Source: a virus. From it: a DNA stretch of 53,056 nt. The notes below the pieces were generated by a model. That model saw only the letters and a program-made list of their open reading frames with translations. It was not told the DNA's origin and did not search any database. How positions within the stretch are numbered: the stretch's first letter is position 1; each line of letters begins with the position of its first letter. The DNA lies in the IMG/VR virus record IMGVR_UViG_3300033074_002003; one strand, 5' to 3'. Below, piece by piece: positions 1 to 53,056 of the stretch. The translations under genes were made by a program, and so were the position numbers.

Positions 1-38
1 GCAAGAAGCACAAGACAGTCGAGGGTGCTCCCGCACAG

Positions 39-314
39 GTGAAGCCCTCGAAGGCAGAGGTGGCAGAGGCGTTCGCCACACTTGTCCTCACGGAGGCCCG
101 CCTCGAACAGGGCGCTCGAGCCGTGATTCGTGGCGGTGGAGAGCTGACATTCGACATGAAGCTGATGGGCCCATTCATCGCGTGGGTGACAGGTGATGTT
201 CAGAAAGAGTGCGAAGCAGAACTGGAAGCGTCTTCTCTCACGTGGAAAGCAGTATCGCGTGAGGTCGTAGACGCGGCGAAGAAGTGGTACGTTTCGAAGA
301 TCGAAGGAAAGTGA
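39..314 (+). CDS. hypothetical protein (reading frame open to window edge; may be 5'-truncated)
   Basis: ORF with no in-frame stop upstream to position 3; no recognisable motif. Confidence 0.4.
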   Translation: MKPSKAEVAEAFATLVLTEARLEQGARAVIRGGGELTFDMKLMGPFIAWVTGDVQKECEAELEASSLTWKAVSREVVDAAKKWYVSKIEGK

Positions 315-320
315 GGAACA

Positions 321-878
321 ATGGCTACGAGAAAGAAGAAGCCCACTGGTACGAAGACCGCCGCCCTGGCGCCGAGCAACTCACAGTTTCCCGTGAGTGA
401 CGATCGTTCGCCCGGGAACCGGCCCGTCGCGGCGCCCGCCGAACTCGCAGACACCAATCGCGAGATCAAGCCTGGACACACGTACTTCACCTACATCCGC
501 GACGAGCGCAAGCAGCCTATCGCGACGCTCGCGATCATTGCCGACGAAGAGCACATCGGATGGTGTTCTGTCGGAGTCGCTGTCTGTGCACCGGGTGACA
601 AGTTCGATCGCAAGGTGGGTCGCAATATCGCCGAAGGCAGAGCGAAGAAACTCCTCACCGACGACAGTCGCCTCTCGCGCGAGTTCTCGTTCTACGAAAA
701 CGAGAATGACCTGAACAGTCACCTGTACAAGTCGGGAATTCCCGCTATCCTCAGCTCACTTGCTCTCGGTGGCCTGTCGAAGGCCAACAAGCAGTACAGG
801 GCTCGCGAGGGTTTCAGGCCCTTCCCGCGCAGGGTCGCCACAGCCGCTCTGCGCCAGGCAGTCGAACAGTCGTTCTAG
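321..878 (+). CDS. hypothetical protein
   Basis: 185-aa ORF, GGAACAATG leader; basic N-terminus; 'GWCSVGVAVCAPGDKFDRKVGRNIAEGRA' motif; no confident family. Confidence 0.5.
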   Translation: MATRKKKPTGTKTAALAPSNSQFPVSDDRSPGNRPVAAPAELADTNREIKPGHTYFTYIRDERKQPIATLAIIADEEHIGWCSVGVAVCAPGDKFDRKVGRNIAEGRAKKLLTDDSRLSREFSFYENENDLNSHLYKSGIPAILSSLALGGLSKANKQYRAREGFRPFPRRVATAALRQAVEQSF

Positions 879-887
879 GAGAAGATA

Positions 888-1817
888 ATGCAACAAGTCA
901 TCATGACGGTTGGAATTCCCGCTAGTGGGAAATCGACCTGGGCGAAGAAGTGGGTTCTCGAGTCGTCGGGCGATCGGAAGAGGATCAACCGCGACGACCT
1001 CCGTCTCATGGTGGATGCCGGTGTCTGGTCGCCTGACAACGAGAAGTTCATCCTGAAGCTTCGCGACCAGTTCGTCCTCGCCTCACTCCGCGCCGGGAAG
1101 AGCGTCGTGATCGACGACACGAACCTCAGGAGCGACAACTTCACGAAGCTCTGCACGCTGATCCGTGGCGCGGGTCTCACGGCACTCGTACTCGAGAAGA
1201 TGTTTCCTGTCGACGTCGAAGAGGCTGTCGCTCGAGACGCGAAGCGCACTCCGAACGTCGGTGAGGCCGTCGTTCGCGATATGTGGAAGAAGTTCATCGG
1301 GAAGCACGGGAAGCTCCGCGACCCGCGCACGGAGGCGATCGTCGCCGCGTTCCCGAGCAACGAGACGATCGATCGGATCGAGGGAATCAAGGATGCGATC
1401 ATCTGTGACCTCGACGGTACCCTCGCGCTCATGGGAGATCGATCGCCGTACGACGCGAGCAGGTGTGACGAGGTGGACCTTCCGAACCATCCAGTGATCG
1501 AGTGTGTGAAGGCAATGCACGAGGCGGGTCACGGCGTGATCTTCATGTCGGGGCGTGAGGACAAGGATCGTGCCGCGACAGAGAGGTTCATCTCGAAGTG
1601 GGTGAAGGGTCGGAACGGCGATGTCATTCCACACGCGCTCTTCATGAGGCCCACAGGTGACCAGCGCAAGGACAACATCGTGAAGCGCGAGCTCTTCGAC
1701 ACTTGGGTGCGTGGGAAGTACAATGTGAGGTTCTGCCTCGATGATCGCGATCAGGTCGTCGAAGGGTGGCGGGCGATGGGACTGACGTGTTTTCAGGTTC
1801 AGCCCGGCGCGTTCTGA
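888..1817 (+). CDS. pnk: polynucleotide 5'-kinase/3'-phosphatase (T4 Pnk-like)
   Basis: N-terminal P-loop 'GIPASGKST'; C-terminal HAD phosphatase motif 'ICDLDGTLA'; size 309 aa matches bifunctional Pnk. Confidence 0.8.
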   Translation: MQQVIMTVGIPASGKSTWAKKWVLESSGDRKRINRDDLRLMVDAGVWSPDNEKFILKLRDQFVLASLRAGKSVVIDDTNLRSDNFTKLCTLIRGAGLTALVLEKMFPVDVEEAVARDAKRTPNVGEAVVRDMWKKFIGKHGKLRDPRTEAIVAAFPSNETIDRIEGIKDAIICDLDGTLALMGDRSPYDASRCDEVDLPNHPVIECVKAMHEAGHGVIFMSGREDKDRAATERFISKWVKGRNGDVIPHALFMRPTGDQRKDNIVKRELFDTWVRGKYNVRFCLDDRDQVVEGWRAMGLTCFQVQPGAF

Positions 1818-1833
1818 GAAGTAAAAATAAGTC

Positions 1834-2109
1834 GTGCCCTACACAAATGTCGATCAGTGGGACATCGTACCCGGAGACGTCGTCTCGTCGGTGAACAATG
1901 AGACGATCGCTGACTACGAAGCACCGTGTGGTCGAATTGACGACTGGCGTCTTCACCGCGGCACAGGTGTATGCAAGAGGATCGCCGAGATACAAACCAA
2001 ACGCACGGTAGAACGGTTCTTTCAGATTAAGTGGCTTGAGGGTACCACCGTGTGGCACAGATTCGGAGATCTTAGGAGAGTAACCTCCCGCGCCGGAACG
2101 AAGGAGTAA
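1834..2109 (+). CDS. hypothetical protein
   Basis: 91-aa ORF in gene-dense + strand run. Confidence 0.35.
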   Translation: MPYTNVDQWDIVPGDVVSSVNNETIADYEAPCGRIDDWRLHRGTGVCKRIAEIQTKRTVERFFQIKWLEGTTVWHRFGDLRRVTSRAGTKE

Positions 2110-2112
2110 ATT

Positions 2113-2334
2113 ATGATCGTTACGACGTCGACATCAATTAAGATTGAAACAGGAAGTGCGCTTCAGATGCACTTCTTGCGTTCTTCGGAGCACCCGGGTT
2201 GTGTTCAAGTGACAATTGACGGTAACGTTTTTCAGCTCCCGGGAAATAAAGAAGAGGCTGAAATGTTTATTGCTGCTTATCGCAGATGCATCAACCATGA
2301 GATCGGTTACAGGAAACGAGAGGTCGAGCGTTAA
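2113..2334 (+). CDS. hypothetical protein
   Basis: 73-aa ORF immediately after previous stop. Confidence 0.35.
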   Translation: MIVTTSTSIKIETGSALQMHFLRSSEHPGCVQVTIDGNVFQLPGNKEEAEMFIAAYRRCINHEIGYRKREVER

Positions 2335-2354
2335 ATTCTTGCTTGTGACGTGAG

Positions 2355-4166
2355 ATGTACTTATTTGTCGAAATGAAACCGAAAAACAGCACTTCGCCGC
2401 GTGAGGTGCATCTCACAGCGCCGTCAAATACGCTCCGAGCCAACGCGTGGGGACAGGCCTTTCACCTGACAGAACCCGCGCCACCGTATGACGGTACGCC
2501 CGAGTCGATCCTTGCGATCGTATCGTGGTTGGGTGTAGAGAAAAGCGGGCGCTGGCGGCCCAAACCCGGGACGACGTATTGCAACGTCTATGCGTACGAT
2601 CTCTGCAACGCGATCGGAGCATATGCCCCTCGCGTGTGGTGGGGCAACAAATCAGACGCTGAACCCGTTCTGGGCAAAAATGTCTTTGAACTCAGCGCAA
2701 ATGCCCTCTACTCGTGGTTTGTGCAGCACAGCGAAGAGTTTGGTTGGAAGAAAGTTAAGACCCTAGACGAGCTGCAGGATGCGGCCAACGCTGGCAACGC
2801 CGCGGTCATTGTCGGGAAGAACAAGAACGCACAGGCAAGCGGACACATCTGTTGTGTCGTTCCCGAGTCTGGAAAGCTGATGGCAAAGCGCGTGGATGGG
2901 CAAGTCGTCCTACCCGTGCAGAGCCAAGCCGGTGCCTACAACTACGAACTGTCACTCATCAGTGAGTGGTGGAAGAGCCCGAGTTTTGCGGAGTTTGGGT
3001 TCTGGGTTCACTCGAAACAGGTTGCTGTACAACCCGCAGAAGAGCCACAGCCCGTAACGATCGTAGTGGATGCGACGCAACCTGTTCCCTATTTACCCCA
3101 CATGGGAACGAAGAACGCTCCTTCGGGATTCGGCGTCTGGATCGCATTTCAGGGAATGATCGGTTCGATCGACGAATCGATCAGGCGCATGAAAGCGATC
3201 GGTGCAACGTGGGTCGCGCCTCGCGCGGGCGTGGGCTCGAAGCGTGACGGAAACTGGACGCCCGAAAAAGCTCGTGCGGCGATTGCAAAGTACCACGCAG
3301 CGGGCATCAAAGTTTTTCCGTGGGTCTACTCGCGGCCCGACAGTTACCTTGAGGAGATTCCTGTCTTCAAAGCCCTCATGGATGAGGGCGCCGACGGAGT
3401 GTTCATCGACGCCGAAATTGAGTGGGAGGGTCCTGGTGGCGTGCACCGCGCCGCGGCGGCCGATTTCATGGAGAGACTCAGAGTTGAGCTCGGTGAAGGG
3501 TGTTTCATCGCTCACGCGCCCTTCCCGTACGTTCTCTGGCACCAGGATTTTCCGTACGTCGAGTTCGGAAGCAGGTGTGATGCCGTCTGTGACCAGCTCT
3601 ACTGGACAGAGATCAACGGCGCGAGCGCAGCTTCTCACGTCGAGAACACTGGGAAGCAGTGGGCTGAGTATCTCAAGAAGAATCCGACAGCGTGTAAGCT
3701 GCGTTCGCCGATCGGTATCACCTACGGCTCGGAGCTGAAGGGCGTCGCGAAGCCGCCCCCGGGCAAGATGCGCCCCGAGGACCTCAGATTCTTCATCGAG
3801 TGGTGCAAGAAGCAGTGCCTGCCATTCTACTCGATCTACTCGCTTGAGGCTTCGACGCCCGAGTCGATCGCAGTGCTCCAGGAACTCGCTGGGACGGATA
3901 CGTCAGTGTGCTTCGATGCGCCGCCAGAGGGATCGACATTTCCGCAGAGCAACTGGTCGACGTACCGCAACATCTTCAATGCGTGGCAGACACGCGATGA
4001 CGCTCACGACTTGATCGGTTCGCTCGCGGGTCCAGACGTACCAGAGCAGAAGAAAGAGGACGCGCTTCTCGCGCCAACAGATGTGCAGGGCCTTCCGTGG
4101 TACATTTCGTTCATTCGTTTTATACTTGGATTGCTAGCCGCACTCTTTAGCAAGAAATCAGGGTGA
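2355..4166 (+). CDS. putative multi-domain peptidoglycan hydrolase (Cys/His peptidase-like N-domain + glycoside-hydrolase-like TIM-barrel domain, C-terminal TM helix)
   Basis: 'GTTYCNVYAYDLCNAIG' ... 'SGHICCVVPE' Cys-His arrangement like CHAP/NlpC-P60; middle 'GFGVWIAFQGMIGS...IKVFPWVY...GADGVFIDAEIEW' resembles GH25/Rv2525c-like barrels; C-terminal 'WYISFIRFILGLLAALF' hydrophobic helix. Confidence 0.5.
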   Translation: MYLFVEMKPKNSTSPREVHLTAPSNTLRANAWGQAFHLTEPAPPYDGTPESILAIVSWLGVEKSGRWRPKPGTTYCNVYAYDLCNAIGAYAPRVWWGNKSDAEPVLGKNVFELSANALYSWFVQHSEEFGWKKVKTLDELQDAANAGNAAVIVGKNKNAQASGHICCVVPESGKLMAKRVDGQVVLPVQSQAGAYNYELSLISEWWKSPSFAEFGFWVHSKQVAVQPAEEPQPVTIVVDATQPVPYLPHMGTKNAPSGFGVWIAFQGMIGSIDESIRRMKAIGATWVAPRAGVGSKRDGNWTPEKARAAIAKYHAAGIKVFPWVYSRPDSYLEEIPVFKALMDEGADGVFIDAEIEWEGPGGVHRAAAADFMERLRVELGEGCFIAHAPFPYVLWHQDFPYVEFGSRCDAVCDQLYWTEINGASAASHVENTGKQWAEYLKKNPTACKLRSPIGITYGSELKGVAKPPPGKMRPEDLRFFIEWCKKQCLPFYSIYSLEASTPESIAVLQELAGTDTSVCFDAPPEGSTFPQSNWSTYRNIFNAWQTRDDAHDLIGSLAGPDVPEQKKEDALLAPTDVQGLPWYISFIRFILGLLAALFSKKSG

Positions 4167-4187
4167 CGAGCGCAGCGGGACACCAAG

Positions 4188-4898
4188 ATGTACGTCTCCT
4201 GTACCGTAGACCCAAACTTGCACATAGACGTCGAGACGTGTCAGGTCAAACAACCTATCGTTGTTCGTGTCAATGAGTTTGATGAGAAATCGGCGCAGAT
4301 CTTTGCGAGACAGGTTTCTATCGCAGAGGACATGGGACAGCCAATAATCCCTGTCGTGATAGACTCATACGGTGGAGATGTCTACAGTCTCCTCGCGATG
4401 GTGGACGTCATCAAATCTTGCAAGGCGATCGTGGCTACGATCGTCGAGGGAAAGGCGATGAGCTGCGCTGCCGTACTGTTCTCTTGTGGCACAGAGGGCT
4501 ATCGATTCGTCTCCGAGCACGCGACAGTGATGATCCATGACACATGGCAGGAAGACGATCGCCCGCGGAAAGCAGAGGATCTGAAGGTAGACGCCGCAGA
4601 ACTCGGGCGTATCAACAAGCTCTTCTACGAGATCCTCGCGGGCTCCACGGGTCACGATCCACAGTATTTCATCGATATGCTCTCGAAACACAATCGAGCG
4701 GACGTGTACTTCAGTGCGCAGGAAGCTGTGAAGCACAATATTGCGAATCACATCGGGATTCCTGACCTGACGCTCGAAGTGGCTGTGTCGTACAAGATTT
4801 CACTGACTGACGCACCCGAACAAGCTCCGCTCGCCGCATTGGTCTCAGACTTGCCGAAAAAATCCGTGCGAAAGAAAAAAGAGGCGGCACCGCGATGA
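4188..4898 (+). CDS. ClpP-like serine peptidase (S14 family)
   Basis: 'IIPVVIDSYGGDVYSLLAMVDVIKSCKAIVATIVEGKAMSCAAVLFSCG...ATVMIHD' matches ClpP core (INSPGG-like, GxAxSxA Ser, MIH His). Confidence 0.7.
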   Translation: MYVSCTVDPNLHIDVETCQVKQPIVVRVNEFDEKSAQIFARQVSIAEDMGQPIIPVVIDSYGGDVYSLLAMVDVIKSCKAIVATIVEGKAMSCAAVLFSCGTEGYRFVSEHATVMIHDTWQEDDRPRKAEDLKVDAAELGRINKLFYEILAGSTGHDPQYFIDMLSKHNRADVYFSAQEAVKHNIANHIGIPDLTLEVAVSYKISLTDAPEQAPLAALVSDLPKKSVRKKKEAAPR

Positions 4899-5116
4899 AC
4901 GCTGAGAATCGCAAGAGGATCGTAGAGGCGGCACGACGTATGGGCGACGAGCTGAACGGTCGCCTCCCGGAACACCGAAATCACCCTGACGGTAGAAATT
5001 CGTATGCCCACGTCTGGAGCGTCCTGAAGTCGCGATTCGGTGACTACAAAGAGCGGCCTGACGATGAGTTTGACGATATCATGCGCGCTATCGAGTCGTG
5101 TAAGTCAGATTTGTAA
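4895..5116 (+). CDS. hypothetical protein
   Basis: 73-aa ORF, ATGA-type junction with upstream gene. Confidence 0.35.
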   Translation: MNAENRKRIVEAARRMGDELNGRLPEHRNHPDGRNSYAHVWSVLKSRFGDYKERPDDEFDDIMRAIESCKSDL

Positions 5117-5179
5117 ATTTCCCACTTGAGCGGTATGATGTGCCTACTATGGGCGACCGTACCAGGGGGAAGAACTGAC

Positions 5180-6394
5180 ATGGGCGGGAATGCAAGGGCG
5201 ATCGATCGCGCCACAGGCAAAGAGATGCTCTTTGAGGGCAAACTCGCACACGCCGAGCGCATACACACCACTGCATTTGACGGGAAGTTCGCTTGGTACG
5301 TTCTCAAGACGCTTCTGCTGCTCGATCACGAGTGTGATAGCATCTGGGCTCAGAGCTCATTTGCACACCACGAGCTCTTCGGAAAGTGCCGGGCGTTCTC
5401 GGGTTCGTCAAGGTTGCTAATGGCATCTGAGACGAGCGGAAACAGAACACCTGAGCACTTGAGAGTGTTAGGTGATATCGATGTGATGATCCCACACGAG
5501 AAATTGGGTGAGCTGTTTGACGTTCTCGCGAGACTAGAGGGAAAGTCGCTGTGGCACAATCGTGTAACGTACGTCGGGCAGAACAAACACCAGCAGTCGG
5601 GACATCAGATCAACGCGATCTTCGCGTTTGCGCATCCGGAGTCGAGTTGGGAGCAGTTTGTTCAAATCGATTTTGAGGGTGTCGAATTCGATGCCAACGG
5701 GGTGCCAACTGAGTTCAGCGAGTTCGCACACTCCACATCACCCGCCGATGCTGACGCTGGCATCAAGGGCGTCGCGCACAAATATCTCCTGACAAATTTG
5801 ATCCGCGCCGCGTCAGAGCTGCAAGATGCGCTCGTATTGACGGAGAAATCTCCACCCCCGCCAGACTGTCGCATCTCGATGTCAAAGAAAATTCCCAGAG
5901 AATACGCGTTCTCTGTCGATCGCGGCCTCAGAAAGAAGCTCGAACCGGTCATGTACAACGGCGCGCAGTTTCGTGTCGGTGATAAGAGGGTATTTCGCGA
6001 GCTGGCGACAGACGAAAGCATCTACGATACTAACATCGCGAATATTGCGAAAGCTGCGCTGGGGAAGGGCGTTCACCAGAGCTACACTCATCCCTTTGAT
6101 GCGGGCGCGTGGACAATGTGGTCATTCGTGGGACTGTTGTTCCTCTGTCGTCACTACAGAAGCAACGCGATTATGTCGCGCGCGTTCGAACTGATGCTCG
6201 TAGAGAACCTCTACGGACCCGGTGCGCAGAAGCTCTCTCGTACGAGCTGTTGTGTAGATCAGGACGTGAAGAACAAGATCATCGAGAGGATGTACGTCGC
6301 GTTCCCGCACCTGAAAGAAGAGTTCGGTGAGCGTGTCGATGAGATGTCGCGCAAGTTTCAGGAGAACTACTTCGATGCTCGATCTCTCGATTAA
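5180..6394 (+). CDS. hypothetical protein, possible Pol-beta-type nucleotidyltransferase fold
   Basis: GGGGGAAG SD 8 nt before ATG at 5180; 'FSGSS...RVLGDIDVMIP' loosely resembles G[SG]...DxD NTase motif; located between Pnk and RNA ligase. Confidence 0.4.
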   Translation: MGGNARAIDRATGKEMLFEGKLAHAERIHTTAFDGKFAWYVLKTLLLLDHECDSIWAQSSFAHHELFGKCRAFSGSSRLLMASETSGNRTPEHLRVLGDIDVMIPHEKLGELFDVLARLEGKSLWHNRVTYVGQNKHQQSGHQINAIFAFAHPESSWEQFVQIDFEGVEFDANGVPTEFSEFAHSTSPADADAGIKGVAHKYLLTNLIRAASELQDALVLTEKSPPPPDCRISMSKKIPREYAFSVDRGLRKKLEPVMYNGAQFRVGDKRVFRELATDESIYDTNIANIAKAALGKGVHQSYTHPFDAGAWTMWSFVGLLFLCRHYRSNAIMSRAFELMLVENLYGPGAQKLSRTSCCVDQDVKNKIIERMYVAFPHLKEEFGERVDEMSRKFQENYFDARSLD

Positions 6395-7751
6395 GAAGGC
6401 AAACCTATCACAACAGCTGCCCCGCAGTTGTGAAGTCACAGAGAAGTACGACGGCACGAAACTGTCACTGCTGCGTGCTGGAGACGAAACTCTCCTGTCT
6501 TACAAGGGAATCATTATCGATCCGGTCGTTTTCCCGCGCGAGAAATCGGCGCTCGATGAGATTCGCGAGTTCTCGTGTGGGTACTCTCAGTACGCTCTTG
6601 TAGCTTCTGATGCACAAGGAAGCTTCGGTGGGTGTTTCGACGGCGCGGAGATGCTCTTCGAGTTCATCCAGCGCAAGCCGACAGTACTCCGCGAGTACGA
6701 CAGATATCACGATTTGATCGCAATCGCCTCAGCAGCATCAGATTATTTGCTTTCAGGCCAACGAGTTTACACTCTCCCGAGAACAGTGTGGTATCCGTGC
6801 TACCCAGAGAAGAACGGATGGCTTCCCGTCTTCCAGACACCAGCGAAAATTCTAGTTCCTGGGCAGGTGAGAACATACATTGACCTCAAAGAATATATTG
6901 AGGGCACCCAGTCGTCACTTGGAGGTGTTGCAGAGGGATGTGTTGTTCATAACGGGGCTACGGGTGAACTCACAAAGATCGTTCGAGACGACCAGTGCGA
7001 TCGTACGGTAAGAGCGAAGAAAAAAGCCATGACTGTTGGGTTTGATCGCGATCAGAAGTATTGGAACGCTGTGATCGGTTCGGCCTCACGTGTGGTCTCG
7101 AATTTCGAACACCCGTTTTTTTTCGACGGAGCACGACTGGAAGCGGCCCACGCTGCAGAGTTTCACGACTTCGTCAACGTGTCGCCACACAATCGGATGC
7201 GCGTCGCCGACGACATCTTCTTGTCAGCGACAATTGCGAGCTCGACAGTGAGGACATTCCCAGGCAACAAGATAGGATTTTACCCTGGCGCTTTCAAACC
7301 CCTGCATCGCGGGCACTGGAACGTCATCAAGCGTGCTTCTGAAGAGTGCGACACCGTGTTGGTCGTCGCTTCTGAGTCGGATCGCTGTGAAATTTCGCAC
7401 TCGCAGATGTTCTTGGCATGGAAGAAAATCTTCTTCGAGAAGTTGCCGCGCAATGTCGTGTTTCGCTTCTCGAAGAATCCGATACAAGAGTGCAAGAACG
7501 AGATCGAGAACATCCAAAAATACACGGGAGCTCGTACGACGATTTACACGGGCGAAGACGATGCAGACAAGCGACGGTCTGCATTTTTGGGTCAGCACGT
7601 CTCGATTGTCCCGCGCAACGGTGTCTCAAGCACAGAATTTCGTGCGGCGCTTCGACAGAGGATCCAACGAAGTGCACCCGACGAATTCATGCCAGAGTGT
7701 CTAAGCAGTCTAGAGTCGCGGCTGTACGTAGAACTTTTCCGTGACCGTTGA
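6375..7751 (+). CDS. RNA ligase (ATP-dependent, KxDG family) fused to C-terminal HIGH-motif nucleotidyltransferase (NadD/NMNAT-like) domain
   Basis: AGGAGA SD before ATG 6375; ligase motif I 'EKYDGTK', motif IV 'AEGCVVH', motif V 'LTKIVRD'; C-terminal 'GFYPGAFKPLHRGHWNV' (HxGH) and terminal 'VSSTEFR' (NadD ISSTxIR-like). Confidence 0.65.
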   Translation: MLDLSIKKANLSQQLPRSCEVTEKYDGTKLSLLRAGDETLLSYKGIIIDPVVFPREKSALDEIREFSCGYSQYALVASDAQGSFGGCFDGAEMLFEFIQRKPTVLREYDRYHDLIAIASAASDYLLSGQRVYTLPRTVWYPCYPEKNGWLPVFQTPAKILVPGQVRTYIDLKEYIEGTQSSLGGVAEGCVVHNGATGELTKIVRDDQCDRTVRAKKKAMTVGFDRDQKYWNAVIGSASRVVSNFEHPFFFDGARLEAAHAAEFHDFVNVSPHNRMRVADDIFLSATIASSTVRTFPGNKIGFYPGAFKPLHRGHWNVIKRASEECDTVLVVASESDRCEISHSQMFLAWKKIFFEKLPRNVVFRFSKNPIQECKNEIENIQKYTGARTTIYTGEDDADKRRSAFLGQHVSIVPRNGVSSTEFRAALRQRIQRSAPDEFMPECLSSLESRLYVELFRDR

Positions 7752-7792
7752 AGTTTGCCATTTCACGCTTACTTATCGTAGGTGGAAATCAA

Positions 7793-8266
7793 ATGAAAAT
7801 CAAGCTCAGCGAAGTTCGCAAGATTGTCAGAGAGGAACTCGCGGCGAAGTCGCAGAGGTCGGGCGCCAAGAATCTCAATGAGAACATCGGGTTTGCCACT
7901 GCACGCCCAAAGGGCGTTCTTCCGCAGACGTACGAGGACTTCCGCAAGTGTTTCGAGGCATCGTTCGTGAAGCTCTCACTGCACGGCATCGCCGGGAAGG
8001 TGATGAACCTCAACGAGAGCAATAGCGTCATTGACGTCCTGAGTGAGATGTGGACGATTGTCGAGCGTGAGAACAACTCTGGACTCACTGGTGCTCCGAA
8101 GCCACACTTTGCCGAAGGAAGGCAGTTCTGGGACTATTTCGGACCCTCGTTCGAGGCACCCCTCGCGAGGCTCATCGAATCGCAGCTCCCGGGAACGTCT
8201 CTTGCGAAGTCAAATACCAAAGAGCTTGCAAAGAACGTTATCGACATTTTGAAGGCTGGGTCATGA
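7793..8266 (+). CDS. hypothetical protein with conserved N-terminal leader 'MKIKLSEVRKIVREEL' (paralog family member A)
   Basis: AGGTGG SD 6 nt before ATG 7793; N-terminal 16 aa shared with 16580(-) and 47867(+) genes. Confidence 0.55.
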   Translation: MKIKLSEVRKIVREELAAKSQRSGAKNLNENIGFATARPKGVLPQTYEDFRKCFEASFVKLSLHGIAGKVMNLNESNSVIDVLSEMWTIVERENNSGLTGAPKPHFAEGRQFWDYFGPSFEAPLARLIESQLPGTSLAKSNTKELAKNVIDILKAGS

Positions 8267-8484
8267 CAGCAAAGAAGAAAGACGATAAAAAGGACGCAGA
8301 CGACAGCTGCCCTAGTGTCATGTCTGATGACACTGATATTTTGCTTGACGATGAGCTGGAACGCGAGAGCAAAGAGGGCAAAGAGAGCAAGCTTGTCGAT
8401 CCGAAGCTGCGCATGCAGATCAGACAGTACCTCCTAGCGATGGGACTGGCCGGAGTCAAGCGCTCTCACGTCCGCGTGAAGTAA
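8263..8484 (+). CDS. hypothetical acidic protein
   Basis: 73-aa ORF, ATGA overlap with previous gene. Confidence 0.35.
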   Translation: MTAKKKDDKKDADDSCPSVMSDDTDILLDDELERESKEGKESKLVDPKLRMQIRQYLLAMGLAGVKRSHVRVK

Positions 8485-8523
8485 ATCTGAACTTGTGACC
8501 CGGAGTGATGTATAGTCACTTTT

Positions 8524-9153
8524 ATGGGTTTCAAAGCACAGGTACTGATCGCGGATCCCCCGTGGGAATTTGACGACGAACTGAAGGCGATGCGCGACGG
8601 TACGGATCGAAGCGCAGTGTCGCAGTATCCCGTCCTGAACCTCGATGAGATTGCGAAGCTCGATGTTCGACAGTGCGTCGATACGTCTGGGTGTGTCTTG
8701 GCGCTCTGGTGTCCCAGCGTGCTGATCCCAGAGGGACTGCGTGTGATGTCGTCTTGGGGATTCAACTTCAAGGGCACGTATGTCTGGGTGAAGTCAAAGA
8801 AGACTGAGAGCGCGCTCGAGAAGATCGGGATCACGAAAGATCTCAATGACATTCTCGGGTTTGGAATGGGAAGGCTATTTCGACAGACACACGAGGTGGC
8901 TCTCATCGGAACGATGGGCAAAGTCTACGCGGGCCTCGCGAACAAGTCACAGCGGTCAGTGTGTGTCGCCGAAAACAAAGGACACTCGATCAAACCAGAT
9001 TCGCTTCACGAGAGCCTCGAGCTCATGTTTCCGGCAGCTCAGAAGCTAGAGCTGTTCGCGCGTCGCCCGAAAGACGGTTGGACGTGTATTGGCAATGAAG
9101 TGTGCGAGGGCGAAGACATTCGTGACTCGCTGAAGAGACTCGCTTCTGAATGA
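8524..9153 (+). CDS. MT-A70 family N6-adenine methyltransferase
   Basis: 'LIADPPWEFDD' DPPW catalytic motif near N-terminus, ~200 aa typical of phage MT-A70-like MTases. Confidence 0.7.
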   Translation: MGFKAQVLIADPPWEFDDELKAMRDGTDRSAVSQYPVLNLDEIAKLDVRQCVDTSGCVLALWCPSVLIPEGLRVMSSWGFNFKGTYVWVKSKKTESALEKIGITKDLNDILGFGMGRLFRQTHEVALIGTMGKVYAGLANKSQRSVCVAENKGHSIKPDSLHESLELMFPAAQKLELFARRPKDGWTCIGNEVCEGEDIRDSLKRLASE

Positions 9154-9168
9154 AAGACTCGCGCGCAG

Positions 9169-9720
9169 ATGGCAAAGTCAAAGAGAAAATTCACAGACGC
9201 TCAAAAGAGAGTGCTGCTTCTCAGCTGTAACTACGAGGTACTGAACTTCGTCTCGGACGTTCGCGCGATTCTCATGCTTACACGTGAGAAGGTGGACGTC
9301 ATCTCGCACTGGGACGATCACACTTTCAATACACCGAACGTCAAACTTCCGATTCCATCGATCATCCGTCTCAGATCGCCGATCCGTCGCAAGCACGGGC
9401 CCGTGCGGTATCACAGGATTGTAGTGTTTAGGAGAGATGGTTGGCGCTGCCAGTACTGCGGAATTACTGTCTCGAAGCGCGACGCGACCATCGATCACGT
9501 GAACCCACAGTGCAAGGGTGGGCGTACAAACTACAAGAACTGCGTCACCGCGTGTCGTGCTTGCAATCACAAGAAAGCGTTCAAGACACCCGAAGAAGTC
9601 GGAATGGCACTCATGTCAAAGCTCGAGATGCCGAACGTGCTTCACCTCTACAACATTGACGTGAGACACGGGTGGCACCCGTCATGGGACGATTTCATCG
9701 GGCACCTCAAGTCTACTTGA
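9169..9720 (+). CDS. HNH endonuclease
   Basis: 'GWRCQYCGITVSKRDATIDHVNPQCKGGRTNYKNCVTACRACNHKK' HNH/Zn-finger signature. Confidence 0.8.
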   Translation: MAKSKRKFTDAQKRVLLLSCNYEVLNFVSDVRAILMLTREKVDVISHWDDHTFNTPNVKLPIPSIIRLRSPIRRKHGPVRYHRIVVFRRDGWRCQYCGITVSKRDATIDHVNPQCKGGRTNYKNCVTACRACNHKKAFKTPEEVGMALMSKLEMPNVLHLYNIDVRHGWHPSWDDFIGHLKST

Positions 9721-9808
9721 GTGCCGCTCGTACGTCCCTACAAATTTCAGAATATCTGGCGTGTAGTTCGCGGTACAGGGGCCAATTTCCCCTAAGGAGA
9801 CGATCACA

Positions 9809-10072
9809 GTGAGCGTAAGATTCGGCACCAATGGTCTCGAGAAGTGCTTGGTTTTCGATATCGGGTCCAAACATCACATTCTTGAAGTACAAGCTGTCAG
9901 CAAACCCCTGCACAGTAGCGAAATCATTGACATTTCTTGTTTTCGCCCACTCGATGACTACAGACCGCTTTGCGTCGAACAGGATGCTGACGGATCTTTC
10001 ATGGTGGTTGCTCCCAAGAAGATTGATGACATAGTCGCGTGTGTGCTGCTCGACAAAGGATACGCCTCGTAG
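9809..10072 (+). CDS. hypothetical protein
   Basis: GTG start preceded by AAGGAG SD (9 nt); lower-GC island. Confidence 0.45.
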   Translation: MSVRFGTNGLEKCLVFDIGSKHHILEVQAVSKPLHSSEIIDISCFRPLDDYRPLCVEQDADGSFMVVAPKKIDDIVACVLLDKGYAS

Positions 10073-10136
10073 GCGATCTGAAAAGTAATCGTAGAGAGAC
10101 GTGTGAAGCTTCATTAAGATACATAGGAGTGAAATC

Positions 10137-10358
10137 GTGGAAAGAATCAATACGCTGCGCCAAGGGTTGGCACTTGCCAACGACGAGCCGATCCCGTTGA
10201 AGTTTGGAATCATGTTCCCACGCGGGAACATGGCGATCGTCGCAGGAGGGGCGTCACAGGTCTCGTACGAAAAGAAGACGTTCATCTGCCTCGACCTGAT
10301 GCCTCCGCACCTGCAAGAGCAGATCAATACGTTTATCGAATTCGCTTCGAAGCCCTGA
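10137..10358 (+). CDS. hypothetical protein
   Basis: GTG start preceded by AGGAG SD (8 nt); convergent with Dps-like gene. Confidence 0.45.
   Translation: MERINTLRQGLALANDEPIPLKFGIMFPRGNMAIVAGGASQVSYEKKTFICLDLMPPHLQEQINTFIEFASKP
10211..10232. repeat. perfect 9-bp inverted repeat CATGTTCCC-acgc-GGGAACATG
   Basis: read directly; lies inside ORF 10137..10358. Confidence 0.6.
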
Positions 10359-10361
10359 GCT

Positions 10362-10943
10362 TCAGCAGATCGAAGCGCGTCTAAGCAGGTATGACGCTCT
10401 CTCACGATCATCGATGAGCTGCGAAAGCATGTTGTCGATGCCCTTTGAGAGCGTGCCTGCCGACTCCATTTTCATGATCGCGTAGTTTGTAGCGCCCACG
10501 AGGCATTCCTCTGCTGCGAGGCTCAACCTCACGAGATCGGTGTCAGACGGTATCACAGACGTTTCCGAGCAGTAGATCGCCTTCATCCACTCTGTTACAG
10601 TCGCGACCAACCGAGCGACCCGCGTCATCTCGACGAGAGCAGCGCCGCCAGCTCCGACAGCCTTCTCAGCAACAGCGTCAACGTGCTCGAGCACCGATGA
10701 GTAGACGTCCTCAAACATCTTGTGATCGCCGAAGAAATCCTGCCCCCGTGCCTGCCAGTGGTGTGTCTGGTGAATGTGCGCGACACACTTGGTGAAGACA
10801 AGGACTGTCGCGAGCTCAGAGAACTGTGACTCCATGAACTCAATTTCGATTTTATCGAAAAGCTCTGTCACGTTCCTTGCCTGTGACTCTTCACCCGCTC
10901 CGACGACCGCAAACGTGTTGAACGGTGAGAACATTCGCTTCAT
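10362..10943 (-). CDS. Dps/ferritin-like protein
   Basis: 'HHWQARGQDFFGDHKMFEDVYSSVLEHVDAVAEKAVGAGG' matches Dps HWxxxGxxFxxxHxxFEE ferroxidase motif; AGGA SD before ATG (minus-strand start 10943). Confidence 0.6.
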   Translation of the reverse strand: MKRMFSPFNTFAVVGAGEESQARNVTELFDKIEIEFMESQFSELATVLVFTKCVAHIHQTHHWQARGQDFFGDHKMFEDVYSSVLEHVDAVAEKAVGAGGAALVEMTRVARLVATVTEWMKAIYCSETSVIPSDTDLVRLSLAAEECLVGATNYAIMKMESAGTLSKGIDNMLSQLIDDRERASYLLRRASIC

Positions 10944-11030
10944 GTCGATCCTACCTGTGCGAGTAAGTATCTCTCTTCTGGATACACTGTGTGAGCACAC
11001 CGTAAAATAACAGAAGGTTACCGTGACGCG

Positions 11031-11246
11031 ATGAAAATACACACGCGATTCATAGTTTACGTCGTGTTGGCATTTGTGTGTGCGGTGATCACAGCCGTGT
11101 CTGTCACCATTTGCATCGTTGCGCCGCACATGATGAAGCTTGTGTTCCCGTACGTCGTATTTTCGTGCGTCATCTCTGGATTTCTGATCGGAATGATCGT
11201 AACGAACATTTCGTTCATCTTCTACGGAAAGAAGAGTGATGTCTAA
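11031..11246 (+). CDS. small membrane protein (2 predicted TM helices)
   Basis: 71 aa, two hydrophobic stretches; overlaps start of next gene. Confidence 0.45.
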   Translation: MKIHTRFIVYVVLAFVCAVITAVSVTICIVAPHMMKLVFPYVVFSCVISGFLIGMIVTNISFIFYGKKSDV

Positions 11247-12219
11247 AACTGACACTAGGTCTATCGTCCTCGTCACCGGCGGCGCGGGATTTCTTGGTTC
11301 GCACATCTGTGACAGGTACAAGGACAAGTATCACGTTGTCGTCGTCGATAATTTCATGACAGGTAGGCGTGAGAACGTACCGGCGGGGTGTGAGGTCATC
11401 TCGATTGACGTCACGAGCAATCTCTTCCTCGAAGAGATGCGGATGCTGTATTACAAGCGCGATATCTCGAGGATCTTCAACTTTGCGTGTCCCGCTTCGC
11501 CACCGAAGTATCAGCTCGATCCCGTTCACACGATGATGACGTCTGTCGTCGGCACGAACAACACGCTGAAGCTTGCGCGCGATTTCGGTTCGATCTTCGT
11601 GCAAGCTTCAACGAGTGAGGTTTACGGCGATCCGGAAGTTTCTCCACAAGCAGAGTCGTATCGAGGTTGTGTCAATACGATCGGTCCCAGAGCGTGTTAC
11701 GACGAGGGCAAGCGCGCCGCCGAAGCTCTGTGCTACGACTACGCTCGAATGGGCACCAACGTGAGGGTCGCTCGAATCTTCAACACTTACGGTCCGAGAA
11801 TGGATGTCGATGACGGTCGCGTCGTCACGAATTTCGTGAAGCAGGCGCTGCTCGGCGACGACATCACGATCTACGGTGATGGTTCGCAGACACGATCGTT
11901 CTGCTATGTCAGGGACCTCATTGACGGCATCGTTGGCCTCGCTGAGACACTGAGCCCGCCTCAGCACCCCGTGAACATCGGAAATCCCACCGAGTTCACA
12001 GTTCGTGAGCTTGCAGACAAGGTGCTCGAGCTGCTACCAGAATCAAAGTCAAAGATCGTCATGTGTGATCTCCCGACTGACGATCCGAAGCAGCGCAAAC
12101 CCGACATTGGTTGTGCCGAGAAGTACCTCGGGTGGAAAGCCGGAATTAAGTTGGGTTGGGGACTGTCGATGATGATCGATTACGTTCGTGATGAACTGAA
12201 AAGGATGGGACGCCTGTGA
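11236..12219 (+). CDS. UDP-glucuronate decarboxylase (UDP-xylose synthase)-like SDR
   Basis: 'LVTGGAGFLGSHICDR' Rossmann, 'ASTSEVYGDPEVSPQAESY...GPRACYDEGKRAAEALCYDY' (YxxxK) closely matches UXS/dTDP-glucose-dehydratase-type extended SDRs. Confidence 0.7.
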   Translation: MMSKTDTRSIVLVTGGAGFLGSHICDRYKDKYHVVVVDNFMTGRRENVPAGCEVISIDVTSNLFLEEMRMLYYKRDISRIFNFACPASPPKYQLDPVHTMMTSVVGTNNTLKLARDFGSIFVQASTSEVYGDPEVSPQAESYRGCVNTIGPRACYDEGKRAAEALCYDYARMGTNVRVARIFNTYGPRMDVDDGRVVTNFVKQALLGDDITIYGDGSQTRSFCYVRDLIDGIVGLAETLSPPQHPVNIGNPTEFTVRELADKVLELLPESKSKIVMCDLPTDDPKQRKPDIGCAEKYLGWKAGIKLGWGLSMMIDYVRDELKRMGRL

Positions 12220-12431
12220 AATCTCTGACCCTCAAGCAGTTTGCAGACTACTGTCAGCTCGTGATGTCGGTTACGGGCGCCGTTGCTTCCGCGTCGAAAC
12301 TTGTCGGCGTCATTCAGGCGCGCCGTGGCAAGAAGAAGTTGAAGTATGTGATCGATGTCGAGGGTCTCACCGAAGAGCAGGTTATCGAAGCCTACCGCGA
12401 GCTGATGTCCCGTTCTGTCGCGGCAAAGTGA
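12216..12431 (+). CDS. hypothetical protein
   Basis: 71-aa ORF overlapping previous stop. Confidence 0.35.
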   Translation: MKSLTLKQFADYCQLVMSVTGAVASASKLVGVIQARRGKKKLKYVIDVEGLTEEQVIEAYRELMSRSVAAK

Positions 12432-12465
12432 ACTTTTTCTCCCCTCGGTAGAGGATCGGAGTCCG

Positions 12466-15400
12466 ATGTCTCGAGTTCCCAATCGGTTCTTTGGGTTGCA
12501 CGCCCACACTAGCGTGGGTAGCCCGTATGATGGGCTGGGATACCCTCCCGAGCATTTTGATTTCGCCATCCAGAACGGGATGGACGGGATGGCGATCACA
12601 GACCACGGGAACATGAACTCGTTCTCGCACGCCTACATGGCAGCCGAGGCGCTTCACAAGAAGGGCGTACACTTCAAGTACGTTCCTGGGTGTGAACTTT
12701 ACCTGCATCCCGATCTCGAGGAGTGGCGCAAAGAGAAGCTCCTTGACGAAGAGCTCAAAGGGATGAAGAAAGAGGCCGAGAAAGCTCGGAAAGCCTCTCG
12801 AGAGAAGGTTGTGACGCCCATCGAGGTCGAGACAGACGAGGCGGGTGAGGTGATCGATGTCACCAACGCGCTCACGATCGAAAACGAGGATGAATCGAAA
12901 TCGCAGAAGTTCTTCAATCCCATCAATCGCAGGCACCATCTCGTGGTCCTCCCACGAACTTCGGAAGGCCTTCAGAGGCTCTTTAACCTCGTGTCGATGG
13001 GATACATGGATGGCTTCTATCGATTCCCGCGGGTCGATTATTCGATGTTGCGCGCTCTCTCGGAGCGCGAACACTTCATTGTCAGCACCGCTTGTATTGC
13101 GGGCGTCCTGAATTTCGAGGTGCTGTCTGAGCTCCGCGGCGTGCCGTTCGAAGAGCTTCACCCACGTCTCTTGGACGATCCGAACCTCATGGCGCGTGTG
13201 CAGAGTAACATCGGCAACGCAGTCGATCGCCTTGCCGATTCTGTGGGCCGAGACAACCTCTTTGTCGAGGTACAGTTCAACAAGCTCGGTGCGCAGCACG
13301 TCTGCAACCGAGCGCTCATTGAGTTTGCGTCGCGGAACGGGTTCAAGCTCCTCGCGACAGCGGACTCTCACTACTTCAAGCCGGAAGTCTGGAAAGAGCG
13401 CGAGATCTACAAGAAGCTCGGCTGGCTGAACTACACCGACATTGATCCATCGAGCCTGCCAAAGAGCGTCGATGACCTGAAGTGCGAGCTCTACCCGAAG
13501 AACGCCTCCCAGATGTGGGAGGAGTACAAGAAGGGCAAGGGCGACCTCTCTTTCTACGACGATGACACGATCTGCGACGCCATCGAGCGCTCGCACGACC
13601 TCGCGCACCAGATCATCGGCGACATCAAGCCAGATCGCTCGATGAAGCTGCCCTCTTACGTCGTCCCTGAGGGAAAGACGGCAATGAAGGCGCTCATGGA
13701 CGAGTGCAGAAGCGGGATGATTTCGCTCGGTATTGCGAACAAACCCGAATACGTCGAGAGGCTGAAGCACGAGCTCAAAGTCCTCAAAGAACTGAAGGAT
13801 AAGGACAAGGACTTCTCGATCTACTTCCTGACGCTGAAGGCGATCCTTGACGTCGCACGAGAGAAGATGCTTCTCGGTCCCGGCCGCGGGTCGGGTGCCG
13901 GCTCCCTCATCTGTTACTGCCTCAGGATCACAGACGTAGATCCCATCAAGTTCGAGCTTCTGTTCGAGCGATTCCTCAACATTCACCGCGCCGAGCCGCC
14001 CGATATCGACACCGACGTCGCCGATCGAGATATGCTGTTGGGTCTCCTTCGCGAGAGATTCGGCAGTGACAACGTCATCCCAATCTCCAACTACAACACG
14101 TTCAAGCTCAAGACGCTCGTGAAGGACGTCGCGCGGTTCTACGGCGTTCCGTTCGAAGAGGCGGGCGCTGCTACGAAGACGGTCGACGAGGACGTTCGAA
14201 AGGCCGTGCTGAAGCACGGCATGGACAAAAACCTTTTCGTTCTTACGTACGAGGACGCGCTGAAGCACAGCCCGCCGTTTCGCGAGTTCCTCGAGAAGTA
14301 TCCACACGTCGCCGAGCCGATGCAGGTTCTCTTCAAACAGAACAAGGCACTCGGTCGACACGCGGGAGGTGTGATCGTCTCCGAGAAGATCAAGGAGCGT
14401 ATGCCCCTGATCACCTCAAAGGGAGAACCTCAGACACCGTGGGTCGAGGGGCTCAATTACAAGCACCTCGAAGAGTTCGGATGGGTGAAATTTGACCTGC
14501 TCGGCCTCGAAACGCTGCGAATCATTGCGCGAGCGATCGAGCTGATCCTGAAGCGTCGCTGCGGGATCGATCACCCGACCTTTGCGGATGTGAAGAAGTG
14601 GTTCGAAGAGAACATGTCCCCGCAAGTCATCGACTTTGACGATCCACACGTTTACGATCGCGTCTATAATGCTGGCAGGTGGGCGGGCGTATTTCAGCTC
14701 ACCGAATCGGGTGCGCAGAGGTTGTTCACGCGGGCGAAGCCAATGTGTCTCAATGACATTGCGGCTCTCACTTCAGTATACCGTCCAGGACCGCTCGCAG
14801 CGGGCGTCGATGACCTCTACATCGATGCGAAGAACGTGAAGCCGTACGACTGGGGGCACCCACTCATCAACGCGACGCTCGCGCCGACGTACGGGCTCAT
14901 CATCTTCCAGGAGCAGGTGATGCAGCTCGCGCACGAAATCGGCGGGTTCCCACTCGATGAGTGTGACAAGGTGCGCAAGGCGATCATGAAGCGCTCGATC
15001 TCGGGCGGCGACGAGGCGAAGAAGAAGGCCCAGGAGCTCAAAGAGAAGTTCGTGAAGGGCGCAGTCACGAAGGGAATCCCGGAAAGCATCGCCGACAACC
15101 TCTACGAGAAGATCCTGTACTTCGCTGGGTACGGTTTCAACAAGTCGCACGCGATCTCGTATGCAATGGATTCGTTCTGGTGCGCGTGGTTGATGACGTA
15201 CTACGAGCCCGAGTGGCTGTGCGCGTACCTCGAGTCGAAGTCAGGAAATCCTGATGACCGCGCGAAGGCATTCGGCGAGGTGAAGAGCCTCGGGTACGAG
15301 ATCGTTCCGATCGATATCAGCTACGCGACGAGCGGGTGGACGATCATCGACGGCAAGAAGTTCATGCCCTCGATGTCATCGTGTAACGGTGTCGGTGGCA

Positions 15401-16065
15401 CTGCCCTCGAAGAGCTCGAGAGCATGCGACCCTTCTCGTCTCTGAAGGAGATCCTGTGGCACGAGGACGGGAAGTGGCGACCCAGCAAGTTTAACAAGAA
15501 GGCGCTCGAGTCCCTCATCAAAATCAGGGCGTTCGAGTCACTCGATATCGTTGGTGAGGGCAAGCTCTTCGAGTCGTACAAGCAAATGCATGCCGTCCTC
15601 ATCGAAGGGTCCGTAGAGATCAAGAAGAGCGGCAAGCGCGATCCTTTCTGCGGGCAGAAGGCGTTCGAGGCCCTCATTGAATCAACGAAGGGCATCGGTG
15701 AGTGGACCAAACGGGAGCTCGCCGAATTCTCTCGTGAGGTGCTGGGTTCAACTGACGTCGGACTCTTGGTGACACCGGCAACGCAGGACCGCCTCGCCGA
15801 GAAGGGTGTGCGACCCATCGACGCCTGGGACAAGAAGGACCTCTACTGGGCCGTAATCACCGACTGTGTCGTGAAGAAGACGAAGAAAGGCAAGGACTAC
15901 CTCCTCTTCAAGCTGATGGGTGTCGGTGGCAAGGACGTAAAGTGCTTCTGTTGGGGTTGGAAGGGCGACAAGATGTACGTGCCCAACACACCCATCGTCT
16001 TGGAACTAGAGAAGGGCGACTTCGGTTTCTCGACGCAGGCATGGCGCGTGCGGGAGATCAAGTGA
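12466..16065 (+). CDS. dnaE: DNA polymerase III alpha subunit (DnaE-type, PHP + polymerase core)
   Basis: N-terminal PHP 'GLHAHTSVGSPYDGLG', polymerase 'LGPGRGSGAGSLICYCLRITDVDP', 'FNKSHA', 1199 aa. Confidence 0.9.
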   Translation: MSRVPNRFFGLHAHTSVGSPYDGLGYPPEHFDFAIQNGMDGMAITDHGNMNSFSHAYMAAEALHKKGVHFKYVPGCELYLHPDLEEWRKEKLLDEELKGMKKEAEKARKASREKVVTPIEVETDEAGEVIDVTNALTIENEDESKSQKFFNPINRRHHLVVLPRTSEGLQRLFNLVSMGYMDGFYRFPRVDYSMLRALSEREHFIVSTACIAGVLNFEVLSELRGVPFEELHPRLLDDPNLMARVQSNIGNAVDRLADSVGRDNLFVEVQFNKLGAQHVCNRALIEFASRNGFKLLATADSHYFKPEVWKEREIYKKLGWLNYTDIDPSSLPKSVDDLKCELYPKNASQMWEEYKKGKGDLSFYDDDTICDAIERSHDLAHQIIGDIKPDRSMKLPSYVVPEGKTAMKALMDECRSGMISLGIANKPEYVERLKHELKVLKELKDKDKDFSIYFLTLKAILDVAREKMLLGPGRGSGAGSLICYCLRITDVDPIKFELLFERFLNIHRAEPPDIDTDVADRDMLLGLLRERFGSDNVIPISNYNTFKLKTLVKDVARFYGVPFEEAGAATKTVDEDVRKAVLKHGMDKNLFVLTYEDALKHSPPFREFLEKYPHVAEPMQVLFKQNKALGRHAGGVIVSEKIKERMPLITSKGEPQTPWVEGLNYKHLEEFGWVKFDLLGLETLRIIARAIELILKRRCGIDHPTFADVKKWFEENMSPQVIDFDDPHVYDRVYNAGRWAGVFQLTESGAQRLFTRAKPMCLNDIAALTSVYRPGPLAAGVDDLYIDAKNVKPYDWGHPLINATLAPTYGLIIFQEQVMQLAHEIGGFPLDECDKVRKAIMKRSISGGDEAKKKAQELKEKFVKGAVTKGIPESIADNLYEKILYFAGYGFNKSHAISYAMDSFWCAWLMTYYEPEWLCAYLESKSGNPDDRAKAFGEVKSLGYEIVPIDISYATSGWTIIDGKKFMPSMSSCNGVGGTALEELESMRPFSSLKEILWHEDGKWRPSKFNKKALESLIKIRAFESLDIVGEGKLFESYKQMHAVLIEGSVEIKKSGKRDPFCGQKAFEALIESTKGIGEWTKRELAEFSREVLGSTDVGLLVTPATQDRLAEKGVRPIDAWDKKDLYWAVITDCVVKKTKKGKDYLLFKLMGVGGKDVKCFCWGWKGDKMYVPNTPIVLELEKGDFGFSTQAWRVREIK

Positions 16066-16193
16066 TGAGGCGCTGGGATATCGCAACACTGTTGATTGTC
16101 GTGTCGCTCGCTGTCGGATCGCTGTCAAATGACGCCACCCGCGCGCAGGGTGTCATTGTCGGAATTTGCTGCGCGGTACTGGGAATAAAATGA
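16066..16193 (+). CDS. possible small membrane peptide (42 aa)
   Basis: ATG directly follows dnaE TGA (TGATG); 'IATLLIVVSLAVGSL' hydrophobic helix. Confidence 0.25.
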
Positions 16194-16202
16194 GCGCCGC
16201 TG

Positions 16203-16580
16203 TCAATCTTCAAATACGACCTGTTCAAGAGCAGTTACTGGAATTCGATCGGGTGTCCAATACGCACCGTCACCCGCGTCAAGATCGTGGTAGAAAACAG
16301 TGCCAGTGGGCAATTTGTTGACGTGGACAATAAAAGCTTCGCTTTGCCCAGCGTGGCCGATTATGTCATACATGTCGAGAGCTTCCCTTAGACTATCCAT
16401 GAAGAAAATTGCCGGAACGGGTGTGTCCCAGTTGTTGTAGGGTATCAATCCGTTCTGAAGAATTAGAGGAACATTTCGCGAGGATGTAGCGTGATAGAGC
16501 ATGTCAGGAACATTCTTCGCTTTTTTCATCTCCATTGTTTCTCTAATGAGTTTTCGAAGTTCGTTGAGCGAAATTTTCAT
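16203..16580 (-). CDS. hypothetical protein with N-terminal leader 'MKISLNELRKLIRETM' (paralog family member B)
   Basis: internal ATG at 16580 gives leader matching 7793 and 47867 genes; 'LYHATSSRNVPLILQNGL' region. Confidence 0.5.
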   Translation of the reverse strand: MKISLNELRKLIRETMEMKKAKNVPDMLYHATSSRNVPLILQNGLIPYNNWDTPVPAIFFMDSLREALDMYDIIGHAGQSEAFIVHVNKLPTGTVFYHDLDAGDGAYWTPDRIPVTALEQVVFED

Positions 16581-16612
16581 GCATTTAGGTATGTGAACAG
16601 GAGTCGGTACTA

Positions 16613-16933
16613 ATGAGCGCAAAATTTGAGAACGAAACGCATCTTACGCGCGAGCAATTTGTCGAGCTGCTGCACTCTGACGTCGATGCGTTCAGATGGC
16701 CACAAGACGACATGAAGCAGACATTCAGGGCGTGGATGAAGGAGTTCGTCACTGCCTCTCCGTGCATGCCCTACACGTTCATGAAGTGTGAGAAAGAGTC
16801 AAACAAGGACGTTCACACAGAGCACTGCTGTGTGCACCACGGGTGCAAATACAGCGATGCTGACTGCACTGTTGCGAAGGGGACGAAGTCACAATCATAC
16901 CCATGTGAGTGGTGCAACGAAGAGACGTGGTGA
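16613..16933 (+). CDS. hypothetical Cys-rich protein
   Basis: AGGAG SD 10 nt before ATG; 'CCVHHGCKYSDADC...CEWC'. Confidence 0.45.
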   Translation: MSAKFENETHLTREQFVELLHSDVDAFRWPQDDMKQTFRAWMKEFVTASPCMPYTFMKCEKESNKDVHTEHCCVHHGCKYSDADCTVAKGTKSQSYPCEWCNEETW

Positions 16934-16947
16934 AGGAGGCGCACGTG

Positions 16948-17193
16948 GGATATCACAAGAAGAAAATCGATCGGTACCCGTTCGGGACCGCGTACAAGAT
17001 CAAGGAAGAGTGCGAAGAGCTGCTCGATGCTTACGAACAGCAAGCGTCTATCCTGATGTTGTGTGAGCTCGCTGACCTCTACGGCGCGATGGAGGGATTT
17101 CTCACCGAGAGGTTTCCAGGCATCGGGATGAGCGACATCAGACAGATGTCTAACCTCACAAGGTCAGCCTTCCTCGAGGGAGAGCGAAAATGA
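16948..17193 (+). CDS. MazG-like nucleotide pyrophosphohydrolase (small all-alpha NTP-PPase)
   Basis: GAAGGAGG SD 5 nt before GTG 16948; 'KIKEECEELLDAYEQ...LCELADLYGAMEGF' MazG-like EExxE pattern. Confidence 0.5.
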   Translation, partial: GYHKKKIDRYPFGTAYKIKEECEELLDAYEQQASILMLCELADLYGAMEGFLTERFPGIGMSDIRQMSNLTRSAFLEGERK

Positions 17194-17378
17194 GAGCTGT
17201 GTTTCTCGCGTGCATTCTGCTCCTCATCTGTGGGTGTCAACAAAGCGGTGTGGGGAGGTGTGCGGAAGCGTGTCGTGTGTCTGGTGGGGCGATGCAGTTG
17301 TATTCCGGATTCACTGGTGAGTGCATCTGCACACCCAACACAATTCCGGCGCCCTCACAGTCGCAGGTGCCAAAGTGA
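17190..17378 (+). CDS. small lipoprotein
   Basis: signal peptide + lipobox 'LLLICGC'; ATGA overlap with upstream gene. Confidence 0.45.
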   Translation: MRAVFLACILLLICGCQQSGVGRCAEACRVSGGAMQLYSGFTGECICTPNTIPAPSQSQVPK

Positions 17379-18040
17379 AAGGGAACGTCTGGGAGTACAT
17401 CTCACAGTCGATAAATCTCTACCAGAACGCCGGGTACGAGTACATCGACGTCCCGTGGATCGTCACTCGTGAGGCACTCGCGGTTACATTGCCTCCCTAC
17501 AAGACGGGATTCAGTATCTTTGAGACCATACGTCTCAACAGCGAAGCGAATTGTCTCGTGGGTTCTGCGGAGCAATCGTTCATTGACATGATGATTTCCG
17601 GACACCCAGCGATGCGGGCGGGCGGTCGCTATGTTGCTGCATCTCCCTGCTTCAGGGACGACGCGCCCGACGAACTTCACAAGACGTGGTTCTTCAAGGT
17701 CGAGCTCATTGACGTGTTCCCGAGCGCTCTTACTCGCGTCGGTCCGAAGCGCGAGGAGGCGTGGAGAATGTGCAACACCGCACTGCGGGTGATGAGGGAC
17801 GTCGCGGGAGCGGTTGACGATGAGATGAAGATCGTCGAGACGCCCGAGGGCTTCGATATCGAATACTGCGGCATCGAAGTGGGTTCGTACGGCGTCCGTG
17901 AGCTCAATCATCCCAAAGCGAAGTACGAGTGGGTTTACGGTACAGGGATGGCGATTCCGAGGTTTCAGATCGCGTCCGATATTCACCTGAAAGAATCTCG
18001 TAAGTACTGGGACAGATTTGTTGAGCCTACATCGGAATAG
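17375..18040 (+). CDS. class-II aminoacyl-tRNA-synthetase-like catalytic core protein (AsnA/EpmA/HisZ-like paralog)
   Basis: 'ASPCFRDDAPDELHKTWFFKVELI' matches class II motif 2 (fRxE...H..eF..lE); GTGA start/stop overlap with lipoprotein gene. Confidence 0.5.
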   Translation: MKGNVWEYISQSINLYQNAGYEYIDVPWIVTREALAVTLPPYKTGFSIFETIRLNSEANCLVGSAEQSFIDMMISGHPAMRAGGRYVAASPCFRDDAPDELHKTWFFKVELIDVFPSALTRVGPKREEAWRMCNTALRVMRDVAGAVDDEMKIVETPEGFDIEYCGIEVGSYGVRELNHPKAKYEWVYGTGMAIPRFQIASDIHLKESRKYWDRFVEPTSE

Positions 18041-18049
18041 TTAGGGTTT

Positions 18050-18631
18050 ATGCGTCCCCTGATTAAAGAGCTCGTGTCGTTACTTGTCGAAGCTGTTCTT
18101 TCGGACGATGATGCAGATATTCTGTCTGACAAATACGAGTTAGAGGCGAAAGACAAGGATCCAACAATTGCACGCGAGCGCATGCGTTGGATTGCTCGCG
18201 CGCACGGAACCCCACTCGCGGATTCGATCGCCGCTATCGATTGGCGTCTGAGAGACTTTGATTTCGTGCGCACGGTCCTGGAAGATCTAGATCGTCGTGT
18301 GTGTGTGAAGGTCGCGCTCGAGTGTGTCAGGCCCACTGTAGAGCTCGCGCCCGCAACATACGAGGATAGTGAGGAGTGGGCGAAGATCGCGATGGAAGCA
18401 GCTGAGTCTTGGCTTCGTGGTGAAACAAGCACCGAGGAGTGTTTTCATGCTGCTTCTGGTGCTATGGGCGTGGGTGACGAATTTGCTGTGGCTGCTGGTT
18501 GGGTCGCTTACGCAGCCTCTTACGCATCATCGCCCGGCGAGGCAGCTGCTGAGGCAATTTCCCGTGTTCAGCCTTCTCGCCGCGTATTTTTTCAAGCTGC
18601 GATCGACGCATGGCACGCTGAACACGGTTGA
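18050..18631 (+). CDS. hypothetical protein
   Basis: 193-aa ORF. Confidence 0.4.
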   Translation: MRPLIKELVSLLVEAVLSDDDADILSDKYELEAKDKDPTIARERMRWIARAHGTPLADSIAAIDWRLRDFDFVRTVLEDLDRRVCVKVALECVRPTVELAPATYEDSEEWAKIAMEAAESWLRGETSTEECFHAASGAMGVGDEFAVAAGWVAYAASYASSPGEAAAEAISRVQPSRRVFFQAAIDAWHAEHG

Positions 18632-18993
18632 ACACGTCCGGTCACTGCGGTAAAATACCTTACATGCTCACGCATCACTGCTACGGAAATCCGTGCTTGT
18701 TGTGTCACCCGACCACCGAGGGAAACCAATCAATGGTCGAAGATTTGCTGCACGAGAGGTTGGTTCCCGCGACGGGAATTAGCGTCGTGTTAGCAGAGCT
18801 CTTGGAGGACATATTCCGCTACGGCATCGAGGAAGACGCGTACTGGTGGCGTCAGACTGACAATCAACTATCGCTCTCTAAGATCGAGCTAGAGCGCACA
18901 CACGTCAGTGATACCTCACTCGAGGCGAAGTTGCTCGACAAGTTGATCAGTTACATGAAGAACAGCGACGAAGTACGGAGAGAACGCCCATGA
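18628..18993 (+). CDS. hypothetical protein
   Basis: 121-aa ORF, ATGA overlap. Confidence 0.4.
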   Translation: MNTSGHCGKIPYMLTHHCYGNPCLLCHPTTEGNQSMVEDLLHERLVPATGISVVLAELLEDIFRYGIEEDAYWWRQTDNQLSLSKIELERTHVSDTSLEAKLLDKLISYMKNSDEVRRERP

Positions 18994-19019
18994 CACACTG
19001 CCTCTTTACGATCTAATTG

Positions 19020-19994
19020 TCAAAAGTGGCGTGTGCTGTCAAAATATGCAACGCTAGTTAGTGGCAGTGCATCATCATAAGTCACAATAGCGTCATCAGT
19101 GATTCTCAGCAGGTGCAATTTGTGTTCAACGAACCACAGTTCTTGAGCTCGATCTGTCTCATATTTCTTGACGATAGAATTTGATCGAGGATTCATCGAT
19201 TGTCGGTGTTCTTCTAATGGACGATCAAGTCCATGCCAATAGACACCGTCGAGTTGAATGTACGTGCCCGAGCTTCGGATCAGGAAATCGAACGACCATT
19301 GCTTCGGTGTCCCTGGAACGTAGACTTGTCTTTCGATGTCGTCAGCTCCGTATTGAGTACACAAGATCACATAGAGGAGATCTTCAGGTTTTGACTTGCG
19401 ATAAGTCCCATTTCGTTTCATAGTTTCGTGTGCACGTTTCGCGTGAGCAGCCCAATCTACTTTTGATTTGATCTCATCATTTCCAAGTGCAGATTTGTGA
19501 CCGTATCTGGCAAGATTTGTCTTGTGCATTTTCTCGATCGTTGAAGGGAGTTTGGATGTGTGTTCGACACCGTACTCGGCAAGCCAGCGAGCTTTTCTTC
19601 GATTCACGACGTCCGAATTTTTCATTGGGCTAATATCACCATATCGTTCTTCACACGTGTGTCTACGCTTTGTTTCTACTACGTCAGACTGTGTGTGATG
19701 TTCTGTTCCGTATCGAGCGAGTGATGTTTGACGTATCTTTTTGTCTAAGACATTGTTCTTTTTGTGCGCGTGTGAAACACACGTTCGTGAACAGAAATGA
19801 ATTTCTTTCTTCAAAATCGCTGTATAATGTGCAGCGCCCAAGTAATGTCGTTTGCACTGATTGCACTCGAGTTTTACCCGATAGTGTGTGGTTTGTTTAC
19901 CTGTTGGCGTAGTAACGGGCACCTCGATGACTTGGATGATCATTGTTCTGTGACTAAGTAATATGTAGCTAAGCAAAAATTTGCTGAGGAACAC
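19020..19994 (-). CDS. free-standing homing-endonuclease-like protein (Zn ribbon + 'xRYG' repeats + DUF559/Vsr-like PD-(D/E)XK nuclease domain)
   Basis: 'CNQCKRHY...CSRTCVSHAH'; four ~22-aa repeats (ARYGTEHHTQSDVVETK / EERYGDISPMKNSDVVNRRK / AEYGVEHTSK / ARYGHKSALGNDEIKSK); C-terminal 'SFDFLIRSSGTYIQLDGVYWH'; AT-rich island, opposite strand to neighbours. Confidence 0.6.
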   Translation of the reverse strand: MFLSKFLLSYILLSHRTMIIQVIEVPVTTPTGKQTTHYRVKLECNQCKRHYLGAAHYTAILKKEIHFCSRTCVSHAHKKNNVLDKKIRQTSLARYGTEHHTQSDVVETKRRHTCEERYGDISPMKNSDVVNRRKARWLAEYGVEHTSKLPSTIEKMHKTNLARYGHKSALGNDEIKSKVDWAAHAKRAHETMKRNGTYRKSKPEDLLYVILCTQYGADDIERQVYVPGTPKQWSFDFLIRSSGTYIQLDGVYWHGLDRPLEEHRQSMNPRSNSIVKKYETDRAQELWFVEHKLHLLRITDDAIVTYDDALPLTSVAYFDSTRHF

Positions 19995-19998
19995 TTGA

Positions 19999-21297
19999 AT
20001 GACCCACTTGTTGATTGCCCCACAGTATTCAAATTACAATCGTGATGGCATCTACATGCTTCATGCAGACTCAACCGCAAACATGACGTTCAACAAGCTT
20101 CGTGTCATGTTGCAACTCGATCCCGAATTCACGGCAGATGTTCTTGTCCCGCCGCGCGAGCTCACCCAGATTCAGCCCGAAGACCTGACAGCCTCGATTC
20201 CTGGTATCGAGCGGGTGACGTTTCTGAGGCATGGGCTCGCTCCCAACGCAGCCCGCACGCGCTACGATTTCCGGTACGAGGAGATGAAACAGATCCTCGC
20301 GAGTAGGGAAAAGTACACGCACGCGTACATCATGGATCCGATGCACGTGAGGAACTACAAGGCATTGTTCTTCCTCGAGCTGAAGTACATGCCGAAGATC
20401 GTGTGCAACTCTCACTTCATCGATGATCCCGACAATCCCGTCGTAGCGAAGGACATTCAGTACTGGTTCGGGCAGGTAGAGGGCCATGTGAAGGCTGACC
20501 TGAACGTCTGGCAGTGCAAATCTGCTCAGGATGTTTTCGAGCGCGCGGCGATCAAACACGGCCTCAATCCAGAGTTCGTCGAGGGACTCTCTGAGAAGAG
20601 CTACTGTTGGGACGCAGGGTACTCTCACTACGAGATGTCACAGCCCGTGAACGAGGTACTCGCGAGGAAGAGGTTCCTGCGCGATTTCAGTGACATCGAT
20701 CCAGACAAGTTCCGCGTCTTCGTTCCCAATCGCATGGGCGGGAAGATCAACGGCGTCGAGAGGTCGCTCGACTACACGAACGCCGGGAAATTTGTCCTCG
20801 AGGTGACGAACGACGTCTGGACCCGGCGACAGGATTTCGTCGTCATTGCCGGAAATCCGAACCAGAAGATTACGAACGCAGAGATCGAGGAGCGCGTCCC
20901 GGCGTACTTCAGGATGCTCCGCGACGGCACTTTTGAGCGCGAGGAGTATCGCTACGTCGCGAAGAAGTGTGACATCGTCGTGGGCGCGTTCACAGTCGAC
21001 TCTTACGGTGGGACGGCGTGGCGCGAGTGTGTCGACCAGGGGTGTATGCCAGTGCTCGCGGACTGTTACGAGCAGCACGTCATCCTCGAGGCGGCGCAGT
21101 GGCCGATGGAGATGCGCATTAGGCCCGATCTGAGTAATATGGCGTCAGCTCTCGAGGCGACGATGGACTACCTGCGATCTCTCGAGAAGCGCGGGCCGGC
21201 AAATCCGCTTCTCGACAGGATCAAGAAGATCGTTCGGGAGGAGTGCTCTTTCGAGGAGACGACCCGTCCCGCGATGGTCGCGATGGGAATGTTGTAG
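19999..21297 (+). CDS. GT-B fold glycosyltransferase
   Basis: C-terminal 'FVVIAGNPNQK...CDIVVGAFTVDSYGGTAWRECVDQGCMPVLAD' resembles GT4-type EX7E donor-binding domain. Confidence 0.5.
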   Translation: MTHLLIAPQYSNYNRDGIYMLHADSTANMTFNKLRVMLQLDPEFTADVLVPPRELTQIQPEDLTASIPGIERVTFLRHGLAPNAARTRYDFRYEEMKQILASREKYTHAYIMDPMHVRNYKALFFLELKYMPKIVCNSHFIDDPDNPVVAKDIQYWFGQVEGHVKADLNVWQCKSAQDVFERAAIKHGLNPEFVEGLSEKSYCWDAGYSHYEMSQPVNEVLARKRFLRDFSDIDPDKFRVFVPNRMGGKINGVERSLDYTNAGKFVLEVTNDVWTRRQDFVVIAGNPNQKITNAEIEERVPAYFRMLRDGTFEREEYRYVAKKCDIVVGAFTVDSYGGTAWRECVDQGCMPVLADCYEQHVILEAAQWPMEMRIRPDLSNMASALEATMDYLRSLEKRGPANPLLDRIKKIVREECSFEETTRPAMVAMGML

Positions 21298-21320
21298 CGC
21301 GATCGTGCTACTTAGTCGTC

Positions 21321-21560
21321 ATGCTAAAAGGACGACTCCCGACGCTTCGTGAGGCACTTCTCGGTGAGGGCGTCCTGACACAGGACGAGTTCTACGTGAA
21401 GCAGATGATCAACATGGCCCTCGGGCAGGGTCTCATGAAAGTCCTACGAGACAGGCACGTTGAGGTAGGTGAGGACGAGATTTTTGATCTCATTCCCGCA
21501 GACGTCCACTCGCAGATTGAACAGTTGGCTCGGGCGGCGGTAGAAAAGCTAAAAGTCTGA
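21321..21560 (+). CDS. hypothetical protein
   Basis: ATG at 21321 after GT stop. Confidence 0.35.
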   Translation: MLKGRLPTLREALLGEGVLTQDEFYVKQMINMALGQGLMKVLRDRHVEVGEDEIFDLIPADVHSQIEQLARAAVEKLKV

Positions 21561-21602
21561 CGGGTCGTGCTACGTTGCACTTCCCTGCTGAAACGGGGAA
21601 AG

Positions 21603-23174
21603 ATGCAGAAAATTACGAAGCGCGATTGGGTGAAGTACTTTCCGTTTGACGCACCCCGAAAGGACCAAGAGGAGTTCATCGACTTCGCCCTGAACGCGTT
21701 CATGCGCGAGGGGAAGCGTTTTGTGATCGGTGAGCTCCCGATGGGCATCGGCAAGTCTGCTGTCGCCGTGACGATCGCGCGCTACCTGGCGGCGACCGAT
21801 CCCCCGACAGAACTAGACGACGAGGGCGAACCAATCGTGACGCGCGGCGCGTACGTGCTCACGACACAGAAGATCCTGCAGGAACAGTACCTCGCCGACT
21901 TCCAGAAGTTCGACATGGAGTCGATCAAGTCGAGCTCCAACTACCAGTGCAGATTCTACACAGAGCAGAGCTGTGCGGAATCACTGAGGGTGCTCACAAA
22001 GCTTGAGAGCCGCATCATGGGCACTCCGTTTTTCAAACAGTGCAAGGGGGCGTGTGCCTACAAGGAAGCCAAACAGGTTTTTCTGAGGGCAGAGATGGGC
22101 TGCACGAACTTCTCGTACTTCCTCGCGGAAACGATGTACGGCGGTGCCCTCGTCCCGCGCCAGCTGCTCGTGATGGACGAGGCTCACAATGTCGAGGGCG
22201 AAGTAGCGAAATTCGTTGCGGTGAAGATCGACCCTACGTCAGATCGCGAGGTCGTGAAACTTCCCGTTCCGTCGTTCGCAGACCAGGGCGCGGCCTTCGA
22301 TTGGGTGCGTGCTACCTACATTCCCGCTGCGTTGAAGATCAAGGACAAGCTCACGAAGAAGATCGAGAAGGCCATCGCGAAAGAGGACAAGCCCTCTCGC
22401 TCGACGATGCGCGCGATGAAGGACAACGAGTCGCTCGACAAGCACATCTGCAAGCTCAATCGGTTCGTTGACTCGTACAACCCTCGCGACTGGGTGTTCA
22501 ACGCGGGAGAAAATACGATTGAGTTTAAGCCCGTTGACATCTCTCGTCACACGGACTTTCACCTCTTCAAGCACTCGCCGAAGATTCTGATGCTGTCGGC
22601 GACGATCCTCGATTTCGATTTCTACTGCGACACGCTTGGTATCGACAAGTCGCAGGCGGCGTTCAGAAGCTTTGACTCGCCGTTTGACGCGGCGAACCGT
22701 CCCATTCACTACGTTCCCGTGGGAAAGATGAACGCCGGTGAGATCGACAAGACGCTGCCCTCGCTCGTCGAGATGGTGCGCGAGATCATGAAGCAGCATC
22801 CCAAAGACAAGGGTGTGATACATTGCTTTGCGGGCGAAACACCAATAAAAGTAGTTGATGGGAGTGTCGTGTGTGAAAAACGAATCGACTCTCTCGTTAT
22901 CGGTGACGCTGTCATTACGTGGAATGAGATGGGCGGAAGGTTTGAGACGAGTTGTGTCGACGCTGTCATCGACAACGGGAATCTCGCGTGTGTTGAGCTT
23001 ACGTTTGACAACGGTCGTACACTTACGTGCACACCAGAACACGAATTCTTGACAAGGAATCGCGGTTGGGTTACTGCAGCTGATCTAGATGAAAAAGACG
23101 ACGTGATTGATACGTTGGATGATACATATATGAATGCCACCTCACATCCTTCCCAAGTTGTTTCGAATCGGTGA
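21603..23174 (+). CDS. Rad3/XPD/DinG-family helicase, N-terminal fragment (motifs I-II + FeS Cys cluster) ending in split-intein N-fragment (IntN, ~116 aa)
   Basis: 'FPFDAPRKDQ', Walker A 'GELPMGIGKS', 'LLVMDEAHN' (DEAH), 4 Cys 'YQCRFY...QSCAES...KQCKGACAYKEAK'; intein block A 'CFAGET' at 22824, block B 'TCTPEHEFLT'; stop after IntN. Confidence 0.8.
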   Translation: MQKITKRDWVKYFPFDAPRKDQEEFIDFALNAFMREGKRFVIGELPMGIGKSAVAVTIARYLAATDPPTELDDEGEPIVTRGAYVLTTQKILQEQYLADFQKFDMESIKSSSNYQCRFYTEQSCAESLRVLTKLESRIMGTPFFKQCKGACAYKEAKQVFLRAEMGCTNFSYFLAETMYGGALVPRQLLVMDEAHNVEGEVAKFVAVKIDPTSDREVVKLPVPSFADQGAAFDWVRATYIPAALKIKDKLTKKIEKAIAKEDKPSRSTMRAMKDNESLDKHICKLNRFVDSYNPRDWVFNAGENTIEFKPVDISRHTDFHLFKHSPKILMLSATILDFDFYCDTLGIDKSQAAFRSFDSPFDAANRPIHYVPVGKMNAGEIDKTLPSLVEMVREIMKQHPKDKGVIHCFAGETPIKVVDGSVVCEKRIDSLVIGDAVITWNEMGGRFETSCVDAVIDNGNLACVELTFDNGRTLTCTPEHEFLTRNRGWVTAADLDEKDDVIDTLDDTYMNATSHPSQVVSNR

Positions 23175-24001
23175 ATACACGCTTGACAAAACAACTCTTA
23201 CGCTACAACATCTCCATCAGCGCAAAGACAGTTCGGGTCGAAAGCGTCGGTTTGAATATCCTTGTGATGATTGTGGGAAGATTTACGTAACGAAGATCAA
23301 AGATGAGATCGGCAAACAACTTCCCTGGATTTGTCGAAGCTGCCGTTGCAAAAAAGAATGGCAAGATCCGCGCTACCGTGAAGCTATTCTAGCTGGATTC
23401 ACAGAGAAAACTCGTGAGGCACTGCGGGAATGTGGGAAGCGAAATATGCACAAGATGTGGAACGATCCCACAAAAAGAGCGGAATTGTGTGCGAAAGGGA
23501 AAGCGAGGGATCCAGAGTGTTATGCTCGCGCTGCACGGAGCTCTAAGAGATCGAACATTAGAATTCACTGGAAAACTGGACAAGAACTAGTTTGCGTCGG
23601 TGGTTATGAACTCGCATTTGTGAATTGGGCGAACGCAAATTTCATTGATTTTGATTGGCAGATTCCTCATGTCATGGAAAATGGGCGAAAGTACATCATA
23701 GATGCGTTCATAAAAACGGGTGAATTTGCAAATACGTGGATCGAAATAAAAGGAACTTGGAACAGGCAGAACGGGCACATCGGAAGAGAGAAGTGGGAAG
23801 CTTTTCACACAAAATACGCAAATTCTGCTTTGTGGATGCAACCGGACCTTGAAAATTTGGGTATTTTAGTTCGTGGTAAACCGAACAAGAGGTGGGAAAG
23901 TGAAATTGATTGCAAGGAAACAGGTGGGTCTGCGACGAGTATTTGACATTACGGTGCGCGGGACGCACACATTTGTCGCCGCTGACGCTGTAGTTCACAA
24001 C
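22824..24001 (+). mobile_element. naturally split intein (IntN 22824-23171, IntC 23900-24001) with intervening free-standing endonuclease gene
   Basis: IntN and IntC in different reading frames separated by stop codon and an independent ORF; IntC 'MKLIARKQVGLRRVFDITVRGTHTFVAADAVVHN|C' resembles DnaE IntC. Confidence 0.75.
23134..23946 (+). CDS. homing-endonuclease-like protein (CxxC Zn finger + PD-(D/E)XK-like core), paralog of 26444..27319
   Basis: 'YPCDDCGKIY...WICRSCRC'; 'RKYIIDAFIKTGEFANTWIEIKG' (D...ExK); AT-rich; start codon uncertain. Confidence 0.5.
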   Translation: MPPHILPKLFRIGEYTLDKTTLTLQHLHQRKDSSGRKRRFEYPCDDCGKIYVTKIKDEIGKQLPWICRSCRCKKEWQDPRYREAILAGFTEKTREALRECGKRNMHKMWNDPTKRAELCAKGKARDPECYARAARSSKRSNIRIHWKTGQELVCVGGYELAFVNWANANFIDFDWQIPHVMENGRKYIIDAFIKTGEFANTWIEIKGTWNRQNGHIGREKWEAFHTKYANSALWMQPDLENLGILVRGKPNKRWESEIDCKETGGSATSI

Positions 24002-24430
24002 TGCCACTCATACAAGATTCTGAACGCTCTTCGCGATGGGATCAAAGACAAGCGCCTCCTCTTTCAGACCTCCGGCGACGTCCGCGACAAGATCCTGCAG
24101 GAACACGCGCTCACCGATGCTCCCACGGTGCTCGTCTCGCCCTCGATGACAGAGGGCGTCGACCTGAAGGACGACCTCTCGCGGTTCCAGATCTTCTGCA
24201 AGGTGCCCTTCCCGTACCTCGGAGACGAGTACTGCAAGCGCAAGATGAGCCGAACACCCGATTGGTACCCGTACGTCACCGCACGCACGATTATCCAGGC
24301 TTCCGGGCGCTCGATCAGGAACTCGTCAGACTGGGCTGTGACGTACATGCTCGACGGGAGCTTTGACTGGTTCTACAGGCAGAACAAGCGTTTCTTCCCG
24401 GAGTACTTCAAGAAGTCCGTACACATGTAA
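23900..24430 (+). CDS. split-intein C-fragment (35 aa) + helicase C-terminal fragment (motifs IV-VI)
   Basis: GAGGTGG SD 4 nt before GTG 23900; 'VVHN|CHSYKIL', 'SMTEGVDL', 'QASGRSIRNSSDW' (motif VI). Confidence 0.75.
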   Translation: MKLIARKQVGLRRVFDITVRGTHTFVAADAVVHNCHSYKILNALRDGIKDKRLLFQTSGDVRDKILQEHALTDAPTVLVSPSMTEGVDLKDDLSRFQIFCKVPFPYLGDEYCKRKMSRTPDWYPYVTARTIIQASGRSIRNSSDWAVTYMLDGSFDWFYRQNKRFFPEYFKKSVHM

Positions 24431-24497
24431 GCTTCCAATTGTTTGATCGCTGAACAAAATTCTTCGCTCCCCATACTCATAAATTGGGGCGTCAAGA

Positions 24498-25160
24498 ATG
24501 CACAGAACGTGGAAGTGGTTGATCGCGCTGTGCATCATTGCCGCGCTTGTCTCGTGTGCGAAGGGAATGAGCACCTCTACGAGGTACCTCACGAACGGGA
24601 AAGGGTACCAGTGTTCGGTCCCGATGCCTATCTTCAAGCGTGCCGTCTACGTTGACGAGAAGTTCACACCCGTACAGGTTGTGCTCCTCTCAGAGGCGAT
24701 GGCAAAGTGGCGCCGCTCGACAGTCGGGTTCGTAGACTACGAGATCAAGGGCAGCTTCAAACACAACAAGTTCGGCAGCCTCCCGGAGTTCTCTAGCGAG
24801 TCTGTGTACATCTTCTACGGTTCGAGTGACGACCCAGAGGGGAAGCGCGATCCGATGATCCTCGGTTCTGCGAATCGGACGTCGATCGATATTGTGATGG
24901 ATCGCATCGTTGACAGTTCACCGTGGGATCGGAAGCTTGTGGGCGTCACAATGCACGAGATCGGGCACACGATCGGGATCGGTCATATCAAGGACGAACC
25001 CGATGCCCTCATGGCACCCATTTGCAGCACGGCCTGCAGCGACCCGCAGATCACGATCTATGACCTGACGGCGATGTGTAACTCTGCGTTCGAGCAGGCA
25101 AAATCAGACGGGTGGACGCACAACCTGCGGTACTCTGTAAATGGTGAGCCGACGCAGTAA
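24498..25160 (+). CDS. metzincin-type zinc metallopeptidase lipoprotein
   Basis: signal peptide + lipobox 'ALVSC'; 'VTMHEIGHTIGIGH' HExxHxxGxxH. Confidence 0.6.
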   Translation: MHRTWKWLIALCIIAALVSCAKGMSTSTRYLTNGKGYQCSVPMPIFKRAVYVDEKFTPVQVVLLSEAMAKWRRSTVGFVDYEIKGSFKHNKFGSLPEFSSESVYIFYGSSDDPEGKRDPMILGSANRTSIDIVMDRIVDSSPWDRKLVGVTMHEIGHTIGIGHIKDEPDALMAPICSTACSDPQITIYDLTAMCNSAFEQAKSDGWTHNLRYSVNGEPTQ

Positions 25161-25169
25161 AATCTGTGC

Positions 25170-25739
25170 ATGAGCAAAGAGGAGATTTATGTGAGCGTGG
25201 ATATCGAGGCCACGGGCCCCGCTCCTGCGCTCAATTCGATGATTTCACTGGGTGCCGTTGCCTTCTACAAGGGCAAGGAGATTGCTTCGTTTGAAGCAAA
25301 CATTCGTGAGCTACCTGAGGCTACTCGCGATCCCTCGACAATGTCCTGGTGGCGAGATCACCTAGAAGCTTGGGACTACGCCCAACAAAATCAGGAGCAC
25401 CCCTCACATGTAATGTTGCGCTTCAATGATTGGGTGAAGAACCTCCCGGGCCGTCCGATCTTCCTTGCGTACCCCGCAGGATTTGATTTCACGTTCGTGT
25501 ATTGGTACTTTCACGCTTTCGTCGGGTCGTGCCCGTTCACCTTCTCAGCCATTGACATGAAGTCATACGCGATGGCTTGTCTCAAGACACCGTACAGCGA
25601 GACTGTCAAGAGAAATTTCCCGGCCGAGTGGCAGGATCCGGCGGGCGTCGTGAAGCACAATCACCACGCGGTAGATGACGCTCGGGAACAGGGTGAGATG
25701 TTCATGAGAATCATGGAGAGCAACGGACACAAATGGTAA
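25170..25739 (+). CDS. DnaQ-like 3'-5' exonuclease (DEDDh)
   Basis: Exo I 'VSVDIEATGP', Exo III 'HHAVDDA'. Confidence 0.75.
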   Translation: MSKEEIYVSVDIEATGPAPALNSMISLGAVAFYKGKEIASFEANIRELPEATRDPSTMSWWRDHLEAWDYAQQNQEHPSHVMLRFNDWVKNLPGRPIFLAYPAGFDFTFVYWYFHAFVGSCPFTFSAIDMKSYAMACLKTPYSETVKRNFPAEWQDPAGVVKHNHHAVDDAREQGEMFMRIMESNGHKW

Positions 25740-26188
25740 GCACAGAATCACAACAGACAGCAGAACCCATTGACATTGAACTGGTATTGGACGCTCTCGG
25801 CGAGGAACGATCGCTTGACGAGATGTTTACCGACGCGGTGAAGCTGTGGGACGCCGAACGCTCAGACAGGGCGAGGCTTCTTGTGCGCGTACTTCACTAC
25901 TTGAAGAACCTCGCTGAACGTCCCATGACTGGCGCAGTGCCGCGCGCGCCACGCGCGAAGAAGATCGAGCGCTCGCCCGAAGAGGGTACGCTACATCCGA
26001 AGGCGATCGAGGCTGGCCTCTCGCCCGATATGAAGCTCCTCGGGAAGTATCCCGTCGCGTGTCCGGCGTGCGGCGGAACTGAGATGGTCGTGAAACAGAC
26101 ACGCGACGGGTCGAGGTGGTTCCTCGGATGCCCACAGTATTCTGTGACGGGATGTAAGGGAGCGATCTCGTACAAGGAATTCAAGTAG
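25733..26188 (+). CDS. hypothetical protein with C-terminal topoisomerase-type C4 zinc ribbon
   Basis: 'CPACGGTEMVVKQTRDGSRWFLGCPQYSVTGC'. Confidence 0.45.
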   Translation: MVSTESQQTAEPIDIELVLDALGEERSLDEMFTDAVKLWDAERSDRARLLVRVLHYLKNLAERPMTGAVPRAPRAKKIERSPEEGTLHPKAIEAGLSPDMKLLGKYPVACPACGGTEMVVKQTRDGSRWFLGCPQYSVTGCKGAISYKEFK

Positions 26189-26425
26189 ATGGGTTACCAA
26201 ATTCCGAGCAACGCTCACATCTCGGCGCTCATGCATAAGGTACTCGAAGAGGAAAGAACGGGTGCGCGGGCCCTGTCGAGTGTAGATGCTCTCGAGGTCG
26301 CTCGTAGCTTTGCTCACGCGCGCACTGATCAACCGCTCGGTCCTTTGGTGTATTACCTCACGCTGCGTGTGAGCGAGCTTGAGGCGAAGCTTGCCACACG
26401 CGAGAAGAAAAAGAGGAAGAAGTGA
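26189..26425 (+). CDS. hypothetical protein
   Basis: 78-aa ORF. Confidence 0.35.
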   Translation: MGYQIPSNAHISALMHKVLEEERTGARALSSVDALEVARSFAHARTDQPLGPLVYYLTLRVSELEAKLATREKKKRKK

Positions 26426-26443
26426 GCGGGAATAGATTTCTAT

Positions 26444-27319
26444 TTGTTAGACGGTGATGACACAACTGATTCATCGAACATAGTTAAAGCTATGAGCAAA
26501 TTTGTTGGTCACTTTAAGTGTGAATTTTGTCTGGAAGACTTCGAAAAAGAAGTGCATTCGAGTGCGAAGAAAATGCCACGATTTTGCAGCAAATCGTGTG
26601 GTAGCAAGTGGCTACACGCAAATGGCAAAAAGTGTACACTAAACAGCAAGACGACATACGAATGGTGGATTGAAAAACACGGACAAGAAGAAGCTGATAG
26701 ACGATTTAGTGCTTGGAGACAAAAGATCTCAGAGCGTACGTCTGGCGAAAACAATGCGATGTTTGGTAAGCACGCACACACTCACGGGTTGAAAAAATAC
26801 GCGTTCGAAAAGACGGGTAAGTCACTCGAACAGATCCATGGTGTTGAGCTAGCAAAAGATATCAAGCATAGAGTCTCAGTGAGTATGACGGGCGAAAACA
26901 ATCCTGCGTACGGGAAAGTATATCCAAATGCGGGACGATCTGTCAAGGGTCACTATAAAGGCATCTTCTTCCGAAGTCTATTTGAGTACTCGTTCTTGAA
27001 GCACCTGGAGTCAATAGGAGTCGAGTTGACAGACGTAAAGTGTGAATCGTTCAGGATTCCGTATGCTGAGGGCAGAACGTACATACCTGATTTTTATGTT
27101 CCTGAACACAAAACTGTTTACGAGGTGAAACCCTCGTCTTGGCACACTAACACAACAGTGATTGCAAAATGTGAAGCTGCAAAGAGATTTCTGGCTGAAA
27201 AGGGACTTGAGTTCAAGATGGTCACCGAGCTTGATTTCCCGAAGATACGCTTCGACGAAGCACGCAAAGATCCAAACGTAGTTTGGAAGGAGAAGTCATT
27301 TGAGCACTTCAAGAAGTAA
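26444..27319 (+). CDS. free-standing homing-endonuclease-like protein (Zn finger + PD-(D/E)XK), paralog of 23134..23946
   Basis: 'FKCEFCLEDF...RFCSKSCGSKW'; 'RTYIPDFYVPEHKTVYEVKPSSW'; AT-rich island. Confidence 0.55.
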   Translation: MLDGDDTTDSSNIVKAMSKFVGHFKCEFCLEDFEKEVHSSAKKMPRFCSKSCGSKWLHANGKKCTLNSKTTYEWWIEKHGQEEADRRFSAWRQKISERTSGENNAMFGKHAHTHGLKKYAFEKTGKSLEQIHGVELAKDIKHRVSVSMTGENNPAYGKVYPNAGRSVKGHYKGIFFRSLFEYSFLKHLESIGVELTDVKCESFRIPYAEGRTYIPDFYVPEHKTVYEVKPSSWHTNTTVIAKCEAAKRFLAEKGLEFKMVTELDFPKIRFDEARKDPNVVWKEKSFEHFKK

Positions 27320-27848
27320 GATCATCATACTCGACGGACCCGATCGCTGCGGCAAAACAGAGATTGGCAAAGCTCTCGCACGAATACTTGATTGTAATTA
27401 CTTCAAAAATGACGTCGAGCGCCAGATGTTCGGCTCTTCAGAAGAGTACTTCCTAGGCGCGATTCGCTACGGTCTCCCGCACATTCTCTCTCTTCTGAGA
27501 CAGTCTGAGTTCGGGTTGGTCCTCGATCGTAGCTACCCATCAGAGTGGGTATATTCTCGAGCTTTCAATCGGCCCACAGACGAAGACGCAATCAGGCTGT
27601 GCGACGCTCAGTTCGCAGAGCTCGGCGGGCACGTCGTGATCACGAGGAGGAAATCTTACGAGGGGATCGTAGACGACACACACCCTCACCTCGTCAACAC
27701 AGAGATGCTGAAGAAGCTCGACGGGCTTTACGAGGAGTTCGCTGCGCAGTGTATTGCTCCCTGTCACACGATTTTCGTTGACGACGAGAATTTGAATCGA
27801 GAAGTCGATGAGATTCTCTCCAAGATCGAAGGATGGACAGATGACTGA
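27300..27848 (+). CDS. P-loop deoxynucleoside/deoxynucleotide kinase (Tmk/dNK-like)
   Basis: 'IIILDGPDRCGKTEIGKALARIL' Walker A in dNK/Tmk context, 182 aa. Confidence 0.55.
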   Translation: MSTSRSKIIILDGPDRCGKTEIGKALARILDCNYFKNDVERQMFGSSEEYFLGAIRYGLPHILSLLRQSEFGLVLDRSYPSEWVYSRAFNRPTDEDAIRLCDAQFAELGGHVVITRRKSYEGIVDDTHPHLVNTEMLKKLDGLYEEFAAQCIAPCHTIFVDDENLNREVDEILSKIEGWTDD

Positions 27849-28089
27849 CGAGGGCGACGCAGACTCTGGGATGAGGGAAGCACTTGAGATGTGCTTCAAC
27901 ATGGCATATGGGACGGCGATCGATATCGCTGAGAAGCAACCGGGCGTGAGCGCGCTCTACGTCGAATCGCAGGCGAAGACTGTGATGCGCGCCGCGCTTC
28001 AGGCGACGGGTCTCTTCTCGCCGAGCGAGATCGACATGCACGTTGATTCGATCACCGTGAGAAATGCTGCAGAGAGGGATTCGTCGTGA
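27808..28089 (+). CDS. hypothetical protein
   Basis: 93-aa ORF overlapping kinase 3' end; weak. Confidence 0.25.
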   Translation: MRFSPRSKDGQMTDEGDADSGMREALEMCFNMAYGTAIDIAEKQPGVSALYVESQAKTVMRAALQATGLFSPSEIDMHVDSITVRNAAERDSS

Positions 28090-28940
28090 GCGAATACGTC
28101 AGGTCACAAGACGCGTGCGCTTTCATTGAGTCGTTGGAGGACGCGTCTGTCGGTCTTGTCCTGATTGACCCGCCGTACTACGGCATCGTTGACGATTCGT
28201 GGGACAACCAGTGGGCGTCAGAGGACGACTACGTGAGCTGGCTGTCTGTCATGTGTTACGCCGCGCGAAAGAAGCTGACGCCGACCGGATCGCTGCTCGT
28301 ATTCGGCGGTGTTGGGAAGCACGGTTCGCACCCGTTCTTCAGGGTCATTTCGGAGCTTGAGAAGAAGTTCCACTTTCGCAACCTGATCACGTGGAAGAAG
28401 AGGCGTGCCTACGGGAAGAAGTTCAACTATCTTCATTGTCGGGAGGAAATTGTTTGGTATTCCAAATCAAGTGTAGAGTCAGAAGTGACTTTTAACATTC
28501 CATATCTCACTGAAAAGCGCGGGTATGCAGGATTTAACAAGAAATATCCAGCGAAAAGTCCCTATTATCGAGTCTCTAACGTCTGGGCAGATATTGGCGA
28601 ACTAATGCGTCCCAAGCGTACTGCTGAAAAACCCATACCCCTTCTGGAGAGGTTGATACTCACACATTCAAATCCCAATGATCTTGTTGTTGATTTTTTT
28701 GCAGGGACGGGCTCCACGGGCGTGGCGGCACTGAAGAACGGTCGCAGATTTCTTGGCTGTGATATGGACAACACTGCTGTACAAATGGCAAATGCGCGCT
28801 GCATTTCTGTTTACGATTCAACTAGTTATCATCATGGCGCGAACACAGAAGACAGTAATTTATGTGTATCTGATCCTATGCAAGATCAACAACAAGAGAT
28901 ATGTGGGGATCACTGCAAAAACAGTACAGAAAAGATTTAA
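28086..28940 (+). CDS. DNA methyltransferase, beta-class (DPPY first; N6-adenine or N4-cytosine)
   Basis: 'LVLIDPPYYG' motif IV near N-terminus, 'VVDFFAGTGSTG' motif I near C-terminus; 3' ~35 codons overlap the GIY-YIG gene. Confidence 0.7.
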   Translation: MSEYVRSQDACAFIESLEDASVGLVLIDPPYYGIVDDSWDNQWASEDDYVSWLSVMCYAARKKLTPTGSLLVFGGVGKHGSHPFFRVISELEKKFHFRNLITWKKRRAYGKKFNYLHCREEIVWYSKSSVESEVTFNIPYLTEKRGYAGFNKKYPAKSPYYRVSNVWADIGELMRPKRTAEKPIPLLERLILTHSNPNDLVVDFFAGTGSTGVAALKNGRRFLGCDMDNTAVQMANARCISVYDSTSYHHGANTEDSNLCVSDPMQDQQQEICGDHCKNSTEKI

Positions 28941-29655
28941 GCGTCACCTACGTGACGCTGCGAACGGGTGTCAAAACGCACTGCATCGAGCGATACGAGC
29001 ACATGGAGTTGAGAATTTCGAGTGTCAATCGCTCGAAATTTGTTCGTCTTGGGAAGAAGCCTGTCAACGTGAAATAGTGTTGATTCGTGAACTTCAAACA
29101 CGTGTCGAACAACACGGTTACAACATGACTGACGGAGGCGAAGGGGGATGGGGATTGCAGTGGTCGCTAGAAGCTCGAGCAAGACAGAGTGCTATTCACA
29201 AAGGGTTACACACTCGAGATAAGCTGAGCTCTGAAACGTTGAAGAAGATGAGTGATGCTCGAAAAGGTAAACCGATGAACGATGAGCAAAAACGAAAACT
29301 TTCGATCTGGAACACTGGTCGCAAACACACTGAAGAAGCTAAGCAAAAGATGGCTGATTCACATCGTGGCTCTAAACGCACAGAAGCTACGAAACAGAGA
29401 ATGCATGAAAGCAGTCCACACAAAAAACGTGTTGTGCAATTTGCTACTGATGGAACGACATTGTCTGTGTACCCATCTATGAAAATTGCTGCGCGTATCA
29501 CAGGCGTTGCACACGCAAATATTAGTGCATGCTGTCATGGCAGGAGACCACGCGCTGGTGGATTTGGATGGTGCTTTGAAAATATCAATACACTGACTGA
29601 GCAAGTCATAGAATTAGTCAATTCGAGGTGTGTGGAAGCTGCGGGAGGTGCGTGA
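28834..29655 (+). CDS. GIY-YIG homing endonuclease with NUMOD3-like repeats and C-terminal DNA-binding module
   Basis: 'VIYVYLILCKINNKRYVGITAK' GIY-YIG; repeats 'SETLKKMSDARKGKP / DEQKRKLSIWNTGRKHT / EEAKQKMADSHRGSKRT'; 'VVQFATDGTTLSVYPSMKIAARITG'; AT-rich. Confidence 0.75.
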   Translation: MARTQKTVIYVYLILCKINNKRYVGITAKTVQKRFKRHLRDAANGCQNALHRAIRAHGVENFECQSLEICSSWEEACQREIVLIRELQTRVEQHGYNMTDGGEGGWGLQWSLEARARQSAIHKGLHTRDKLSSETLKKMSDARKGKPMNDEQKRKLSIWNTGRKHTEEAKQKMADSHRGSKRTEATKQRMHESSPHKKRVVQFATDGTTLSVYPSMKIAARITGVAHANISACCHGRRPRAGGFGWCFENINTLTEQVIELVNSRCVEAAGGA

Positions 29656-30593
29656 TGTCAAAGAAGGCGTGGGTCACCGGCGGCGCCGGTTTCATTGGAA
29701 GTCACCTCGTCGATCGCCTCGTGCGGGAGAACTATGACGAGGTGATCGTTGTCGATGATTTCTCGAGCGGAGATCCCAAGAATCTCGCGAAGAGTCACGG
29801 GCTGGTGAGGCTCTACACCGAGGATTTTGCCTCTGATAGGACGTTGAAGCTCCTCGCAGAAGAGAAGCCAGACGTGGTATTTCACCTCGCCGCTCGGCCT
29901 CGCGTTGCTTACTCCGTCGAACACCCGGCGGAGACGAACGAGGTGAACGTGCAGAAGTCATTGCGTCTCCTCGAGGCGTGCCGCGACGCGCACGTAAGGA
30001 GATTTGTCTTCTCGTCATCTTCGTCTGTTTATGGCGGTGCAGACGAGCTACCGACGCCAGAAGAGTATCCGAAGGATCCGAAATCACCCTACGCGCTCCA
30101 GAAGTCGGTGATCGAGGACTACTGTCGGATGTTCTCGTCGCTCTACGACATGGACACTGTCTGCCTGCGATACTTCAACGTGTTCGGTCCCAGGGCAAAG
30201 GGCGACGGCGCGTACGCGACTGCAGTCAGCGCCTGGATCTCAGCGATCAAGTCTGGGAAGCCCGCGCGGTCCGACGGAGACGGTACGCAATCGCGTGACA
30301 TGTGCTACGTCGCGAATGTCGTTGACGCAAACATTCGCGCAGCACAGTCATCGTATGATTTTGTCGGTGACACGTTCAATGTTGCGTGTCAAGACAAGGT
30401 GACAAACAACGAGATCCTCGAGTACCTGAAGAAGAAGTTTGACTTCTCGATTGTTCACGCTCCGGAGAGGTTGGGTGACGTGAAGCACACGTGCGCTGAC
30501 ATTACCAGGGCAAAGATGATCCTGGGCTACTATCCCATGATTCGTTTCTGGGACGGGCTTGCTATGACACTCGAGGCAGAGGGGCTCAAGTGA
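29655..30593 (+). CDS. NAD-dependent nucleotide-sugar epimerase/dehydratase (GalE/WbpP-like)
   Basis: GGGAGGTG SD; 'AWVTGGAGFIGSHLVDRL', 'SSSSSVYG', 'SPYALQK' (YxxxK); ATGA overlap with HEG stop. Confidence 0.7.
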   Translation: MSKKAWVTGGAGFIGSHLVDRLVRENYDEVIVVDDFSSGDPKNLAKSHGLVRLYTEDFASDRTLKLLAEEKPDVVFHLAARPRVAYSVEHPAETNEVNVQKSLRLLEACRDAHVRRFVFSSSSSVYGGADELPTPEEYPKDPKSPYALQKSVIEDYCRMFSSLYDMDTVCLRYFNVFGPRAKGDGAYATAVSAWISAIKSGKPARSDGDGTQSRDMCYVANVVDANIRAAQSSYDFVGDTFNVACQDKVTNNEILEYLKKKFDFSIVHAPERLGDVKHTCADITRAKMILGYYPMIRFWDGLAMTLEAEGLK

Positions 30594-30728
30594 GAGCCGC
30601 GCTCTTCTTCGTCCTCATTGTCCTGCTGGGAATGCCGGATTCCCGTGGGACGAGCGACGACTGCGGAGCGTGGGACAGCGCTGACAAGAGTTCTGAACAA
30701 TAGCTCACCTGTGGGATAGAAATACGCA

Positions 30729-31712
30729 ATGAGATCATTCAGTTCGTTCAATGATGCTTTCGCGGGTCTCGTAGACGAGGTCTGGAACCATCACACGTAC
30801 GTCTCGCGCCCACGCGGGCAGACAGTGAAAGAGAAGCTCGCTGTTCAGTTTTCGATCACCGACCCGCGCAGGCGCCTCCTCACGATTCCCGAGCGCGACG
30901 CGTCTCTCTGCTATGTCATCGCCGAATCGCTGTGGTACCTCCTCGGCAGCGACAAGACGGAGTGGATTGCGAACTATTCTGCCTTCTGGAAGAATATTTC
31001 GGATGATGGGGTTACCGCTAACTCAGCGTACGGCTCTAGAATTTTCAAGAGGCATCCAAAGGTGGCTGGTGGCCGCCTGACGCAGTGGGATTACGTCAAA
31101 GAGGAGCTGAAGAAGGACCCCGACTCGCGGAGGGCTGTCGTACTCATTCGCACGCCCGATGATTCGATCGACGCGCAGCTCGACGTTCCCTGCACGCTCT
31201 CGCTGCAGTTTTTTATCCGCGACGGGAAGCTACACCTCGTTTCGACGATGCGATCGTCCGATCTCATCCTAGGAATCACCAACGACATCCCGGCGTTCTG
31301 CCTCTTCCAGGAACTTCTTGCCCGCGACCTCGGTGTGGAGCTGGGTACGTACACACACACGAGCAACTCACTTCACGTCTACGAGAGGCACTTCCCGATG
31401 TGTGAGACGATCGCATCTAGGAAGCGGGGAGTGCCCTACTCTGTTGCGCTTCCACCGCTACCGCCGGGTGAAATCCCTGTCGCGCAGGTGGACAGGGTAC
31501 AGGAAGTCGCTAGATCGATTACCACACCCGCTGGCCTGGAGCAGTTCTACAACACGGGCCTTCACTTCATCATGGACGGACAGGATCCGTACTGGTGTGA
31601 CTGGGCGAAGATTCTCGTCGCGCACCGTGCTGGGAAGCTCGGTGAACCGCAGATGATGGCCGACATGATCGCTGGCACAGAATTTACGGGCTATCACGCC
31701 TTCAAGAAGTGA
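30729..31712 (+). CDS. thymidylate synthase (ThyA) family enzyme (thymidylate synthase or deoxypyrimidylate hydroxymethylase)
   Basis: 'DVPCTLSLQFFIRDGKLHLVSTMRSSDLILGITNDIPAFCLF' aligns to ThyA 'LPPCHALFQFYV...QRSADVFLGVPFNIASY'; catalytic Cys present, His after Cys replaced by Thr. Confidence 0.7.
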   Translation: MRSFSSFNDAFAGLVDEVWNHHTYVSRPRGQTVKEKLAVQFSITDPRRRLLTIPERDASLCYVIAESLWYLLGSDKTEWIANYSAFWKNISDDGVTANSAYGSRIFKRHPKVAGGRLTQWDYVKEELKKDPDSRRAVVLIRTPDDSIDAQLDVPCTLSLQFFIRDGKLHLVSTMRSSDLILGITNDIPAFCLFQELLARDLGVELGTYTHTSNSLHVYERHFPMCETIASRKRGVPYSVALPPLPPGEIPVAQVDRVQEVARSITTPAGLEQFYNTGLHFIMDGQDPYWCDWAKILVAHRAGKLGEPQMMADMIAGTEFTGYHAFKK

Positions 31713-31719
31713 GGAAAGA

Positions 31720-32301
31720 GTGAAAAGAGCACCAGAATTTATCGTGGCGACGGGCCCGATGTTCTCGAACAAGACGACGTTCCTCCTGTCTTATGTCGAG
31801 AAGTGCAAGTATCAGAAGAAGAAAGTAATCGCCTTCAAACCGAAGAAGGATAATCGCTATGGCGAAGATGAGATCGTTTCGCACAACGGTTGGAAGATTC
31901 CGGCACACGTGATAGAGACGGGTGACGACATCATTCGAATGCTCGCTTCAGATGATGTTGTGTACGATGTGATCGCGATCGATGAACTGTTCATGGTTCC
32001 GGGCGCCGCGACTGCGCTCATTTGGGCATTTCGTAGCGGCATCTCAGTCGTCGCGTCTACTCTTGACCTGTCGTCTCGCTGCAAGAGCTTTGCGGAGGTG
32101 AAGAAGATTCTTCCGTGGGCGACAAAGATCATAAAGTGTACTGCTGTCTGCGAAGTGTGCGGCGCAGACGCTCGATACACACACATGAAGGCAGATCTCG
32201 AGGGTACGGGTGAGATTTTTGTGGGTGGAGCGAGCGAGTACGAGCCACGCTGTGCAGTTCATCACCCGTACTTCCATGAGGTCACAAATGACATCCCGTG
32301 A
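31720..32301 (+). CDS. tdk: thymidine kinase
   Basis: 'ATGPMFSNKTTFLL' P-loop, C-terminal Zn ribbon 'CTAVCEVCG...CAVHH'. Confidence 0.85.
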   Translation: MKRAPEFIVATGPMFSNKTTFLLSYVEKCKYQKKKVIAFKPKKDNRYGEDEIVSHNGWKIPAHVIETGDDIIRMLASDDVVYDVIAIDELFMVPGAATALIWAFRSGISVVASTLDLSSRCKSFAEVKKILPWATKIIKCTAVCEVCGADARYTHMKADLEGTGEIFVGGASEYEPRCAVHHPYFHEVTNDIP

Positions 32302-32743
32302 CGAAGAACACGACATTGTGCGCCCGTCGTGGGACGAGACATGGATGATCATGGCAACGGCCGTGTCACACAGGTCACACGATCCGAAGTTCAAGGTGGG
32401 TTGCCTCGTTGTGTCTGACAAGAACACACACGTACTCAGTGTGGGCTACAATGGAGCGCCGCCCGGGTGGCCGCACGTTCGCGACTCTGACGAGCCCGGA
32501 AAGAGCGGCTTCATTCACGCTGAGGCAAACTGCCTCATCAAGATGAACTTCAACGACCCAGCAAAGAAGATCATGTACGTGACACTGTCGCCGTGTGCCG
32601 ACTGTGCGCGGCTAGTCGTAGCGGCTGGGATCGAAGAGGTTGTCTACATGTCGTGCTACAGGGACATGTCGGGCCTCGATGTCCTCGCGCGGAGTGGCAT
32701 CCCATTCAGGCAGTTTGAGCCCGAGCGAAAGATTGTTTTCTGA
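32288..32743 (+). CDS. dCMP deaminase
   Basis: 'HAEANCL' and 'SPCADCA' zinc-binding CDA motifs; GAGG SD; overlaps tdk 3' end. Confidence 0.8.
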   Translation: MTSRDEEHDIVRPSWDETWMIMATAVSHRSHDPKFKVGCLVVSDKNTHVLSVGYNGAPPGWPHVRDSDEPGKSGFIHAEANCLIKMNFNDPAKKIMYVTLSPCADCARLVVAAGIEEVVYMSCYRDMSGLDVLARSGIPFRQFEPERKIVF

Positions 32744-32794
32744 GCCAACTCGTCCGCGATGTCTTGCATATTTAGTCCGACGAGGGTGGCGTGA

Positions 32795-33079
32795 ATGGCG
32801 AAGACACTTACAGACACTGACGTGCTGCGCATCATCAAAGAAGAGTGGGAGAAGCTCATCTCAGAGGTTGACGGAGAGCTCGACGTTCTCTTCAAGCCAA
32901 AGAAGGGCACGTCCGAGATAGACGTGATCAGTCCCGAGCTCAAAGTGATGCACAAGAAATCAGGATTTCGCTACACCGTCGACGCGACGTCCACAAACAC
33001 AGTGACGCTGCGAACCCCAGAGGGCGATCACCTAGACGTGACGCACGAAGAGTTCGAAAATGACTACCAGCTCGACTGA
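32795..33079 (+). CDS. hypothetical protein
   Basis: 94-aa ORF. Confidence 0.4.
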   Translation: MAKTLTDTDVLRIIKEEWEKLISEVDGELDVLFKPKKGTSEIDVISPELKVMHKKSGFRYTVDATSTNTVTLRTPEGDHLDVTHEEFENDYQLD

Positions 33080-33098
33080 TGTCTTGAAAGGAAAGAAC

Positions 33099-33785
33099 AT
33101 GTCAGAAGACATCATTAAGAAGGCAATTGAGGGAGCGATTCCCGATTTCTACGCGGCGGATGCTGCCTCACTGACCGAGGCGTACGTCGCGCAGCCGAAG
33201 CACTACGACCTTCCGGCTGAGTCTGTGAGCCAGCAGACGAAAGAGGCTCACCTCGAGCTCTACAACGGCTACGTTGAGTCACTCAATCGCGTCGCGGCGG
33301 AGCTAGAAGCCGTCCAGCGCGTAGAGGCGAATAGTAGATCGTCACGTTACCGTTCTTTGAAGCAGGACGAGACGTACCTTCTGAACGCGACATACCTCCA
33401 TGAGCTCTACTTTGCGAACGGGTTCGATCCTTCGTCTGACGTCTATGAGAGCTCACTCGCTTGTATGAGGCTGTCACGAGACTGGGGAGATTTCGATCGC
33501 TGGCAGCGCGACTTCTATGCCTGTGCGCTGTCCGCGCGCGAGGGGTGGGTCGTCACCGGATTCAACACGTTCCTCAAGAAGTACGCGACGGTGTTCATCG
33601 ATGGACACTCTGCGAGCGTTCCCGTCGGATTCTACCCGACGATTGTCGTTGACATGTGGGATCACGCGTCGAAAGACTTTTCCGACAAAAGAGAGTATAT
33701 TGTGTCTCAGATGCGAGAGCTCAATTGGGATGTCATCGAAGAGAGATTTCTCCGTGCCGAGAAGATTGCGGAGGCTGTAAAGTGA
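33099..33785 (+). CDS. Fe/Mn superoxide dismutase-like protein (divergent)
   Basis: AAAGGAAAG SD; N-terminal 'QQTKEAHLELYNGYVESLN', 'ATYLHELYFAN', 'GWVVTGFN', C-terminal 'PTIVVDMWDHAS' align to SOD His/His/Asp/His ligand positions. Confidence 0.5.
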   Translation: MSEDIIKKAIEGAIPDFYAADAASLTEAYVAQPKHYDLPAESVSQQTKEAHLELYNGYVESLNRVAAELEAVQRVEANSRSSRYRSLKQDETYLLNATYLHELYFANGFDPSSDVYESSLACMRLSRDWGDFDRWQRDFYACALSAREGWVVTGFNTFLKKYATVFIDGHSASVPVGFYPTIVVDMWDHASKDFSDKREYIVSQMRELNWDVIEERFLRAEKIAEAVK

Positions 33786-34288
33786 GAAAAAAGACGAAAG
33801 TGCCGTCTTACGAAGACGTTCACTGGCTTGATTCGATCATCAAAGAGTCTGCAGTCGACGCAGAGGGCGATCACCGCTCGTACGAACACGACTCTCTAGA
33901 CACAGCGATCGATTCTCAGCTGATGCAAGCAGAGAAAAACGCCGCTGTGACCAACGAGAGGCGCTCGCTCCGTGCTGCACTCCTCGAGGCCGATGATGAA
34001 GAGGCGGCTCCCCCGCCCGAGAAGCAGAAGGCGCCGTTCAATCCTGAGATTTTCGCTAGCGATCTTGCGAGGATCGTCACACACGCCACAGACCTTCTTG
34101 ATGTGGAGGGCACGATCGTTCGCCGCGCGCTGAACCTCGTCGTGCGCAACCAAGACCACACGACGGCCGAAAAAGTGCGGTCTATTCTCGAGACAGACTA
34201 TCACGTGTCGATCACACCAGAGTCAGAGAAAAACGACAACACGACTGACATAAATGCTGTGGGCGCGGGACCAGAACTGGGTGGCTGA
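33782..34288 (+). CDS. hypothetical protein
   Basis: GTGA overlap with SOD-like stop. Confidence 0.35.
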   Translation: MRKKTKVPSYEDVHWLDSIIKESAVDAEGDHRSYEHDSLDTAIDSQLMQAEKNAAVTNERRSLRAALLEADDEEAAPPPEKQKAPFNPEIFASDLARIVTHATDLLDVEGTIVRRALNLVVRNQDHTTAEKVRSILETDYHVSITPESEKNDNTTDINAVGAGPELGG

Positions 34289-34686
34289 TGTACAACAGCG
34301 ATGTGTTCTCAAAGAGAAAGTGCGTACACATCAAGCTGCAGACGCGGTTCGTTGAGTCATTTCGTGCGGAACTCCTGAAGCGGAGGCTCTCTATGCAGGA
34401 GGCCTTTGACGAATTTGCCGGGCTAGTGTCGCAGGGCGATGCTGTGACACTCAAACTCCTAGACAGAATCGTCTACAACAAAAATCGTGAGAAGATGAGC
34501 AAGCTTCTCGGATCTGACGTCAAACCGACGAAGATCCAGGACAGAGTCTTGCAGACGTCAACTGAGGCACCCGTCGAACCTCACGACGCGAATACGTTTA
34601 TGGAGATGCTCGAGAGAGCTAACCCGCTACACGGAGACGGCCGACACAAGGGACGCAGAAAGAAGAGAACAGATGAAGACGCGTGA
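34288..34686 (+). CDS. hypothetical protein
   Basis: 132-aa ORF. Confidence 0.4.
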   Translation: MYNSDVFSKRKCVHIKLQTRFVESFRAELLKRRLSMQEAFDEFAGLVSQGDAVTLKLLDRIVYNKNREKMSKLLGSDVKPTKIQDRVLQTSTEAPVEPHDANTFMEMLERANPLHGDGRHKGRRKKRTDEDA

Positions 34687-35002
34687 TATCTCTCGTTCGC
34701 TATCAGCAGTGAAAAATTGGGCCTCCGCAATTGTGAATTTCGGGAAGCTCAGGCTGAGGTTAGCTGACACTGAGATATACGTTCTCAGTTTGCTGGAGGA
34801 GAACTCTGAGCTCAGGGGAAAGATTTCGCAGCTTCAGCGGCGCCTCGACGATCAAGATGAGAAGATTGACTGCGTCGCTCTCGAAGCCGCCGGAACGCGC
34901 CTTGCTGTTGGGAAGATCATAAATGCGATCTCGGCGAGTCACGACAAAGACATCACGCGACTGGGCCCCGTGACAAAGAAGACAGATCCGGCGGTGAACT
35001 GA
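34673..35002 (+). CDS. hypothetical coiled-coil protein
   Basis: 109-aa ORF. Confidence 0.4.
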   Translation: MKTRDISRSLSAVKNWASAIVNFGKLRLRLADTEIYVLSLLEENSELRGKISQLQRRLDDQDEKIDCVALEAAGTRLAVGKIINAISASHDKDITRLGPVTKKTDPAVN

Positions 35003-35409
35003 TGCTTGGAAAACTTTCGATCGCGTGGTTGTTCATCAAGAAGTATTGGTCGATATTTCTGGCGGTCGCAATTTTCTTGGGCGCGATCGTGCTTCGAATA
35101 TCAACACAGGCGCGTGTAGATGAGCTCAACAAACAGCTCGAAGAGATCGAGAAGCGTCACCGCGAGGACCTTGAGAAAATAAACACCGCACACAACGTAG
35201 AAACGACCGAGAGGGAGAAGCACATTGCTGATCTCGAGGCGACCCTGAAAGCGATCGAGCTGCGATACGCCGAAGAGAAGAAGTACCTCGACGAATCGAA
35301 GCGCCGCGAGGTGATCGAGCTCGTGCAGAAGTACGGAGACGATACAGAGGAGCTCGCTCGTCGACTGTCGGAGGCGACCGGCATTCCCATCTCACTGGAG
35401 ACGAAGTGA
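35002..35409 (+). CDS. type-II membrane protein with periplasmic coiled coil (i-spanin-like topology)
   Basis: N-terminal TM 'IFLAVAIFLGAIVL' then charged coiled coil. Confidence 0.4.
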   Translation: MLGKLSIAWLFIKKYWSIFLAVAIFLGAIVLRISTQARVDELNKQLEEIEKRHREDLEKINTAHNVETTEREKHIADLEATLKAIELRYAEEKKYLDESKRREVIELVQKYGDDTEELARRLSEATGIPISLETK

Positions 35410-35915
35410 TGTTTCGAAAATTCGTTGCGCTCCTAACACTGATTTCGCTGGTGTTCTTCTGGACACCGCTTCGCGCCGAAGAGAAGCTTCGCTCGACGTC
35501 AGCGCCGACCGTCGCGGCGTCAGCACAACCGATCCCGCCGGCACTCATTGTCGTGCTGAAGAAAGGCCAGCTTGCGCCCTGGGATGGTGTCCTGCTGAAC
35601 TCTACGGCAACAGCACAGATTACTGTGGACAAAGAGAACTCAAAGAAAGAGTGCGATATCACAGTCAAGTCAGAGGTCGAAAAGCAGAAGGCATTTGATG
35701 CCGTGAAGCTTGCCGACAAAGAGAGCGAGCTGAAGTATACGCGTGACACTCTGACTGCACAGGTAAAATCGCGTGACGCCGAACTTGATGCAATGAGGAA
35801 GCGCTCTGCGAGTTCTTCTGGTGACTGGGTGCTGTGGATGTCACTCGGTGCAGCGGGCGGGATCGTCCTCACAGTCGGTGCTGTTTTCCTCGTTTCGTAC
35901 GTGAAGAACAACTGA
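35406..35915 (+). CDS. secreted protein with signal peptide and C-terminal TM anchor
   Basis: 'MMFRKFVALLTLISLVFFWTPLRA', C-terminal 'WMSLGAAGGIVLTVGAVFLVSYV'; ATGA overlap. Confidence 0.4.
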   Translation: MMFRKFVALLTLISLVFFWTPLRAEEKLRSTSAPTVAASAQPIPPALIVVLKKGQLAPWDGVLLNSTATAQITVDKENSKKECDITVKSEVEKQKAFDAVKLADKESELKYTRDTLTAQVKSRDAELDAMRKRSASSSGDWVLWMSLGAAGGIVLTVGAVFLVSYVKNN

Positions 35916-35936
35916 CGCGAATTTGCCTCGGCAAGG

Positions 35937-36251
35937 TTGTATTTAACGGTCATGGCTGAAACAGAAGTCGTCACGCCCCCGCCACCCGAGACACCCGCAA
36001 AGTCGTGGTTCTGGATCAAGGACACGGCGGGATATCCGTCAGTAACCGTCACATTCGTCACGATCGCGTTCGTTGTGACCACACTATGGTACCTCGCCTC
36101 GATATTTCACAAGCTCGGCCCCGTCGAGATCAGACCGTTCGATCCCGCCTCGGCTAGTGCTTATCTCGGACCGATTCTCGCGCTCTACTTCGGCAGGCGC
36201 TGGACAGATGCCAAGATGGGTGTGACGCCGGGTTCAACACCGGGAAAGTGA
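35937..36251 (+). CDS. small single-pass membrane protein (holin-like size)
   Basis: 'VTVTFVTIAFVVTTLWYLASIF' TM. Confidence 0.35.
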   Translation: MYLTVMAETEVVTPPPPETPAKSWFWIKDTAGYPSVTVTFVTIAFVVTTLWYLASIFHKLGPVEIRPFDPASASAYLGPILALYFGRRWTDAKMGVTPGSTPGK

Positions 36252-36257
36252 AGTAAG

Positions 36258-37430
36258 ATGTCAGGCATGGTCGTCACTGAGACAGCTGTAAGAAGCATCA
36301 TTTGTGAACTTCTGAGGAGTGACGTGCCCGCTGTCTCCAACGAGCTGCCTTTTCAGGATAACGGCTGTCCCATAGACGTCAATTCTGAGATCGACACGAC
36401 ATACCGCGCTTTCGATGGGACGTACGAGATCCCAGTCGGGACTGATATCGTTCCACACGATAAACGTGAACTCGAGGCGGTAATTAAAGCATTCTTAGTG
36501 GGCGTTCCGAACACAAGTGTTCCGAAGCTCTTTCACAAGATACAGCGCGCGTTTGATGAAGTCGCAGATGACGACGAGGGAGTTCCGATGAAGAAAGTGA
36601 ATGCCAACCCGATGCAGGGAAAGAACATTGAGGAGTCGATCCGTAAGGCCATCAGGAAGCTCCTTGAGGGTCCTGAGATGAAGAGCGCCCTCAATTTTTC
36701 CGGGTATGACGTCGGCGGCGATTCTGACGATGACGAGCCCCTGAAAAGGAAGCGCGACATCAATCTCGCAGACAAGTCAGATCCGAGTCGCCTGACATAC
36801 GCGCAGCTCGCAAAGAAGCGCGGCGAGCTGGATGCCAAGAAGTCAAGCATGTCGCCTGAGGAGCTCGCAGCGGCTACGCGTGAGCTTGACGACGAAGATC
36901 CCCGCGAGATGTCACACGACGAGATGCTCCCGTACATGGGACATGCTGGCGTCACAGGTGTGAAGGGCGAAGAGTACAAGACGATCCAGAAGGCGAAGTT
37001 CCTCGCAGACATGGACCCGCAGACACGTTCCAAGCTGATCGGCACCGCTCGCGACGAGTACGTGCAGTTCCTCGCTGACGGCGGTGACCTTGAACCAGAA
37101 GAGGTCGACATGCTGAAGAAGCACCCGGCCGCTGTCGAGGAGCTCGAAGGGTTCCGCGACTGGCTCGATGCCTACGTGTGGAACGACCTAGAGGCAGCAG
37201 ATCCCGTCCACTACATCCCGGGCAAGGAATACGACGCGATCCGCGCCGACAAACAAGCGAAGGGCATCGAGCCCGCGTGGCCAAAGGGTCCGAAGGGCGA
37301 GCCTGTCCACAAGAAGGGCGATTGGACAGACAAGCAGCGCGCGCAGGCAGCAAATTCGGTTCGCGATCGCGAAAAAGAGCGTAACAAAGAGAAGAAGGCA
37401 GCTGACAAGGCGACCAAGAAGGGCGAGTGA
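36258..37430 (+). CDS. hypothetical highly charged protein
   Basis: 390 aa, D/E/K-rich, no motif. Confidence 0.45.
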   Translation: MSGMVVTETAVRSIICELLRSDVPAVSNELPFQDNGCPIDVNSEIDTTYRAFDGTYEIPVGTDIVPHDKRELEAVIKAFLVGVPNTSVPKLFHKIQRAFDEVADDDEGVPMKKVNANPMQGKNIEESIRKAIRKLLEGPEMKSALNFSGYDVGGDSDDDEPLKRKRDINLADKSDPSRLTYAQLAKKRGELDAKKSSMSPEELAAATRELDDEDPREMSHDEMLPYMGHAGVTGVKGEEYKTIQKAKFLADMDPQTRSKLIGTARDEYVQFLADGGDLEPEEVDMLKKHPAAVEELEGFRDWLDAYVWNDLEAADPVHYIPGKEYDAIRADKQAKGIEPAWPKGPKGEPVHKKGDWTDKQRAQAANSVRDREKERNKEKKAADKATKKGE

Positions 37431-37433
37431 TGA

Positions 37434-38171
37434 ATGGGTCTCGGGGGAGCTATCGCAGCGGCGCAGTTTGCTCCCGTGCAAGGAGACCTGTCGCACAATA
37501 TAGGGATCGCGCTTCAGATTTCGTTTGAGGCAGCACTCGCCGGCGCGAAGCTTGTCGTGCTACCAGAGCTCTGCGTTTCTGGGCCCGACATCTTCAGCGT
37601 AAAAGAGGCCTCACGGGCGGCCCAATCTTCTATGGGTTGGCAGACGCGCGAGTTCCAGAATATCGCTTCTTCGGCGGGAATCTACATCCTCTTCGGCTAT
37701 GTCGAGGCCGCAGAGGGCAACTTCTACAACTCCTGCGCTCTGGTGGGTCCAGATGGGTCTGTTCACAACTTCAGGAAGCGAAACCTCTGGAGCTCTGATT
37801 TCTTCTGGGCCACGTCATCATCTGACGAGCGCGGTGAGATCGCTGTCACACCGCTGGGACGCATCGGAGCGCTGATCTGTCGCGATGTGCAGAACAGAGA
37901 CAGGAAATCTGTCGATGGTACGGGACAGCCATATTACGCGCGTGGAAGTGTTGACATCGTGTGTGTCCCGGCGAACTGGAGTACTGCTGCAGAATTTCCG
38001 CATCACGAGTGGGTTGAGCTCGCAGAAGAGACGCGCGCCACAGTTGTCGTCGCGAACAGGTGCCCTGAGCTTGACGATCCGCACGTCGGTGGATCGTGCA
38101 TCATAAGCCCGACACTCGAAGTAATCGTGGGTGACAAGTATACAGCGTGCATCGTGGGAGCATTTCTATGA
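37434..38171 (+). CDS. carbon-nitrogen hydrolase (nitrilase superfamily)
   Basis: E 'VVLPELC', K 'FRKRNLW', C 'GALICRDV' catalytic triad spacing. Confidence 0.65.
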   Translation: MGLGGAIAAAQFAPVQGDLSHNIGIALQISFEAALAGAKLVVLPELCVSGPDIFSVKEASRAAQSSMGWQTREFQNIASSAGIYILFGYVEAAEGNFYNSCALVGPDGSVHNFRKRNLWSSDFFWATSSSDERGEIAVTPLGRIGALICRDVQNRDRKSVDGTGQPYYARGSVDIVCVPANWSTAAEFPHHEWVELAEETRATVVVANRCPELDDPHVGGSCIISPTLEVIVGDKYTACIVGAFL

Positions 38172-38509
38172 GGACAGAGACACCGATCACTGTTCGGGAG
38201 AAAGCACCGGCTCCCCTACGACCCACGATGCGCTGGGTGTCAGCGCCCGAGGGATCTCTCTACAAGAAGTTCGTCTTCAAGTCGACAGAAGAGAGGAATC
38301 GCTTCATTGTTGACATTCTCGAGTACGAGCGTGTCTGTGGACACTCGGCAACAATGAAGATCGCCGAGGGATGTGTCATGATGTCGCTGATCACACATGA
38401 CATCGGTGTCGTGACCGAGCTTGACAAAGAATTCGCTCGCGAGGCAGATGTTGTGTACAAGGACGTGACGGAGACGTATATTTCGAGCCATGACAACTGG
38501 CTTGGATGA
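38168..38509 (+). CDS. pterin-4a-carbinolamine dehydratase (PCD/DCoH)-like protein
   Basis: 'CGHSATMKIAEGCVMMSLITHDIGVVTELDKEFA' matches PCD core; ATGA overlap with upstream gene. Confidence 0.5.
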   Translation: MRTETPITVREKAPAPLRPTMRWVSAPEGSLYKKFVFKSTEERNRFIVDILEYERVCGHSATMKIAEGCVMMSLITHDIGVVTELDKEFAREADVVYKDVTETYISSHDNWLG

Positions 38510-38894
38510 TGGGGACGTTTACTTTAGCGAAGAGATCAGAGACGCAGTAGAGACGACACTCGGTCCCGAAGAGAACGGGAGATCCGAGTCTATGTGTTTC
38601 TACTGTACTTTTTTCAAGTTCAACGCCTTTAAACCCGAGAGCTTCGGCCCCGTTCCTGTGTGGAAGTTTTCCACATTCCCAAAGAAAACTGGTTCAGTTT
38701 GGGCCGAGGTATCCTTTGAGACTACCCGGAAAGATTTTCTGGAGCTGTTCTCGGGCCAACCCATCTCAGGATTTGAGCTCTCAACAGAACTAGACGGCTT
38801 GCGAGTCGGTTCTTGGCACGGAGACGCTTGTGTGTCTGTCGAGGAGTCGTCTGGTGTCTACGCTGTAAAGATTGGAATCGTTTGTGCTGAATAG
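38490..38894 (+). CDS. hypothetical protein
   Basis: 134-aa ORF. Confidence 0.35.
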   Translation: MTTGLDDGDVYFSEEIRDAVETTLGPEENGRSESMCFYCTFFKFNAFKPESFGPVPVWKFSTFPKKTGSVWAEVSFETTRKDFLELFSGQPISGFELSTELDGLRVGSWHGDACVSVEESSGVYAVKIGIVCAE

Positions 38895-38910
38895 TTAGCT
38901 GCAGGATAAA

Positions 38911-39132
38911 ATGTCAGACAAAACACGCGATCTTGAGAGTCTCCTTCTGGAGCAGGCTGAACGTGATCACGATGACGAGATGGACTTTAGCAGGTTCATG
39001 ACGGGCGTCGTTGAGTCACAGGAGAGGAGCTCGAAGCTCATCGTTGAGACGAAGGAGACCGAGACTGCCGCTCGGAAGTTGCAGCGCCGTCGTCGCGAAT
39101 CGCCCATGGGAAAAATCAGGTTCGGGACCTGA
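38911..39132 (+). CDS. hypothetical protein
   Basis: 73-aa ORF. Confidence 0.3.
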   Translation: MSDKTRDLESLLLEQAERDHDDEMDFSRFMTGVVESQERSSKLIVETKETETAARKLQRRRRESPMGKIRFGT

Positions 39133-39144
39133 TAGGAGCTCACA

Positions 39145-39789
39145 GTGAAGAACAAGCGCGTCGAAGAGTCATCGACACTGATGGAGTACGTATCGTCGCT
39201 CGTAGAAGCGAGCGTCGAAGCAAATATGCGCGAGCTCGAACTTCTCGAAGATGACGACGACGGCATCTTCAGTGACAAGCCCGCGAAGAAGGGACCGGCT
39301 GTTGCTCCCACAGCGGATGCGCCCGCACAGCAACCGCAGCAGGCACCGGAGCCCAATCCCTACGCCGCGAAGCAACACCCGCAGGAAAACTTCGAGGAAC
39401 CGACGATCGACATGGTTGTCGATAAACTCAACGCGATTCGAAGCGGTCGTTCGTTCCGCGACTCTTCGGTGAAGGGCGCGATGGAGCAGTACTTCGAGAA
39501 GCTCGGCAAAGAAGAGCGTGCCGCGATGCTCGCGTTCCTCAAGGGCATCTCACAGATCGTTACGGGAGAGGTCGAGGGACAAGCGGCAACAGATCCAAAC
39601 GATACGCCTTCGCCCGGTGTGAAGATGACGTCGGCCACACCCGCAAAATCAGGGGCACCTCACGGCGGAAAACCTGTCAAAAATGTGACTGTCGCGCGCG
39701 CCAAGACTGCACAAGGTTCTGGTGGCGCACCCGCGAAGTCAATGGAAGACACATCAGCACCAGCGCCGCTCCGCCCGCGCACTAAGTGA
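39145..39789 (+). CDS. hypothetical protein (acidic N-terminus, Ala/Pro-rich C-terminus)
   Basis: 214-aa ORF. Confidence 0.4.
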   Translation: MKNKRVEESSTLMEYVSSLVEASVEANMRELELLEDDDDGIFSDKPAKKGPAVAPTADAPAQQPQQAPEPNPYAAKQHPQENFEEPTIDMVVDKLNAIRSGRSFRDSSVKGAMEQYFEKLGKEERAAMLAFLKGISQIVTGEVEGQAATDPNDTPSPGVKMTSATPAKSGAPHGGKPVKNVTVARAKTAQGSGGAPAKSMEDTSAPAPLRPRTK

Positions 39790-40831
39790 AAACGTCCTCG
39801 TTGACTTTGTAGGTCGGGCGACCGCCCTGCGAAATCGCGGCGAGCGCCATGAGGTTGTCCAGTTTCTCTCGCCTGAGGGGCATGAAACCCTTCTCTGATA
39901 CGAGACACAGCAGGTCGACGCTTTCAAATGCTCGAGAGGGCAGTGCAAGCGTCGACCAGTGTCGCTTTATGATTTCCGGATCTGTGAAGGCGGGATTGTC
40001 TAGGTGAATCAACATGTCGGCCTGTAGTGGCGTGAGGCCGAGCTTTGAAATCGCCGTAGAGAGACGCTCGCCGGAGAGCTCAAAGACCTTCAGAGTGTTC
40101 ACAACATGCCTAGCGTGCGCAGTCAGCCAGAGCCCGGTGTCCTTGAAGTGAATCTTCTGTCTCCATTTTTCGAGGTTTAGCTTCGCTCTCTTCACGTTTG
40201 CGAGTGCCCTTGTCGCCTGCAAGAGGCCAAATCCCTGCTTAGATCCGCCGAGCTCGCTGCCAAACACCCTTCCTTTTGACATGACGCCGCGGGCGATCAT
40301 CGGAACGTCGTCCGCCACGAACTTTCCGAGCGAATCGTGAGTCTCAGTGGGTAGGAGTAGCTCTAGAAGCTCGCTCAGGGATGTGTACGCGGCGGCGATG
40401 TCATCCGCGAGACGCCTGAAGAACGTGTAGCCCTCCATCACAGAAATCATTCCTTCGGCTCCTACACGAACCTGTCGCGCGGCACCGGGCTTCTTGATTT
40501 CGATCTTCTTGCCGATGAAGTATTCCTGCGGGCACCACGCCGCGAGGCTCGTGAACTTCACCCGAGCCGCTTCAATCCTCTCGCGGGTGATCGAGATGTC
40601 AAATGACTCTTTTTGTCCCGAGACGAAGATGCGAAGCAGCTCGAGCAGCTCTGGATCGTTAGGATCAGAGACGGAGATCCCTAAGAGGGCGGCGGTCGCG
40701 GCGAGCTCACCTTCACCGAGGCCGAAGCGCGTCGCGGCCCCAAATAGTGATCCAGAACCCTCGGGCCAGGCGTTCATCTCGTCTATCAGAGCGACCGTAC
40801 CGTGGTGTTTGAAAGCGTAGCCTTCGCTCAT
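39782..40831 (-). CDS. hypothetical protein (minus-strand, own promoter region)
   Basis: 350 aa with normal composition; ATG at 40831 (MSEGYAFKHHG...); convergent with upstream + genes, divergent from Nudix gene. Confidence 0.5.
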   Translation of the reverse strand: MSEGYAFKHHGTVALIDEMNAWPEGSGSLFGAATRFGLGEGELAATAALLGISVSDPNDPELLELLRIFVSGQKESFDISITRERIEAARVKFTSLAAWCPQEYFIGKKIEIKKPGAARQVRVGAEGMISVMEGYTFFRRLADDIAAAYTSLSELLELLLPTETHDSLGKFVADDVPMIARGVMSKGRVFGSELGGSKQGFGLLQATRALANVKRAKLNLEKWRQKIHFKDTGLWLTAHARHVVNTLKVFELSGERLSTAISKLGLTPLQADMLIHLDNPAFTDPEIIKRHWSTLALPSRAFESVDLLCLVSEKGFMPLRREKLDNLMALAAISQGGRPTYKVNEDVFT

Positions 40832-40863
40832 TTGACACAAATATAAGCTCTTGATGCACTGTG

Positions 40864-40890
40864 TTTAGAACACATCGTCCGGTGTATAGT
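40864..40890 (+). promoter_or_regulatory. possible sigma70-like promoter (TTTAGA-N15-TATAGT) in divergent intergenic region
   Basis: hexamers read from sequence ~6 nt upstream of Nudix ATG region; spacing short. Confidence 0.2.
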
Positions 40891-40895
40891 ACATT

Positions 40896-41342
40896 GTGAA
40901 AATGGAAAAGCATGACGATATCGGGAAGAAGAGAACGATTTCGTGCGGGTGCTTCATTGTTCGTGAGTTTACGCCCGGGCTCAAAGAAGTTCTCCTAGTG
41001 AAGCCGTTCCCGCAGCGCGACAACTGGGGTGTGCCGAAGGGACACATCGAGGAGGGCGAGACGTACGTTGATTGCGCACTCCGCGAGGTAAGGGAGGAGA
41101 CGGGGATTCGCCCACAGATCGTCGAATCTGTCCCATATTTCACTTGCGTCACCCGCAACCACCACGAGGTGAAAACGGTCGTGATCTTCCTTGCGAAACT
41201 GGGAGAGCACCAAGATATTGTGAGCGACGGTGAGAATTCAGACATCGAGTGGTTTCCGCTCACTGCGCTGCCGACACTACACAAGTACCAGCAAGATGCT
41301 CTCGCCGCCGCGATCCAACGCGTGATGTCGGAGAAGATCTGA
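40896..41342 (+). CDS. Nudix hydrolase
   Basis: Nudix box 'GHIEEGETYVDCALREVREETGI'. Confidence 0.8.
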   Translation: MKMEKHDDIGKKRTISCGCFIVREFTPGLKEVLLVKPFPQRDNWGVPKGHIEEGETYVDCALREVREETGIRPQIVESVPYFTCVTRNHHEVKTVVIFLAKLGEHQDIVSDGENSDIEWFPLTALPTLHKYQQDALAAAIQRVMSEKI

Positions 41343-41365
41343 GCGCAGCTTCATATTTAGCCTCG

Positions 41366-42625
41366 ATGGAAAAGTCAGAGTTGCTCCGCGAGGTCATCAA
41401 GACAATCCTCCAAGAGGAGGATTATGGCGGCATCGGTGCGGGCGGGTACTACGGCGGCTACGGTGGTGGCTCTGGCGGTTATGGGTACGGAATGGGTGGT
41501 TGGGGCGGGGAGAGCGTTCTCAGCGTCTTCGGCACTCCATTCCTTGACGTATTCAAGACAGCGGCTGGTTCCGGCAAAGAGGTCGCGAAGCAGGCGAAGG
41601 GCCTCGTCAGGACGGGCATCGAGGCGTCGCTGTCGCTCGTCCTCCCGTTCGTGAGCGGCGAGTACGGAAAAATCGCCAAAGAGACGCACGAAGAGGTGCT
41701 GAAGGTGAAGAAAGAGTACGAGGGTGTCTACAAGAAGAACCTCGACGCGTTCTTCAACACTGACCTCGTCACGCTCGCGTTCTTCTTGAACCCGGCGGCA
41801 GTCGTCACGGGTGCCGCATTCGACAGGTTCCTGTACACAGCACCCGACGCGGCGATCAGTGCCCTCGGATGGTTCATTCCAGTTTCGGGCCAGAAAATGT
41901 GGGATCGCACGCTAAAAGCTCTCGATCCAGAGCGCCTCCAGAGGATCTTGAAGACAGCGTCGGGTCGCGGTGAGAGCACGAGGCTCATCGTCTGGGACGA
42001 CAAGAACAGAAGGAAGCTCTACTCGAACGTCCGCCGCGCGATGGGAATCGAGGCAGACCCGAATGACAGGGCGACAGAGTCTCTTTCTCTGAAGGGCGTA
42101 GTGATCCTCGAGGACGGTTCGGCGGGAACAACGTTCCAAGACGTCGTGAAGGGGATTTTCCACGATCCGACGATTGTTGACGCGATGACGTCGTCGGAAC
42201 AGGCGAAGCGCCTGAAGGGCGTCGCGACAAAGATGATCTCTCGGAGGCTCGGTAGGGTCGTAGACCTCGTCAGAAAAATCACGTCTGCTCCGACACCGGA
42301 CTCTATGGGTGCGCCCAAACTTTCTGAGGGTGACATGCCGAAGGTGAAGCAGGAGGTGAAGGAGCGGATCAGCAAGTCTCTCGCCGCCGAGCTCGAGGCG
42401 ATGGTGAAGCAGGGCGTCGACCCGAAAGAGACGGGCGTGCAGAAGATGTACGATCAGGCGATCTCAAACATCACAAACCTTCCTGTGAACATCGGGGCAC
42501 CTGAGAGTAATGTCTCCATGCAACAGCAGGGAGATAAAGATACACATGTCCAACACGGCAAAGAAGACGGACACGACGGGACAGGAACAGCCGGACGAGC
42601 TGGGCGCCCTCAGGGAGCTAGTTGA
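41366..42625 (+). CDS. hypothetical protein with Gly/Tyr-rich N-terminal segment
   Basis: 'GGYYGGYGGGSGGYGYGMGGWGG'; ATG 41366. Confidence 0.4.
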   Translation: MEKSELLREVIKTILQEEDYGGIGAGGYYGGYGGGSGGYGYGMGGWGGESVLSVFGTPFLDVFKTAAGSGKEVAKQAKGLVRTGIEASLSLVLPFVSGEYGKIAKETHEEVLKVKKEYEGVYKKNLDAFFNTDLVTLAFFLNPAAVVTGAAFDRFLYTAPDAAISALGWFIPVSGQKMWDRTLKALDPERLQRILKTASGRGESTRLIVWDDKNRRKLYSNVRRAMGIEADPNDRATESLSLKGVVILEDGSAGTTFQDVVKGIFHDPTIVDAMTSSEQAKRLKGVATKMISRRLGRVVDLVRKITSAPTPDSMGAPKLSEGDMPKVKQEVKERISKSLAAELEAMVKQGVDPKETGVQKMYDQAISNITNLPVNIGAPESNVSMQQQGDKDTHVQHGKEDGHDGTGTAGRAGRPQGAS

Positions 42626-42839
42626 GGAGTTCGTCAAGAAGCACGAGCACATCGAGAACGAGATTGCGACTCTCGTAGAGGCGCGCAAGGACCTCATGGA
42701 CGAGTACAAGGAGAAGCTCGACATGAAGACCCTGAAGGCAGCTCTTCGCGTCGTGAAGATCAAGAAGGGTGTGGAGCACCAGGATACGTTTGACTCGTTC
42801 ATGACAGTCCTTGACGACACGGAGAAGTGGGACAGCTGA
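42546..42839 (+). CDS. hypothetical protein
   Basis: ATG 42546; overlaps 3' tail of previous ORF. Confidence 0.3.
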   Translation: MSNTAKKTDTTGQEQPDELGALRELVEEFVKKHEHIENEIATLVEARKDLMDEYKEKLDMKTLKAALRVVKIKKGVEHQDTFDSFMTVLDDTEKWDS

Positions 42840-43147
42840 TGTCCGCCGCGAAGAAGCAGATCACGGCGAAGCCGACGCTCGCGGCACTGAACCTCACAAA
42901 TGCCGAGCTCGAACACTTGAACGAGCTCTTCTCGGTGATCCTCCCGTCTGAGAAGGGGGTCACCGTCTCTGAGGAGCTCGCGCAGACCTGCTCGAGGGTG
43001 GTCGTCGAGCAGAAGCTCTGGGAGAAGATCAAGAAGCTCTGCGACAAGCAGGGCATCGTCACCGGCGATGATTCTCCTGATTATGCAGTCGTGCCTGTCG
43101 GTCCCCCACCGATGGGCCTCGTTCGCGTCGAGGTGGAGAGGAAATGA
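42827..43147 (+). CDS. hypothetical protein
   Basis: 106-aa ORF. Confidence 0.35.
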   Translation: MGQLMSAAKKQITAKPTLAALNLTNAELEHLNELFSVILPSEKGVTVSEELAQTCSRVVVEQKLWEKIKKLCDKQGIVTGDDSPDYAVVPVGPPPMGLVRVEVERK

Positions 43148-43488
43148 CGTACTCCTTGAAGCAGAAGCTGTACCTGTGCACGTCATCTACGACGCAGGTA
43201 TTGTTTGAAGACTTCAAAGTCGCTGTTGTCCTCGTAACGAGGAAGAGCGAAGTTCTGTTGGGAACCGGCGAAGTTCAGACATCTTACCACGTTCGCACGC
43301 CCGGGGGTCAGAACGAGATACTTCTGAGCGATCTTGCAAAAACGTGCGAGATCTTTCCGACGCTCGACGACGCCAAAGCATACCTCTCACTCCAACTCGA
43401 GAAGCAACTCAAAGAGTATGAGCGGGCCCGCACCGCAAATTACGATCGGTTCGTGACGATGCTAACGTCTCAAGACAGCGAAGAGTAG
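43144..43488 (+). CDS. hypothetical protein
   Basis: 114-aa ORF, ATGA overlap. Confidence 0.35.
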   Translation: MTYSLKQKLYLCTSSTTQVLFEDFKVAVVLVTRKSEVLLGTGEVQTSYHVRTPGGQNEILLSDLAKTCEIFPTLDDAKAYLSLQLEKQLKEYERARTANYDRFVTMLTSQDSEE

Positions 43489-43509
43489 AGCGCACGTATA
43501 TTTACGAGC

Positions 43510-43893
43510 ATGTCATCACACCTCATTCGTGAGTACGTTCGAACACTCGTGTCTGAGGTCGATGTCCTGTCACCGGACAAGGACCCGCGCATGGGTGGAA
43601 CGTCCCACGATTCTTTCGACGCACAGAAGAACCCGGCTGATCCCAACAACAAGAAGAAAATTGGGCACTCTAAGGAGTACGGGAACAAAGAGGCGACGCG
43701 AGACAAGGTGCAGAAGGTCATCGCGAAGAAGGTGAAGGGCGGCGGCATTGCGAGCGACGATGACCTTTCGCGTTACATCTCTGATCCGAAGCGCATTCGC
43801 CAAGACGGCGAATTTGAGGATGACGAGGACGTTGACCTCGCCCTCACGGCTCTCAAGATGGTTCCCGTGTCTGTTTGGCGACAGATGCAGTGA
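43510..43893 (+). CDS. hypothetical basic protein
   Basis: 127-aa ORF. Confidence 0.35.
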   Translation: MSSHLIREYVRTLVSEVDVLSPDKDPRMGGTSHDSFDAQKNPADPNNKKKIGHSKEYGNKEATRDKVQKVIAKKVKGGGIASDDDLSRYISDPKRIRQDGEFEDDEDVDLALTALKMVPVSVWRQMQ

Positions 43894-43922
43894 CAAAAAA
43901 CTAAACAAATTCACCGCACGCT

Positions 43923-43928
43923 GTATAA
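43923..43928 (+). promoter_or_regulatory. consensus -10 hexamer TATAAT upstream of SLT gene
   Basis: 'cacgctgTATAATtttgg'; weak -35; followed by hairpin gcaacaattcgttgc and AGGTGAAAGG SD. Confidence 0.25.
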
Positions 43929-43972
43929 TTTTGGCCCCGCAACAATTCGTTGCAGGTGAAAGGTAACAGCAA

Positions 43973-44560
43973 GTGGATTACGCAATTGCTTTCGCGTTCG
44001 CGCAGATGATTTCTGGCATTGACAAGCTTCCTGACACTTCTTGGGTCAAGATCGTGAGGTCAAGGGCCGCAATCGCGACGCAGACAGTCATCGACGTGTA
44101 CGACAACGGGTACCAGGAGACTCCCACGTCTCCCGTTCGTCGTCTGAAGCCCCTCTTTGAGGTGACGCCGACGTTCTCGTACAAAGAGGCACTCGACGCG
44201 ACAGAGAAGCTCGTGATTAGCGTGATCTTTCACGAGTCGTCTTTCAGGGTCGATGTCGAGCGAACGATCGACGGCAGCAGCGACTGTAGTTACATGCAGA
44301 CGAAGCCCGGGTGGATTTCCAAGGTCGTTCCCGGGAAGAACTGCAACGACCTGAAGAAGGATCCGAAGCTCGCCGTGTTCGTCGGCGCAGAGGTGCTGCG
44401 ACTGCACAAGGAGTATTGTCTGAACAAGCTGCCCGCCGAGCAGAAGAATACGATCACTGCCAAGTACTGGCTCGGTGCGTACGCGTCGGGCACGTGCGGG
44501 TTCGCTCAGGTGAAGGCGCGCGAGCTCTGCGGGCCGGCGGGTGTATGTGAACTGAAATAG
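43973..44560 (+). CDS. lytic transglycosylase (SLT domain)
   Basis: 'VIFHESSFRVD...GSSDCSYMQTKPGW' E-S...GLMQ-like SLT motif. Confidence 0.55.
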   Translation: MDYAIAFAFAQMISGIDKLPDTSWVKIVRSRAAIATQTVIDVYDNGYQETPTSPVRRLKPLFEVTPTFSYKEALDATEKLVISVIFHESSFRVDVERTIDGSSDCSYMQTKPGWISKVVPGKNCNDLKKDPKLAVFVGAEVLRLHKEYCLNKLPAEQKNTITAKYWLGAYASGTCGFAQVKARELCGPAGVCELK

Positions 44561-44568
44561 GAGATAAG

Positions 44569-44919
44569 ATGCTAGAGAAGCTCATTAGGAATGCGGTGAA
44601 GTTTGCGAAGCGAGCAGATGATGAGAAGCTCACACCACAGGAGCGCGCGAAGTTCCGCGAGAAGGCAAACCTGTTCGAGCAGGAGCTCGCGATTCGAATC
44701 TTCAACAGGCACGCGGTCTCGAACGCCGAGATCGACGTGAAGCGCGCCAACAAGCTTCTCGCGCGCAGGACGACTGGCCCGCGCAATCTCGTGAAGCGTC
44801 AGGAGGCCCTCCGCGCGGCCGAACTGAAGCTCAGCGAGGCGATGGTCGAGTCGTCCACCATCGAGAAGAGGGCACGCGAGTTCCTCGACGAGCTCATGGG
44901 TCGCATCGCGAAGAAGTGA
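44569..44919 (+). CDS. hypothetical protein
   Basis: 116-aa ORF, AGGAGATAAG SD. Confidence 0.4.
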   Translation: MLEKLIRNAVKFAKRADDEKLTPQERAKFREKANLFEQELAIRIFNRHAVSNAEIDVKRANKLLARRTTGPRNLVKRQEALRAAELKLSEAMVESSTIEKRAREFLDELMGRIAKK

Positions 44920-44925
44920 TGTTGT

Positions 44926-44980
44926 AGGGCACGCCTGGGTGGCAACGCATGCAACGGCGGTTCGATTCCGCTGGTGCCCT
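44926..44980 (+). ncRNA. tRNA-like minihelix (7-bp acceptor stem + canonical T-arm GGCGG-TTCGATT-CCGCT, no anticodon arm)
   Basis: AGGGCAC...GTGCCCT acceptor pairing; T-loop TTCGATT; only 22-nt connector; lies in intergenic gap immediately 5' of FEN start. Confidence 0.45.
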
Positions 44981-44983
44981 CTA

Positions 44984-45856
44984 ATGAAACACCTCATCCT
45001 CGACTGCATGAATTTCATGCACCGCGCGAGATCCGGGTTTGCGCTCGGTGAACACGCGGTGACGTACAACTTCTTCAGGAACTTGCGCGCTCTTATCGGG
45101 ACGCTCGAACCAGATACAGTGACAGTCGTCCTCGAGGGTCACCCGCGCGATCGACACGCCGAGTTTCCCGAGTACAAGGCGAACCGCGAGGAGAAGGTAG
45201 ATCCCAGCGATCCGAAGTCGCTCGCCCGGGCCGCCGAGATGAAGTCGTTCTATCGGCAGGCTGAGGAAGCGATCTCGCTCCTCAAGTCATCGTTCCCGGT
45301 GCTGACCGTGCGGCACCCTCACTACGAGGCCGACGACACGATCTACACGCTCTGCAAGAAGTTTGCTGTGGCGCCCGACGAGGTTGTCGTCGCATCAAAT
45401 GATACCGACTTCATCCAGCTCCTCAACGAATTCCCGAGCGACACCCTGCGCCTCTACAGTCCACACGACAAGGCTTACGTCGAGGCGCCTGAGTATGATT
45501 ACGTCACGTGGAAGTCCCTTCGCGGAGATCCCACTGACAACATTCCGAACCTCCCGGGTGTCGGGAACGTCACTGCGTTGAAAGCTGTCGGGAACCCAGA
45601 GTTCATGACAGAACTCCTCTCGCGCGAGGGACATGCTGCTCAGTTTGAGTCGAACAAGAGGCTCATCGCGCTCAAGGAGATCCCGAGCGACGAACTGGGT
45701 CTCATGGAGCTCTCGGGTGAGAAGCCCGACTGGGTGAACATCATCGGAGAGTTCAAAGAGTGGGGTTTCAAGTCGATCTTCAAGGACAAGACGTGGGAGA
45801 AGTTTCGCTGCACGTTTGAGGTGTTGAAGCCCACGCGAAACATCGTTTCAAAGTAG
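44984..45856 (+). CDS. 5'-3' exonuclease / flap endonuclease (T4 RNase H / T5 D15-like)
   Basis: 'HLILDCMNFMHRA', 'VVASNDTDFIQLL' FEN motifs. Confidence 0.75.
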   Translation: MKHLILDCMNFMHRARSGFALGEHAVTYNFFRNLRALIGTLEPDTVTVVLEGHPRDRHAEFPEYKANREEKVDPSDPKSLARAAEMKSFYRQAEEAISLLKSSFPVLTVRHPHYEADDTIYTLCKKFAVAPDEVVVASNDTDFIQLLNEFPSDTLRLYSPHDKAYVEAPEYDYVTWKSLRGDPTDNIPNLPGVGNVTALKAVGNPEFMTELLSREGHAAQFESNKRLIALKEIPSDELGLMELSGEKPDWVNIIGEFKEWGFKSIFKDKTWEKFRCTFEVLKPTRNIVSK

Positions 45857-45891
45857 CGCCTACATATTCCCGAACGGGAAGGCGGGTCGCG

Positions 45892-46356
45892 ATGAACAAG
45901 TTTCTGAGGGTACTCGGGTACATCTGGTGTTCGCCTGTCACTGCTGTGGGACTCGCTTACGCCCTTCTCTTCTGGGCGGCGGGTTGGTACAGGTGGTGGG
46001 GTGTCGTTGAGGACGCTCTTGTCTGGACAGTGAACCTCGACACCTCGCCGAGCTGGCTCGCGACGCTCTGGAAGGGTTGGGGCGGGCACACAGTCGGTAA
46101 TGTTGTCGTGATGAGGTATAAGCCCGACGTGCGTCCTGTGATCATGGCACACGAGCTCGTTCACGTTGCGCAGTGCATGAAGATGGGCGTCTTCCAACCC
46201 ATCGTCTACCTCATCATCTACCTCACGCTGAAGTTCTTCTGCAAGCACGCCGACGCCTACTACGACAACTCACTTGAGGTCGACGCTAGGAGGGGGGCGG
46301 GACAGCTCATTGACGTCGTCGGTGCGCAGAAGAAGCTTGCTTCCAAGCAGGGCTGA
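45892..46356 (+). CDS. membrane protein with HExxH motif (putative metallopeptidase)
   Basis: two N-terminal TM helices; 'MAHELVHVAQ'. Confidence 0.4.
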   Translation: MNKFLRVLGYIWCSPVTAVGLAYALLFWAAGWYRWWGVVEDALVWTVNLDTSPSWLATLWKGWGGHTVGNVVVMRYKPDVRPVIMAHELVHVAQCMKMGVFQPIVYLIIYLTLKFFCKHADAYYDNSLEVDARRGAGQLIDVVGAQKKLASKQG

Positions 46357-46373
46357 GTCGCATACTTAGTCAC

Positions 46374-47144
46374 ATGTCAGAAGAGTTCAAGTGCGGGTGG
46401 CGACCCGAACCGGCGAGCGACAAGGACTTCTCATTTGAGAGCGTGGCCGGTGCACTTCTGCAGAAAGAGTCGGGAGAGTGCGTCGACCTTCGACAGTGGT
46501 GCTCGCCGGTTGAGAACCAGTTGTCGCTGCAGTCGTGTTCTGGCAACGCTGTTGTCGGTGGGCTAGAGCTCCTTGAGAACGAGCGCGGTGACGAATTCGT
46601 AGAGCTCGCGCGCCTCTTTCCGTACTACAACGGCCGTGCAGCAATTGGCGAGACGGAAAAAGACGAGGGATGTTACATCCGTGACGTGATGAATTCTCTG
46701 TGTGCCTTCGGCGTCTGTCCGGAGGCGATCTGGCCGTATGACGTCGAGAAAGTGAAGATTCGTCCCTCGTGGAAGGCATACAGGGCCGCGTACGCACACA
46801 GGATCAAGAGCTTCTACAAGATCTTTGAGACGGGCGACGAGCTCATTGAGAGGATCAAGTCCGCGCTTCGCTGTAGGCACCCTGTCGTGTTCGGTGCGAT
46901 GGTCTACGAGGCGTTCCCGTACTACAAGAGCGGTCGGGTCGCGATGCCCGCTGGCAAGTGCCTCGGAGGCCACGCGATGCTCATTGTTGGTTTCGACAAC
47001 GTCGCGAAGACGTTCATCGTTCGCAATAGCTGGGGACCGGGCTGGGGCGAGGGCGGGTACTGTCACATGCCGTACGAGTACCTCGCTGCAGCACAGGCAA
47101 ACGACTTCTGGGTCCCGACGCTTCAGATCGAGAGGGCCGAGTGA
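46374..47144 (+). CDS. papain-like cysteine peptidase (C1 family)
   Basis: 'NQLSLQSCSGNAV' (Gln-oxyanion/Cys), 'GGHAMLIVGFD', 'NSWGPGWGEGGY' (His, Asn, Trp). Confidence 0.7.
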   Translation: MSEEFKCGWRPEPASDKDFSFESVAGALLQKESGECVDLRQWCSPVENQLSLQSCSGNAVVGGLELLENERGDEFVELARLFPYYNGRAAIGETEKDEGCYIRDVMNSLCAFGVCPEAIWPYDVEKVKIRPSWKAYRAAYAHRIKSFYKIFETGDELIERIKSALRCRHPVVFGAMVYEAFPYYKSGRVAMPAGKCLGGHAMLIVGFDNVAKTFIVRNSWGPGWGEGGYCHMPYEYLAAAQANDFWVPTLQIERAE

Positions 47145-47521
47145 AGGATTTTCTTCTCCGCGAGCTCCCGTTCGAGCAGCTCTCTCTCGAGCTCCTAGGT
47201 TCGATGTCTCGCCTTCACGAAGAACCCGAGGGGTCTGTTGGGATCATTGTCCCGATCGTTCTCGAGTCGCCCAATGTCGTGACGAGCGATCCCGAAGAGT
47301 GGAGTTCACTGACTGAGCACACGATCCTCATTGAGTCGCTCGTTCCCATCGCACAGGCAGCGAAGTCTGTCGCGCTCGGGAAGGCAGACGACATTGAGCT
47401 CATCGCGGTCGACGGGAACCGGCTCGAGGAGGGTGACAGTCGCCGTGTCATCAGCACGCTCCTGAAGAGGCGCGACATTCGAGCGGGAATCGCGCGCGTA
47501 CTCCGAGATTCTTCGAAGTGA
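47141..47521 (+). CDS. hypothetical acidic protein
   Basis: 126-aa ORF. Confidence 0.35.
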   Translation: MKDFLLRELPFEQLSLELLGSMSRLHEEPEGSVGIIVPIVLESPNVVTSDPEEWSSLTEHTILIESLVPIAQAAKSVALGKADDIELIAVDGNRLEEGDSRRVISTLLKRRDIRAGIARVLRDSSK

Positions 47522-47534
47522 AGGGTACATATTC

Positions 47535-47861
47535 ATGATGCTGTCTCACAAGATCGCGGTGTTGATATCACTCTTTGCATTGGTGTCTTGCAAGGGCTCA
47601 GTGCAACCCGAACCGCAGCCCGCTGTAATAACTGACAGCGAACATTGCGGTCCTGCGTGCGTGCACCTCATGGACCTCGGGTGTGAGGAAGGATTTCCCA
47701 TTCCCGTCGCGCTCCAGGACGGCGGGACACGCATGGCACCATGTTCCGAGATGTGTATCAACACGCAGAGCAAGGGCGTGTGGTTAAATCCCGTGTGTGT
47801 TGAGAAGATCAGCAAGTGTGATCAGATCGAGAACTGCGCAATTTCGAGCGGAAAGAAGTGA
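47535..47861 (+). CDS. small Cys-rich lipoprotein
   Basis: signal peptide + lipobox 'ALVSC'; 8 additional Cys. Confidence 0.45.
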   Translation: MMLSHKIAVLISLFALVSCKGSVQPEPQPAVITDSEHCGPACVHLMDLGCEEGFPIPVALQDGGTRMAPCSEMCINTQSKGVWLNPVCVEKISKCDQIENCAISSGKK

Positions 47862-47866
47862 ACGAG

Positions 47867-48256
47867 ATGAGAATCAGACTAAGCGAACTACGCAGGCTCA
47901 TTCGTGAGGAAGTTCTCCTCGTCGAAGCGCAGATGTCAGACCCAATCGCTGTCGCTGTTGGAAATGCGCTGGTGAATCACATGAAATCGCCTGCATTTGC
48001 GAGCGAGGTGCAAAAGGGCCTCAATGGGAAGAAGGGCGATCCGGACAGGGCCGCAGATGAACTCATCACAACGCTTCCTGGGTCGCAGCTCTTCAGAGAG
48101 CCGATTTACGCCGCTGTCCGTGCAGCAGCGGGAAATGAAAACGCGCTCGGTGGTGACCTTCACAAGGCTCACGCGGCACAGAAGCAACAGTCGCAGCAGG
48201 GACAGCAGCAAGCGCCCGCACCCGCACAGCGTAGTGTTCAACAGCCCTCCGCATGA
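47867..48256 (+). CDS. hypothetical protein with N-terminal leader 'MRIRLSELRRLIREEV' (paralog family member C)
   Basis: leader shared with 7793 and 16580(-) genes; Gln-rich C-terminus. Confidence 0.5.
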   Translation: MRIRLSELRRLIREEVLLVEAQMSDPIAVAVGNALVNHMKSPAFASEVQKGLNGKKGDPDRAADELITTLPGSQLFREPIYAAVRAAAGNENALGGDLHKAHAAQKQQSQQGQQQAPAPAQRSVQQPSA

Positions 48257-48277
48257 TAGAATAGATGGGAGGAACAA

Positions 48278-48712
48278 ATGAGCGAAACACGCACAGCTTC
48301 AGTCGTCGTTCTTGAGATGGGTGATCACGTCCTGTGCATCGAACGCCTCGACGAAGCTTCGCTCGGAAAGTTTGCTCTCCCAGGCGGGAAGCGCGAGGCA
48401 CACGAGACTTACGAAGAGGCGGCGATCCGCGAGATCAAAGAAGAGACGGGTGTTGACATCTTCGACCTCGAGAAGGTCTACGAGTGTGTCGACTGTGAGA
48501 ACTACAACGTCGTGACGTTCAGAGCGAAGTTTCGCGGTGTACCGCGGCCCGCAGAAGGGAAGCGCGTCGTGTGGATGTCCTGGGATGACATCACATTTGG
48601 ACCGAAAGCCGCGTACCCGGAGTACAACAGCGAGGTCCGAAAGGCGATGTCTGTGAAGACTATCGATATCGCAGAAGACGCACACGAGTGTGTCGCTGTC
48701 GCAGCAGGTTGA
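48278..48712 (+). CDS. Nudix hydrolase (second copy)
   Basis: Nudix box 'GGKREAHETYEEAAIREIKEETGV'. Confidence 0.75.
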   Translation: MSETRTASVVVLEMGDHVLCIERLDEASLGKFALPGGKREAHETYEEAAIREIKEETGVDIFDLEKVYECVDCENYNVVTFRAKFRGVPRPAEGKRVVWMSWDDITFGPKAAYPEYNSEVRKAMSVKTIDIAEDAHECVAVAAG

Positions 48713-48743
48713 ACATCCCGCCCTCACTGCGTATAAGTGAAGG

Positions 48744-49034
48744 ATGAGCGACGGTCAGTGCCCACTTTGTAACCGGGACGAGGTCCCACTGAGCGATCAC
48801 CACCTCGTGCCAAAGTGCCGGGGAGGCGTAGATACTCTTCCGATCTGCTGTGATTGCCACTCTGCGATTCACGCCCAATTTTCTAACAAGGAACTAGAGG
48901 GCACGTTCAATACTGTCGAGTCGCTCCTGGCGAACGAGAAGTTCGCGTCTACGGTGAAGTTCATCTCGAAACAGTCTGGGCGCGTTAAGACTCACGTCTC
49001 ACGCGCCCAGCGTCGTCGAGGTCGGAACGGTTAG
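48744..49034 (+). CDS. small HNH endonuclease
   Basis: 'CPLCNRDE...SDHHLVPKCRGG...CCDCHSAIH'. Confidence 0.65.
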   Translation: MSDGQCPLCNRDEVPLSDHHLVPKCRGGVDTLPICCDCHSAIHAQFSNKELEGTFNTVESLLANEKFASTVKFISKQSGRVKTHVSRAQRRRGRNG

Positions 49035-50050
49035 GCTCTACCAGCTGTTCCGCCGCCCGCCATGCCGACGCCCATGCCACGTCCCTGCAGGCCCGTTCCG
49101 AGGAAGCCCATGAGGGCCGAACCCCACGACTGCTTCGACATGTTGAGGATCATGTCGAGGTCAAGGCTGCTTGCGACAGAGTTGTCAAATGCCTTGAAAG
49201 CAGACAGGACCGCGCGAATCGGCCTCATGATGAGGTCACCGCCGAGCCTCGTGGCGAGCTTCGCGAATCCCGGTGCCTTCGAGCGAACGATGCTCTCGAA
49301 CGCCTTCTGGAACTTGTCAGCTGTATTCGATGCGCCCGCAGTCGGCTTGCTCCGCGAGAAGAGCTTGCTGAGGTAACCCTGCTTCATCGGTGTCTCTGCA
49401 CCACCGCCCGTCGCGCGATTGACCTCAGCGTCGTACGCCTCAAAAGTCTCGAGGAGCGACGTCGTCTTCTGCTTGCGCTTCACGACCCAGCTGAGCACGG
49501 GATTGATGATCTCCGCGAGCGCTCCGCTAAAGAGCTCGTCAGACACGGCAACGAGGCCCTTCACCACAGTCGCGACGTCTCCGAAGAGCGCCTTGAACTC
49601 GCCGAGCTTCTTGCGAAACTCGCCCGACATCCCGGCCCCCTCGAGGTCCTCGAGCTCCATGACCATCGCGTGCGCTGCTTCTGCCTTCTGCTGAACCTCG
49701 CTGACGACGCTCTCCGAGACCTGAGCGATGGGAGCGACGCTCTTCACCATTCCAGCGAGCTGGTTCGCCATCTCGTTCACGGACAGCGACGATGCCGCCT
49801 CCATGATCGTCAGCCTCTCTAGGACGATCGCCTCTTTGATCGCCGCCCTGCGAGCGGCAGCAAACTTCCTGGGGGTCCTCGACTCGTTGAGGGAATTTGC
49901 CGCGGCAACGTGCCCCTCAAATCTCGCGCGGGAAGCCGCTTTTTCTTCTCTCAGGGACGCTTTCTCGCTGTCGGAGAACGCAGGCACGTCGACCATCAGC
50001 CGGAACGTCTCGAGGATGACGACAGCTTCGTTCAGCAGATTCTTGTTCAT
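49031..50050 (-). CDS. hypothetical Ala-rich coiled-coil protein with Gly/Met-rich tail
   Basis: minus-strand ORF; ATG at 50050 with GGAG 9 nt upstream; no competing + strand ORF. Confidence 0.5.
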   Translation of the reverse strand: MNKNLLNEAVVILETFRLMVDVPAFSDSEKASLREEKAASRARFEGHVAAANSLNESRTPRKFAAARRAAIKEAIVLERLTIMEAASSLSVNEMANQLAGMVKSVAPIAQVSESVVSEVQQKAEAAHAMVMELEDLEGAGMSGEFRKKLGEFKALFGDVATVVKGLVAVSDELFSGALAEIINPVLSWVVKRKQKTTSLLETFEAYDAEVNRATGGGAETPMKQGYLSKLFSRSKPTAGASNTADKFQKAFESIVRSKAPGFAKLATRLGGDLIMRPIRAVLSAFKAFDNSVASSLDLDMILNMSKQSWGSALMGFLGTGLQGRGMGVGMAGGGTAGRA

Positions 50051-50111
50051 TTCTTGGAGCTCCACGGGTCTAAATATCACACTTGGTACGATGTTGTGAA
50101 ATGAGAGTCAT

Positions 50112-50140
50112 TTGAACAACATGACACAGTTCCATACTAT
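50112..50140 (+). promoter_or_regulatory. sigma70-like promoter candidate TTGAAC-N17-TACTAT in divergent intergenic region
   Basis: hexamers and 17-nt spacer read directly; ~40 nt upstream of AAA ATPase start. Confidence 0.35.
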
Positions 50141-50182
50141 GGTGCTATTCAGTGGTCAGACGTGAACTGGCGAGAGAAAAGA

Positions 50183-51571
50183 ATGTCCGAAAATACGGAA
50201 ACCGCAGTCCGCACCAAGAAGAACAATTTCAGGAAGTGGCTCTCGAAGGCAGAGAGTGCCTTTGAGCGTGCGTCGCAGATCGCAGACATCCTGCACAAGT
50301 GCGCCAAAGAGCCGACGCCGTTCCTCGTGGCGAAAACGACCTTCGACCTGGCCAATGTCGCACAGGCGATGTTCCTCCTGAACTACTACGAGTTCTTCCA
50401 GGGCTGGTCGTCGCCCTACAGCGAGGACTACAACTATGCGATCACCGAGATCCTGAAGAGGATTCCCTACACCGAGCGGGCGGTCTCCGACCAGAACCTC
50501 TCTCTCCGTAAGGTCCTCCTCGAGGTGAACGGTCAGGAGTTCGAGCTCTACTACTGCATCAACGTGGAGCACGAATCCATCGAGGGTATCCACGTCCAGA
50601 ACGAAAATCTCGAGCTGGCCCGTGAGTTCATCAAGCGCGCCTTCTGGGAGAAGTTCGGGGGCGAGTTCCTCCTGATGCACAAGAAGAAGATCGTCGAGCA
50701 CGGTCGCGAGATCGGAGACTTCCTTGTTTTCGATCCCGACAACGACGTCTTCCCACACACGAGCAACCTCGCCGCGAACCTCGCGAAGAAGACGAAGAGG
50801 TTCGTAGAGGGAGGCGTCTCGCGCTCTATCCTCCTGTACGGGCCGCCCGGGACCGGAAAGTCCACGATGGTGAGGGCCATCGTCCGCGAGCTGAAGATGA
50901 CGTCCCTGCGCATTCGCGTGGAGGACCTCGAGGACATGTCGAACGCGACGATCTTCGAGGCGATCAAGATCTTCAATCCAGAGTGCATCATCATCGATGA
51001 CCTCGATCGCATCGGACGCGTGGGGGCGATCCTCGAGACCCTCGAGCGCCTCAACAAGAAGCTGAAGCTCGTATTTGCGACGGTGAATGACAAGGACATG
51101 CTCGGTGCCGCTGTCCTGCGTCCCGGTCGCTTTGACGAGGTGATCGAGATCAGCGACATGGATCCCGAGACTGTCACCAAGATCCTCGGCTCCGAGGAGG
51201 ATGCTCGCGTCGTAGAGCTTCTGAGGAAGTGGCCCGTCGCGTACATCATCGAGTACGTGAAGCGCAGGACCTACATGTCGAGGGTCGACGCGCTCAACGA
51301 CCTCGCCGAGCTTCACCTCCGCGTCACCGAGCTCGATTCTGGAAACTACGACACGCCCGCAGAAGCCGCCGCGGCGCGTGAGGAGTGCGAGGCGATGCTG
51401 AAGAAGATCAGCGACCTCGTTGATGAGACGGGTGAGAAGTCTACCCACGCCGCTTTCACGCTTCCCAAGGCACCCGCAAAGCCGAAGAAGAAGCTCACGA
51501 GGAGGGCACCACTGAAGGCGCCCACTCCCCCGCACGTGTCGAAGTCGAAGGTGAGCAGAAAAAAGAAGTAG
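50183..51571 (+). CDS. AAA+ ATPase (classic AAA clade)
   Basis: Walker A 'GPPGTGKST', Walker B 'IIIDDLD', second region of homology 'VLRPGRFDEVIEI'. Confidence 0.75.
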   Translation: MSENTETAVRTKKNNFRKWLSKAESAFERASQIADILHKCAKEPTPFLVAKTTFDLANVAQAMFLLNYYEFFQGWSSPYSEDYNYAITEILKRIPYTERAVSDQNLSLRKVLLEVNGQEFELYYCINVEHESIEGIHVQNENLELAREFIKRAFWEKFGGEFLLMHKKKIVEHGREIGDFLVFDPDNDVFPHTSNLAANLAKKTKRFVEGGVSRSILLYGPPGTGKSTMVRAIVRELKMTSLRIRVEDLEDMSNATIFEAIKIFNPECIIIDDLDRIGRVGAILETLERLNKKLKLVFATVNDKDMLGAAVLRPGRFDEVIEISDMDPETVTKILGSEEDARVVELLRKWPVAYIIEYVKRRTYMSRVDALNDLAELHLRVTELDSGNYDTPAEAAAAREECEAMLKKISDLVDETGEKSTHAAFTLPKAPAKPKKKLTRRAPLKAPTPPHVSKSKVSRKKK

Positions 51572-51893
51572 AAAAAGTTGAAACATTCACACGGTACCTG
51601 ATATCTTATTCTTACTGAGCGACGTGGTGTCGTTCACAGGTGAGAGGAAGAACGAAGATGACAACCGCGGGAGGACAGCAAGTGAAACAGCTGAATCGCG
51701 GAAGTGATCTGCGCGCCGACTCCCGCCGATCAGGTACGTGTGATAGCGCTCTCGGGCACGGTAATAAGCCACAGTCGGAAATTCCGGCTGCGGAACTTAC
51801 AACCGCCTCCTGAAGAGACAACGCGCGTGCCCCGATCGGATCAGTAGAAGAACCCTCGAGCACGCGCCGGAGGGAGAGGTTCTTGTTGTAATC

Positions 51894-51967
51894 GGACGCG
51901 TGGTGTCAATGGTCAGCACAATCGACTCTTAATCGATTAAGTGCGAGTTCGAATCTCGCCGCGTCCA
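51894..51967 (+). tRNA. tRNA-Lys (anticodon CTT)
   Basis: hand-folded cloverleaf: acceptor GGACGCG/CGCGTCC, D GTGT/GCAC, anticodon stem ATCGA/TCGAT loop CTCTTAA, T-arm GCGAG-TTCGAAT-CTCGC. Confidence 0.8.
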
Positions 51968-51982
51968 CGTGTGATACAGTTT

Positions 51983-52055
51983 CGGTGCATAGAACAAAGG
52001 TTAAGTTCGCCTCTCTGATACGGAGGAAATTTGGGTTCGAGTCCCAGTGCACCGA
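51983..52055 (+). tRNA. tRNA-Ile (anticodon GAT)
   Basis: acceptor CGGTGCA/TGCACCG, D GAAC/GTTC, anticodon stem CCTCT/GGAGG loop CTGATAC, T-arm TTGGG-TTCGAGT-CCCAG. Confidence 0.75.
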
Positions 52056-52103
52056 CCGAAGAACACCCAGCTGTTCTCTCGATCTTTGACAGTCCGTCTT
52101 TTC

Positions 52104-52142
52104 TCGCATCGCGCGCGCCCCCCAAGGGTTCTCGCGATGCGA
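52104..52142. repeat. 10-bp perfect stem hairpin (TCGCATCGCG ... CGCGATGCGA, 19-nt GC-rich loop) between tRNA genes
   Basis: read directly. Confidence 0.5.
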
Positions 52143-52146
52143 ACTT

Positions 52147-52219
52147 GCGCGAGTAGCTCAATAGTAGAGCGGTCTCCTTTGGAGGGGGCAGGTAGGATGG
52201 GCAGAACATCCCTCGCGCG
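52147..52219 (+). ncRNA. tRNA-like element 1 (canonical acceptor and D-arm; aberrant anticodon region CTCC-TTT-GGAG; non-canonical T-loop GGCAGAA)
   Basis: acceptor GCGCGAG/CTCGCGC, D-arm TAGCTCAATAGTAGAGC; no 5-bp/7-nt anticodon arm can be drawn. Confidence 0.4.
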
Positions 52220-52286
52220 CCCGTGATCAGCGAGACGATCGAGCGCCTCGTGAGTGGAGACGTTTCGCGTCTTCCGATCACGACAC

Positions 52287-52357
52287 GTATCGCTAGCTCA
52301 AGAGAAGAGCGCGCCCCTTTCAGGGCGTGATAGAGTGTGCAAATCCTCTGCGATACA
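52287..52357 (+). ncRNA. tRNA-like element 2 (paralog of element 1; anticodon region CGCCC-CTTTCA-GGGCG with 6-nt loop)
   Basis: acceptor GTATCGC/GCGATAC, D-arm TAGCTCAAGAGAAGAGC; T region AGAG-TGTGCAAATC-CTCT non-canonical. Confidence 0.4.
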
Positions 52358-52362
52358 CGAAC

Positions 52363-52433
52363 GGGTCCTTAGTTTATCGGAAGAACGCTGTGCCGCTAGC
52401 GCAGAGGCGAAGGTTCGAGCCCTTCAGGACCCT
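52363..52433 (+). tRNA. tRNA with anticodon loop CCGCTAG (GCT if standard register, i.e. Ser-type anticodon without long variable arm, C at position 33)
   Basis: acceptor GGGTCCT/AGGACCC, D GTTT/GAAC, anticodon stem CTGTG/CGCAG, T-arm GAAGG-TTCGAGC-CCTTC. Confidence 0.5.
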
Positions 52434-52487
52434 CCGAGATCGAAGTGTTGTATCGACAGACAGTCGCGCGCCACACGCTCTCTCATT

Positions 52488-52562
52488 GCACCACTATGAT
52501 TAATTGGTTAGATGGCTTGCCTCTCAAGCAGGAGGAGCTCGGTTCGAATCCGGCGTGGTGCA
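52488..52562 (+). tRNA. tRNA-Glu-like (anticodon CTC), irregular D-arm
   Basis: acceptor GCACCAC/GTGGTGC, anticodon stem CTTGC/GCAGG loop CTCTCAA, T-loop TTCGAAT; D-stem could not be paired cleanly. Confidence 0.45.
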
Positions 52563-52653
52563 CAAAGTTTCTCATTACTCTGTGGTGTATCAGACGCACA
52601 TGAGGTCCACAAGCCCCTCGGAGACCACGTGCAAATCGTGGCAGAGTAACCAT

Positions 52654-52725
52654 GGTGACGTAGCCTAGCGGTCAGGCAGCGAGTTGTCTACTCGCCCAAC
52701 GCCGGTTCGAATCCGGTCGTCATCG
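52654..52725 (+). tRNA. tRNA-Asp-like (anticodon GTC; T at position 37)
   Basis: acceptor GGTGACG/CGTCATC, D GCCT/AGGC, anticodon stem GCGAG/CTCGC loop TTGTCTA, T-arm GCCGG-TTCGAAT-CCGGT. Confidence 0.55.
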
Positions 52726-52848
52726 CAATCGAGCACCGAGAGGTGTGAGATCAGTTCCCCACAAGGGAAACATTCGGGCCTGGTGTATTGAGCAACACGC
52801 GTCCACTTTGGAGGACGAGAGTCACGAGCATAGCGTGGGGCCTGAGCC

Positions 52849-52920
52849 GGGGAGGTAGTGTACGGGCGCACAGCGATCTATTGGTGATCGACGGAGCTGG
52901 TTCAATTCCAGCCCTCCCCC
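52849..52920 (+). ncRNA. tRNA-like gene (anticodon loop TATTGGT: TTG/Gln-type but A at position 33)
   Basis: acceptor GGGGAGG/CCTCCCC, T-arm GCTGG-TTCAATT-CCAGC, anticodon stem CGATC/GATCG. Confidence 0.4.
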
Positions 52921-52933
52921 TGAAACGCGATAC

Positions 52934-53005
52934 TGGGAGATGGTCTAGTGGCATGATACTTCACTCTGAATGAAGCTGGTGCGGGTTCGAGTCCCGCTCT
53001 CCCAT
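52934..53005 (+). tRNA. tRNA-Gln (anticodon CTG)
   Basis: acceptor TGGGAGA/TCTCCCA, anticodon stem CTTCA/TGAAG loop CTCTGAA, T-arm GCGGG-TTCGAGT-CCCGC. Confidence 0.7.
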
Positions 53006-53056
53006 CTGCCTGCTCGGCGCAGAGAGCTGTAGACACCTTGACAACAATGTGGTGTG

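Follow-up and report, generated by a model that had tools for sequence, protein, structure and literature searches.

Leader-bearing genes of the window

The DNA analysed here (the window) is a single stretch of 53,056 bp with a GC content of 54.8%. Three of its genes, opening at ATG 7793 (+), 16580 (-), and 47867 (+), exactly where the first-pass annotation had placed them, encode proteins which begin with a near-identical peptide (consensus MKIxLxE[LV]R[KR][LI][IV]RE). The features of these genes are as follows.

7793-8266, plus strand: leader protein 1, 157 aa, N-terminus MKIKLSEVRKIVREEL, ORFan body
7793-7834, plus strand: leader segment of protein 1, MKIKLSEVRKIVRE
7768-7775, plus strand: 8-mer CTTACTTA upstream of leader gene 1
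7780-7785, plus strand: Shine-Dalgarno sequence AGGTGG of leader gene 1, 7 nt before ATG 7793
16203-16580, minus strand: leader protein 2, 125 aa, N-terminus MKISLNELRKLIRETM, body assigned by its family profile to the ADP-ribosyltransferase fold, Tpt1/DarT/PARP clade
16580-16539, minus strand: leader segment of protein 2, MKISLNELRKLIRE
16586-16593, minus strand: promoter-like 8-mer CATACCTA, differing in one base from the ATA[N]TTA element; 5 nt separate it from ATG 16580, Shine-Dalgarno sequence absent
47867-48256, plus strand: leader protein 3, 129 aa, N-terminus MRIRLSELRRLIREEV, ORFan body with a Gln-rich tail
47867-47908, plus strand: leader segment of protein 3, MRIRLSELRRLIRE

A regular-expression scan of all six frames found the leader pattern exactly three times in the window, and with a 16-column leader HMM, also in six frames, these three leaders scored 28.9–31.2 bits against 5.4 bits for the runner-up anywhere in the window. 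The sequences diverge after the leader, as had been noted before: past residue 16 no mutual similarity of the three bodies was detected by BLASTP (best E about 0.8). The shared leader itself stands, while its length, originally given as 16 aa, is better described as 14 strongly conserved residues, from M1 to E14, with a hydrophobic residue at position 16. Leader proteins 1 and 3 matched no Pfam or PHROG family, and no Pfam or PHROG model covered the leader in the scans of the window proteins. The exact 157-aa protein 1 was called from ATG 7793 on 42 blocks of public contigs; the longest contig with exact window proteins (ENA ERZ4198739 NODE_15) has 305,889 bp, which is a jumbo-phage size. The leader is also present on other long contigs, namely IMGVR_UViG_3300016471_001002, 3300035703_000010, 3300044641_009805, and ENA ERZ3460577 NODE_69.

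The first-pass annotation had also considered that upstream in-frame starts (7748 and 16622) could be the true ones, which would make the motif internal. The in-frame TTG/GTG codons at 7748, 16622, and 47858 were ruled out as starts by five results, and the ATGs stand. Products of 157 and 125 aa are also those called independently on public contigs, the Shine-Dalgarno sequence of leader gene 1 lies 7 nt ahead of ATG 7793, leader gene 3 opens 6 nt past the stop codon of the upstream gene, homologues of the 16580 protein begin at the leader Met, and in other loci an ATG or GTG opens every one of the 233 leader matches that reach 13 bits.

Two more proteins are probably further members of the leader family in the window, and one displaced copy of the helix core was found.

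43497-43893, plus strand: probable variant-leader protein, 127 aa from ATG 43510, MSSHLIREYVRTLVSE..., 8-mer TATATTTA 5 nt before the ATG
41352-42625, plus strand: probable variant-leader protein, 419 aa from ATG 41366, MEKSELLREVIKTILQEE..., 8-mer CATATTTA 6 nt before the ATG
21208-21243, plus strand: helix-core copy LLDRIKKIVREE near the C-terminus of a 432-aa protein (19999-21297)

The 43510 protein carries the loose core motif at residue 6, and the 41366 protein has the N-terminus MEKSELLREVIKTILQE followed by a Gly/Tyr-rich stretch. Both are regarded as probable members because N-termini of the LREYIR type replace the canonical leader on the same body in another family: in the "REQLG...C[YW]GPVPP" family MKIKLGQLRNLIRE alternates with LREYIR-type N-termini, for example, MKNKILREYIKETIRE. 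The loose core pattern occurs only 6 times in the window proteins, five times N-terminally and once 24 residues from a C-terminus (the copy at 21208-21243). A parallel to the latter is the protein L055_970, which has the leader at both ends, and in some proteins the helix is also internal, following an MPYK module.

Conservation and predicted structure of the leader

The information content of the leader is high at positions 1–14 (M1, K2, I3, L5, E7, L8, R9, I12, R13, and E14), partial at positions 15-16, and at background level from position 17 on; conservation ends sharply at E14. Among 154 distinct copies L8 is encoded by all six Leu codons, and R9 and R13 by all six Arg codons, and despite this free codon choice the three residues are at least 95% invariant. 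Since synonymous codons vary while the residues stay invariant, the selection acts on the peptide, and the codon variation together with the nucleotide identity of only 62–69% among the three window copies rules out a purely RNA- or DNA-level element.

The prohead-protease sites of bacteriophage T4 have the form [LI]-x-E. Two near-invariant motifs of the leader, L5-x-E7 and [IV]12-R13-E14, are of this form, and cleavage at them can be predicted.

The peptide has a net charge of +2, and AF2 predicts a helix for it in both models; in the good one the helix extends away from the body, at low confidence and without touching it. The first-pass annotation had asked whether the leader is an amphipathic helix, and on the helical wheel there is a hydrophobic face made up of M1, L5, L8, I12, and I16, together with a basic stripe of K2, R9, and R13 and an acidic stripe of E7 and E14. 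Conservation on nearly every helix face suggests that a specific partner grips the helix. A Sec, Tat, or lipoprotein signal peptide was rejected, as 7 of 14 residues are charged (K2, R4, E7, R9, R10, R13, and E14) and hydrophobic runs do not exceed 2 residues.

Distribution of the leader

The degenerate back-translated DNA pattern of the leader, which carries about 41 bits, gave 31 matches in 30 IMG/VR loci, with well under one match expected by chance in the viral set according to our estimate. The relaxed pattern was found in at least 120 metagenome loci, mostly from lakes, estuaries, and sea water. The leader is virus-restricted and nearly absent from prokaryotic genomes: 596 Gb of these contained 3 pattern matches, all in MAG contigs, one of which is identical to the window 7793 gene.

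The search for further leader ORFs, which gave three in the window, was extended by an HMM scan of every stop-to-stop ORF of all loci (threshold 13 bits), and among the matches listed 233 leader ORFs were obtained from about 155 viral and metagenomic loci, 228 with ATG and 5 with GTG. The same listed matches comprise 191 unique leader proteins, 165 of them complete, with lengths of 23–513 aa (median 111), and at least 57 unrelated body clusters behind the leader as defined by BLAST, 33 being singletons; also among these matches, 40 of 115 leader-gene loci hold 2–4 copies within at most 14 kb. The GC content of leader-bearing loci ranges from 25 to 65%. The loci were recruited with ATG-containing patterns, and the N-terminal position was rechecked by HMM at all ORF positions with no start codon assumed. 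The same body was found with the canonical leader, with a variant, or with none in the ART family, in the 16580-protein family, and in the "REQLG...C[YW]GPVPP" family. The leader is, in the main survey, a portable and strictly terminal module, with some internal and C-terminal copies of the helix.

No closely related cultured phage was found for the window genome, and no cultured phage with the leader or with leader-family proteins was found by megablast of 25 kb and by tblastn with five proteins or peptides, the leader-only tblastn being insensitive. A weak match to Synechococcus phage S-SKS1 was rejected, as the 48 kb examined contained no genuine leader. The leader peptide strings had no match in the searched literature, and a search with a 40-column leader profile returned short proteins only. 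From its sequence features this is a new, unusually conserved, and widely distributed leader of a targeting type, for which the function is predicted.

Bodies behind the leader

The bodies are mostly ORFans with respect to Pfam and PHROG. The best characterized one in the window belongs to the 16580 protein, for which single-sequence methods fell short: the Pfam matches were below the curated cutoff, phmmer gave no significant match in the PDB, and AF2 run on the one sequence produced an unusable model with a pLDDT of 40. An exhaustive HMMER search collected 18 relatives, and the family profile aligned over the whole body with the NAD-binding lobe of Tpt1/KptA (6e3a; E=2.2e-7), as well as with DarT (E=5e-5) and PARP10 (E=2e-3). 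The L-Y-H-x-T motif is invariant in the family, and Pfam PTS_2-RNA matches 11 of 12 family members, all under the curated cutoff. On the strength of the family profile the body is assigned to the ADP-ribosyltransferase (ART) fold of the H-Y-E (Tpt1/DarT/PARP) clade, and the corresponding activity is predicted.

The commonest leader-bearing family is represented by ARTs of the R-S-E type (Alt/VIP2/cholera-toxin-like), identified by the ART fold in combination with the R / S-x-S / [QE]-x-E catalytic triad. This family is absent from the window, and no R-S-E ART was found at the window position syntenic with locus L166. Other recognizable bodies are a 2H phosphoesterase domain above the Pfam cutoff (L086_816) and a PAP2 domain (L038_7187), and many of the others are proteins of 46–110 aa composed of the leader, a short conserved motif (e.g., WVPGRWYPG), and an acidic tail. 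About 81% of bodies are net acidic, in contrast to the T4 internal proteins, which are basic. Among 20 leader proteins no virion family was recognized by PHROG and Pfam, a result that is uninformative because nearly all of them are ORFans. Phage ARTs, 2H enzymes, and related enzymes have been argued to be often packaged in the head and injected (Iyer and Aravind, PMC9503650).

Genomic context

The window together with 10 kb upstream is occupied by genes of replication, nucleotide metabolism, and RNA repair.

Replication: PolIII alpha, helicase, exonuclease, DnaB
Nucleotide metabolism: ribonucleotide reductase with an intein, ThyX, thymidylate kinase, thymidine kinase
Other genes: RlaP, RNA ligase, PNKP, MT-A70, ferritin, epimerases, ClpP homologue, papain-family protease

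No head or tail gene and no S77 protease was recognized in this region. Head modules were searched for in all collected ORFs with the T4 head proteins and then with Pfam, and leader genes were found inside T4-type morphogenesis modules in four related lineages.

L008: terminase, leader gene, portal (Portal_T4, 248 bits), 294-aa protein, intein-interrupted gp21-type protease (S77 fragment)
L026/L113: terminase; portal (Portal_T4, 208 bits); 61-aa leader-like gene (MRKITMQELKQIVAEE); Peptidase_S77 directly after it; second leader-like gene; canonical leader gene (acidic, 125 aa); 383-aa scaffold-like protein; Gp23
L036: leader and leader-like genes on both sides of the terminase, with the portal downstream
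L011/L121: gp23 capsid gene and gp18 sheath gene, with leader and leader-like genes in between

In L026 the Peptidase_S77 prohead core protease scores 94.6 bits (cutoff 27) and the Gp23 capsid protein 114 bits, and L036 and L011 carry homologues of gp17, gp20, gp23, or gp18. The neighbours of most leader genes, and of all three in the window, are genes of replication or metabolism or small ORFans. Leader genes of phages of about 219 kb belong to a conserved block that also holds the genes for endolysin, cREC_REC, a sigma factor, DNA ligase, and DUF2201, and in another 305-kb phage they form part of a long array of small ORFans. The alt and ip genes of T4 are scattered as well, and for this reason a non-structural location is only weak evidence against a role in the head.

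An 8-mer of the form [N]ATA[N]TTA stands 5-6 nt ahead of the ATG in many leader genes and in some others. Of the 13 sites in the window, 9 immediately precede ORF starts, each at a distance of 5-6 nt, compared with a mean of 0.5 such sites in Markov shuffles. The element precedes the endolysin gene (12/16) and the leader families, and no copy stands ahead of the genes for GroEL, IF-1, sigma factor, DUF2201, and ligase; in L011 the same 8-mer class is present upstream of sheath and tail genes. It resembles the T4 late promoter TATAAATA, which sits at -13 to -6 (PMC1524935). With a T4-like geometry the transcription start would coincide with the A of the ATG or adjoin it, and the mRNAs would be leaderless. 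The 8-mer pattern is consistent with late expression of leader genes.

Proposed function and alternative explanations

The first-pass annotation compared the leader with the capsid-targeting sequence (CTS) of T4 proteins as a sorting or processing signal. The signal-like nature of the peptide agrees with its portability, its terminal position, the selection at the peptide level, the presence of enzyme classes known or predicted as head-packaged, and the S77 modules, while packaging and cleavage are what we infer from these. It can thus be proposed, with a rough probability of one in two, that the leader is a propeptide for targeting to the prohead core, which would act like the T4 CTS without being homologous to it. 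The tag would be a short exposed amphipathic helix with a charge of +2 at the N-terminus of many unrelated cargo proteins. By docking on some conserved element of the T4-type prohead core, be it scaffold, portal, or inner shell surface, it would get the cargo enclosed. The prohead protease of the gp21 family (Peptidase_S77) would then cut after E14 and/or E7, both being in the [LI]-x-E context, and the mature cargo would be ejected with the DNA into the next host, where it may act ahead of any phage gene expression. Such cargo would include the two ART classes, the 2H phosphodiesterase, the PAP2 phosphatase, and many small acidic proteins, and the phage of the window would be expected to possess a T4-type head.

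A broader claim is plausible, although we hold it with somewhat less assurance: one nearly invariant 14-residue tag may load the heads across an uncultured aquatic phage radiation, from T4-type myoviruses of about 40–60 kb to jumbo phages of more than 300 kb, with the two ART classes, cyclic-nucleotide/2H phosphodiesterase, PAP2 phosphatase, and dozens of acidic mini-proteins as a changeable effector set. In a stronger variant the basic amphipathic tag might also help to pull acidic cargo through the ejection conduit or might target a host component after entry.

Several observations count against the head-loading reading. The non-structural position of most leader genes and the acidity of about 81% of bodies speak against packaging, the internal and C-terminal helix copies fit a general docking helix equally well as a cleaved propeptide, and the leader varies less across very different phages than the T4 CTS is reported to do, a near-invariance that would be compatible as well with a host target conserved universally. 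It is possible, if rather unlikely, that the leader is a retained intracellular docking helix, by which effectors would be tethered to one hub (RNA polymerase, ribosome, chaperone, or a phage structure), neither cleaved nor packaged. All helix faces are near-invariant across phages with a GC content of 25–65%, which a very conserved partner would account for, many leader genes are found in arrays of small genes with a non-structural or early look, and the displaced helix copies, the low-confidence extension off the body in AF2, and the mostly acidic bodies are in line with such tethering. However, a docking hub gives no account of conservation ending exactly at the Glu of an [LI]-x-E context, of the occurrence, in four lineages, of leader genes among the genes for terminase, portal, S77 protease, and capsid, and of the upstream element common to leader genes and the endolysin gene.

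Still less likely, in our opinion, is a co-assembly module, where leader proteins would themselves be parts of the prohead core, scaffold, or inner body joined via the shared helix. In L026 the gp67, gp68, and gp22 positions on either side of the S77 protease are indeed taken by leader proteins that are small and very acidic, several copies are present per genome, and one protein has the helix at both ends, but ARTs, 2H phosphodiesterase, and PAP2 phosphatase are unlikely scaffold subunits. This explanation overlaps with head loading and differs from it only in the partner of the helix.

The link to an encoded ClpP-like protease, made in the first-pass annotation, was not sustained. The ClpP homologue of the window is genuine (PF00574, 93.8 bits), and the Met-basic-hydrophobic start of the leader loosely resembles one class of N-terminal ClpX recognition motif, which could point to a tag recognized by an AAA+ protease (for instance ClpXP, perhaps with the phage ClpP) that would degrade or turn over the proteins and so time their removal. 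This is improbable, since degrons are short and degenerate as against 14 near-invariant residues, the ClpP gene (4188-4898) lies in the RNA-repair/nucleotide-metabolism block, the other leader-bearing loci examined contain no ClpP, and the head-module context would be left unexplained. ClpP as a prohead protease was likewise rejected, as its neighbours include neither portal nor capsid, and the visible relevant protease is Peptidase_S77.

Conservation of the nucleic acid, as a 5' coding element for leaderless mRNAs or a recombination cassette with a functionless peptide, is very improbable: the promoter-like 8-mer 5-6 nt before the ATG, with no Shine-Dalgarno sequence, does suggest leaderless mRNAs for many leader genes, but every Leu and Arg codon occurs at positions whose amino acids stay invariant, the window copies are too dissimilar in nucleotides, the leader also stands behind a Shine-Dalgarno sequence (7793), inside an operon (47867), and internally, and the 8-mer is used by non-leader genes as well. 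The shared N-terminus, taken by itself, could come from chance or from diverged paralogues keeping only this part, which is the least credible explanation of all given hundreds of occurrences of a pattern of about 41 bits, non-homologous folds behind it (ART, 2H phosphoesterase, and PAP2), and the same bodies occurring without it.

Significance

The leader is a far better defined and more widespread tag than the T4 CTS, with hundreds of natural cargo fusions, and its invariant positions suggest that it has a specific receptor. Should it serve for head loading, each ORF starting with it would be a candidate injected effector, giving a sequence-only route to anti-defence and host-takeover proteins of uncultured phages; comparative and co-evolution analysis could name the docking partner in the prohead core, and the peptide could serve as a compact portable tag for putting foreign proteins into phage capsids. 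If it is instead a helix docking on a host hub, it would mark a conserved host vulnerability hit by many phages.

Comparison with known systems

The CTS of T4 (IPI-III, Alt) is similarly a short N-terminal peptide of 10–20 aa with a Glu end on diverse proteins, which is removed by gp21 from a cargo including the Alt ADP-ribosyltransferase and anti-defence proteins (PMC3012670, PMC9958956, PMC5694885). A CTS of about 10 aa is enough to bring GFP into the core, and short N-terminal peptides are cleaved by gp21 from IPI-III and from the packaged ART Alt; how proteins come to be localised in the T4 scaffolding core has been called still "mysterious" (PMC9958956). The leader resembles this system in preceding ARTs and in lying within gp21-family head modules. 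The T4 CTS has the sequence MKTYQEFIAE. The leader does not belong to the T4 CTS sequence family: against the T4 head proteins, whose gp23, gp24, gp67, and gp68 carry propeptides, and against the six-frame T4 head region the leader HMM gave at most 5.1 bits; the start of T4 gp24, MAKINELLRE, is similar by eye and received no support from the HMM. In contrast to the T4 CTS, which is reported to be conserved only in IPII and IPIII (PMC9958956), the leader is longer, far more conserved, present at 25–65% GC in genomes from about 40 to more than 300 kb, and attached to mostly acidic cargo.

The giant phages offer a second likeness, in length, in two Glu sites, and in the jumbo-phage setting. The first 15 residues (MANFVKSKLARESVE) of the SPN3US proteins gp53 and gp54, paralogues that have otherwise diverged, are identical and include the sites AxE-12 and SxE-15; both proteins are processed by a protease of the gp21 type. 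Cleavage of phiKZ gp93 occurs at SLE-13, and the sites of giant-phage prohead proteases have the form A/S/G-x-E (PMC5694885). The residue at P3 is thus Ala, Ser, or Gly in phiKZ and SPN3US versus Leu or Ile in the leader, and gp53 and gp54 are paralogues (34% identical) of one lineage, whereas the leader stands before unrelated folds in many lineages.

The MuF- and portal-fused effectors and the polyvalent proteins of Iyer and Aravind bring the same enzyme classes to the head for injection (PMC9503650). That route uses fusion to a whole structural domain, as opposed to a peptide of 14 residues here. The cargo-loading peptides of encapsulins are, as proposed for the leader, short terminal tags which bring unrelated enzymes into a shell of the HK97 fold; unlike the leader they are usually C-terminal and have other sequences, and unlike the proposed propeptide they stay uncleaved and serve no ejection into another cell.

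Leader copies inside proteins and at the C-terminus

The leader is not confined to protein N-termini. On differing bodies a conserved module, about 55 aa long (MPYKIRKQKCKQSDG..YVLSYTDKKGKKH..CHTSKKKARGQIAAIEAE) and without a Pfam family, is found in frame and N-terminal to the leader, so that in the proteins carrying it the leader Met is internal. In L019 and L035 this internal Met is preceded by a Shine-Dalgarno-like GAGAGG. Such an arrangement could yield two nested products, or the module could be a cleavable pre-domain. In some other proteins the helix is located at the C-terminus.

Pre-leader module and C-terminal helix copies
L019, L029, L035, L146, L148, L106, L163 and L034 (viral or metagenomic loci; for example L029 3843-4736, minus): module of about 55 aa ahead of the leader
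L055 242-970, minus: protein L055_970, with the helix at both ends (...EMSLQELRSLVREAVRKQIKK*)
Window 21208-21243, plus: helix copy LLDRIKKIVREE, 24 residues from the end of a 432-aa protein (19999-21297)

Mini-proteins and other leader or leader-like proteins

The commonest mini-protein family consists of the leader, the motif EQGWVPGRWYPGxGEP and an acidic tail with a conserved C-terminal end (DEDSDL, DENSDL or DEDQNL), and its gene is almost always followed by a second leader gene (MKIRISELRKLIRKVIAEGPSGPGITADPTDVKGFYPYE). The short conserved motifs of these mini-proteins look like binding epitopes. In a 419-aa window protein (41366-42625) without a family match, a leader-like helix is followed by a striking Gly/Tyr-rich low-complexity stretch (DYGGIGAGGYYGGYGGGSGGYGYGMGGWGG). 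In the L009 lineage a leader gene of 99 aa begins just 3' of a tRNA-like T-arm sequence (GGTTCGATTCCTGT).

Mini-protein family and tRNA-like sequence
Leader proteins P0004, P0008, P0019, P0020, P0023, P0026 and relatives (for example L015 9720-9917): commonest mini-protein family
L009 about 2860-2909, also L018, L021 and L080: candidate tRNA-like T-arm sequence

Proteases of the window

Two proteases are encoded in the window, and no link of either to leader processing was established. The ClpP gene is embedded in a block of RNA-repair and nucleotide-metabolism genes. The gene of the papain-family protease carries the 8-mer element, and the third leader gene follows about 700 bp downstream of it.

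Window proteases
4188-4898: ClpP homologue (PF00574, 93.8 bits)
46374-47144: papain-family cysteine protease (PF00112, 54.8 bits)

Comparison with other contigs

When coordinates alone are compared with the 305,889-bp reference contig, the window apparently has about 1.3 kb of extra sequence (window 1834-3101 against L001 4354-5310) between PNKP and the gene of a 354-aa protein (3102-4166). This results in a single 603-aa ORF in the window (2355-4166), for whose N-terminal part no gene is called in L001.

The 3,494-bp contig L039 (CAYNHH010000060.1), binned into a 'Candidatus Saccharibacteria' MAG, is identical to the window at the 7793 gene, both in the first 45 nt of the leader gene and in the 70 nt that precede it (window 7723-7840). 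The match is either a hint of a CPR bacterium as the host or phage DNA that was mis-binned.

Translation, chaperone and intein genes

A homologue of translation initiation factor IF-1 (PF01176, 80.8 bits) is present in 22 leader-bearing loci and a GroEL-like chaperonin in 20, and many leader-bearing phages possess a PrkA / DUF444 (YeaH) / SpoVR-like gene set. In the phages of loci L026, L008 and L167 essential genes are interrupted by inteins.

Accessory and intein-containing genes
L119 5088-5459; L029 781-1068, 1785-3425 and 6958-11400; and about 20 further loci: IF-1, GroEL-like and PrkA-DUF444-SpoVR genes
L026 6611-11887, minus: T4-type portal of 1,758 aa, matched stretches Intein_splicing (three) and HNH_3 (two)
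L008 13181-13882, plus: S77 prohead protease with intein matches
L167 1171-4821, plus: ribonucleotide reductase upstream of the window, with intein matches

Promoter-like element

The promoter-like 8-mer has the form [N]ATA[N]TTA or [N]CTA[N]TTA and is located 5-6 nt upstream of ATG or GTG starts that lack a Shine-Dalgarno sequence. Of its 13 sites in the window, 9 immediately precede an ORF start, where shuffled sequence would give 0.5. Some coordinates were checked on the sequence and the rest were derived from the listed ATG positions.

8-mer sites in the window
3088-3095, 18036-18043, 21307-21314, 26479-26486, plus: 8-mer
28821-28828, 41352-41359, 43497-43504, 46361-46368, plus: 8-mer
About 50071-50078, minus: 8-mer
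16586-16593, minus: 8-mer variant

In other loci examined the element was found upstream of endolysin and leader genes and was not found before GroEL, IF-1, sigma factor or ligase genes. The window 8-mer resembles the T4 late promoter TATAAATA, the T4 element being located at -13 to -6 (PMC1524935); by this likeness the genes behind the 8-mer would have leaderless mRNAs, to which the phage IF-1 may be connected.

Follow-up and report, generated by a model that had tools for sequence, protein, structure and literature searches.

A gene very likely encoding a UDP-glucuronate decarboxylase/UDP-xylose synthase (UXS) was found in a 53,056-nt stretch of viral DNA (IMG/VR record IMGVR_UViG_3300033074_002003; hereafter the window), which is part of an uncultured jumbo phage. 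Our best overall explanation, to which we assign a probability of about 50%, is that this gene encodes an active UXS working as an accessory of a DNA-glycosylation system. Since UXS and a gene set for sugar-bearing 5-hydroxymethylcytosine (5hmC) stand in one genome, a pentose-decorated DNA that has not been described may be built by this phage. Circumstantial evidence points to DNA as the place where the UXS product ends up, at slightly less than even odds. An identical glycosyltransferase is present on a 329-kb contig, and the sequence seen here, comprising the window and ~18 kb of flanks, covers ~73 kb of the ~330-kb genome.

The sequence-only reading had placed a UXS-like decarboxylase in an ORF at 11236-12219, and both the ORF and the assignment held up. 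The frame is uninterrupted on the + strand, spans 327 aa from GTG 11236 and contains the peptide quoted earlier (...GPRACYDEGKRAAEALCYDY...). The true start is probably ATG 11239, placing the gene at 11239..12219 (+) with a product of 326 aa; this form has the same length as P0001, a 96%-identical protein, and a purine-rich GAAGAG lies immediately 5' of the ATG. In a phmmer search of the PDB, human UXS1 (2b69/4gll/4m55/4lk3) was the top match (E 2.7e-92, 312 bits, residues 8-322), whereas no other SDR family exceeded the 118 bits of the second-ranked 8vr2; dTDP-glucose 4,6-dehydratases scored ≤67 bits, UDP-apiose/xylose synthase 55 and ArnA 45. Full-length identity to the Sinorhizobium Uxs was 53%, and the best named homologs among 8000 matches were bacterial proteins annotated as "UDP-glucuronic acid decarboxylase family protein" (53-60% identity). 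Pfam matches were Epimerase (E 3e-45) and GDP_Man_Dehyd, and none of the NCBIfam equivalog cut-offs was reached. Against these cut-offs, an RmlB-type dTDP-glucose 4,6-dehydratase was rejected (TIGR01181, 93 vs 365 bits), the motif ASTSEVYGD carrying TSE and not the dehydratase TDE, as was an ArnA-type or bifunctional UDP-4-keto-pentose synthase (PRK11908, 72 vs 294 bits; PRK08125, 51 vs 777 bits). The earlier reading would have given way to an RmlB-type protein accompanied by a complete dTDP-rhamnose set, and no rml genes were seen in the window or flanks (~73 kb). The UXS-likeness of the ORF is far beyond chance, and by its sequence the ORF very likely encodes UDP-glucuronate decarboxylase/UDP-xylose synthase (EC 4.1.1.35), for which enzymatic activity is predicted with high confidence.

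Alignment revealed the Thr-Tyr-Lys triad together with the decarboxylase-specific Glu120, Asn176 and Arg277, and all six positions (T118, E120, Y147, K151, N176 and R277, hUXS1 numbering) were invariant across 108 aligned UXS sequences, the window protein and 14 jumbo-phage copies included. The NAD motif TGGAGFLGSH and the DNF aspartate were also present and were kept in the phage copies (consensus TGGAGFxGSH); the motif, too, did not vary across the 108 sequences. Compared to a sister phage, the gene showed a dN/dS of 0.049 at a dS of 0.40, its GC content was similar to that of the adjoining genes, and its position was conserved across relatives sharing only 47-59% identity. In a neighbor-joining tree the phage UXS copies grouped together, suggesting long vertical maintenance. 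The view that UXS is not a typical phage function stands only in relative terms, and UXS relatives were found on at least 246 IMG/VR contigs and in about 10 deposited phage records.

Around UXS, the gene order ferritin-UXS-PolIII-alpha recurs in relatives, the Ferritin/Dps-like gene (10362..10943, -; Pfam Ferritin) being divergent from the UXS unit, and in all jumbo relatives UXS lies within replication and nucleotide-metabolism genes. Two lineage-specific 71-aa ORFs flank UXS in the window. The one at 11031..11246 (+), with two hydrophobic segments by sequence and hydropathy, has a stop overlapping the UXS start and gave tblastn matches only in sister phages L001-L008; the one at 12216..12431 (+), whose own GTG overlaps the UXS stop (GTGA), is likewise kept in sister phages only. 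A weak sigma-70-like promoter match (10979..11008, +; TGGATA-18-TAAAAT, 9/12 consensus matches) lies 5' of this three-gene unit, and scanning around UXS for promoters and terminators yielded nothing beyond chance expectation (1 promoter match found vs 0.9 expected). When a conserved sugar-enzyme partner adjoining UXS was sought in the jumbo relatives, the neighbours proved to be no sugar enzymes: actin/ParM-like, J-domain/WGR, Dam and homing-endonuclease ORFs by eye, and an M10-peptidase-like ORF and a PLD-like nuclease by Pfam.

The DNA-modification genes form a module of their own, and a 5hmC-glycosylation module is probably present. A thymidylate synthase (TS) homolog at 30729..31712 (+) bears the signature of a 5-hydroxymethyl-(d)CMP synthase, with the CMP 5-hydroxymethylase MilA as its best PDB match (E 8e-47, vs 2e-22 for ThyA). 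Its motifs QLDVPC (L143D, Cys146) and RSSDLILGITND (D169 kept, N177D) carry the residues diagnostic for 5hm-dCMP synthases, namely Cys146, L143D/E and N177D in a TS fold with D169 retained (PMC13326640). A 5-hydroxy-dCMP synthase of the RB69 gp48 type (D169N) was rejected, Asp occupying this position in all 31 homologs that adjoin the glycosyltransferase described below, as in the window protein itself; with D169 kept, a hydroxymethyl rather than a 5-hydroxy product is expected. Further nucleotide genes are a P-loop dNMP (thymidylate)-kinase-like gene at 27300..27848 (+; phrog_761, E 3e-13), which lies directly 5' of the glycosyltransferase gene in relatives, a thymidine kinase (TK) at 31720..32301 (+; Pfam TK, E 1e-31) and a dCMP deaminase at 32288..32743 (+; Pfam dCMP_cyt_deam_1, E 6e-21), whose ORF opens at 32210 and which has a 151-aa form on identical contigs. 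ThyX, upstream in the jumbo lineage, and Tmk are encoded by separate genes. An N6/N4 DNA methyltransferase at 28086..28940 (+; Pfam N6_N4_Mtase, E 1e-38) lies directly 5' of the epimerase gene in the jumbo lineage, with the same order in L007, L010 and L011. In the jumbo lineage, we infer, 5-hydroxymethyl-dC very probably takes the place of dC and receives its sugar once the DNA has been replicated.

A GT-B glycosyltransferase at 19999, as proposed from the sequence, was confirmed at the level of predicted fold. The 432-aa protein (GT432; 19999..21297, +) has no Pfam, PHROG or NCBIfam model, and its AlphaFold model (pLDDT 94.5, pTM 0.90) retrieved 337 PDB matches (E≤1e-3), with GT4/GT5/GT20-type enzymes ranking first at a TM of ~0.6; the top Foldseek matches were GlgM, MshA, sucrose-phosphate synthase (SPS) and BshA (E 1e-10 to 1e-7). 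Phage glycosyltransferases among its matches include that of SP-15 and RB69 ORF047c. A cytosine hydroxymethylase was located ~1-5 kb from GT432 in 28 of 29 IMG/VR loci, and GT432 is a candidate DNA (5hmC) glycosyltransferase. No second glycosyltransferase was detected in the window or flanks (~73 kb). In particular, an HMM built from 14 UXS-adjacent TAGTs (PF20691) gave no match (E≤1) in the window or the jumbo relatives.

The second SDR epimerase noted at 29655 also proved real (SDR2; 29655..30593, +; the ORF opens at 29628, and ATG 29655 gives 312 aa). It is a putative NAD-dependent nucleotide-sugar 4-epimerase of the WbpP/WbgU/TviC type, matching UDP-HexNAc/hexose 4-epimerases in the PDB (E 1e-58 to 1e-50) and carrying the motifs SSSSSVYG and YALQK (YxxxK); its profile scores were 180 bits for TviC-like and 161 for GalE (cut-off 262), each below the cut-off. 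Its gatekeeper Thr is like the one in UDP-HexNAc epimerases and does not vary between genomes with and without UXS. SDR2 adjoins GT432 and the hydroxymethylase in 26 of the 29 loci, and the block of dNMP kinase, GT432, SDR2, hydroxymethylase, TK and dCMP deaminase is contiguous in 26-28 of them, with glycosyltransferase identity of only 33-42%; most of the 29 loci show the glycosyltransferase, adjacent epimerase and nearby 5hmC-forming enzyme that characterize phage "subclass II" clusters. In the window, helicase, nuclease and HEG genes have been inserted between GT432, SDR2 and the hydroxymethylase, so that these extend over 12 kb.

That UXS, epimerase and glycosyltransferase form one pentose pathway remains hypothetical. 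UXS is never inside the module; GT432 is 8 kb away from it, and SDR2 and the hydroxymethylase 18 kb. In L013, L014, L039, L023 and L026 it is missing from the syntenic slot while glycosyltransferase, epimerase and hydroxymethylase are retained, indicating that the module does not need UXS. SDR2 was rejected as a Uxe ortholog, with 30% identity to the Sinorhizobium GalE-type Uxe and no case in which it adjoins UXS. No residue co-varying with UXS was found in GT432 or SDR2, where the 3-4 separating columns fell at variable sites and were uninformative (8-9 UXS-positive and 5 UXS-negative sequences). A search for UDP-glucose dehydrogenase (Ugd) elsewhere in the genome, which the sequence-only reading had called for, yielded none in the window and its flanks (~73 kb of ~330 kb); across all loci, the regular expression GGxCxxKD and tblastn with two phage Ugds gave matches only in L113, L083, L123 and L124, with nothing in the window or its lineage. 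UXS-positive genomes are scattered across the GT432 and SDR2 trees, and UXS is an old accessory of the jumbo lineage that was lost in some members. As to whether the pentose goes to DNA bases or to virion or host glycans, DNA is favoured because the conserved module that contains the glycosyltransferase and epimerase also includes a cytosine hydroxymethylase and a dNMP-kinase-like gene; what ties UXS to DNA is circumstantial.

These contigs were reached via P0001 and other window proteins, instead of the window UXS and the ORFs at 49031-50080 (-) and 50162-51571. Among deposited phages, a near-identical DNA search with window positions 9000-21500 gave no match, nor did tblastn with GT432, and that collection contains no cultured relative.

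UXS also keeps company with DNA-modification or nucleotide genes in several other viruses. In 14 other viral contigs it directly adjoins a TAGT DNA-base glycosyltransferase (PF20691; median gap 3 nt), in the order ParB_N-like, TAGT, UXS, terminase. The cultured Pseudomonas phage QdP_Psa3 has UXS and Ugd in one 12-kb stretch, together with genes for a TS homolog resembling dUMP hydroxymethylases, a P-loop kinase and a helicase; in the relative L083, UXS and Ugd are both encoded amid ThyX, Tmk and NT5C. HMM searches for TAGT and GT432 gave no matches in QdP_Psa3 (0-60 kb) or around the LR756500 UXS. Most other viral UXS loci are not beside a DNA glycosyltransferase, and some have GT2 or LPS-type genes: nine have a directly adjoining GT2, a group of 21 has a nearby FkbM-methyltransferase/WavE-like protein, and in "Aphanizomenon phage Yong-DA" UXS sits in a Wzy/DegT/Ugd/export cluster.

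The window UXS shares with human UXS1 and Sinorhizobium meliloti Uxs1 ~50-53% full-length identity, the extended-SDR architecture, the NAD motif and the six active-site residues, but it resides in a jumbo phage among replication genes and, unlike the UXS of bacterial Uxs-Uxe-GT2 operons, has no adjacent Uxe, glycosyltransferase or Ugd. With the ArnA C-terminal domain, the bifunctional synthase and RmlB it has the SDR superfamily and an initial 4-oxidation in common, although it scores far below their family cut-offs. The module resembles phage "subclass II" 5hmC clusters, in which a glycosyltransferase and an adjacent epimerase glycosylate 5hmC in DNA and the former depends on the latter (bioRxiv 10.1101/2023.12.21.572611); in both, a glycosyltransferase and a nucleotide-sugar epimerase accompany a 5hmC-forming enzyme, GT432 and SDR2 being adjacent in relatives. 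Here, however, the source of 5hmC would be a hydroxymethylase of the TS-homolog type acting on nucleotides instead of a methyltransferase and TET, the glycosyltransferase family lacks a Pfam model, and UXS is an extra, no pentose or decarboxylase being reported there (bioRxiv 10.1101/2023.12.21.572611). T-even phages similarly combine a hydroxymethylase (L143D/E, N177D; gp42 dCMP hydroxymethylase), a dNMP kinase (gp1), dCMP deaminase and post-replicative GT-B transferases (alpha/beta-GT, and TAGT in T2/T6), but they use host UDP-glucose directly, without epimerase or decarboxylase, whereas the jumbo lineage has no sequence-detectable alpha/beta-GT or TAGT homolog.

Pentoses are known on phage cytosine from other routes. 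The arabinosyl-5-hydroxycytosine phages RB69 and DLP3 likewise cluster a nucleotide kinase, GT-B transferases and a TS homolog and place a pentose on DNA cytosine (NAR 2026, PMC13326640), and their glycosyltransferases match the same structural templates (3c4q, 3mbo, SPS). They differ in making 5-hydroxy-dCMP (D169N), D169 being kept here (PMC13326640), and in obtaining the donor UDP-arabinofuranose from ribulose-5-P through isomerase, kinase, phosphatase and pyrophosphorylase, not by UDP-GlcA decarboxylation. In 2018 a Uxs/Uxe route had been put forward for RB69, but it was never found. Shewanella phage Thanatos also ties a phage-encoded UDP-xylose route to a pentose-type cytosine modification, but its UDP-xylose is made from xylose-1-P and UTP by the pyrophosphorylase TH1_063, without UXS (PMC12838424), and its TS homolog is a 5hoC synthase. 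Xylosylated DNA has not been reported in the literature.

We propose that the NAD-bound UXS would oxidize UDP-glucuronate at C4 via Tyr147, Thr118 and Lys151, following the known UXS mechanism; the 4-keto acid would then be decarboxylated in the environment of Glu120, Arg277 and Asn176, and the product re-reduced by UXS to UDP-xylose. With no Ugd seen in ~73 kb, the UDP-glucuronate would most likely come from the host. In parallel, the TS homolog (L143D/N177D) would make 5hm-dCMP, to be handled by a dNMP-kinase-like protein dedicated to the module, while dCMP deaminase, TK and ThyX would keep up the dTTP supply. GT432, from a new family of GT-B enzymes, would be the sugar transferase of the module, its donor being supplied by the WbpP-type 4-epimerase SDR2. 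UXS would act as an accessory, glycan-diversifying gene that adds a pentose donor to the pool for phage DNA decoration, either UDP-xylose or, if SDR2 accepts UDP-xylose, UDP-L-arabinose, and the changed sugar coat would alter what restriction and modification-dependent nucleases see. More tentatively, phages may have recruited UXS repeatedly for pentosylated hydroxymethyl-pyrimidine DNA, in at least three settings (the jumbo lineage, small phages with a ParB-like/TAGT/UXS operon, and QdP_Psa3), with GT432 founding a new DNA glycosyltransferase family; the product would be xylosyl- or, once epimerized, arabinopyranosyl-5hmC or -5hmU, neither yet described.

The sugars coating phage DNA determine which defences can act on it, be they restriction, CRISPR or modification-dependent systems of the type IV or glycosylase kind, and sugar-coating systems are also a source of enzymes for epigenetic sequencing chemistry. 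The sugars known on DNA are glucose, other hexoses, HexNAc, HexA and arabinofuranose, and to our knowledge a UDP-glucuronate decarboxylase takes part in the synthesis of none of them. If real, a pentose fed by UXS onto 5hmC or 5hmU would bring in a new donor pathway, probably together with a new base, would realize the route once hypothesized for RB69, and would give a reason why such products should escape heterologous screens in E. coli, a host without UDP-xylose.

Other readings of the UXS gene were weighed against this one. UDP-xylose may instead be destined for a non-DNA acceptor, such as phage or virion proteins or host envelope polysaccharide or LPS (for example in superinfection exclusion), UXS then being an auxiliary metabolic gene unconnected with the 5hmC module. 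We regard this as unlikely, though likelier than the other alternatives. It draws on the many viral UXS loci that do not stand beside DNA glycosyltransferases, among them those with GT2, with FkbM/WavE-like genes or in the Yong-DA cluster, on the bacterial Uxs-Uxe-GT2 operons that serve glycans, and on relatives whose DNA module does without UXS. The window UXS is also translationally coupled to a small two-TM protein, but that ORF is not conserved beyond the sister phages. Moreover, GT432 is the only glycosyltransferase detected in ~73 kb, the location of UXS in every jumbo relative is the block of replication and nucleotide-metabolism genes, and the independent associations of UXS with TAGT and with a TS homolog point to DNA.

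UDP-xylose is an allosteric inhibitor of UDP-glucose dehydrogenases, and on this established biochemistry UXS could act as a metabolic valve: draining host UDP-glucuronate would block capsule, EPS or L-Ara4N synthesis, or feedback inhibition of the host dehydrogenase would spare UDP-glucose and UDP-HexNAc precursors for phage DNA glycosylation. A UXS that stands alone, without a dedicated glycosyltransferase beside it, that is dispensable and repeatedly lost, and that has no Ugd within the ~73 kb fits such a role, in both versions of which we have little confidence. Ugd and UXS are co-encoded in the related L083 and the unrelated QdP_Psa3, an argument for UDP-xylose itself being the desired product of that flux, and elsewhere UXS lies directly in operons with TAGT or GT2 transferases. 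A different product (a UDP-4-keto-pentose of the ArnA/U4kpxs type, for an amino-pentose) or another UDP-uronate substrate is highly improbable: the failure to reach any NCBIfam equivalog model would allow it, but ArnA and the bifunctional U4kpxs model score far below true UXS (45 and 72 bits, the latter against a cut-off of 294, vs 312), every UXS-specific residue is conserved, and the window shows neither an aminotransferase nor a formyltransferase. That UXS was captured recently from a bacterium and is a functionless passenger accords with its nearest non-phage homologs being bacterial (53-60% identity), but selection and synteny in effect refute it, namely the dN/dS of 0.049 and the position conserved at 47-59% identity, alongside neighbour-like GC, intact catalytic residues and the grouping of the phage copies.

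Quite apart from UXS, GT432 marks out a GT-B family that is widespread yet unannotated and is tightly tied to cytosine hydroxymethylases, and the huge phages bearing it are without a deposited genome. The ~387-aa and ~185-aa module ORFs of relatives were considered as extra modification enzymes and rejected, appearing by eye to be a CCA-adding-type nucleotidyltransferase and Ntn/proteasome-like hydrolases.

The UXS-like (UDP-glucuronate decarboxylase/UDP-xylose synthase) ORF put forward by the sequence-only reading was confirmed at 11236-12219 on the plus strand, with 327 aa counted from its GTG. The next codon is an ATG (11239) with a purine-rich GAAGAG upstream and, because a metagenomic protein 96% identical to it (P0001) is 326 aa long, ATG 11239 is the probable true start. 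In a phmmer search against all PDB sequences, human UXS1 matched residues 8-322 (E = 2.7e-92, 312 bits), followed by the next family at 118 bits, RmlB-type dehydratases at ≤67 bits, UDP-apiose/xylose synthase at 55 bits and ArnA at 45 bits. Pfam returned only the general families Epimerase and GDP_Man_Dehyd, and the protein scored below all NCBIfam equivalog thresholds (93 against 365 for RmlB; 72 against 294 for the bifunctional 4-keto-pentose synthase). Among 8000 homologs, the best named ones were bacterial 'UDP-glucuronic acid decarboxylase family' proteins (53-60% identity). Sinorhizobium Uxs, which judging by the description in the 2018 paper appears to be orthologous to SmUxs1, an enzyme characterised biochemically, was 53% identical over the full length. 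The hUXS1 residues T118, E120, Y147, K151, N176 and R277, together with TGGAGFxGSH, were invariant in a 108-sequence alignment including 14 jumbo-phage copies. RmlB placement together with a rhamnose gene set, named earlier as evidence against a UXS, was not found, and the predicted assignment as a UXS enzyme is very strong.

That reading had also pointed to a GT-B glycosyltransferase at 19999-21297 and a second SDR at 29655. The GT-B fold of the former (GT432, 432 aa) was borne out by an AlphaFold model (39-sequence alignment, pLDDT 94.5) matching GlgM, MshA (3c4q), sucrose-phosphate synthase, OtsA and BshA (3mbo); among its matches are the templates that were reported for the DNA arabinosyltransferases of RB69 and DLP3, and phage GTs such as the SP-15 GT and RB69 ORF047c. 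Searches of Pfam, PHROG, NCBIfam and PDB sequences gave no match to GT432, and neither did tblastn across 50,697 genomes of deposited phages. The family is widespread (about 200 members in the big protein database; 29 IMG/VR loci, L012-L040) and, lying almost always beside genes for a cytosine hydroxymethylase, an epimerase and a dNMP-kinase-like protein, is a candidate new family of DNA glycosyltransferases. The second SDR (SDR2, 29655-30593) is indeed of the epimerase type (motifs SSSSSVYG and YALQK), TviC-like and closest to WbpP/WbgU/6dnt-type UDP-HexNAc/hexose 4-epimerases. An ORF overlooked by that reading, 30729-31712, is a thymidylate synthase (TS) by Pfam, with the CMP 5-hydroxymethylase MilA as its best solved relative (E = 8e-47; ThyA, 2e-22). 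In such enzymes, N177D leads to cytosine specificity, L143D/E accompanies the formation of hydroxymethyl products and D169N is the mark of a 5-hydroxy-dCMP synthase (PMC13326640). Since the ORF combines L143D (QLDVPC) and N177D with an unchanged D169 (RSSDLILGITND), it carries, judged by these residues, the signature of a 5hm-(d)CMP synthase (HMase); for dTMP supply, a distinct ThyX is present upstream in identical contigs.

These genes recur together. Around GT432 relatives of 33-42% identity, 29 IMG/VR loci were retrieved, 28 of which have a hydroxymethylase within a few kb, always with the motif RSxD...D, and 26 of which have SDR2. The commonest order is dNMP-kinase-like gene, GT432, SDR2, HMase, TK and dCMP deaminase; in the window and in the related locus L007, insertions of helicase, exonuclease and homing-endonuclease genes disperse this module. 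A phage GT and its adjoining sugar epimerase have been shown experimentally to glycosylate 5hmC in DNA, the GT needing its epimerase, with Hex, HexNAc and HexA as products and neither pentose nor a decarboxylase reported (bioRxiv 10.1101/2023.12.21.572611). Given this precedent and the conserved gene order, the module belongs to the same known kind of DNA hypermodification, differing in that its GT family is unannotated, and it is very probable that the phage uses GT432 and SDR2 to produce DNA with glycosylated 5hmC.

The relation of UXS to this module is looser. Upstream of the module, UXS occupies a constant slot with a ferritin-like gene on one side and PolIII-alpha on the other, in the window as well as in the viral loci L001-L008 (including L007), L022, L027/L045, L030, L032, L041/L038, L088/L031 and L089. 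Phage UXSs form one cluster in a neighbour-joining tree, and genomes with UXS are dispersed in the trees of GT432 and of SDR2. Closely related pairs disagree (L027 has UXS and L023 does not; likewise L022 and L026), and the gene is absent from the syntenic slot of L013, L014 and L039. These comparisons fit an old gene lost repeatedly; UXS is not required by the module. SDR2 shares only 30% identity with the GalE-type UDP-xylose 4-epimerase (Uxe) encoded 3' of Uxs in Sinorhizobium, its gatekeeper (GDV[MK]HTxAD) is an invariant Thr with or without UXS, and no informative column co-varied with UXS. No sugar enzymes were found flanking UXS in relatives. UDP-glucose dehydrogenase (Ugd), for which a search elsewhere in the genome had been proposed, could not be detected in the window and some 18 kb of flanking sequence, and the same was true of a second GT and of a TET-associated glycosyltransferase (TAGT). 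Of the joint pentose pathway envisaged earlier, all three enzymes are present, but these points speak against a tight link of UXS to it.

At least 246 IMG/VR contigs carry a UXS relative. In a scan of a random half of the UXS-flanking genes of non-jumbo loci among 80 retrieved, TAGT (PF20691) was the second commonest family; Pfam assigns to this family the T6-type transferase whose proposed role is the addition of the second glucose to glucosyl-hmC. By clustering, TAGT directly adjoins UXS in 14 loci (L042, L046, L058, L074, L081, L084, L090, L091, L093, L095, L098, L101, L109 and L120; median gap 3 nt), in the order primase-helicase, ParB_N-like gene (often, not always, present), TAGT, UXS, small and large terminase, a candidate compact 'xylosyl-DNA' operon. 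The cultured Pseudomonas phage QdP_Psa3 (115 kb; PV055685.1, 1-12770) encodes a TS homolog, a P-loop kinase, a UXS (43% identical), a helicase and Ugd within 12 kb, and also a nucleotidyltransferase. Its TS homolog has L143D but retains N177 (RSNDLVWGNMIN, KDRAC; uracil-type) and by sequence is dUMP-hydroxymethylase-like; no GT is annotated, and HMMs for TAGT and GT432 detected none within the first 60 kb. In the jumbo-related L083, a complete three-domain UDP-glucose/GDP-mannose dehydrogenase (a Ugd; 4566-5864) is flanked by Tmk and NT5C and precedes UXS (9989-10990) by about 4 kb, with ThyX also nearby. A 799-aa GH5 cellulase-domain protein occupies the expected GT432 position there.

Since such gene-neighbourhood associations recur in three unrelated phage settings, we favour the reading that the UXS product may end up on DNA, with a probability of roughly 0.45, weakened because UXS is dispensable and has no demonstrable pathway link in the window genome. 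In the literature, a Uxs/Uxe route to UDP-arabinose was put forward for RB69 in 2018; RB69 and DLP3 actually use ribulose-5-P-derived UDP-arabinofuranose on 5-hydroxycytosine (PMC13326640). Thanatos encodes a UDP-xylose pyrophosphorylase (PMC12838424), and full-text searches returned no report of UXS-fed DNA modification or xylosyl-hmC.

Delivery to a non-DNA glycan is the less likely but serious competitor: a GT2 adjoins UXS in nine loci, an FkbM/WavE-like protein occurs in one 21-locus UXS group (another has AIR-synthase and OTCase as neighbours), and in 'Aphanizomenon phage Yong-DA' (ON073792.1, 42.6-kb record) UXS lies amid a polysaccharide cluster of Wzy, DegT aminotransferase, Ugd, GDP-mannose dehydrogenase, GT and export protein, so placed either in an unusual AMG island or in a record that is not a typical phage genome. 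The TAGT-UXS pairs and the QdP_Psa3 UXS near a pyrimidine hydroxymethylase-like TS homolog argue against such an acceptor. A role for UXS in manipulating metabolism through the UDP-GlcA and UDP-Glc pools is unlikely. A different product from this UXS-family enzyme is very improbable given the low 4-keto-pentose synthase and ArnA scores beside that of human UXS1, and a mere passenger gene is least probable of all, as dN/dS against the sister-phage copy is 0.049 (dS 0.40) and GC content is similar to that of adjacent genes.

UXS is flanked by two 71-aa ORFs conserved only in sister phages: one with two hydrophobic segments (11031-11246), whose stop overlaps the UXS start, and another (12216-12431) whose GTG overlaps the UXS TGA. 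A promoter-like match at 10979-11008 did not exceed chance expectation. At the DNA level the window resembles no deposited phage. Its relatives are viral contigs in IMG/VR, which reach 340 kb in length, and a GT identical to ORF 19999-21297 is carried by a 329,329-bp contig. As structural genes are absent from the window, we infer rather than observe that it comes from a jumbo phage, uncultured and sampled in aquatic metagenomes. The window encodes PolIII-alpha, ClpP, exonucleases, TK, dCMP deaminase, two NUDIX proteins, homing endonucleases (HNH, GIY-YIG, TnsA-like, DUF7487) and six tRNAs (Lys-CTT, Ile-GAT, Ser-GCT, Asp-GTC, Gln-TTG and Gln-CTG; 51894-53006); upstream, identical contigs carry DnaB, an intein-containing RNR, ThyX, thymidylate kinase, RNA ligase and PNKP. 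Two DNA methyltransferases, of MT-A70 type (8524-9153) and N6/N4 type (28086-28940, directly upstream of SDR2), suggest further layers of DNA modification.

Mobile-element insertion is rampant across this lineage. The window helicase gene is split by intein halves: a DinG/XPD-like N-terminal part with the intein N-half (21567-23174), a 270-aa ORF in a different frame (23134-23946), and the intein C-half with Helicase_C_2 in a third frame (23873-24430), an arrangement resembling a split intein into which a free-standing ORF has been inserted; L007 has the helicase as one undivided 543-aa gene. PolIII-alpha is intact in the window (12466-16065, 1199 aa), broken by a 298-aa ORF in the sister phage L001 (10493-15502) and interrupted by intein/Hint pieces in L007 (1883-8009). 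Near-coextensive long ORFs lie at 50156-51586 (minus) and 50162-51571 (plus), the former probably spurious because only the latter has family support (AAA ATPase/DUF815). At 37434-38509, a CN_hydrolase (nitrilase/NAD-synthetase-like) gene is followed by a pterin-4a-carbinolamine dehydratase-like gene, both of them metabolic genes. A 422-aa ORFan (5126-6394) precedes a 474-aa protein (6327-7751) with an N-terminal KxDG (EKYDGT) ligase-like motif and a C-terminal cytidylyl/adenylyl-transferase domain (TIGR00125); at about 13.5-16.5 kb of L032, homologs of both lie between HMase and TK, inside the modification module.

Follow-up and report, generated by a model that had tools for sequence, protein, structure and literature searches.

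A Rad3/XPD-Type Helicase Gene of an Uncultured Phage Is Probably Fractured by a Split Intein and a Free-Standing Endonuclease Gene

Three ORFs of the Locus

The gene of a Rad3/XPD-type helicase of a large uncultured phage is, with a probability of about 85%, a "fractured gene" that carries a split intein and an endonuclease gene. It is located in the IMG/VR virus record IMGVR_UViG_3300033074_002003, the whole stretch of which (53,056 nt) is referred to here as the window. Three ORFs on the same strand and in three frames (0, 1, and 2) were read from the sequence between positions 21603 and 24430, and the features are as follows:

21603-23174, + strand: ORF1, frame 0, the N-part of the helicase followed by a 116-aa IntN; stop codon TGA at 23172-23174
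21603-22823, + strand: N-extein, 407 aa of a Rad3/XPD/DinG-type SF2 helicase with motifs I-III and a four-Cys segment, ending in ...KDKGVIH
22824-23174, + strand: IntN, 116 aa and the stop codon, starting with CFAGET (Cys1 at 22824)
23134-23946, + strand: ORF2, free-standing gene of a putative homing endonuclease, frame 1, ATG start, 270 aa
23889-23894, + strand: Shine-Dalgarno (SD) sequence GAGGTG, which precedes the GTG of IntC by 5 nt and is contained in the coding sequence of ORF2
23900-24430, + strand: ORF3, frame 2, GTG start, IntC, Cys+1, and the C-part of the helicase; stop codon at 24428-24430
23900-24001, + strand: IntC, 34 aa with blocks F and G, ending in His33-Asn34 (Asn codon 23999-24001)
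24002-24430, + strand: C-extein, Cys+1 and 141 aa of the helicase C-terminal domain (CHSYKI..., motifs IV-VI), and the stop codon

The best start of ORF1 is the ATG at 21603, with GGGGAAAG just upstream. The overlaps of ORF2 with its neighbours are 41 nt long on the ORF1 side and 47 nt on the ORF3 side. The IntC residues encoded by ORF3 are MKLIARKQVGLRRVFDITVRGTHTFVAADAVVHN, followed by Cys (nt 24002). A preliminary description of this DNA had proposed a helicase ORF running into an IntN in frame 0 and a zinc-finger/PD-(D/E)XK ORF in frame 1. Both are present, the first with the Pfam helicase domains ResIII and DEAD_2 followed by CFAGET and TCTPEH, and the second with CxxC...CxxC and a C-terminal nuclease core. 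Its account of ORF3 also stands as regards frame 2, the SD-preceded GTG, the Cys, and the helicase C-part, while the length of IntC had to be corrected from 35 to 34 aa.

The Two Extein Halves Form One Helicase

ORF3 matched Pfam Helicase_C_2 with E = 1.6e-17. Positions 4-434 of phrog_2488 (DNA helicase) correspond to ORF1 aa 15-420 and positions 431-576 to ORF3 aa 31-174; as the match on ORF3 resumes where that on ORF1 ends, the two halves of the helicase abut. Together with the ResIII/DEAD_2 core, Helicase_C_2 and the DEAH box (VMDEAHN) place the protein in the Rad3/XPD/DinG group of SF2, and XPD 5h8w and FANCJ are among its matches. Four Cys residues (YQC...QSC...KQCKGAC), which may belong to a four-Cys Fe-S cluster domain, are shared with the uninterrupted relatives P0063-P0066.

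The N-extein is 64-68% identical to the uninterrupted helicases P0063-P0067 of 543-546 aa. The joined exteins amount to 549 aa, compared with 543-550 aa in uninterrupted relatives, with which they align across the junction; the spliced sequence also aligns across it with T. acidophilum XPD 5h8w (...ivyfpSY...). The cassette is inserted in the motif IV region of the helicase, at the conserved element GIIH/C.SY (the slash marks the insertion point). That a functional helicase is made from two polypeptides, as had been proposed, agrees with the joint coverage of phrog_2488 by the halves and with the translation signals that each of them has of its own.

A Class-1 Intein Broken at the Endonuclease-Insertion Loop

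The Pfam search matched IntN to Intein_splicing (E = 4e-6) and Hint, and IntC to positions 133-155 of Intein_splicing. All class-1 residues are present, namely Cys1, the T-x-x-H of block B (TCTPEH, with T70 and H73 at nt 23031-23042), His33-Asn34 of IntC, and Cys+1. An alignment of 19 IntN or cis-intein sequences shows no variation at C1, T70, or H73. HN and then Cys end the IntC in all 50 IntC-bearing clusters found among the best 120 matches of the C-half search, and in 44 of the 50 the IntC is 34-35 aa long. The absence of the terminal HN/Asn or of the +1 Cys, a concern of the preliminary description, is excluded by their presence in ORF3 and in these clusters.

The structured core of IntN extends to ~23123 (...VIDTLDD). 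Over its last ~16 residues (TYMNATSHPSQVVSNR), the frame reads on into the endonuclease gene, and in the relatives the stop codon comes straight after ...DT..T(Y). When the fused IntN and IntC were compared with solved inteins using phmmer, the E-values were 8e-8 for DnaB, 1e-7 for NrdJ-1, and ~5e-5 for DnaE. The AF2 model of the fused intein had a pLDDT of 86 and a pTM of 0.79, with residues 100-113 below 50 and the rest at ~90, and Foldseek aligned it to the DnaB, NrdJ-1, and DnaE inteins with E ~1e-10 and TM ~0.8. The fused halves are predicted by this model to fold as a HINT domain. It should be noted that the pseudo-symmetry of HINT misled MAFFT, which aligned IntC fragments on their own, or IntN middles, to the wrong intein half. 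Such alignments were discarded, and the alignment for the structure model was limited to fused or cis rows and IntN rows.

The break falls in a loop shared with DnaE and the cis relatives. It is the canonical endonuclease-insertion loop, where a free-standing endonuclease gene interrupts this class-1 intein. The likeness of its IntC to that of DnaE, which had been called striking, comes to 12 of 34 residues identical to the Npu DnaE IntC (35%); this is ordinary intein-level homology, and DnaB and NrdJ-1 are closer.

The halves might also assemble non-covalently, with the intein fragments as affinity domains and without a peptide bond. Ligation-free function of a fragmented phage enzyme is reported for the intein-less split NrdA of phage Aeh1 (PMC3045599), and the net charges of IntN (-12) and IntC (+4) would favour association anyway. 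However, Cys1, T-x-x-H, His-Asn, and Cys+1 serve splicing chemistry only, and they are kept, under purifying selection, in all 50 IntC clusters and all 19 IntN or cis sequences. In addition, the +1 residue is T, A, or V in the closest uninterrupted helicases, whereas it is Cys in every intein-bearing allele. Assembly without ligation is unlikely in view of these residues.

Frames and Selection in Relatives

The locus was compared with its counterpart in L005, an independent assembly that is 96.7% identical. Across 2828 nt, the two differ by 93 substitutions and no indels. All 52 substitutions in the exteins (43 in the N-extein and 9 in the C-extein) and the three in IntC are synonymous, and pN/pS is 0.20 for IntN and 0.12 for the nuclease. 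These counts indicate that all parts of the locus are under purifying selection. A decaying pseudogene, in which a mobile insertion has inactivated the helicase and the pieces are drifting, would suit a phage that tolerates many endonuclease-gene insertions in this region. Such decay is very improbable given the lack of non-synonymous changes in the exteins, the full length of both halves in all lineages over 42-60% protein divergence, and the relatives, where neither a dN/dS near 1 nor disabling mutations were seen.

Four further lineages (42-56% identical) keep the three ORFs with differing frame combinations, and the layout is carried by five lineages from at least 8 samples. The recurrence of the layout in independent assemblies and the abutting of the helicase halves go far beyond chance. 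The frame sets among the lineages are 0/1/2, 2/0/1, 0/0/2, and 1/2/1, with real stop codons. The starts are conserved across divergent lineages, as Met-Lys for IntC and M-[SPA]-x-H-x-L for the endonuclease, and the IntC of the 50 C-half clusters opens with Met-[KR]-[ILV]. Separate translation signals were found in five lineages, in the form of a stop codon after IntN and an SD with GTG or ATG before IntC; in place of the SD arrangement of the window, stop/start overlaps (ATGA or TGATG) also occur at the IntC start of relatives.

These comparisons bear on two explanations that start from a single long reading frame. The first, anticipated in the preliminary description, is a sequencing or assembly artefact, since two +1 frameshift errors in a contiguous intein with a nested in-frame endonuclease would give three consecutive frames with overlapping ORF ends. 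It is refuted by the indel-free comparison with L005, by the frame sets, which vary among divergent lineages that have real stops and conserved starts, and by the persistence of the split at loci without the endonuclease gene, and we give it practically no credence. The second is programmed recoding, in which two +1 shifts or read-through would produce a single long precursor whose cis-splicing intein harbours the nuclease. The ORFs do overlap at both junctions of the window, but frame relations and junction sequences vary between lineages; L002 has an in-frame TAA with an ATG 3 nt later, and L034 has an 80-nt spacer. RNA folding gave no stable hairpin at either junction (z = +1.8 and +0.4), and no structured element speaks for recoding, which is highly improbable. 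A promoter and terminator scan of 21300-24700 gave no more signals than shuffles give.

The Endonuclease between the Intein Halves

The ORF2 product begins with beta-hairpins, followed by a four-Cys zinc ribbon (C44, C47, C67, and C70; nt 23263-23343), a helical middle part, and a C-terminal PD-(D/E)xK core at ~nt 23551-23868 (E159, D190, E204, and K206). Its last ~25 residues are read-through into IntC. The core has the canonical E...D...ExK signature, in which the Lys is invariant, and the catalytic residues are invariant in the relatives. The identity of the protein was informed by the fold search alone, as there were no significant matches in Pfam, PHROGs, phmmer, or a profile search of PDB sequences; the fold search returned PD-(D/E)xK proteins with a TnsA-like fold and puts the protein in the PD-(D/E)xK superfamily. 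The ORF2 product is predicted to be a PD-(D/E)xK nuclease and is a putative homing endonuclease. No GIY-YIG domain was matched in Pfam at E <= 0.1. The EDxHD/Vsr-like class is ruled out by the ExK signature and by the lack of a match even at E = 10.

The C-terminal domain of the endonuclease was found in 647 representative clusters, behind variable N-termini. BLAST detected no similarity to the HEG-like ORFs at 19020-19994 and 26444-27319 or to the nested insert of P0080. Many insertions of endonuclease genes are tolerated in this region of the phage. GenBank phage records held neither a full-length relative of the endonuclease nor a close relative of the intein. An apparent IntC match in Tunturiibacter phage Tunturi_5 belongs to an uninterrupted 540-aa helicase, and the helicase of Vibrio phage K391 is contiguous, with 900 aa. 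The ribosome site of ORF2 is weak and, together with the 41-nt overlap with ORF1, suggests that the expression of the endonuclease may be low or coupled.

Four States of the Insertion Site

The helicase site occurs in four states among the relatives: it is empty, carries a cis mini-intein, or is split, with the endonuclease gene either present or absent. In the last of these (L029 and L030), the endonuclease gene has been lost and both intein halves are intact, with spacers of 59 and 47 nt. At short distance no presence/absence polymorphism was seen, the endonuclease gene being present in all close relatives (L005-L007). HMMs built for the IntN and IntC of this family detected no further inteins in the window or beside the nuclease-domain relatives L009-L028. 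The preliminary description had regarded the arrangement as rare. Its helicase version is common in metagenomes, with at least 23 N-half and at least 50 C-half clusters among the best 120 matches per search, and its kind has been known since Dassa et al. 2009.

Three observations point to the mobility of the cassette. Its base composition is foreign, with a GC3 of 0.43-0.53 compared with 0.78-0.84 in the exteins. The helicases closest to that of the window are without the cassette. Finally, the cis mini-intein of P0090 and the split intein of L034 are identical at 113 of 130 positions, while only 193 of 397 are identical in their N-exteins.

Proposed Splicing and Homing Pathway

The fractured gene encodes three proteins separately, the N-extein with IntN, the endonuclease, and IntC with the C-extein. 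We propose that the acidic IntN and the basic IntC associate and fold as one HINT domain. Protein trans-splicing would then begin with an N-S acyl shift at Cys1 and continue with trans-thioesterification to Cys+1, cyclisation of Asn34, and an S-N shift, and the exteins would be joined into a helicase of 549 aa whose junction reads ...GVIH-CHSY.... The ORF2 product, with its zinc ribbon and PD-(D/E)xK core, would act as a homing endonuclease that cuts cassette-free alleles (intein-less or endonuclease-less) in co-infecting phages, and the cassette would be copied into the cut allele by recombinational repair. Both the ribosome site and the start codon that serve the C-half are embedded in the 3' end of the endonuclease gene, so that expression of the C-half may depend on the invading element.

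A further and more tentative proposal, which we hold to be possible rather than probable, is that the site represents a live "gene-breaking" pathway, in which an undescribed lineage of homing endonucleases, with a zinc ribbon and a canonical PD-(D/E)xK core, uses the insertion loop of a mini-intein as its homing site. Entry of the endonuclease would convert cis-splicing into trans-splicing inteins, and genes that lost it again would stay split permanently. The four states coexist in related phages and include a cis/trans pair with 87% identical inteins. With four allele states at one site, and some near-identical inteins in divergent exteins, this helicase family forms a natural series, which would allow the origin of split inteins and the recognition by the endonuclease to be tested. 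The family comprises 50 or more diverged split-intein pairs of the Cys1/Cys+1 type with a short (34-aa) IntC, which are candidate orthogonal trans-splicing tools.

Comparison with Known Systems

The arrangement is not new in kind. Dassa, London, Stoddard, Schueler-Furman, and Pietrokovski described in 2009 the "fractured gene" architecture of gp41-1, gp41-8, NrdJ-1, NrdA-2, IMPDH-1, and others (PMC2677866). Like the locus studied here, these loci have a phage setting and consist of the gene of a conserved DNA-metabolism enzyme broken by a split intein and of an endonuclease gene, free-standing and on the same strand, between the intein halves (PMC2677866). The 3' end of the endonuclease gene overlaps IntC by 6-69 bp in 15 of their loci (PMC2677866) and by 47 bp in the window and L001, 32 bp in L034, and 4 or 1 bp in L002 and L008. 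IntC is 33-54 aa long there (PMC2677866) and 34 aa here, and variants without the endonuclease gene are represented there by gp41-7 (PMC2677866) and here by L029 and L030. Their NrdJ-1 is also among the best sequence and structure matches of the window intein.

The differences concern the host enzyme, the endonuclease, and the upstream junction. A Rad3/XPD/DinG-type helicase is absent from their host enzymes (PMC2677866), and the present locus adds a Rad3/XPD-type helicase to the enzymes known as fractured. Our literature search, which was of incomplete coverage and is weak evidence of absence, found no split intein of Rad3 or DinG. Unlike the endonuclease types of those loci, that of the window is neither GIY-YIG nor Vsr-like; with it, a predicted canonical PD-(D/E)xK protein without a Pfam or PHROG family joins the endonuclease types known from within split inteins. 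Their loci have a spacer of 27-51 nt that separates the stop of IntN from the start of the endonuclease gene (PMC2677866), whereas the window has the 41-nt overlap; the relatives have spacers of 3, 1, or 80 nt or another overlap. The 27-51-nt spacer is a descriptive rather than a mechanistic feature. IntN has 116 aa, compared with 88-105 aa there (PMC2677866), because of its read-through tail, and the upstream hairpins of those loci (PMC2677866) were not seen in the window, since the signal scan and RNA folding were null.

The DnaE split intein (Ssp, Npu) shares with that of the window Cys1, TxxH, the terminal Asn, Cys+1, the split loop, the acidic IntN and basic IntC, and, according to the model, the HINT fold (TM ~0.8). 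Meanwhile, the DnaE halves are encoded far apart, and their loci do not flank an endonuclease gene. The identity of the window intein is 27% to Npu DnaE in the fused alignment and 20-22% to DnaE inteins in structure alignments. The penultimate IntC residue is His in the window, Ser in the Npu DnaE sequence quoted in the preliminary description, and presumably Ala in Ssp DnaE.

The I-Bth0305I or EDxHD ("Vsr-like") homing endonucleases have an EDxHD motif with a His general base (PMC3239194). They resemble the window endonuclease in being bipartite, with an N-terminal DNA-binding module and a restriction-enzyme-like C-terminal fold, and they are free-standing or intron-borne phage enzymes that also occur inside fractured genes (PMC3239194). 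The window endonuclease has a zinc-ribbon N-terminus in place of their NUMOD repeats (PMC3239194). TnsA of Tn7 is 18% identical to the window endonuclease, and the Pfam TnsA-like model gave no match. TnsA acts within a transposase complex, unlike the window endonuclease, which is encoded by a stand-alone gene in an intein.

In Aeromonas phage Aeh1, nrdA is split by the insertion of mobE; there is no intein, and the halves are reported to assemble without ligation (PMC3045599). The Aeh1 locus resembles that of the window in that a phage enzyme gene is cut in two by a homing endonuclease gene that stands free and overlaps the downstream half with its 3' end, and it differs in that only the window helicase carries a split intein.

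Organization of the fractured helicase gene

Three successive + strand ORFs occupy 21603-24430 in frames 0, 1 and 2, as the preliminary description had proposed.

Features of the fractured helicase gene
21603 to 23172-23174 (ATG to TGA), + strand, ORF1; the most plausible start, preceded by GGGGAAAG
within ORF1, + strand, helicase N-part, 407 aa, an SF2 helicase (Pfam ResIII and DEAD_2)
from the Cys at 22824, + strand, IntN in ORF1, 116 aa (CFAGET..., block B TCTPEH)
23134 (ATG) to 23946, + strand, ORF2, 270 aa, with a CxxC...CxxC pair
from GTG 23900, + strand, ORF3, with GAGGTG 5 nt upstream
within ORF3, + strand, IntC, 34 aa, C-terminal VVHN, then the Cys at 24002
after the Cys at 24002, + strand, helicase C-part in ORF3 (Helicase_C_2, E = 1.6e-17)

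On the PHROG helicase profile phrog_2488, ORF1 covers positions 4-434 and ORF3 positions 431-576, so the two helicase parts abut exactly. This anatomy, and the homology of its parts, are established in the window. ORF2 shares 41 nt with ORF1 and 47 nt with ORF3, and the ribosome site and start codon of the helicase C-half sit within the endonuclease gene; it has been proposed that the invading element supplies such start signals (Dassa et al., PMC2677866). No promoter, terminator or hairpin signals above background were found at the locus.

Comparison with related loci

The comparative data on relatives contradict a frameshift artefact hiding a continuous in-frame intein, and likewise pseudogene decay and programmed recoding. 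Loci L005-L007, near-identical to the window and taken from three other samples, align collinearly with it across 2828 nt, with 93 substitutions and 0 indels. The same three genes recur in four further lineages at 42-60% protein identity: L001 (a 244-kb contig), L002-L004 (a 174-kb contig and two other assemblies), L008 (IMG/VR) and L034. Their frame sets are 2/0/1, 0/0/2 and 1/2/1 (L034 is outside this tabulation), genuine stop codons follow IntN, and the starts of the nuclease (M-[SPA]-x-H-x-L) and IntC (M-K-[LI]) are conserved. In relatives the IntN stop comes directly after ...DT..T(Y) and the nuclease stop at ...LGIL. Both stops have been lost in the window and L001, and the ORFs therefore read into the next gene, which produces the two overlaps and a 16-aa IntN tail.

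Selection is also evident: between the window and a close relative, the exteins (the helicase parts flanking the cassette of IntN, endonuclease gene and IntC) differ by 52 synonymous and 0 non-synonymous changes, IntN by 7 and 5 (pN/pS 0.20), ORF2 by 15 and 7 (pN/pS 0.12) and IntC by 3 and 0. The cassette is compositionally foreign, with GC3 of 0.45 (IntN), 0.43 (nuclease) and 0.53 (IntC) versus 0.78 and 0.84 in the exteins.

The split intein

The fused IntN and IntC matched solved inteins by sequence (Ssp DnaB, 8e-8; NrdJ-1, 1e-7; DnaE, ~5e-5; gp41-1, 7e-3). Their AF2 model (pLDDT 86, pTM 0.79), in which disorder is limited to the read-through tail (residues 100-113), aligns structurally with the DnaB, NrdJ-1, RecA and DnaE inteins at TM ~0.8. 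All 19 aligned IntN or cis sequences carry C1, T70 and H73. Within the best 120 hits, His-Asn followed by Cys, also present in the window, occurs in all 50 IntC-bearing C-half clusters, and IntC is 34-35 aa long in 44 of them. The window's IntC had been put at 35 aa, one residue too many, and described as strikingly similar to that of DnaE; the two are indeed similar, but 12/34 residues identical to Npu DnaE IntC is a normal level among inteins. The split point aligns with that of DnaE and with a short loop of the cis relatives. As in DnaE, an acidic IntN (net charge -12) faces a basic IntC (+4), a polarity also found in 3/5 modelled pairs (PMC2677866).

In MAFFT alignments A4 and A5, isolated IntC fragments were placed on the middle of IntN, and vice versa. 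This misplacement stems from the pseudo-twofold symmetry within the HINT fold, which is a trap when split-intein alignments are built.

By established intein chemistry and analogy with the tested relatives DnaE, gp41-1 and NrdJ-1, IntN and IntC would come together and ligate the exteins, giving a helicase of 549 aa. Non-covalent assembly of the halves without ligation is possible in principle and has a precedent in Aeh1 NrdA, but it leaves the strict conservation of residues needed only for splicing unexplained.

The endonuclease gene

Pfam and PHROG searches assigned ORF2 to no family. It has 61 word-indexed homologs, and its profile matched 647 representative clusters, nearly all through the C-terminal ~110 residues, with variable N-termini; this is the modular architecture typical of homing endonucleases. 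E159, D190, E204 and K206 are invariant, and ORF2 is thus a putative canonical PD-(D/E)xK nuclease that carries a four-Cys zinc ribbon at its N-terminus. Assignment to the GIY-YIG family or the Vsr-like EDxHD family, in which a His is the general base (PMC3239194), was rejected.

Full-length relatives (47-56% identical) separate the halves of this same helicase in all cases looked up (P0001-P0003, P0006, P0007), as does the 27%-identical homolog in L034; because of this shared location, the association with the helicase is old. From its context, ORF2 would be a homing endonuclease responsible for spreading the cassette.

Allelic states of the insertion site

The spliced sequence aligns with Thermoplasma XPD through the junction (...ivyfpSY...), which corresponds to the motif IV region of XPD-family helicases. 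This single site is found in four states in the databases.

Allelic states
state 1, empty
state 2, cis mini-intein: P0076 (688 aa), P0090 (674 aa)
state 3, split intein with endonuclease gene: window, L001-L008, L034, L035
state 4, split intein without endonuclease gene, IntN and IntC intact: L029 5528-5586 (59 nt between halves), L030 5455-5501 (47 nt)

The nearest helicases (P0063-P0067; 64-68% identical, 543-546 aa) are uninterrupted and read ...GIIH-[T/A/V]H.Y... across the site. Their +1 residue (window 24002) is Thr, Ala or Val; alleles with the intein, and most members of the wider family, have Cys, which is native in many more distant members. The non-Cys residue may reflect site immunity, or relaxation following precise intein loss.

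The cis intein of P0090 and the split intein of L034 (1143-4034) are identical at 113/130 positions (87%) and differ essentially only where the endonuclease gene lies, while their N-exteins share 193/397 (49%). Inteins so much closer than their N-exteins show that the intein has moved between diverged helicase genes, and their one essential difference that the cis/trans transition is recent. The pair is direct evidence for horizontal intein transfer and for a recent cis/trans switch at the endonuclease insertion point.

P0080 (901 aa, on a 30 kb ENA contig) is a helicase N-half that likewise terminates in this IntN. Its DEAH box holds another intein, which is contiguous (DE|C...SN|CHN); nested in it is a large insert with Cys pairs and what may be a nuclease-like segment. 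BLAST found no similarity between this insert and the window endonuclease.

Phage context and neighbouring endonuclease genes

The source of the window is a large, uncultured phage; relatives sit on 174-244 kb contigs. At least three other homing-endonuclease-like genes are present.

Neighbouring genes
12466-16065, DnaE-type polymerase (phrog_405)
19020-19994, - strand, 324-aa ORF between genes, DUF7487 repeats (E = 1.9e-15)
26444-27319, + strand, free-standing NUMOD3 + TnsA-like_N endonuclease gene
28753-29655, + strand, GIY-YIG + NUMOD1/NUMOD3 homing-endonuclease-like gene (Pfam E = 1.7e-14)

In relatives that are 96-97% identical, two of these genes are replaced or absent, so endonuclease-gene traffic is active in this population. 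At the position of the 26444-27319 gene, L005 and L007 carry a 350-aa GIY-YIG-type ORF (non-homologous block: window 26451-27703, L007 5772-6831); with different endonuclease ORFs at the same intergenic site, one homing endonuclease gene has therefore replaced another. The 28753-29655 gene overlaps the 3' end of an N6_N4 methyltransferase gene (28086-28940). L005 lacks a counterpart to window 28419-29618, and its methyltransferase gene (246 aa) lies immediately next to the epimerase gene.

The 19020-19994 ORF, common to L005 and L006, has on inspection a Vsr-like C-terminus (...FDFLI...YIQLDGVYWHG) and is probably another free-standing endonuclease. An extra 181-aa ORF (L005 7312-7857, also in L006) lies between the helicase C-half and an M10-like peptidase gene; the window (at 24430-24451) and L007 lack it. 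This indel polymorphism immediately follows the fractured gene.

Comparison with known fractured genes

No Rad3- or DinG-type fractured helicase was found in GenBank phages or described in the literature covered, which was incomplete. In architecture the locus matches the fractured genes reported by Dassa et al. 2009 (PMC2677866), whose hosts are gp41, IMPDH, DnaE, NrdA, NrdJ, ligase, terminase and one unknown, and whose reported endonucleases are of the GIY-YIG and Vsr-like EDxHD types. The window differs in its host enzyme, which is outside that list, in its endonuclease family, and in having no spacer before the endonuclease gene. The split alleles L029 and L030 are analogous to gp41-7 of Dassa et al. 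The four-state allelic series offers a single system in which to test how split inteins arise.

Follow-up and report, generated by a model that had tools for sequence, protein, structure and literature searches.

Glycosylated cytosine analogs and related systems

The closest parallel in logic to the locus described here is the 5-hydroxymethylcytosine (5hmC) pathway of phage T4, which comprises the dCTPase gp56, the dCMP hydroxymethylase gp42, the dNMP kinase gp1, the alpha- and beta-glucosyltransferases, cd, td and tk. Arabinosyl-5-hydroxycytosine has been described in RB69, DLP3 and Thanatos, and a hexosyl-5-hydroxycytosine (hexosyl-5hoC) in RL38J1 (Lee et al., NAR 2026, PMC13326640). Two further points of reference are MilA and BcmA, the CMP 5-hydroxymethylases of nucleoside-antibiotic pathways, and Xp12, which pairs a 5mdCMP synthase with a 5mC-selective deaminase.

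The DNA analysed here (hereafter the window; 53,056 nucleotides, IMG/VR record IMGVR_UViG_3300033074_002003) comes from a jumbo phage with a genome of about 300 kb, which has not been cultivated, encodes a DnaE and is unrelated to Straboviridae, the group of T4. Compared with the phages in INPHARED, its DnaE reaches no more than 28% identity. Strain-variant contigs of the same phage extend the view upstream of the window, so that about 63 kb were inspected; contig L093 overlaps the window start (window positions 1–5297 at 98.3%), and L092 overlaps it in two segments at 95–97%. Linkage was counted across 69 viral loci of the same clade from diverse environments, with a wider comparison covering 83 loci.

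A cluster at 27300–32743 contains the following genes:

27300–27848, + strand: P-loop nucleotide kinase, Tmk/dNK-like, of the RB69 gp45 type, predicted 5hmdCMP kinase (phrog_761 'thymidylate kinase', 3e-13)
28086–28940, + strand: N6/N4 DNA methyltransferase (PF01555, 1e-38)
within 28753–29655: GIY-YIG/NUMOD endonuclease
29655–30593, + strand: NDP-sugar 4-epimerase (SDR; WbgU/WbpP/TviC/GalE-like), predicted supplier of the sugar donor (PF01370, 3e-59)
30729–31712, + strand: ThyA-family enzyme of the long MilA-like form (327 aa), predicted dCMP hydroxymethylase (5hmdCMP synthase; PF00303, 9e-28)
31720–32301, + strand: thymidine kinase, Tk (PF00265, 1e-31; NF003296, 3e-39)
32288–32743, + strand: zinc deaminase of the dCMP/dCTP-deaminase family, HAE...PCADC (PF00383, 6e-21; ComEB, 8e-14)

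The rest of the window adds:

11236–12219, + strand: UDP-glucuronate decarboxylase (UXS, yielding UDP-xylose), accessory (human UXS1, E = 2.7e-92)
16909–17193, + strand: small all-alpha MazG/HisE-like NTP pyrophosphatase candidate (weak PRA-PH match)
19999–21297, + strand: GT-B fold glycosyltransferase, 432 aa, predicted DNA 5hmC glycosyltransferase (AF2 and Foldseek)
40896–41342, + strand: Nudix hydrolase 1 (PF00293, 1e-22)
48278–48712, + strand: Nudix hydrolase 2 (PF00293, 3e-16)

All of the genes named in an earlier sequence-only reading of this DNA were recovered, as were the two motifs read by eye, 'LDVPCTLSLQ' and 'LGITNDIPAF'. The parts list is nearly that of T4, with a gp56-family dCTPase, a dCMP deaminase, Tk, a nucleotide kinase, a GT-B enzyme, and a ThyA homologue that bears the active-site signature of gp42. 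The phage differs from T4 in that the hydroxymethylase is long and MilA-like, the kinase is Tmk-like (gp45 type) and not gp1-like, a ThyX-like enzyme is found instead of Td, with no Frd, and a 4-epimerase, with or without UXS, is dedicated to the system. With RB69, DLP3, Thanatos and RL38J1 it shares a ThyA homologue that resembles MilA in structure or sequence, a Tmk-like kinase of the gp45 type adjoining it, a dCTPase, GT-B enzymes with a known or predicted role in DNA glycosylation, and genes by which the phage would make an unusual UDP-sugar. Judged from gene content and active-site residues, the locus most likely encodes a near-complete T4-style kit built from different enzyme lineages, by which cytosine would be replaced with 5hmC and a sugar then added. 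The methyltransferase inside the cluster was found in one of the 83 related loci; it is a separate DNA modification that is not conserved in the clade.

The ThyA homologue

The best solved relative of the ThyA homologue is MilA (E = 8e-47, compared with 2e-22 for thymidylate synthase, TS), with an alignment spanning residues 3–264; the protein also has a C-terminal extension of about 95 residues. It is nearer to MilA than to gp42 in sequence, and the 60 top-scoring solved structures listed do not include gp42. All NCBIfam TS models fell far below their cut-offs (92 bits versus 327).

Active-site residues were compared, in E. coli ThyA numbering, in an alignment of the query with its 120 closest homologues. 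The signature D143, C146, T147, S167, D169 and D177 with R126 and R127 is invariant in the 120 homologues, all of which also keep E58, Y94, H207 and Y209, and T4 gp42 is identical at each of these positions. The Asp of 'ITND' aligns with gp42 D179 and MilA D186 at the position of E. coli N177. In 'LDVPC', the Asp three residues ahead of the catalytic Cys (E. coli L143, gp42 D145) is present in 120/120 homologues. Arg126 and Ser167 lie in the motifs 'DSRRAV' and 'MRSSD', respectively, and W80 and G173 are retained together with Asp169.

In gp42, D145 is the water activator, and the D145N variant is inactive for hydroxymethylation (PMC6400193). N177D sets cytosine specificity and D169N marks the 5hodCMP synthases (PMC13326640), while Arg126 and Ser167 are associated with a preference for deoxynucleotides, and Lys133 and Ala176 of MilA with a preference for ribonucleotides (PMC5175136). 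With the D143 and D169 rules taken as empirical, since the number of enzymes assayed so far is limited, the residue pattern predicts a hydroxymethylase of the gp42/MilA kind that is specific for cytosine and for the deoxynucleotide. The predicted base is therefore 5hmC and not 5hmU, and because Asp169 is retained, hydroxymethylation is predicted rather than a flavin-dependent hydroxylation. Thymidylate synthase itself was rejected, since N177, H147 and L143 are replaced by D, T and D in the query. The signature alignment thus agrees with the earlier assignment of a hydroxymethylase-type enzyme; of the hydroxymethyl-pyrimidine proposed with it, the enzyme type stands, with Asp at position 177 making the base cytosine.

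The length class and residues D143, T147, D169 and D177 are shared with MilA and BcmA. Unlike MilA, the homologue has Arg126 and Ser167 in place of Lys133 and Ala176, and it is found in a genomic setting of phage DNA replication instead of antibiotic production.

A 5-hydroxycytosine pathway of the RB69/DLP3/RL38J1 type would instead use a flavin- and O2-dependent 5hodCMP synthase, with the glycosyltransferase acting directly on 5hoC to form an ether bond. The accessory logic is alike (a gp45-type kinase and a GT-B enzyme with similar templates), MilA is the best solved match, as reported for RB69 gp48, and pentose-nucleotide genes are present. Nevertheless, the diagnostic D169N change is absent, Asp169 being invariant in the query and its 120 homologues, and W80, D169 and G173 are kept where gp48 has A, N and V. 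The ThyA homologue was accordingly not placed in the gp48 class of 5hodCMP synthases. The sugar genes also differ: the pentose route here would run through UXS and the 4-epimerase, and is unrelated to the arabinose-5-P isomerase, kinase, uridylyltransferase and phosphatase, or the UDP-galactopyranose mutase, by which RB69, DLP3, Thanatos and RL38J1 make their sugars. We regard such a pathway as very unlikely.

Very little probability is also given to a 5-methylcytosine pathway like that of Xp12, in which a 5mdCMP synthase would operate, the deaminase would turn part of the 5mdCTP into dTTP, and the glycosyltransferase and sugar genes would serve elsewhere. As in Xp12, an N177D TS homologue lies beside a dCMP-deaminase-family gene, here in tight linkage, and such pairs are often 5mC systems (5/7 tested; bioRxiv 10.1101/2024.12.05.627091). 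However, Xp12, the one reference sequence on which the comparison with this class rests, has Asn143, Pro147 and an adjacent DHFR, against Asp143, Thr147 and no DHFR found in the ~63 kb covered by the window and the strain-variant upstream sequence; the ThyA homologue was therefore not assigned to the 5mdCMP synthases. The loss of hydroxymethylation in gp42 D145N (PMC6400193) likewise counts against this pathway. Moreover, a kinase-adjacent glycosyltransferase would have no acceptor on 5mC, and thymidylate would already be supplied by a ThyX-like gene, Tmk and Tk. In the record stretch inspected around the Xp12 TS homologue, no glycosyltransferase or kinase was seen.

Nucleotide supply and the P-loop kinase

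In a strain variant, the gene for a gp56-like dCTPase (L093:6120–6572) lies upstream of the window, at a distance of about 2.5 kb. Its product matches T4 gp56 by BLASTP (6e-6), and the clade profile matches gp56 at 1e-16; the gene was found in 39 loci, those of L092 and L093 among these. No gp56-like gene was detected in the window (best ORF, E = 0.07). Just upstream in the strain variants are a separate ThyX-like gene and a canonical Tmk. No canonical TS and no DHFR were detected in the window; the sequence-only reading had expected a DHFR with a true TS. The hydroxymethylase predicted here would release THF and not DHF, and the lack of a DHFR throughout the ~63 kb inspected supports this indirectly.

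Deaminase genes next to N177D TS homologues mark cytosine-modified metavirome contigs (bioRxiv 10.1101/2024.12.05.627091), and here most of the 69 clade loci, and 67/83 overall, have the deaminase linked to the ThyA homologue. The sequence-only reading noted that a dCMP deaminase makes dUMP. The ThyA homologue would not be fed with it, because Asp at the N177 position in the query and in 120/120 homologues means cytosine. By analogy with T4, it is more likely that the dCMP deaminase feeds the thymidylate branch.

The P-loop kinase has no Pfam match. It is similar to RB69 gp45 (BLASTP, 4e-8), which adjoins the ThyA homologue of RB69, and its family profile matches gp45 at 2e-12 and the phage's own canonical Tmk at 7e-8. 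The P-loop GPDRCGKT and the motif DRSYPSEWVY, which contains the DR(Y/S/G) element looked for in gp45-type kinases, are conserved. Because the enzyme is Tmk/dNK-like and of the gp45 type, phosphorylation of a mononucleotide is favored, and its homology points to action on the modified mononucleotide. Of the two roles proposed earlier for this kinase, phosphorylation of the modified nucleotide is thereby preferred over phosphorylation of the base in DNA.

That second role belongs to a 5hmU route, toward which the sequence-only reading leaned: dUMP would be hydroxymethylated, or the deaminase would convert 5hmdC to 5hmdU nucleotides, and the kinase would act on 5hmU in DNA. P-loop 5hmU DNA kinases reportedly occur in thymidine-hypermodifying phages. 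In addition, some TS-linked phage deaminases convert 5hmdCTP to 5hmdUTP in vitro (bioRxiv 10.1101/2024.12.05.627091). Against this, with Asp177 invariant in the family, dUMP cannot be the preferred substrate; the presence of Tk, a canonical Tmk and the ThyX-like gene argues for the retention of thymine; the kinase resembles Tmk/dNK mononucleotide kinases and gp45 of RB69, a phage without a phosphorylated DNA intermediate; and genes for amino-acid or polyamine transferases were not seen. The 5hmU route is thus scarcely probable.

Glycosyltransferase and sugar-nucleotide genes

The product of 19999–21297 gave no match in Pfam and PHROG searches, and no sequence similarity to T4 a-gt or b-gt was detectable. 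Its AF2 model (pLDDT 94.7, pTM 0.90) was compared with the PDB using Foldseek, which returned GlgM, MshA (3c4q), sucrose-phosphate synthase, glycogen synthase and OtsA with E-values of 1e-10 to 1e-8. There were 386 PDB matches at E ≤ 1e-3, and almost all of the best 50 listed were GT-B enzymes or UDP-GlcNAc 2-epimerases. Phage glycosyltransferases were matched in BFVD. Templates of the same kinds, MshA and sucrose-phosphate synthases, were reported for the DNA arabinosyltransferases of RB69 and DLP3 (PMC13326640). UDP-GlcNAc 2-epimerases are structurally related to GT-B transferases.

The GT-B fold is generic and does not by itself specify DNA as the target; action on a hydroxylated pyrimidine in DNA is predicted because glycosyltransferase genes stay linked to those of the kinase and the ThyA homologue in the clade. 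The kinase, one of two glycosyltransferases, the epimerase, the ThyA homologue and the deaminase stay linked across the 69 clade loci. The kinase is present in 55 of these and the epimerase in 65, adjoining the ThyA homologue in 40, and in 46 a glycosyltransferase gene is no more than 300 nt away from that of the kinase. This kinase-linked glycosyltransferase comes from two mutually exclusive families. Unless the genes share a pathway, it is difficult to account for the replacement of one glycosyltransferase by a non-orthologous one in the same place.

These counts bear on the possibility that 5hmC, or plain cytosine, is left unglycosylated. The GT-B enzyme, epimerase and UXS would then act on a target other than DNA, such as a host envelope polysaccharide or a virion protein, their proximity reflecting shared early expression. 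Genes of these kinds are usual in polysaccharide synthesis, and in this phage the GT-B gene does not adjoin the kinase but lies about 6 kb away, and some 19 kb separate UXS from the ThyA homologue. Nevertheless, the epimerase–ThyA adjacency (40/69) and the close glycosyltransferase–kinase spacing (46/69), which persists despite the family swap, make this explanation unlikely.

The 4-epimerase matches 6dnt, WbgU and WbpP in the PDB (1e-57 to 1e-50) and the NCBIfam models for TviC (6e-53) and GalE (2e-47). UXS matches human UXS1 along its full length (residues 8–322). That a 4-epimerase is dedicated to the system, with or without UXS, implies that the sugar donor is not UDP-glucose, which is ubiquitous. 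Both enzymes had been held compatible with a glycosylation pathway and both are present; UXS, found in only 5/69 loci compared with 65/69 for the epimerase, is accessory, and a pentose is therefore just one candidate sugar.

The earlier listing of two Nudix enzymes and a GT-B transferase was borne out, by PF00293 and by the model with Foldseek, respectively. Nudix 1 is kept downstream of the cluster in several relatives, and Nudix 2 has weak matches of the MutT, NudG and NudI type. The 'MazG-like' protein of that listing is most probably 16909–17193, the weakest item of the set. Its EExEE...ExxD motif is invariant in 10 homologues, and its top Foldseek matches are PRA-PH (2a7w, 1yvw) and MazG (3cra, 1vmg), with a probability of 0.99 but E ~0.1. 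The Pfam PRA-PH score is under the cut-off (E = 0.019; 15.8 bits versus 21.3), and the profile reached E = 0.55 against the PDB. It was not found in the flanks of the relatives.

Proposed pathway

In the proposed pathway, the gp56-like dCTPase would convert dCTP to dCMP, and the ThyA homologue, using methylene-THF and an Asp-activated water, would convert dCMP to 5hmdCMP. The gp45-type kinase would then form 5hmdCDP and the host NDK the triphosphate, which the phage DnaE polymerase would incorporate. The GT-B enzyme would glycosylate 5hmC in DNA with a UDP-sugar from the 4-epimerase encoded next to the ThyA homologue, and in this phage UXS may also contribute to the donor (UDP-Xyl or UDP-L-Ara). 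The dTTP branch would be sustained by Tk and Tmk together with the dCMP deaminase and the ThyX-like enzyme.

We consider it reasonably probable that cytosine in this phage is replaced by glycosylated 5hmC through a T4-style pathway of mixed enzyme lineages. The base-modification kit proposed earlier is supported, with glycosyl-5hmC as its most likely end product. The sugar is probably other than glucose, with a galacto-type hexose, a HexNAc or a pentose as candidates. A pentose had been taken to imply a new DNA modification. Cytosines that carry a pentose have been described before in the DNA of phages RB69, DLP3 and Thanatos (PMC13326640), so that what would be new is 5hmC bearing a pentose or another sugar that is not glucose.

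Gene content of the candidate region

Nearly all genes of the window lie on the + strand, GC content is 50–59% and the character is phage-like. The sequence-only reading had singled out 27300–32743 as a candidate DNA base-modification gene set, and its gene list was borne out by Pfam, PHROGs and NCBIfam.

Genes at 27300–32743
27300–27848, +, P-loop kinase (phrog_761 'thymidylate kinase' only, 3e-13)
28086–28940, +, N6/N4 DNA methyltransferase (Pfam/PHROGs/NCBIfam)
28753–29655, GIY-YIG/NUMOD homing endonuclease
29655–30593, +, SDR epimerase, here the 4-epimerase (Pfam/PHROGs/NCBIfam)
30729–31712, +, ThyA-family protein (Pfam/PHROGs/NCBIfam)
31720–32301, +, thymidine kinase, Tk (Pfam/PHROGs/NCBIfam)
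32288–32743, +, dCMP-deaminase-family protein (HAE and PCADC motifs)

The other genes named in that reading were located elsewhere in the window. The UXS-like enzyme is a solid UDP-glucuronate decarboxylase at 11236–12219 (E = 2.7e-92 against human UXS1), the two Nudix genes lie at 40896–41342 and 48278–48712, and the GT-B glycosyltransferase is encoded at 19999–21297, its fold coming from an AlphaFold model and Foldseek. For the MazG-like protein the most probable match is a 94-aa ORF at 16909–17193, although its Pfam PRA-PH score is under threshold. An EExEE...ExxD motif is invariant in this small family, and the structures nearest to its model are PRA-PH and MazG, with weak E-values. Compared with T4 gp56, the ORF proved unrelated, and in the flanks of relatives it is not conserved nearby. 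Pfam, PHROGs and NCBIfam returned nothing for the glycosyltransferase, for 36258–37430 (390 aa), for 7748–8266 or for many small ORFs.

Two DNA methyltransferases are encoded, MT-A70 at 8524–9153 and N6_N4 at 28086–28940, the latter gene being present in only one of the related loci. Adenine, or cytosine N4, is probably also methylated by the phage, independently of the C5 pathway. ORF 17321–18040 matches phrog_4806 'histidyl tRNA synthetase' (2e-35) with no Pfam match and possibly represents a catalytic core of class II aaRS or HisZ type. There is a ClpP-family protease at 4188–4898 and a papain-family cysteine protease at 46374–47144. An RNA-repair-like set covers 888–1817, 5126–7751 and the upstream sequence of two strain-variant loci, L092 and L093. 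Its polynucleotide kinase-phosphatase is in the window, while RNA ligase and RlaP nucleotidyltransferase lie just upstream in the variants; 5126–6394 is nucleotidyltransferase-like ('DIDVMIP' motif) and 6327–7751 has a nucleotidyltransferase segment of HxGH type.

Active site of the ThyA homologue

Among solved structures the ThyA homologue is closest to MilA (E = 8e-47), which acts as CMP 5-hydroxymethylase in mildiomycin synthesis; true thymidylate synthases score 2e-22. The protein was aligned with E. coli ThyA, T4 gp42 and RB69 gp48 (genome records), MilA (from the alignment of the structure search), Xp12 5mdCMP synthase and the 120 closest database homologues. Both motif strings noted earlier, 'PCT' and 'ITNDIPA', were found in the sequence. 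In E. coli ThyA numbering, Glu58, Trp80, Tyr94, Arg126, Arg127, Asp143, Cys146, Thr147, Arg166, Ser167, Asp169, Gly173, Asp177, His207 and Tyr209 are invariant in the ThyA homologue and 120/120 homologues.

Published work gives a meaning to several of these residues. Asp145 of gp42 (position 143, three residues before the Cys) activates the water from which the hydroxymethyl group is made, and replacing it by Asn (D145N) leaves the enzyme inactive (PMC6400193); in the alignment this position is Leu in E. coli thymidylate synthase and Asn in the Xp12 methylase. Arg126 and Ser167 confer deoxy preference. MilA has Lys133 and Ala176 there, and its A176S/K133R double mutant wholly lost CMP activity and retained dCMP activity (PMC5175136). 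A change from Asn to Asp at position 177 switches specificity from uracil to cytosine (PMC13326640; PMC5175136). Experiments have validated D169N as the marker of the flavin-/O2-dependent 5-hydroxy-dCMP synthases of RB69, DLP3, Thanatos and RL38J1 (PMC13326640). The ThyA homologue retains Asp169, and a route to 5-hydroxycytosine (5hoC) fails on this residue.

By its residues at positions 143, 126/167, 169 and 177, the ThyA homologue is predicted to be a dCMP hydroxymethylase. The pattern does not fit a thymidylate synthase, a dUMP hydroxymethylase, a 5mdCMP synthase or a 5hodCMP synthase. The earlier view of a hydroxymethylase-type enzyme and not a thymidylate synthase is thus upheld by the residue pattern, while its dUMP-hydroxymethylase option is contradicted by the cytosine-type Asp177. 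The flanking dCMP deaminase had been noted as a maker of dUMP. The Asp of 'ITNDIPA', not the Asn, holds the specificity position, and the adjoining deaminase is therefore not the source of its substrate. A literature search found no description of a deoxy-specific MilA-like hydroxymethylase.

Parent phage and its thymidylate genes

At least 24 metagenome contigs, drawn from several projects, encode the exact ThyA-homologue protein; the longest of them is ENA ERZ4198739 NODE_15 at 305,889 bp. The exact glycosyltransferase protein is found on one of 329,329 bp. The source is a jumbo phage whose polymerase is of DnaE type (12466–16065). By tblastn, DnaE is at most 28% identical to isolate phages, and a near-identity DNA search of 50,697 phage records gave no match to the window; the phage is therefore without a cultured relative of known DNA chemistry.

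Both variants overlap the window start: L093 is 98.3% identical to window positions 1–5297, and L092 aligns as two segments of 95–97% identity. Together they add 9 kb upstream. In this added stretch L093 has, in order, a DnaB gene truncated at the locus end, a gene for ribonucleotide reductase, the ThyX-like gene, a canonical thymidylate kinase (Tmk; PF02223) and a 150-aa protein of the T4 gp56 dCTPase family (BLASTP, 6e-6; profile of the clade copies against gp56, E = 1e-16). The ThyX-like gene (L092:3639–4625; L093:4476–5300) lies some 4 kb ahead of the window start. It has a weak Pfam Thy1 match and THRxxSxxxxSxR in place of the canonical RHRxxSxxxxSxR, which is found in ThyX of a marine relative (L010:548–1282). 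Searches of the window itself with ThyX of a marine relative and with gp56 found neither. Genes for HhH-GPD and Fpg/Nei-type DNA glycosylases (L010:2150–3371) adjoin ThyX and the gp56-like dCTPase in the L010 relative; such enzymes could be of interest in a phage whose cytosine is modified.

With the deaminase, the predicted ThyX-like enzyme, Tmk and Tk, the phage thus appears to have its own thymidylate branch. DHFR, expected with a true thymidylate synthase, was not seen in the approximately 63 kb inspected (window and upstream strain-variant stretch) of a genome of roughly 300 kb. A 5-methylcytosine route fails on this absence, on Asp143/Thr147 and on the presence of a glycosyltransferase. 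A 5-hydroxymethyluracil route likewise fails, given Asp177 and the retained thymidylate genes. Nevertheless, partial formation of this base may occur, as some deaminases linked to thymidylate synthase homologues act on 5hmdCTP (bioRxiv 10.1101/2024.12.05.627091).

A second, non-Tmk kinase

Besides its canonical Tmk, the phage has the kinase of 27300–27848, with the P-loop GPDRCGKT and the Tmk-like DR motif DRSYPSEWVY. Homology to RB69 gp45 is seen both by BLASTP (4e-8) and with the family profile (2e-12), which scores 7e-8 against the phage's own Tmk. In the RB69 genome record gp45 is a 'nucleotide kinase' adjoining the ThyA homologue of that phage. An exhaustive search gave a family of about 400 representative clusters, and a PDB sequence search returned generic P-loop matches only.

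The window holds four homing-endonuclease-type genes: HNH (9169–9720), DUF7487 (19020–19994, −), TnsA-like with NUMOD3 (26444–27319) and GIY-YIG with NUMOD (28753–29655). The first nucleotides of the kinase gene lie within the TnsA-like gene. Members of this kinase family in other phages repeatedly have GIY-YIG, NUMOD3 or TnsA-like endonucleases in front of them or fused to them, and the kinase gene is therefore a recurrent homing target. Apparently fused members were considered as a Rosetta-stone clue and set aside, their partners being homing endonucleases inserted upstream and not informative enzymatic domains.

Conserved linkage in related loci

An IMG/VR scan with the family alignment yielded 80 loci, and three more came from exact look-up, giving 83 for comparison. 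The clade consists of the 69 whose ThyA homologue is at least 42% identical; neighbors were counted within 10 kb of this gene.

Table. Neighbors of the ThyA homologue
4-epimerase: 65/69 loci; adjoins the ThyA homologue in 40
Sod_Fe_C-like gene: 62/69, kept shortly after the deaminase; window copy at 33060–33785 (PF02777, C-terminal domain of Fe/Mn superoxide dismutase, 2e-9)
DnaE: 58/69
Kinase: 55/69
Glycosyltransferase at most 300 nt from the kinase, same strand: 46/69
dCMP deaminase: most of the 69; 67/83 over all loci compared
Tk, ThyX, gp56-like dCTPase: 44, 12 and 39, counted over all loci compared, not the 69 alone
UXS: 5 loci, all in the clade

One marine (Tara) relative has its genes in the order DnaE, kinase, glycosyltransferase, ThyA homologue, epimerase, Tk and deaminase, preceded at a short distance by gp56-like and ThyX genes. 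The glycosyltransferase adjoining the kinase belongs either to the family found in the window or to a second, GT4-like family, never both. The most serious rival explanation is that the sugar genes are unrelated to DNA. The exchange of one family for another at a fixed position beside kinase and hydroxymethylase is the strongest in silico argument that the glycosyltransferase would act in the same pathway as these two.

The module is loosened in the phage of the window. Between glycosyltransferase and kinase lie a helicase with an intein, several further genes and a homing endonuclease; kinase and epimerase are separated by another homing endonuclease and a methyltransferase. The helicase (21567–24430, XPD/DEAD_2-type) is split by the intein, with Intein_splicing and Hint matches at the end of 21567–23174 and the start of 23873–24430 and a 270-aa insert ORF (23134–23946); in a relative, L009, it is uninterrupted (555 aa). 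About 7 kb downstream of the ThyA homologue, a carbon-nitrogen hydrolase (PF00795) is followed by a pterin-4a-carbinolamine dehydratase-like protein (PF01329; 37434–38509). The pair is kept in many relatives and has no obvious link to a folate-dependent hydroxymethylase.

The glycosyltransferase

The AlphaFold model (42 homologues) has a pLDDT of 94.7. Foldseek matched it to the GT-B glycosyltransferases GlgM, MshA (3c4q), sucrose-phosphate synthase, glycogen synthase and OtsA (E = 1e-10 to 1e-8). For the RB69 DNA arabinosyltransferase MshA 3c4q has been reported as the template; the other kind of template reported, for RB69 and DLP3, is sucrose-phosphate synthases. Neighbors in the viral structure library include the SP-15 glycosyltransferase, together with uncharacterized proteins of Serratia phage Muldoon, Acinetobacter phage KARL-1 and Shigella phage SSE1. 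Sequence similarity to T4 α-gt and β-gt or the RB69 gp46:47 region was not detected.

Only one glycosyltransferase was found in the window. As candidates for a second, 36258–37430 (highly charged, low complexity) and 5126–6394 (nucleotidyltransferase-like motif) were rejected, neither matching the profile of the glycosyltransferase.

Proposed pathway and sugar

The scheme, whose activities we infer throughout, draws on the observed gene content, signatures, fold and linkage. The gp56-like dCTPase would convert dCTP to dCMP, which the ThyA homologue would hydroxymethylate. The gp45-type kinase and then host NDK would phosphorylate 5hmdCMP, DnaE would incorporate the modified nucleotide, and the GT-B enzyme would glycosylate 5-hydroxymethylcytosine (5hmC) in DNA. 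Deaminase, ThyX-like enzyme, Tmk and Tk would maintain dTTP.

The 4-epimerase, a near-universal partner, belongs to the WbgU/WbpP/TviC/GalE group. In the gatekeeper model of GalE (Tyr299 in E. coli, Cys307 in human), a small residue at this position admits N-acetylated substrates. The Thr of 'GDVKHTCAD' aligns with the Ser of 'GDVRHSQAD' in WbgU, which is a lead toward N-acetylated substrates. Since a glucose donor needs no epimerase, the clade is most simply read as using a galacto-configured sugar (Gal, GalNAc or GalNAcA). UXS, whose product is UDP-xylose, is added in this phage and a handful of relatives, and a promiscuous 4-epimerase could turn UDP-xylose into UDP-L-arabinose. A pentose is therefore possible in this phage, not as the clade default.

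We would advance only tentatively the full proposal that an uncultivated clade of DnaE-type jumbo phages, global in marine and other metagenomes, converts cytosine to 5hmC carrying a non-glucose sugar. This would be galacto-configured (Gal/GalNAc), or a pentose (xylose/L-arabinose) in UXS-bearing members including this phage, and would be attached by either of two interchangeable GT-B families.

Significance

The general idea is known: N177D ThyA homologues beside deaminases mark cytosine-modified viral contigs (bioRxiv 10.1101/2024.12.05.627091), and T4-type and RB69-type pathways are well described. In the searchable literature we found no description of this clade, of its two interchangeable glycosyltransferase families or of the fixed association of hydroxymethylase and 4-epimerase (with UXS in some members). 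Nor was UXS or 4-epimerase found described there for jumbo phages or for phage cytosine hypermodification. The 'arabinosyl-hmC' of RB69 has been reassigned to 5-hydroxycytosine (PMC13326640), so 5hmC with a pentosyl or galactosyl group would be previously undocumented as a DNA base.

The residue rules at positions 143, 147, 167, 169 and 177 offer a means of sorting ThyA homologues in metaviromes. Reagents for epigenetic sequencing may come from the predicted deoxy-specific MilA-like hydroxymethylase and new DNA glycosyltransferases, and possibly from modification-selective deaminases. Bases of the kind predicted here bias metagenomic sequencing and assembly, and they set sensitivity to restriction, CRISPR and type IV systems.

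The conserved hydroxymethylase/4-epimerase pairing, the occasional UXS and the glycosyltransferase swap point to sugar diversity on 5hmC, which, if true, would parallel the recent finding on 5-hydroxycytosine. If the prediction holds, giant phages of a large group, widespread across environments and without a cultured member, would have reconstructed with enzymes of unrelated lineages the T4 paradigm, in which dCTP is excluded, dCMP hydroxymethylated and the base glycosylated in DNA.
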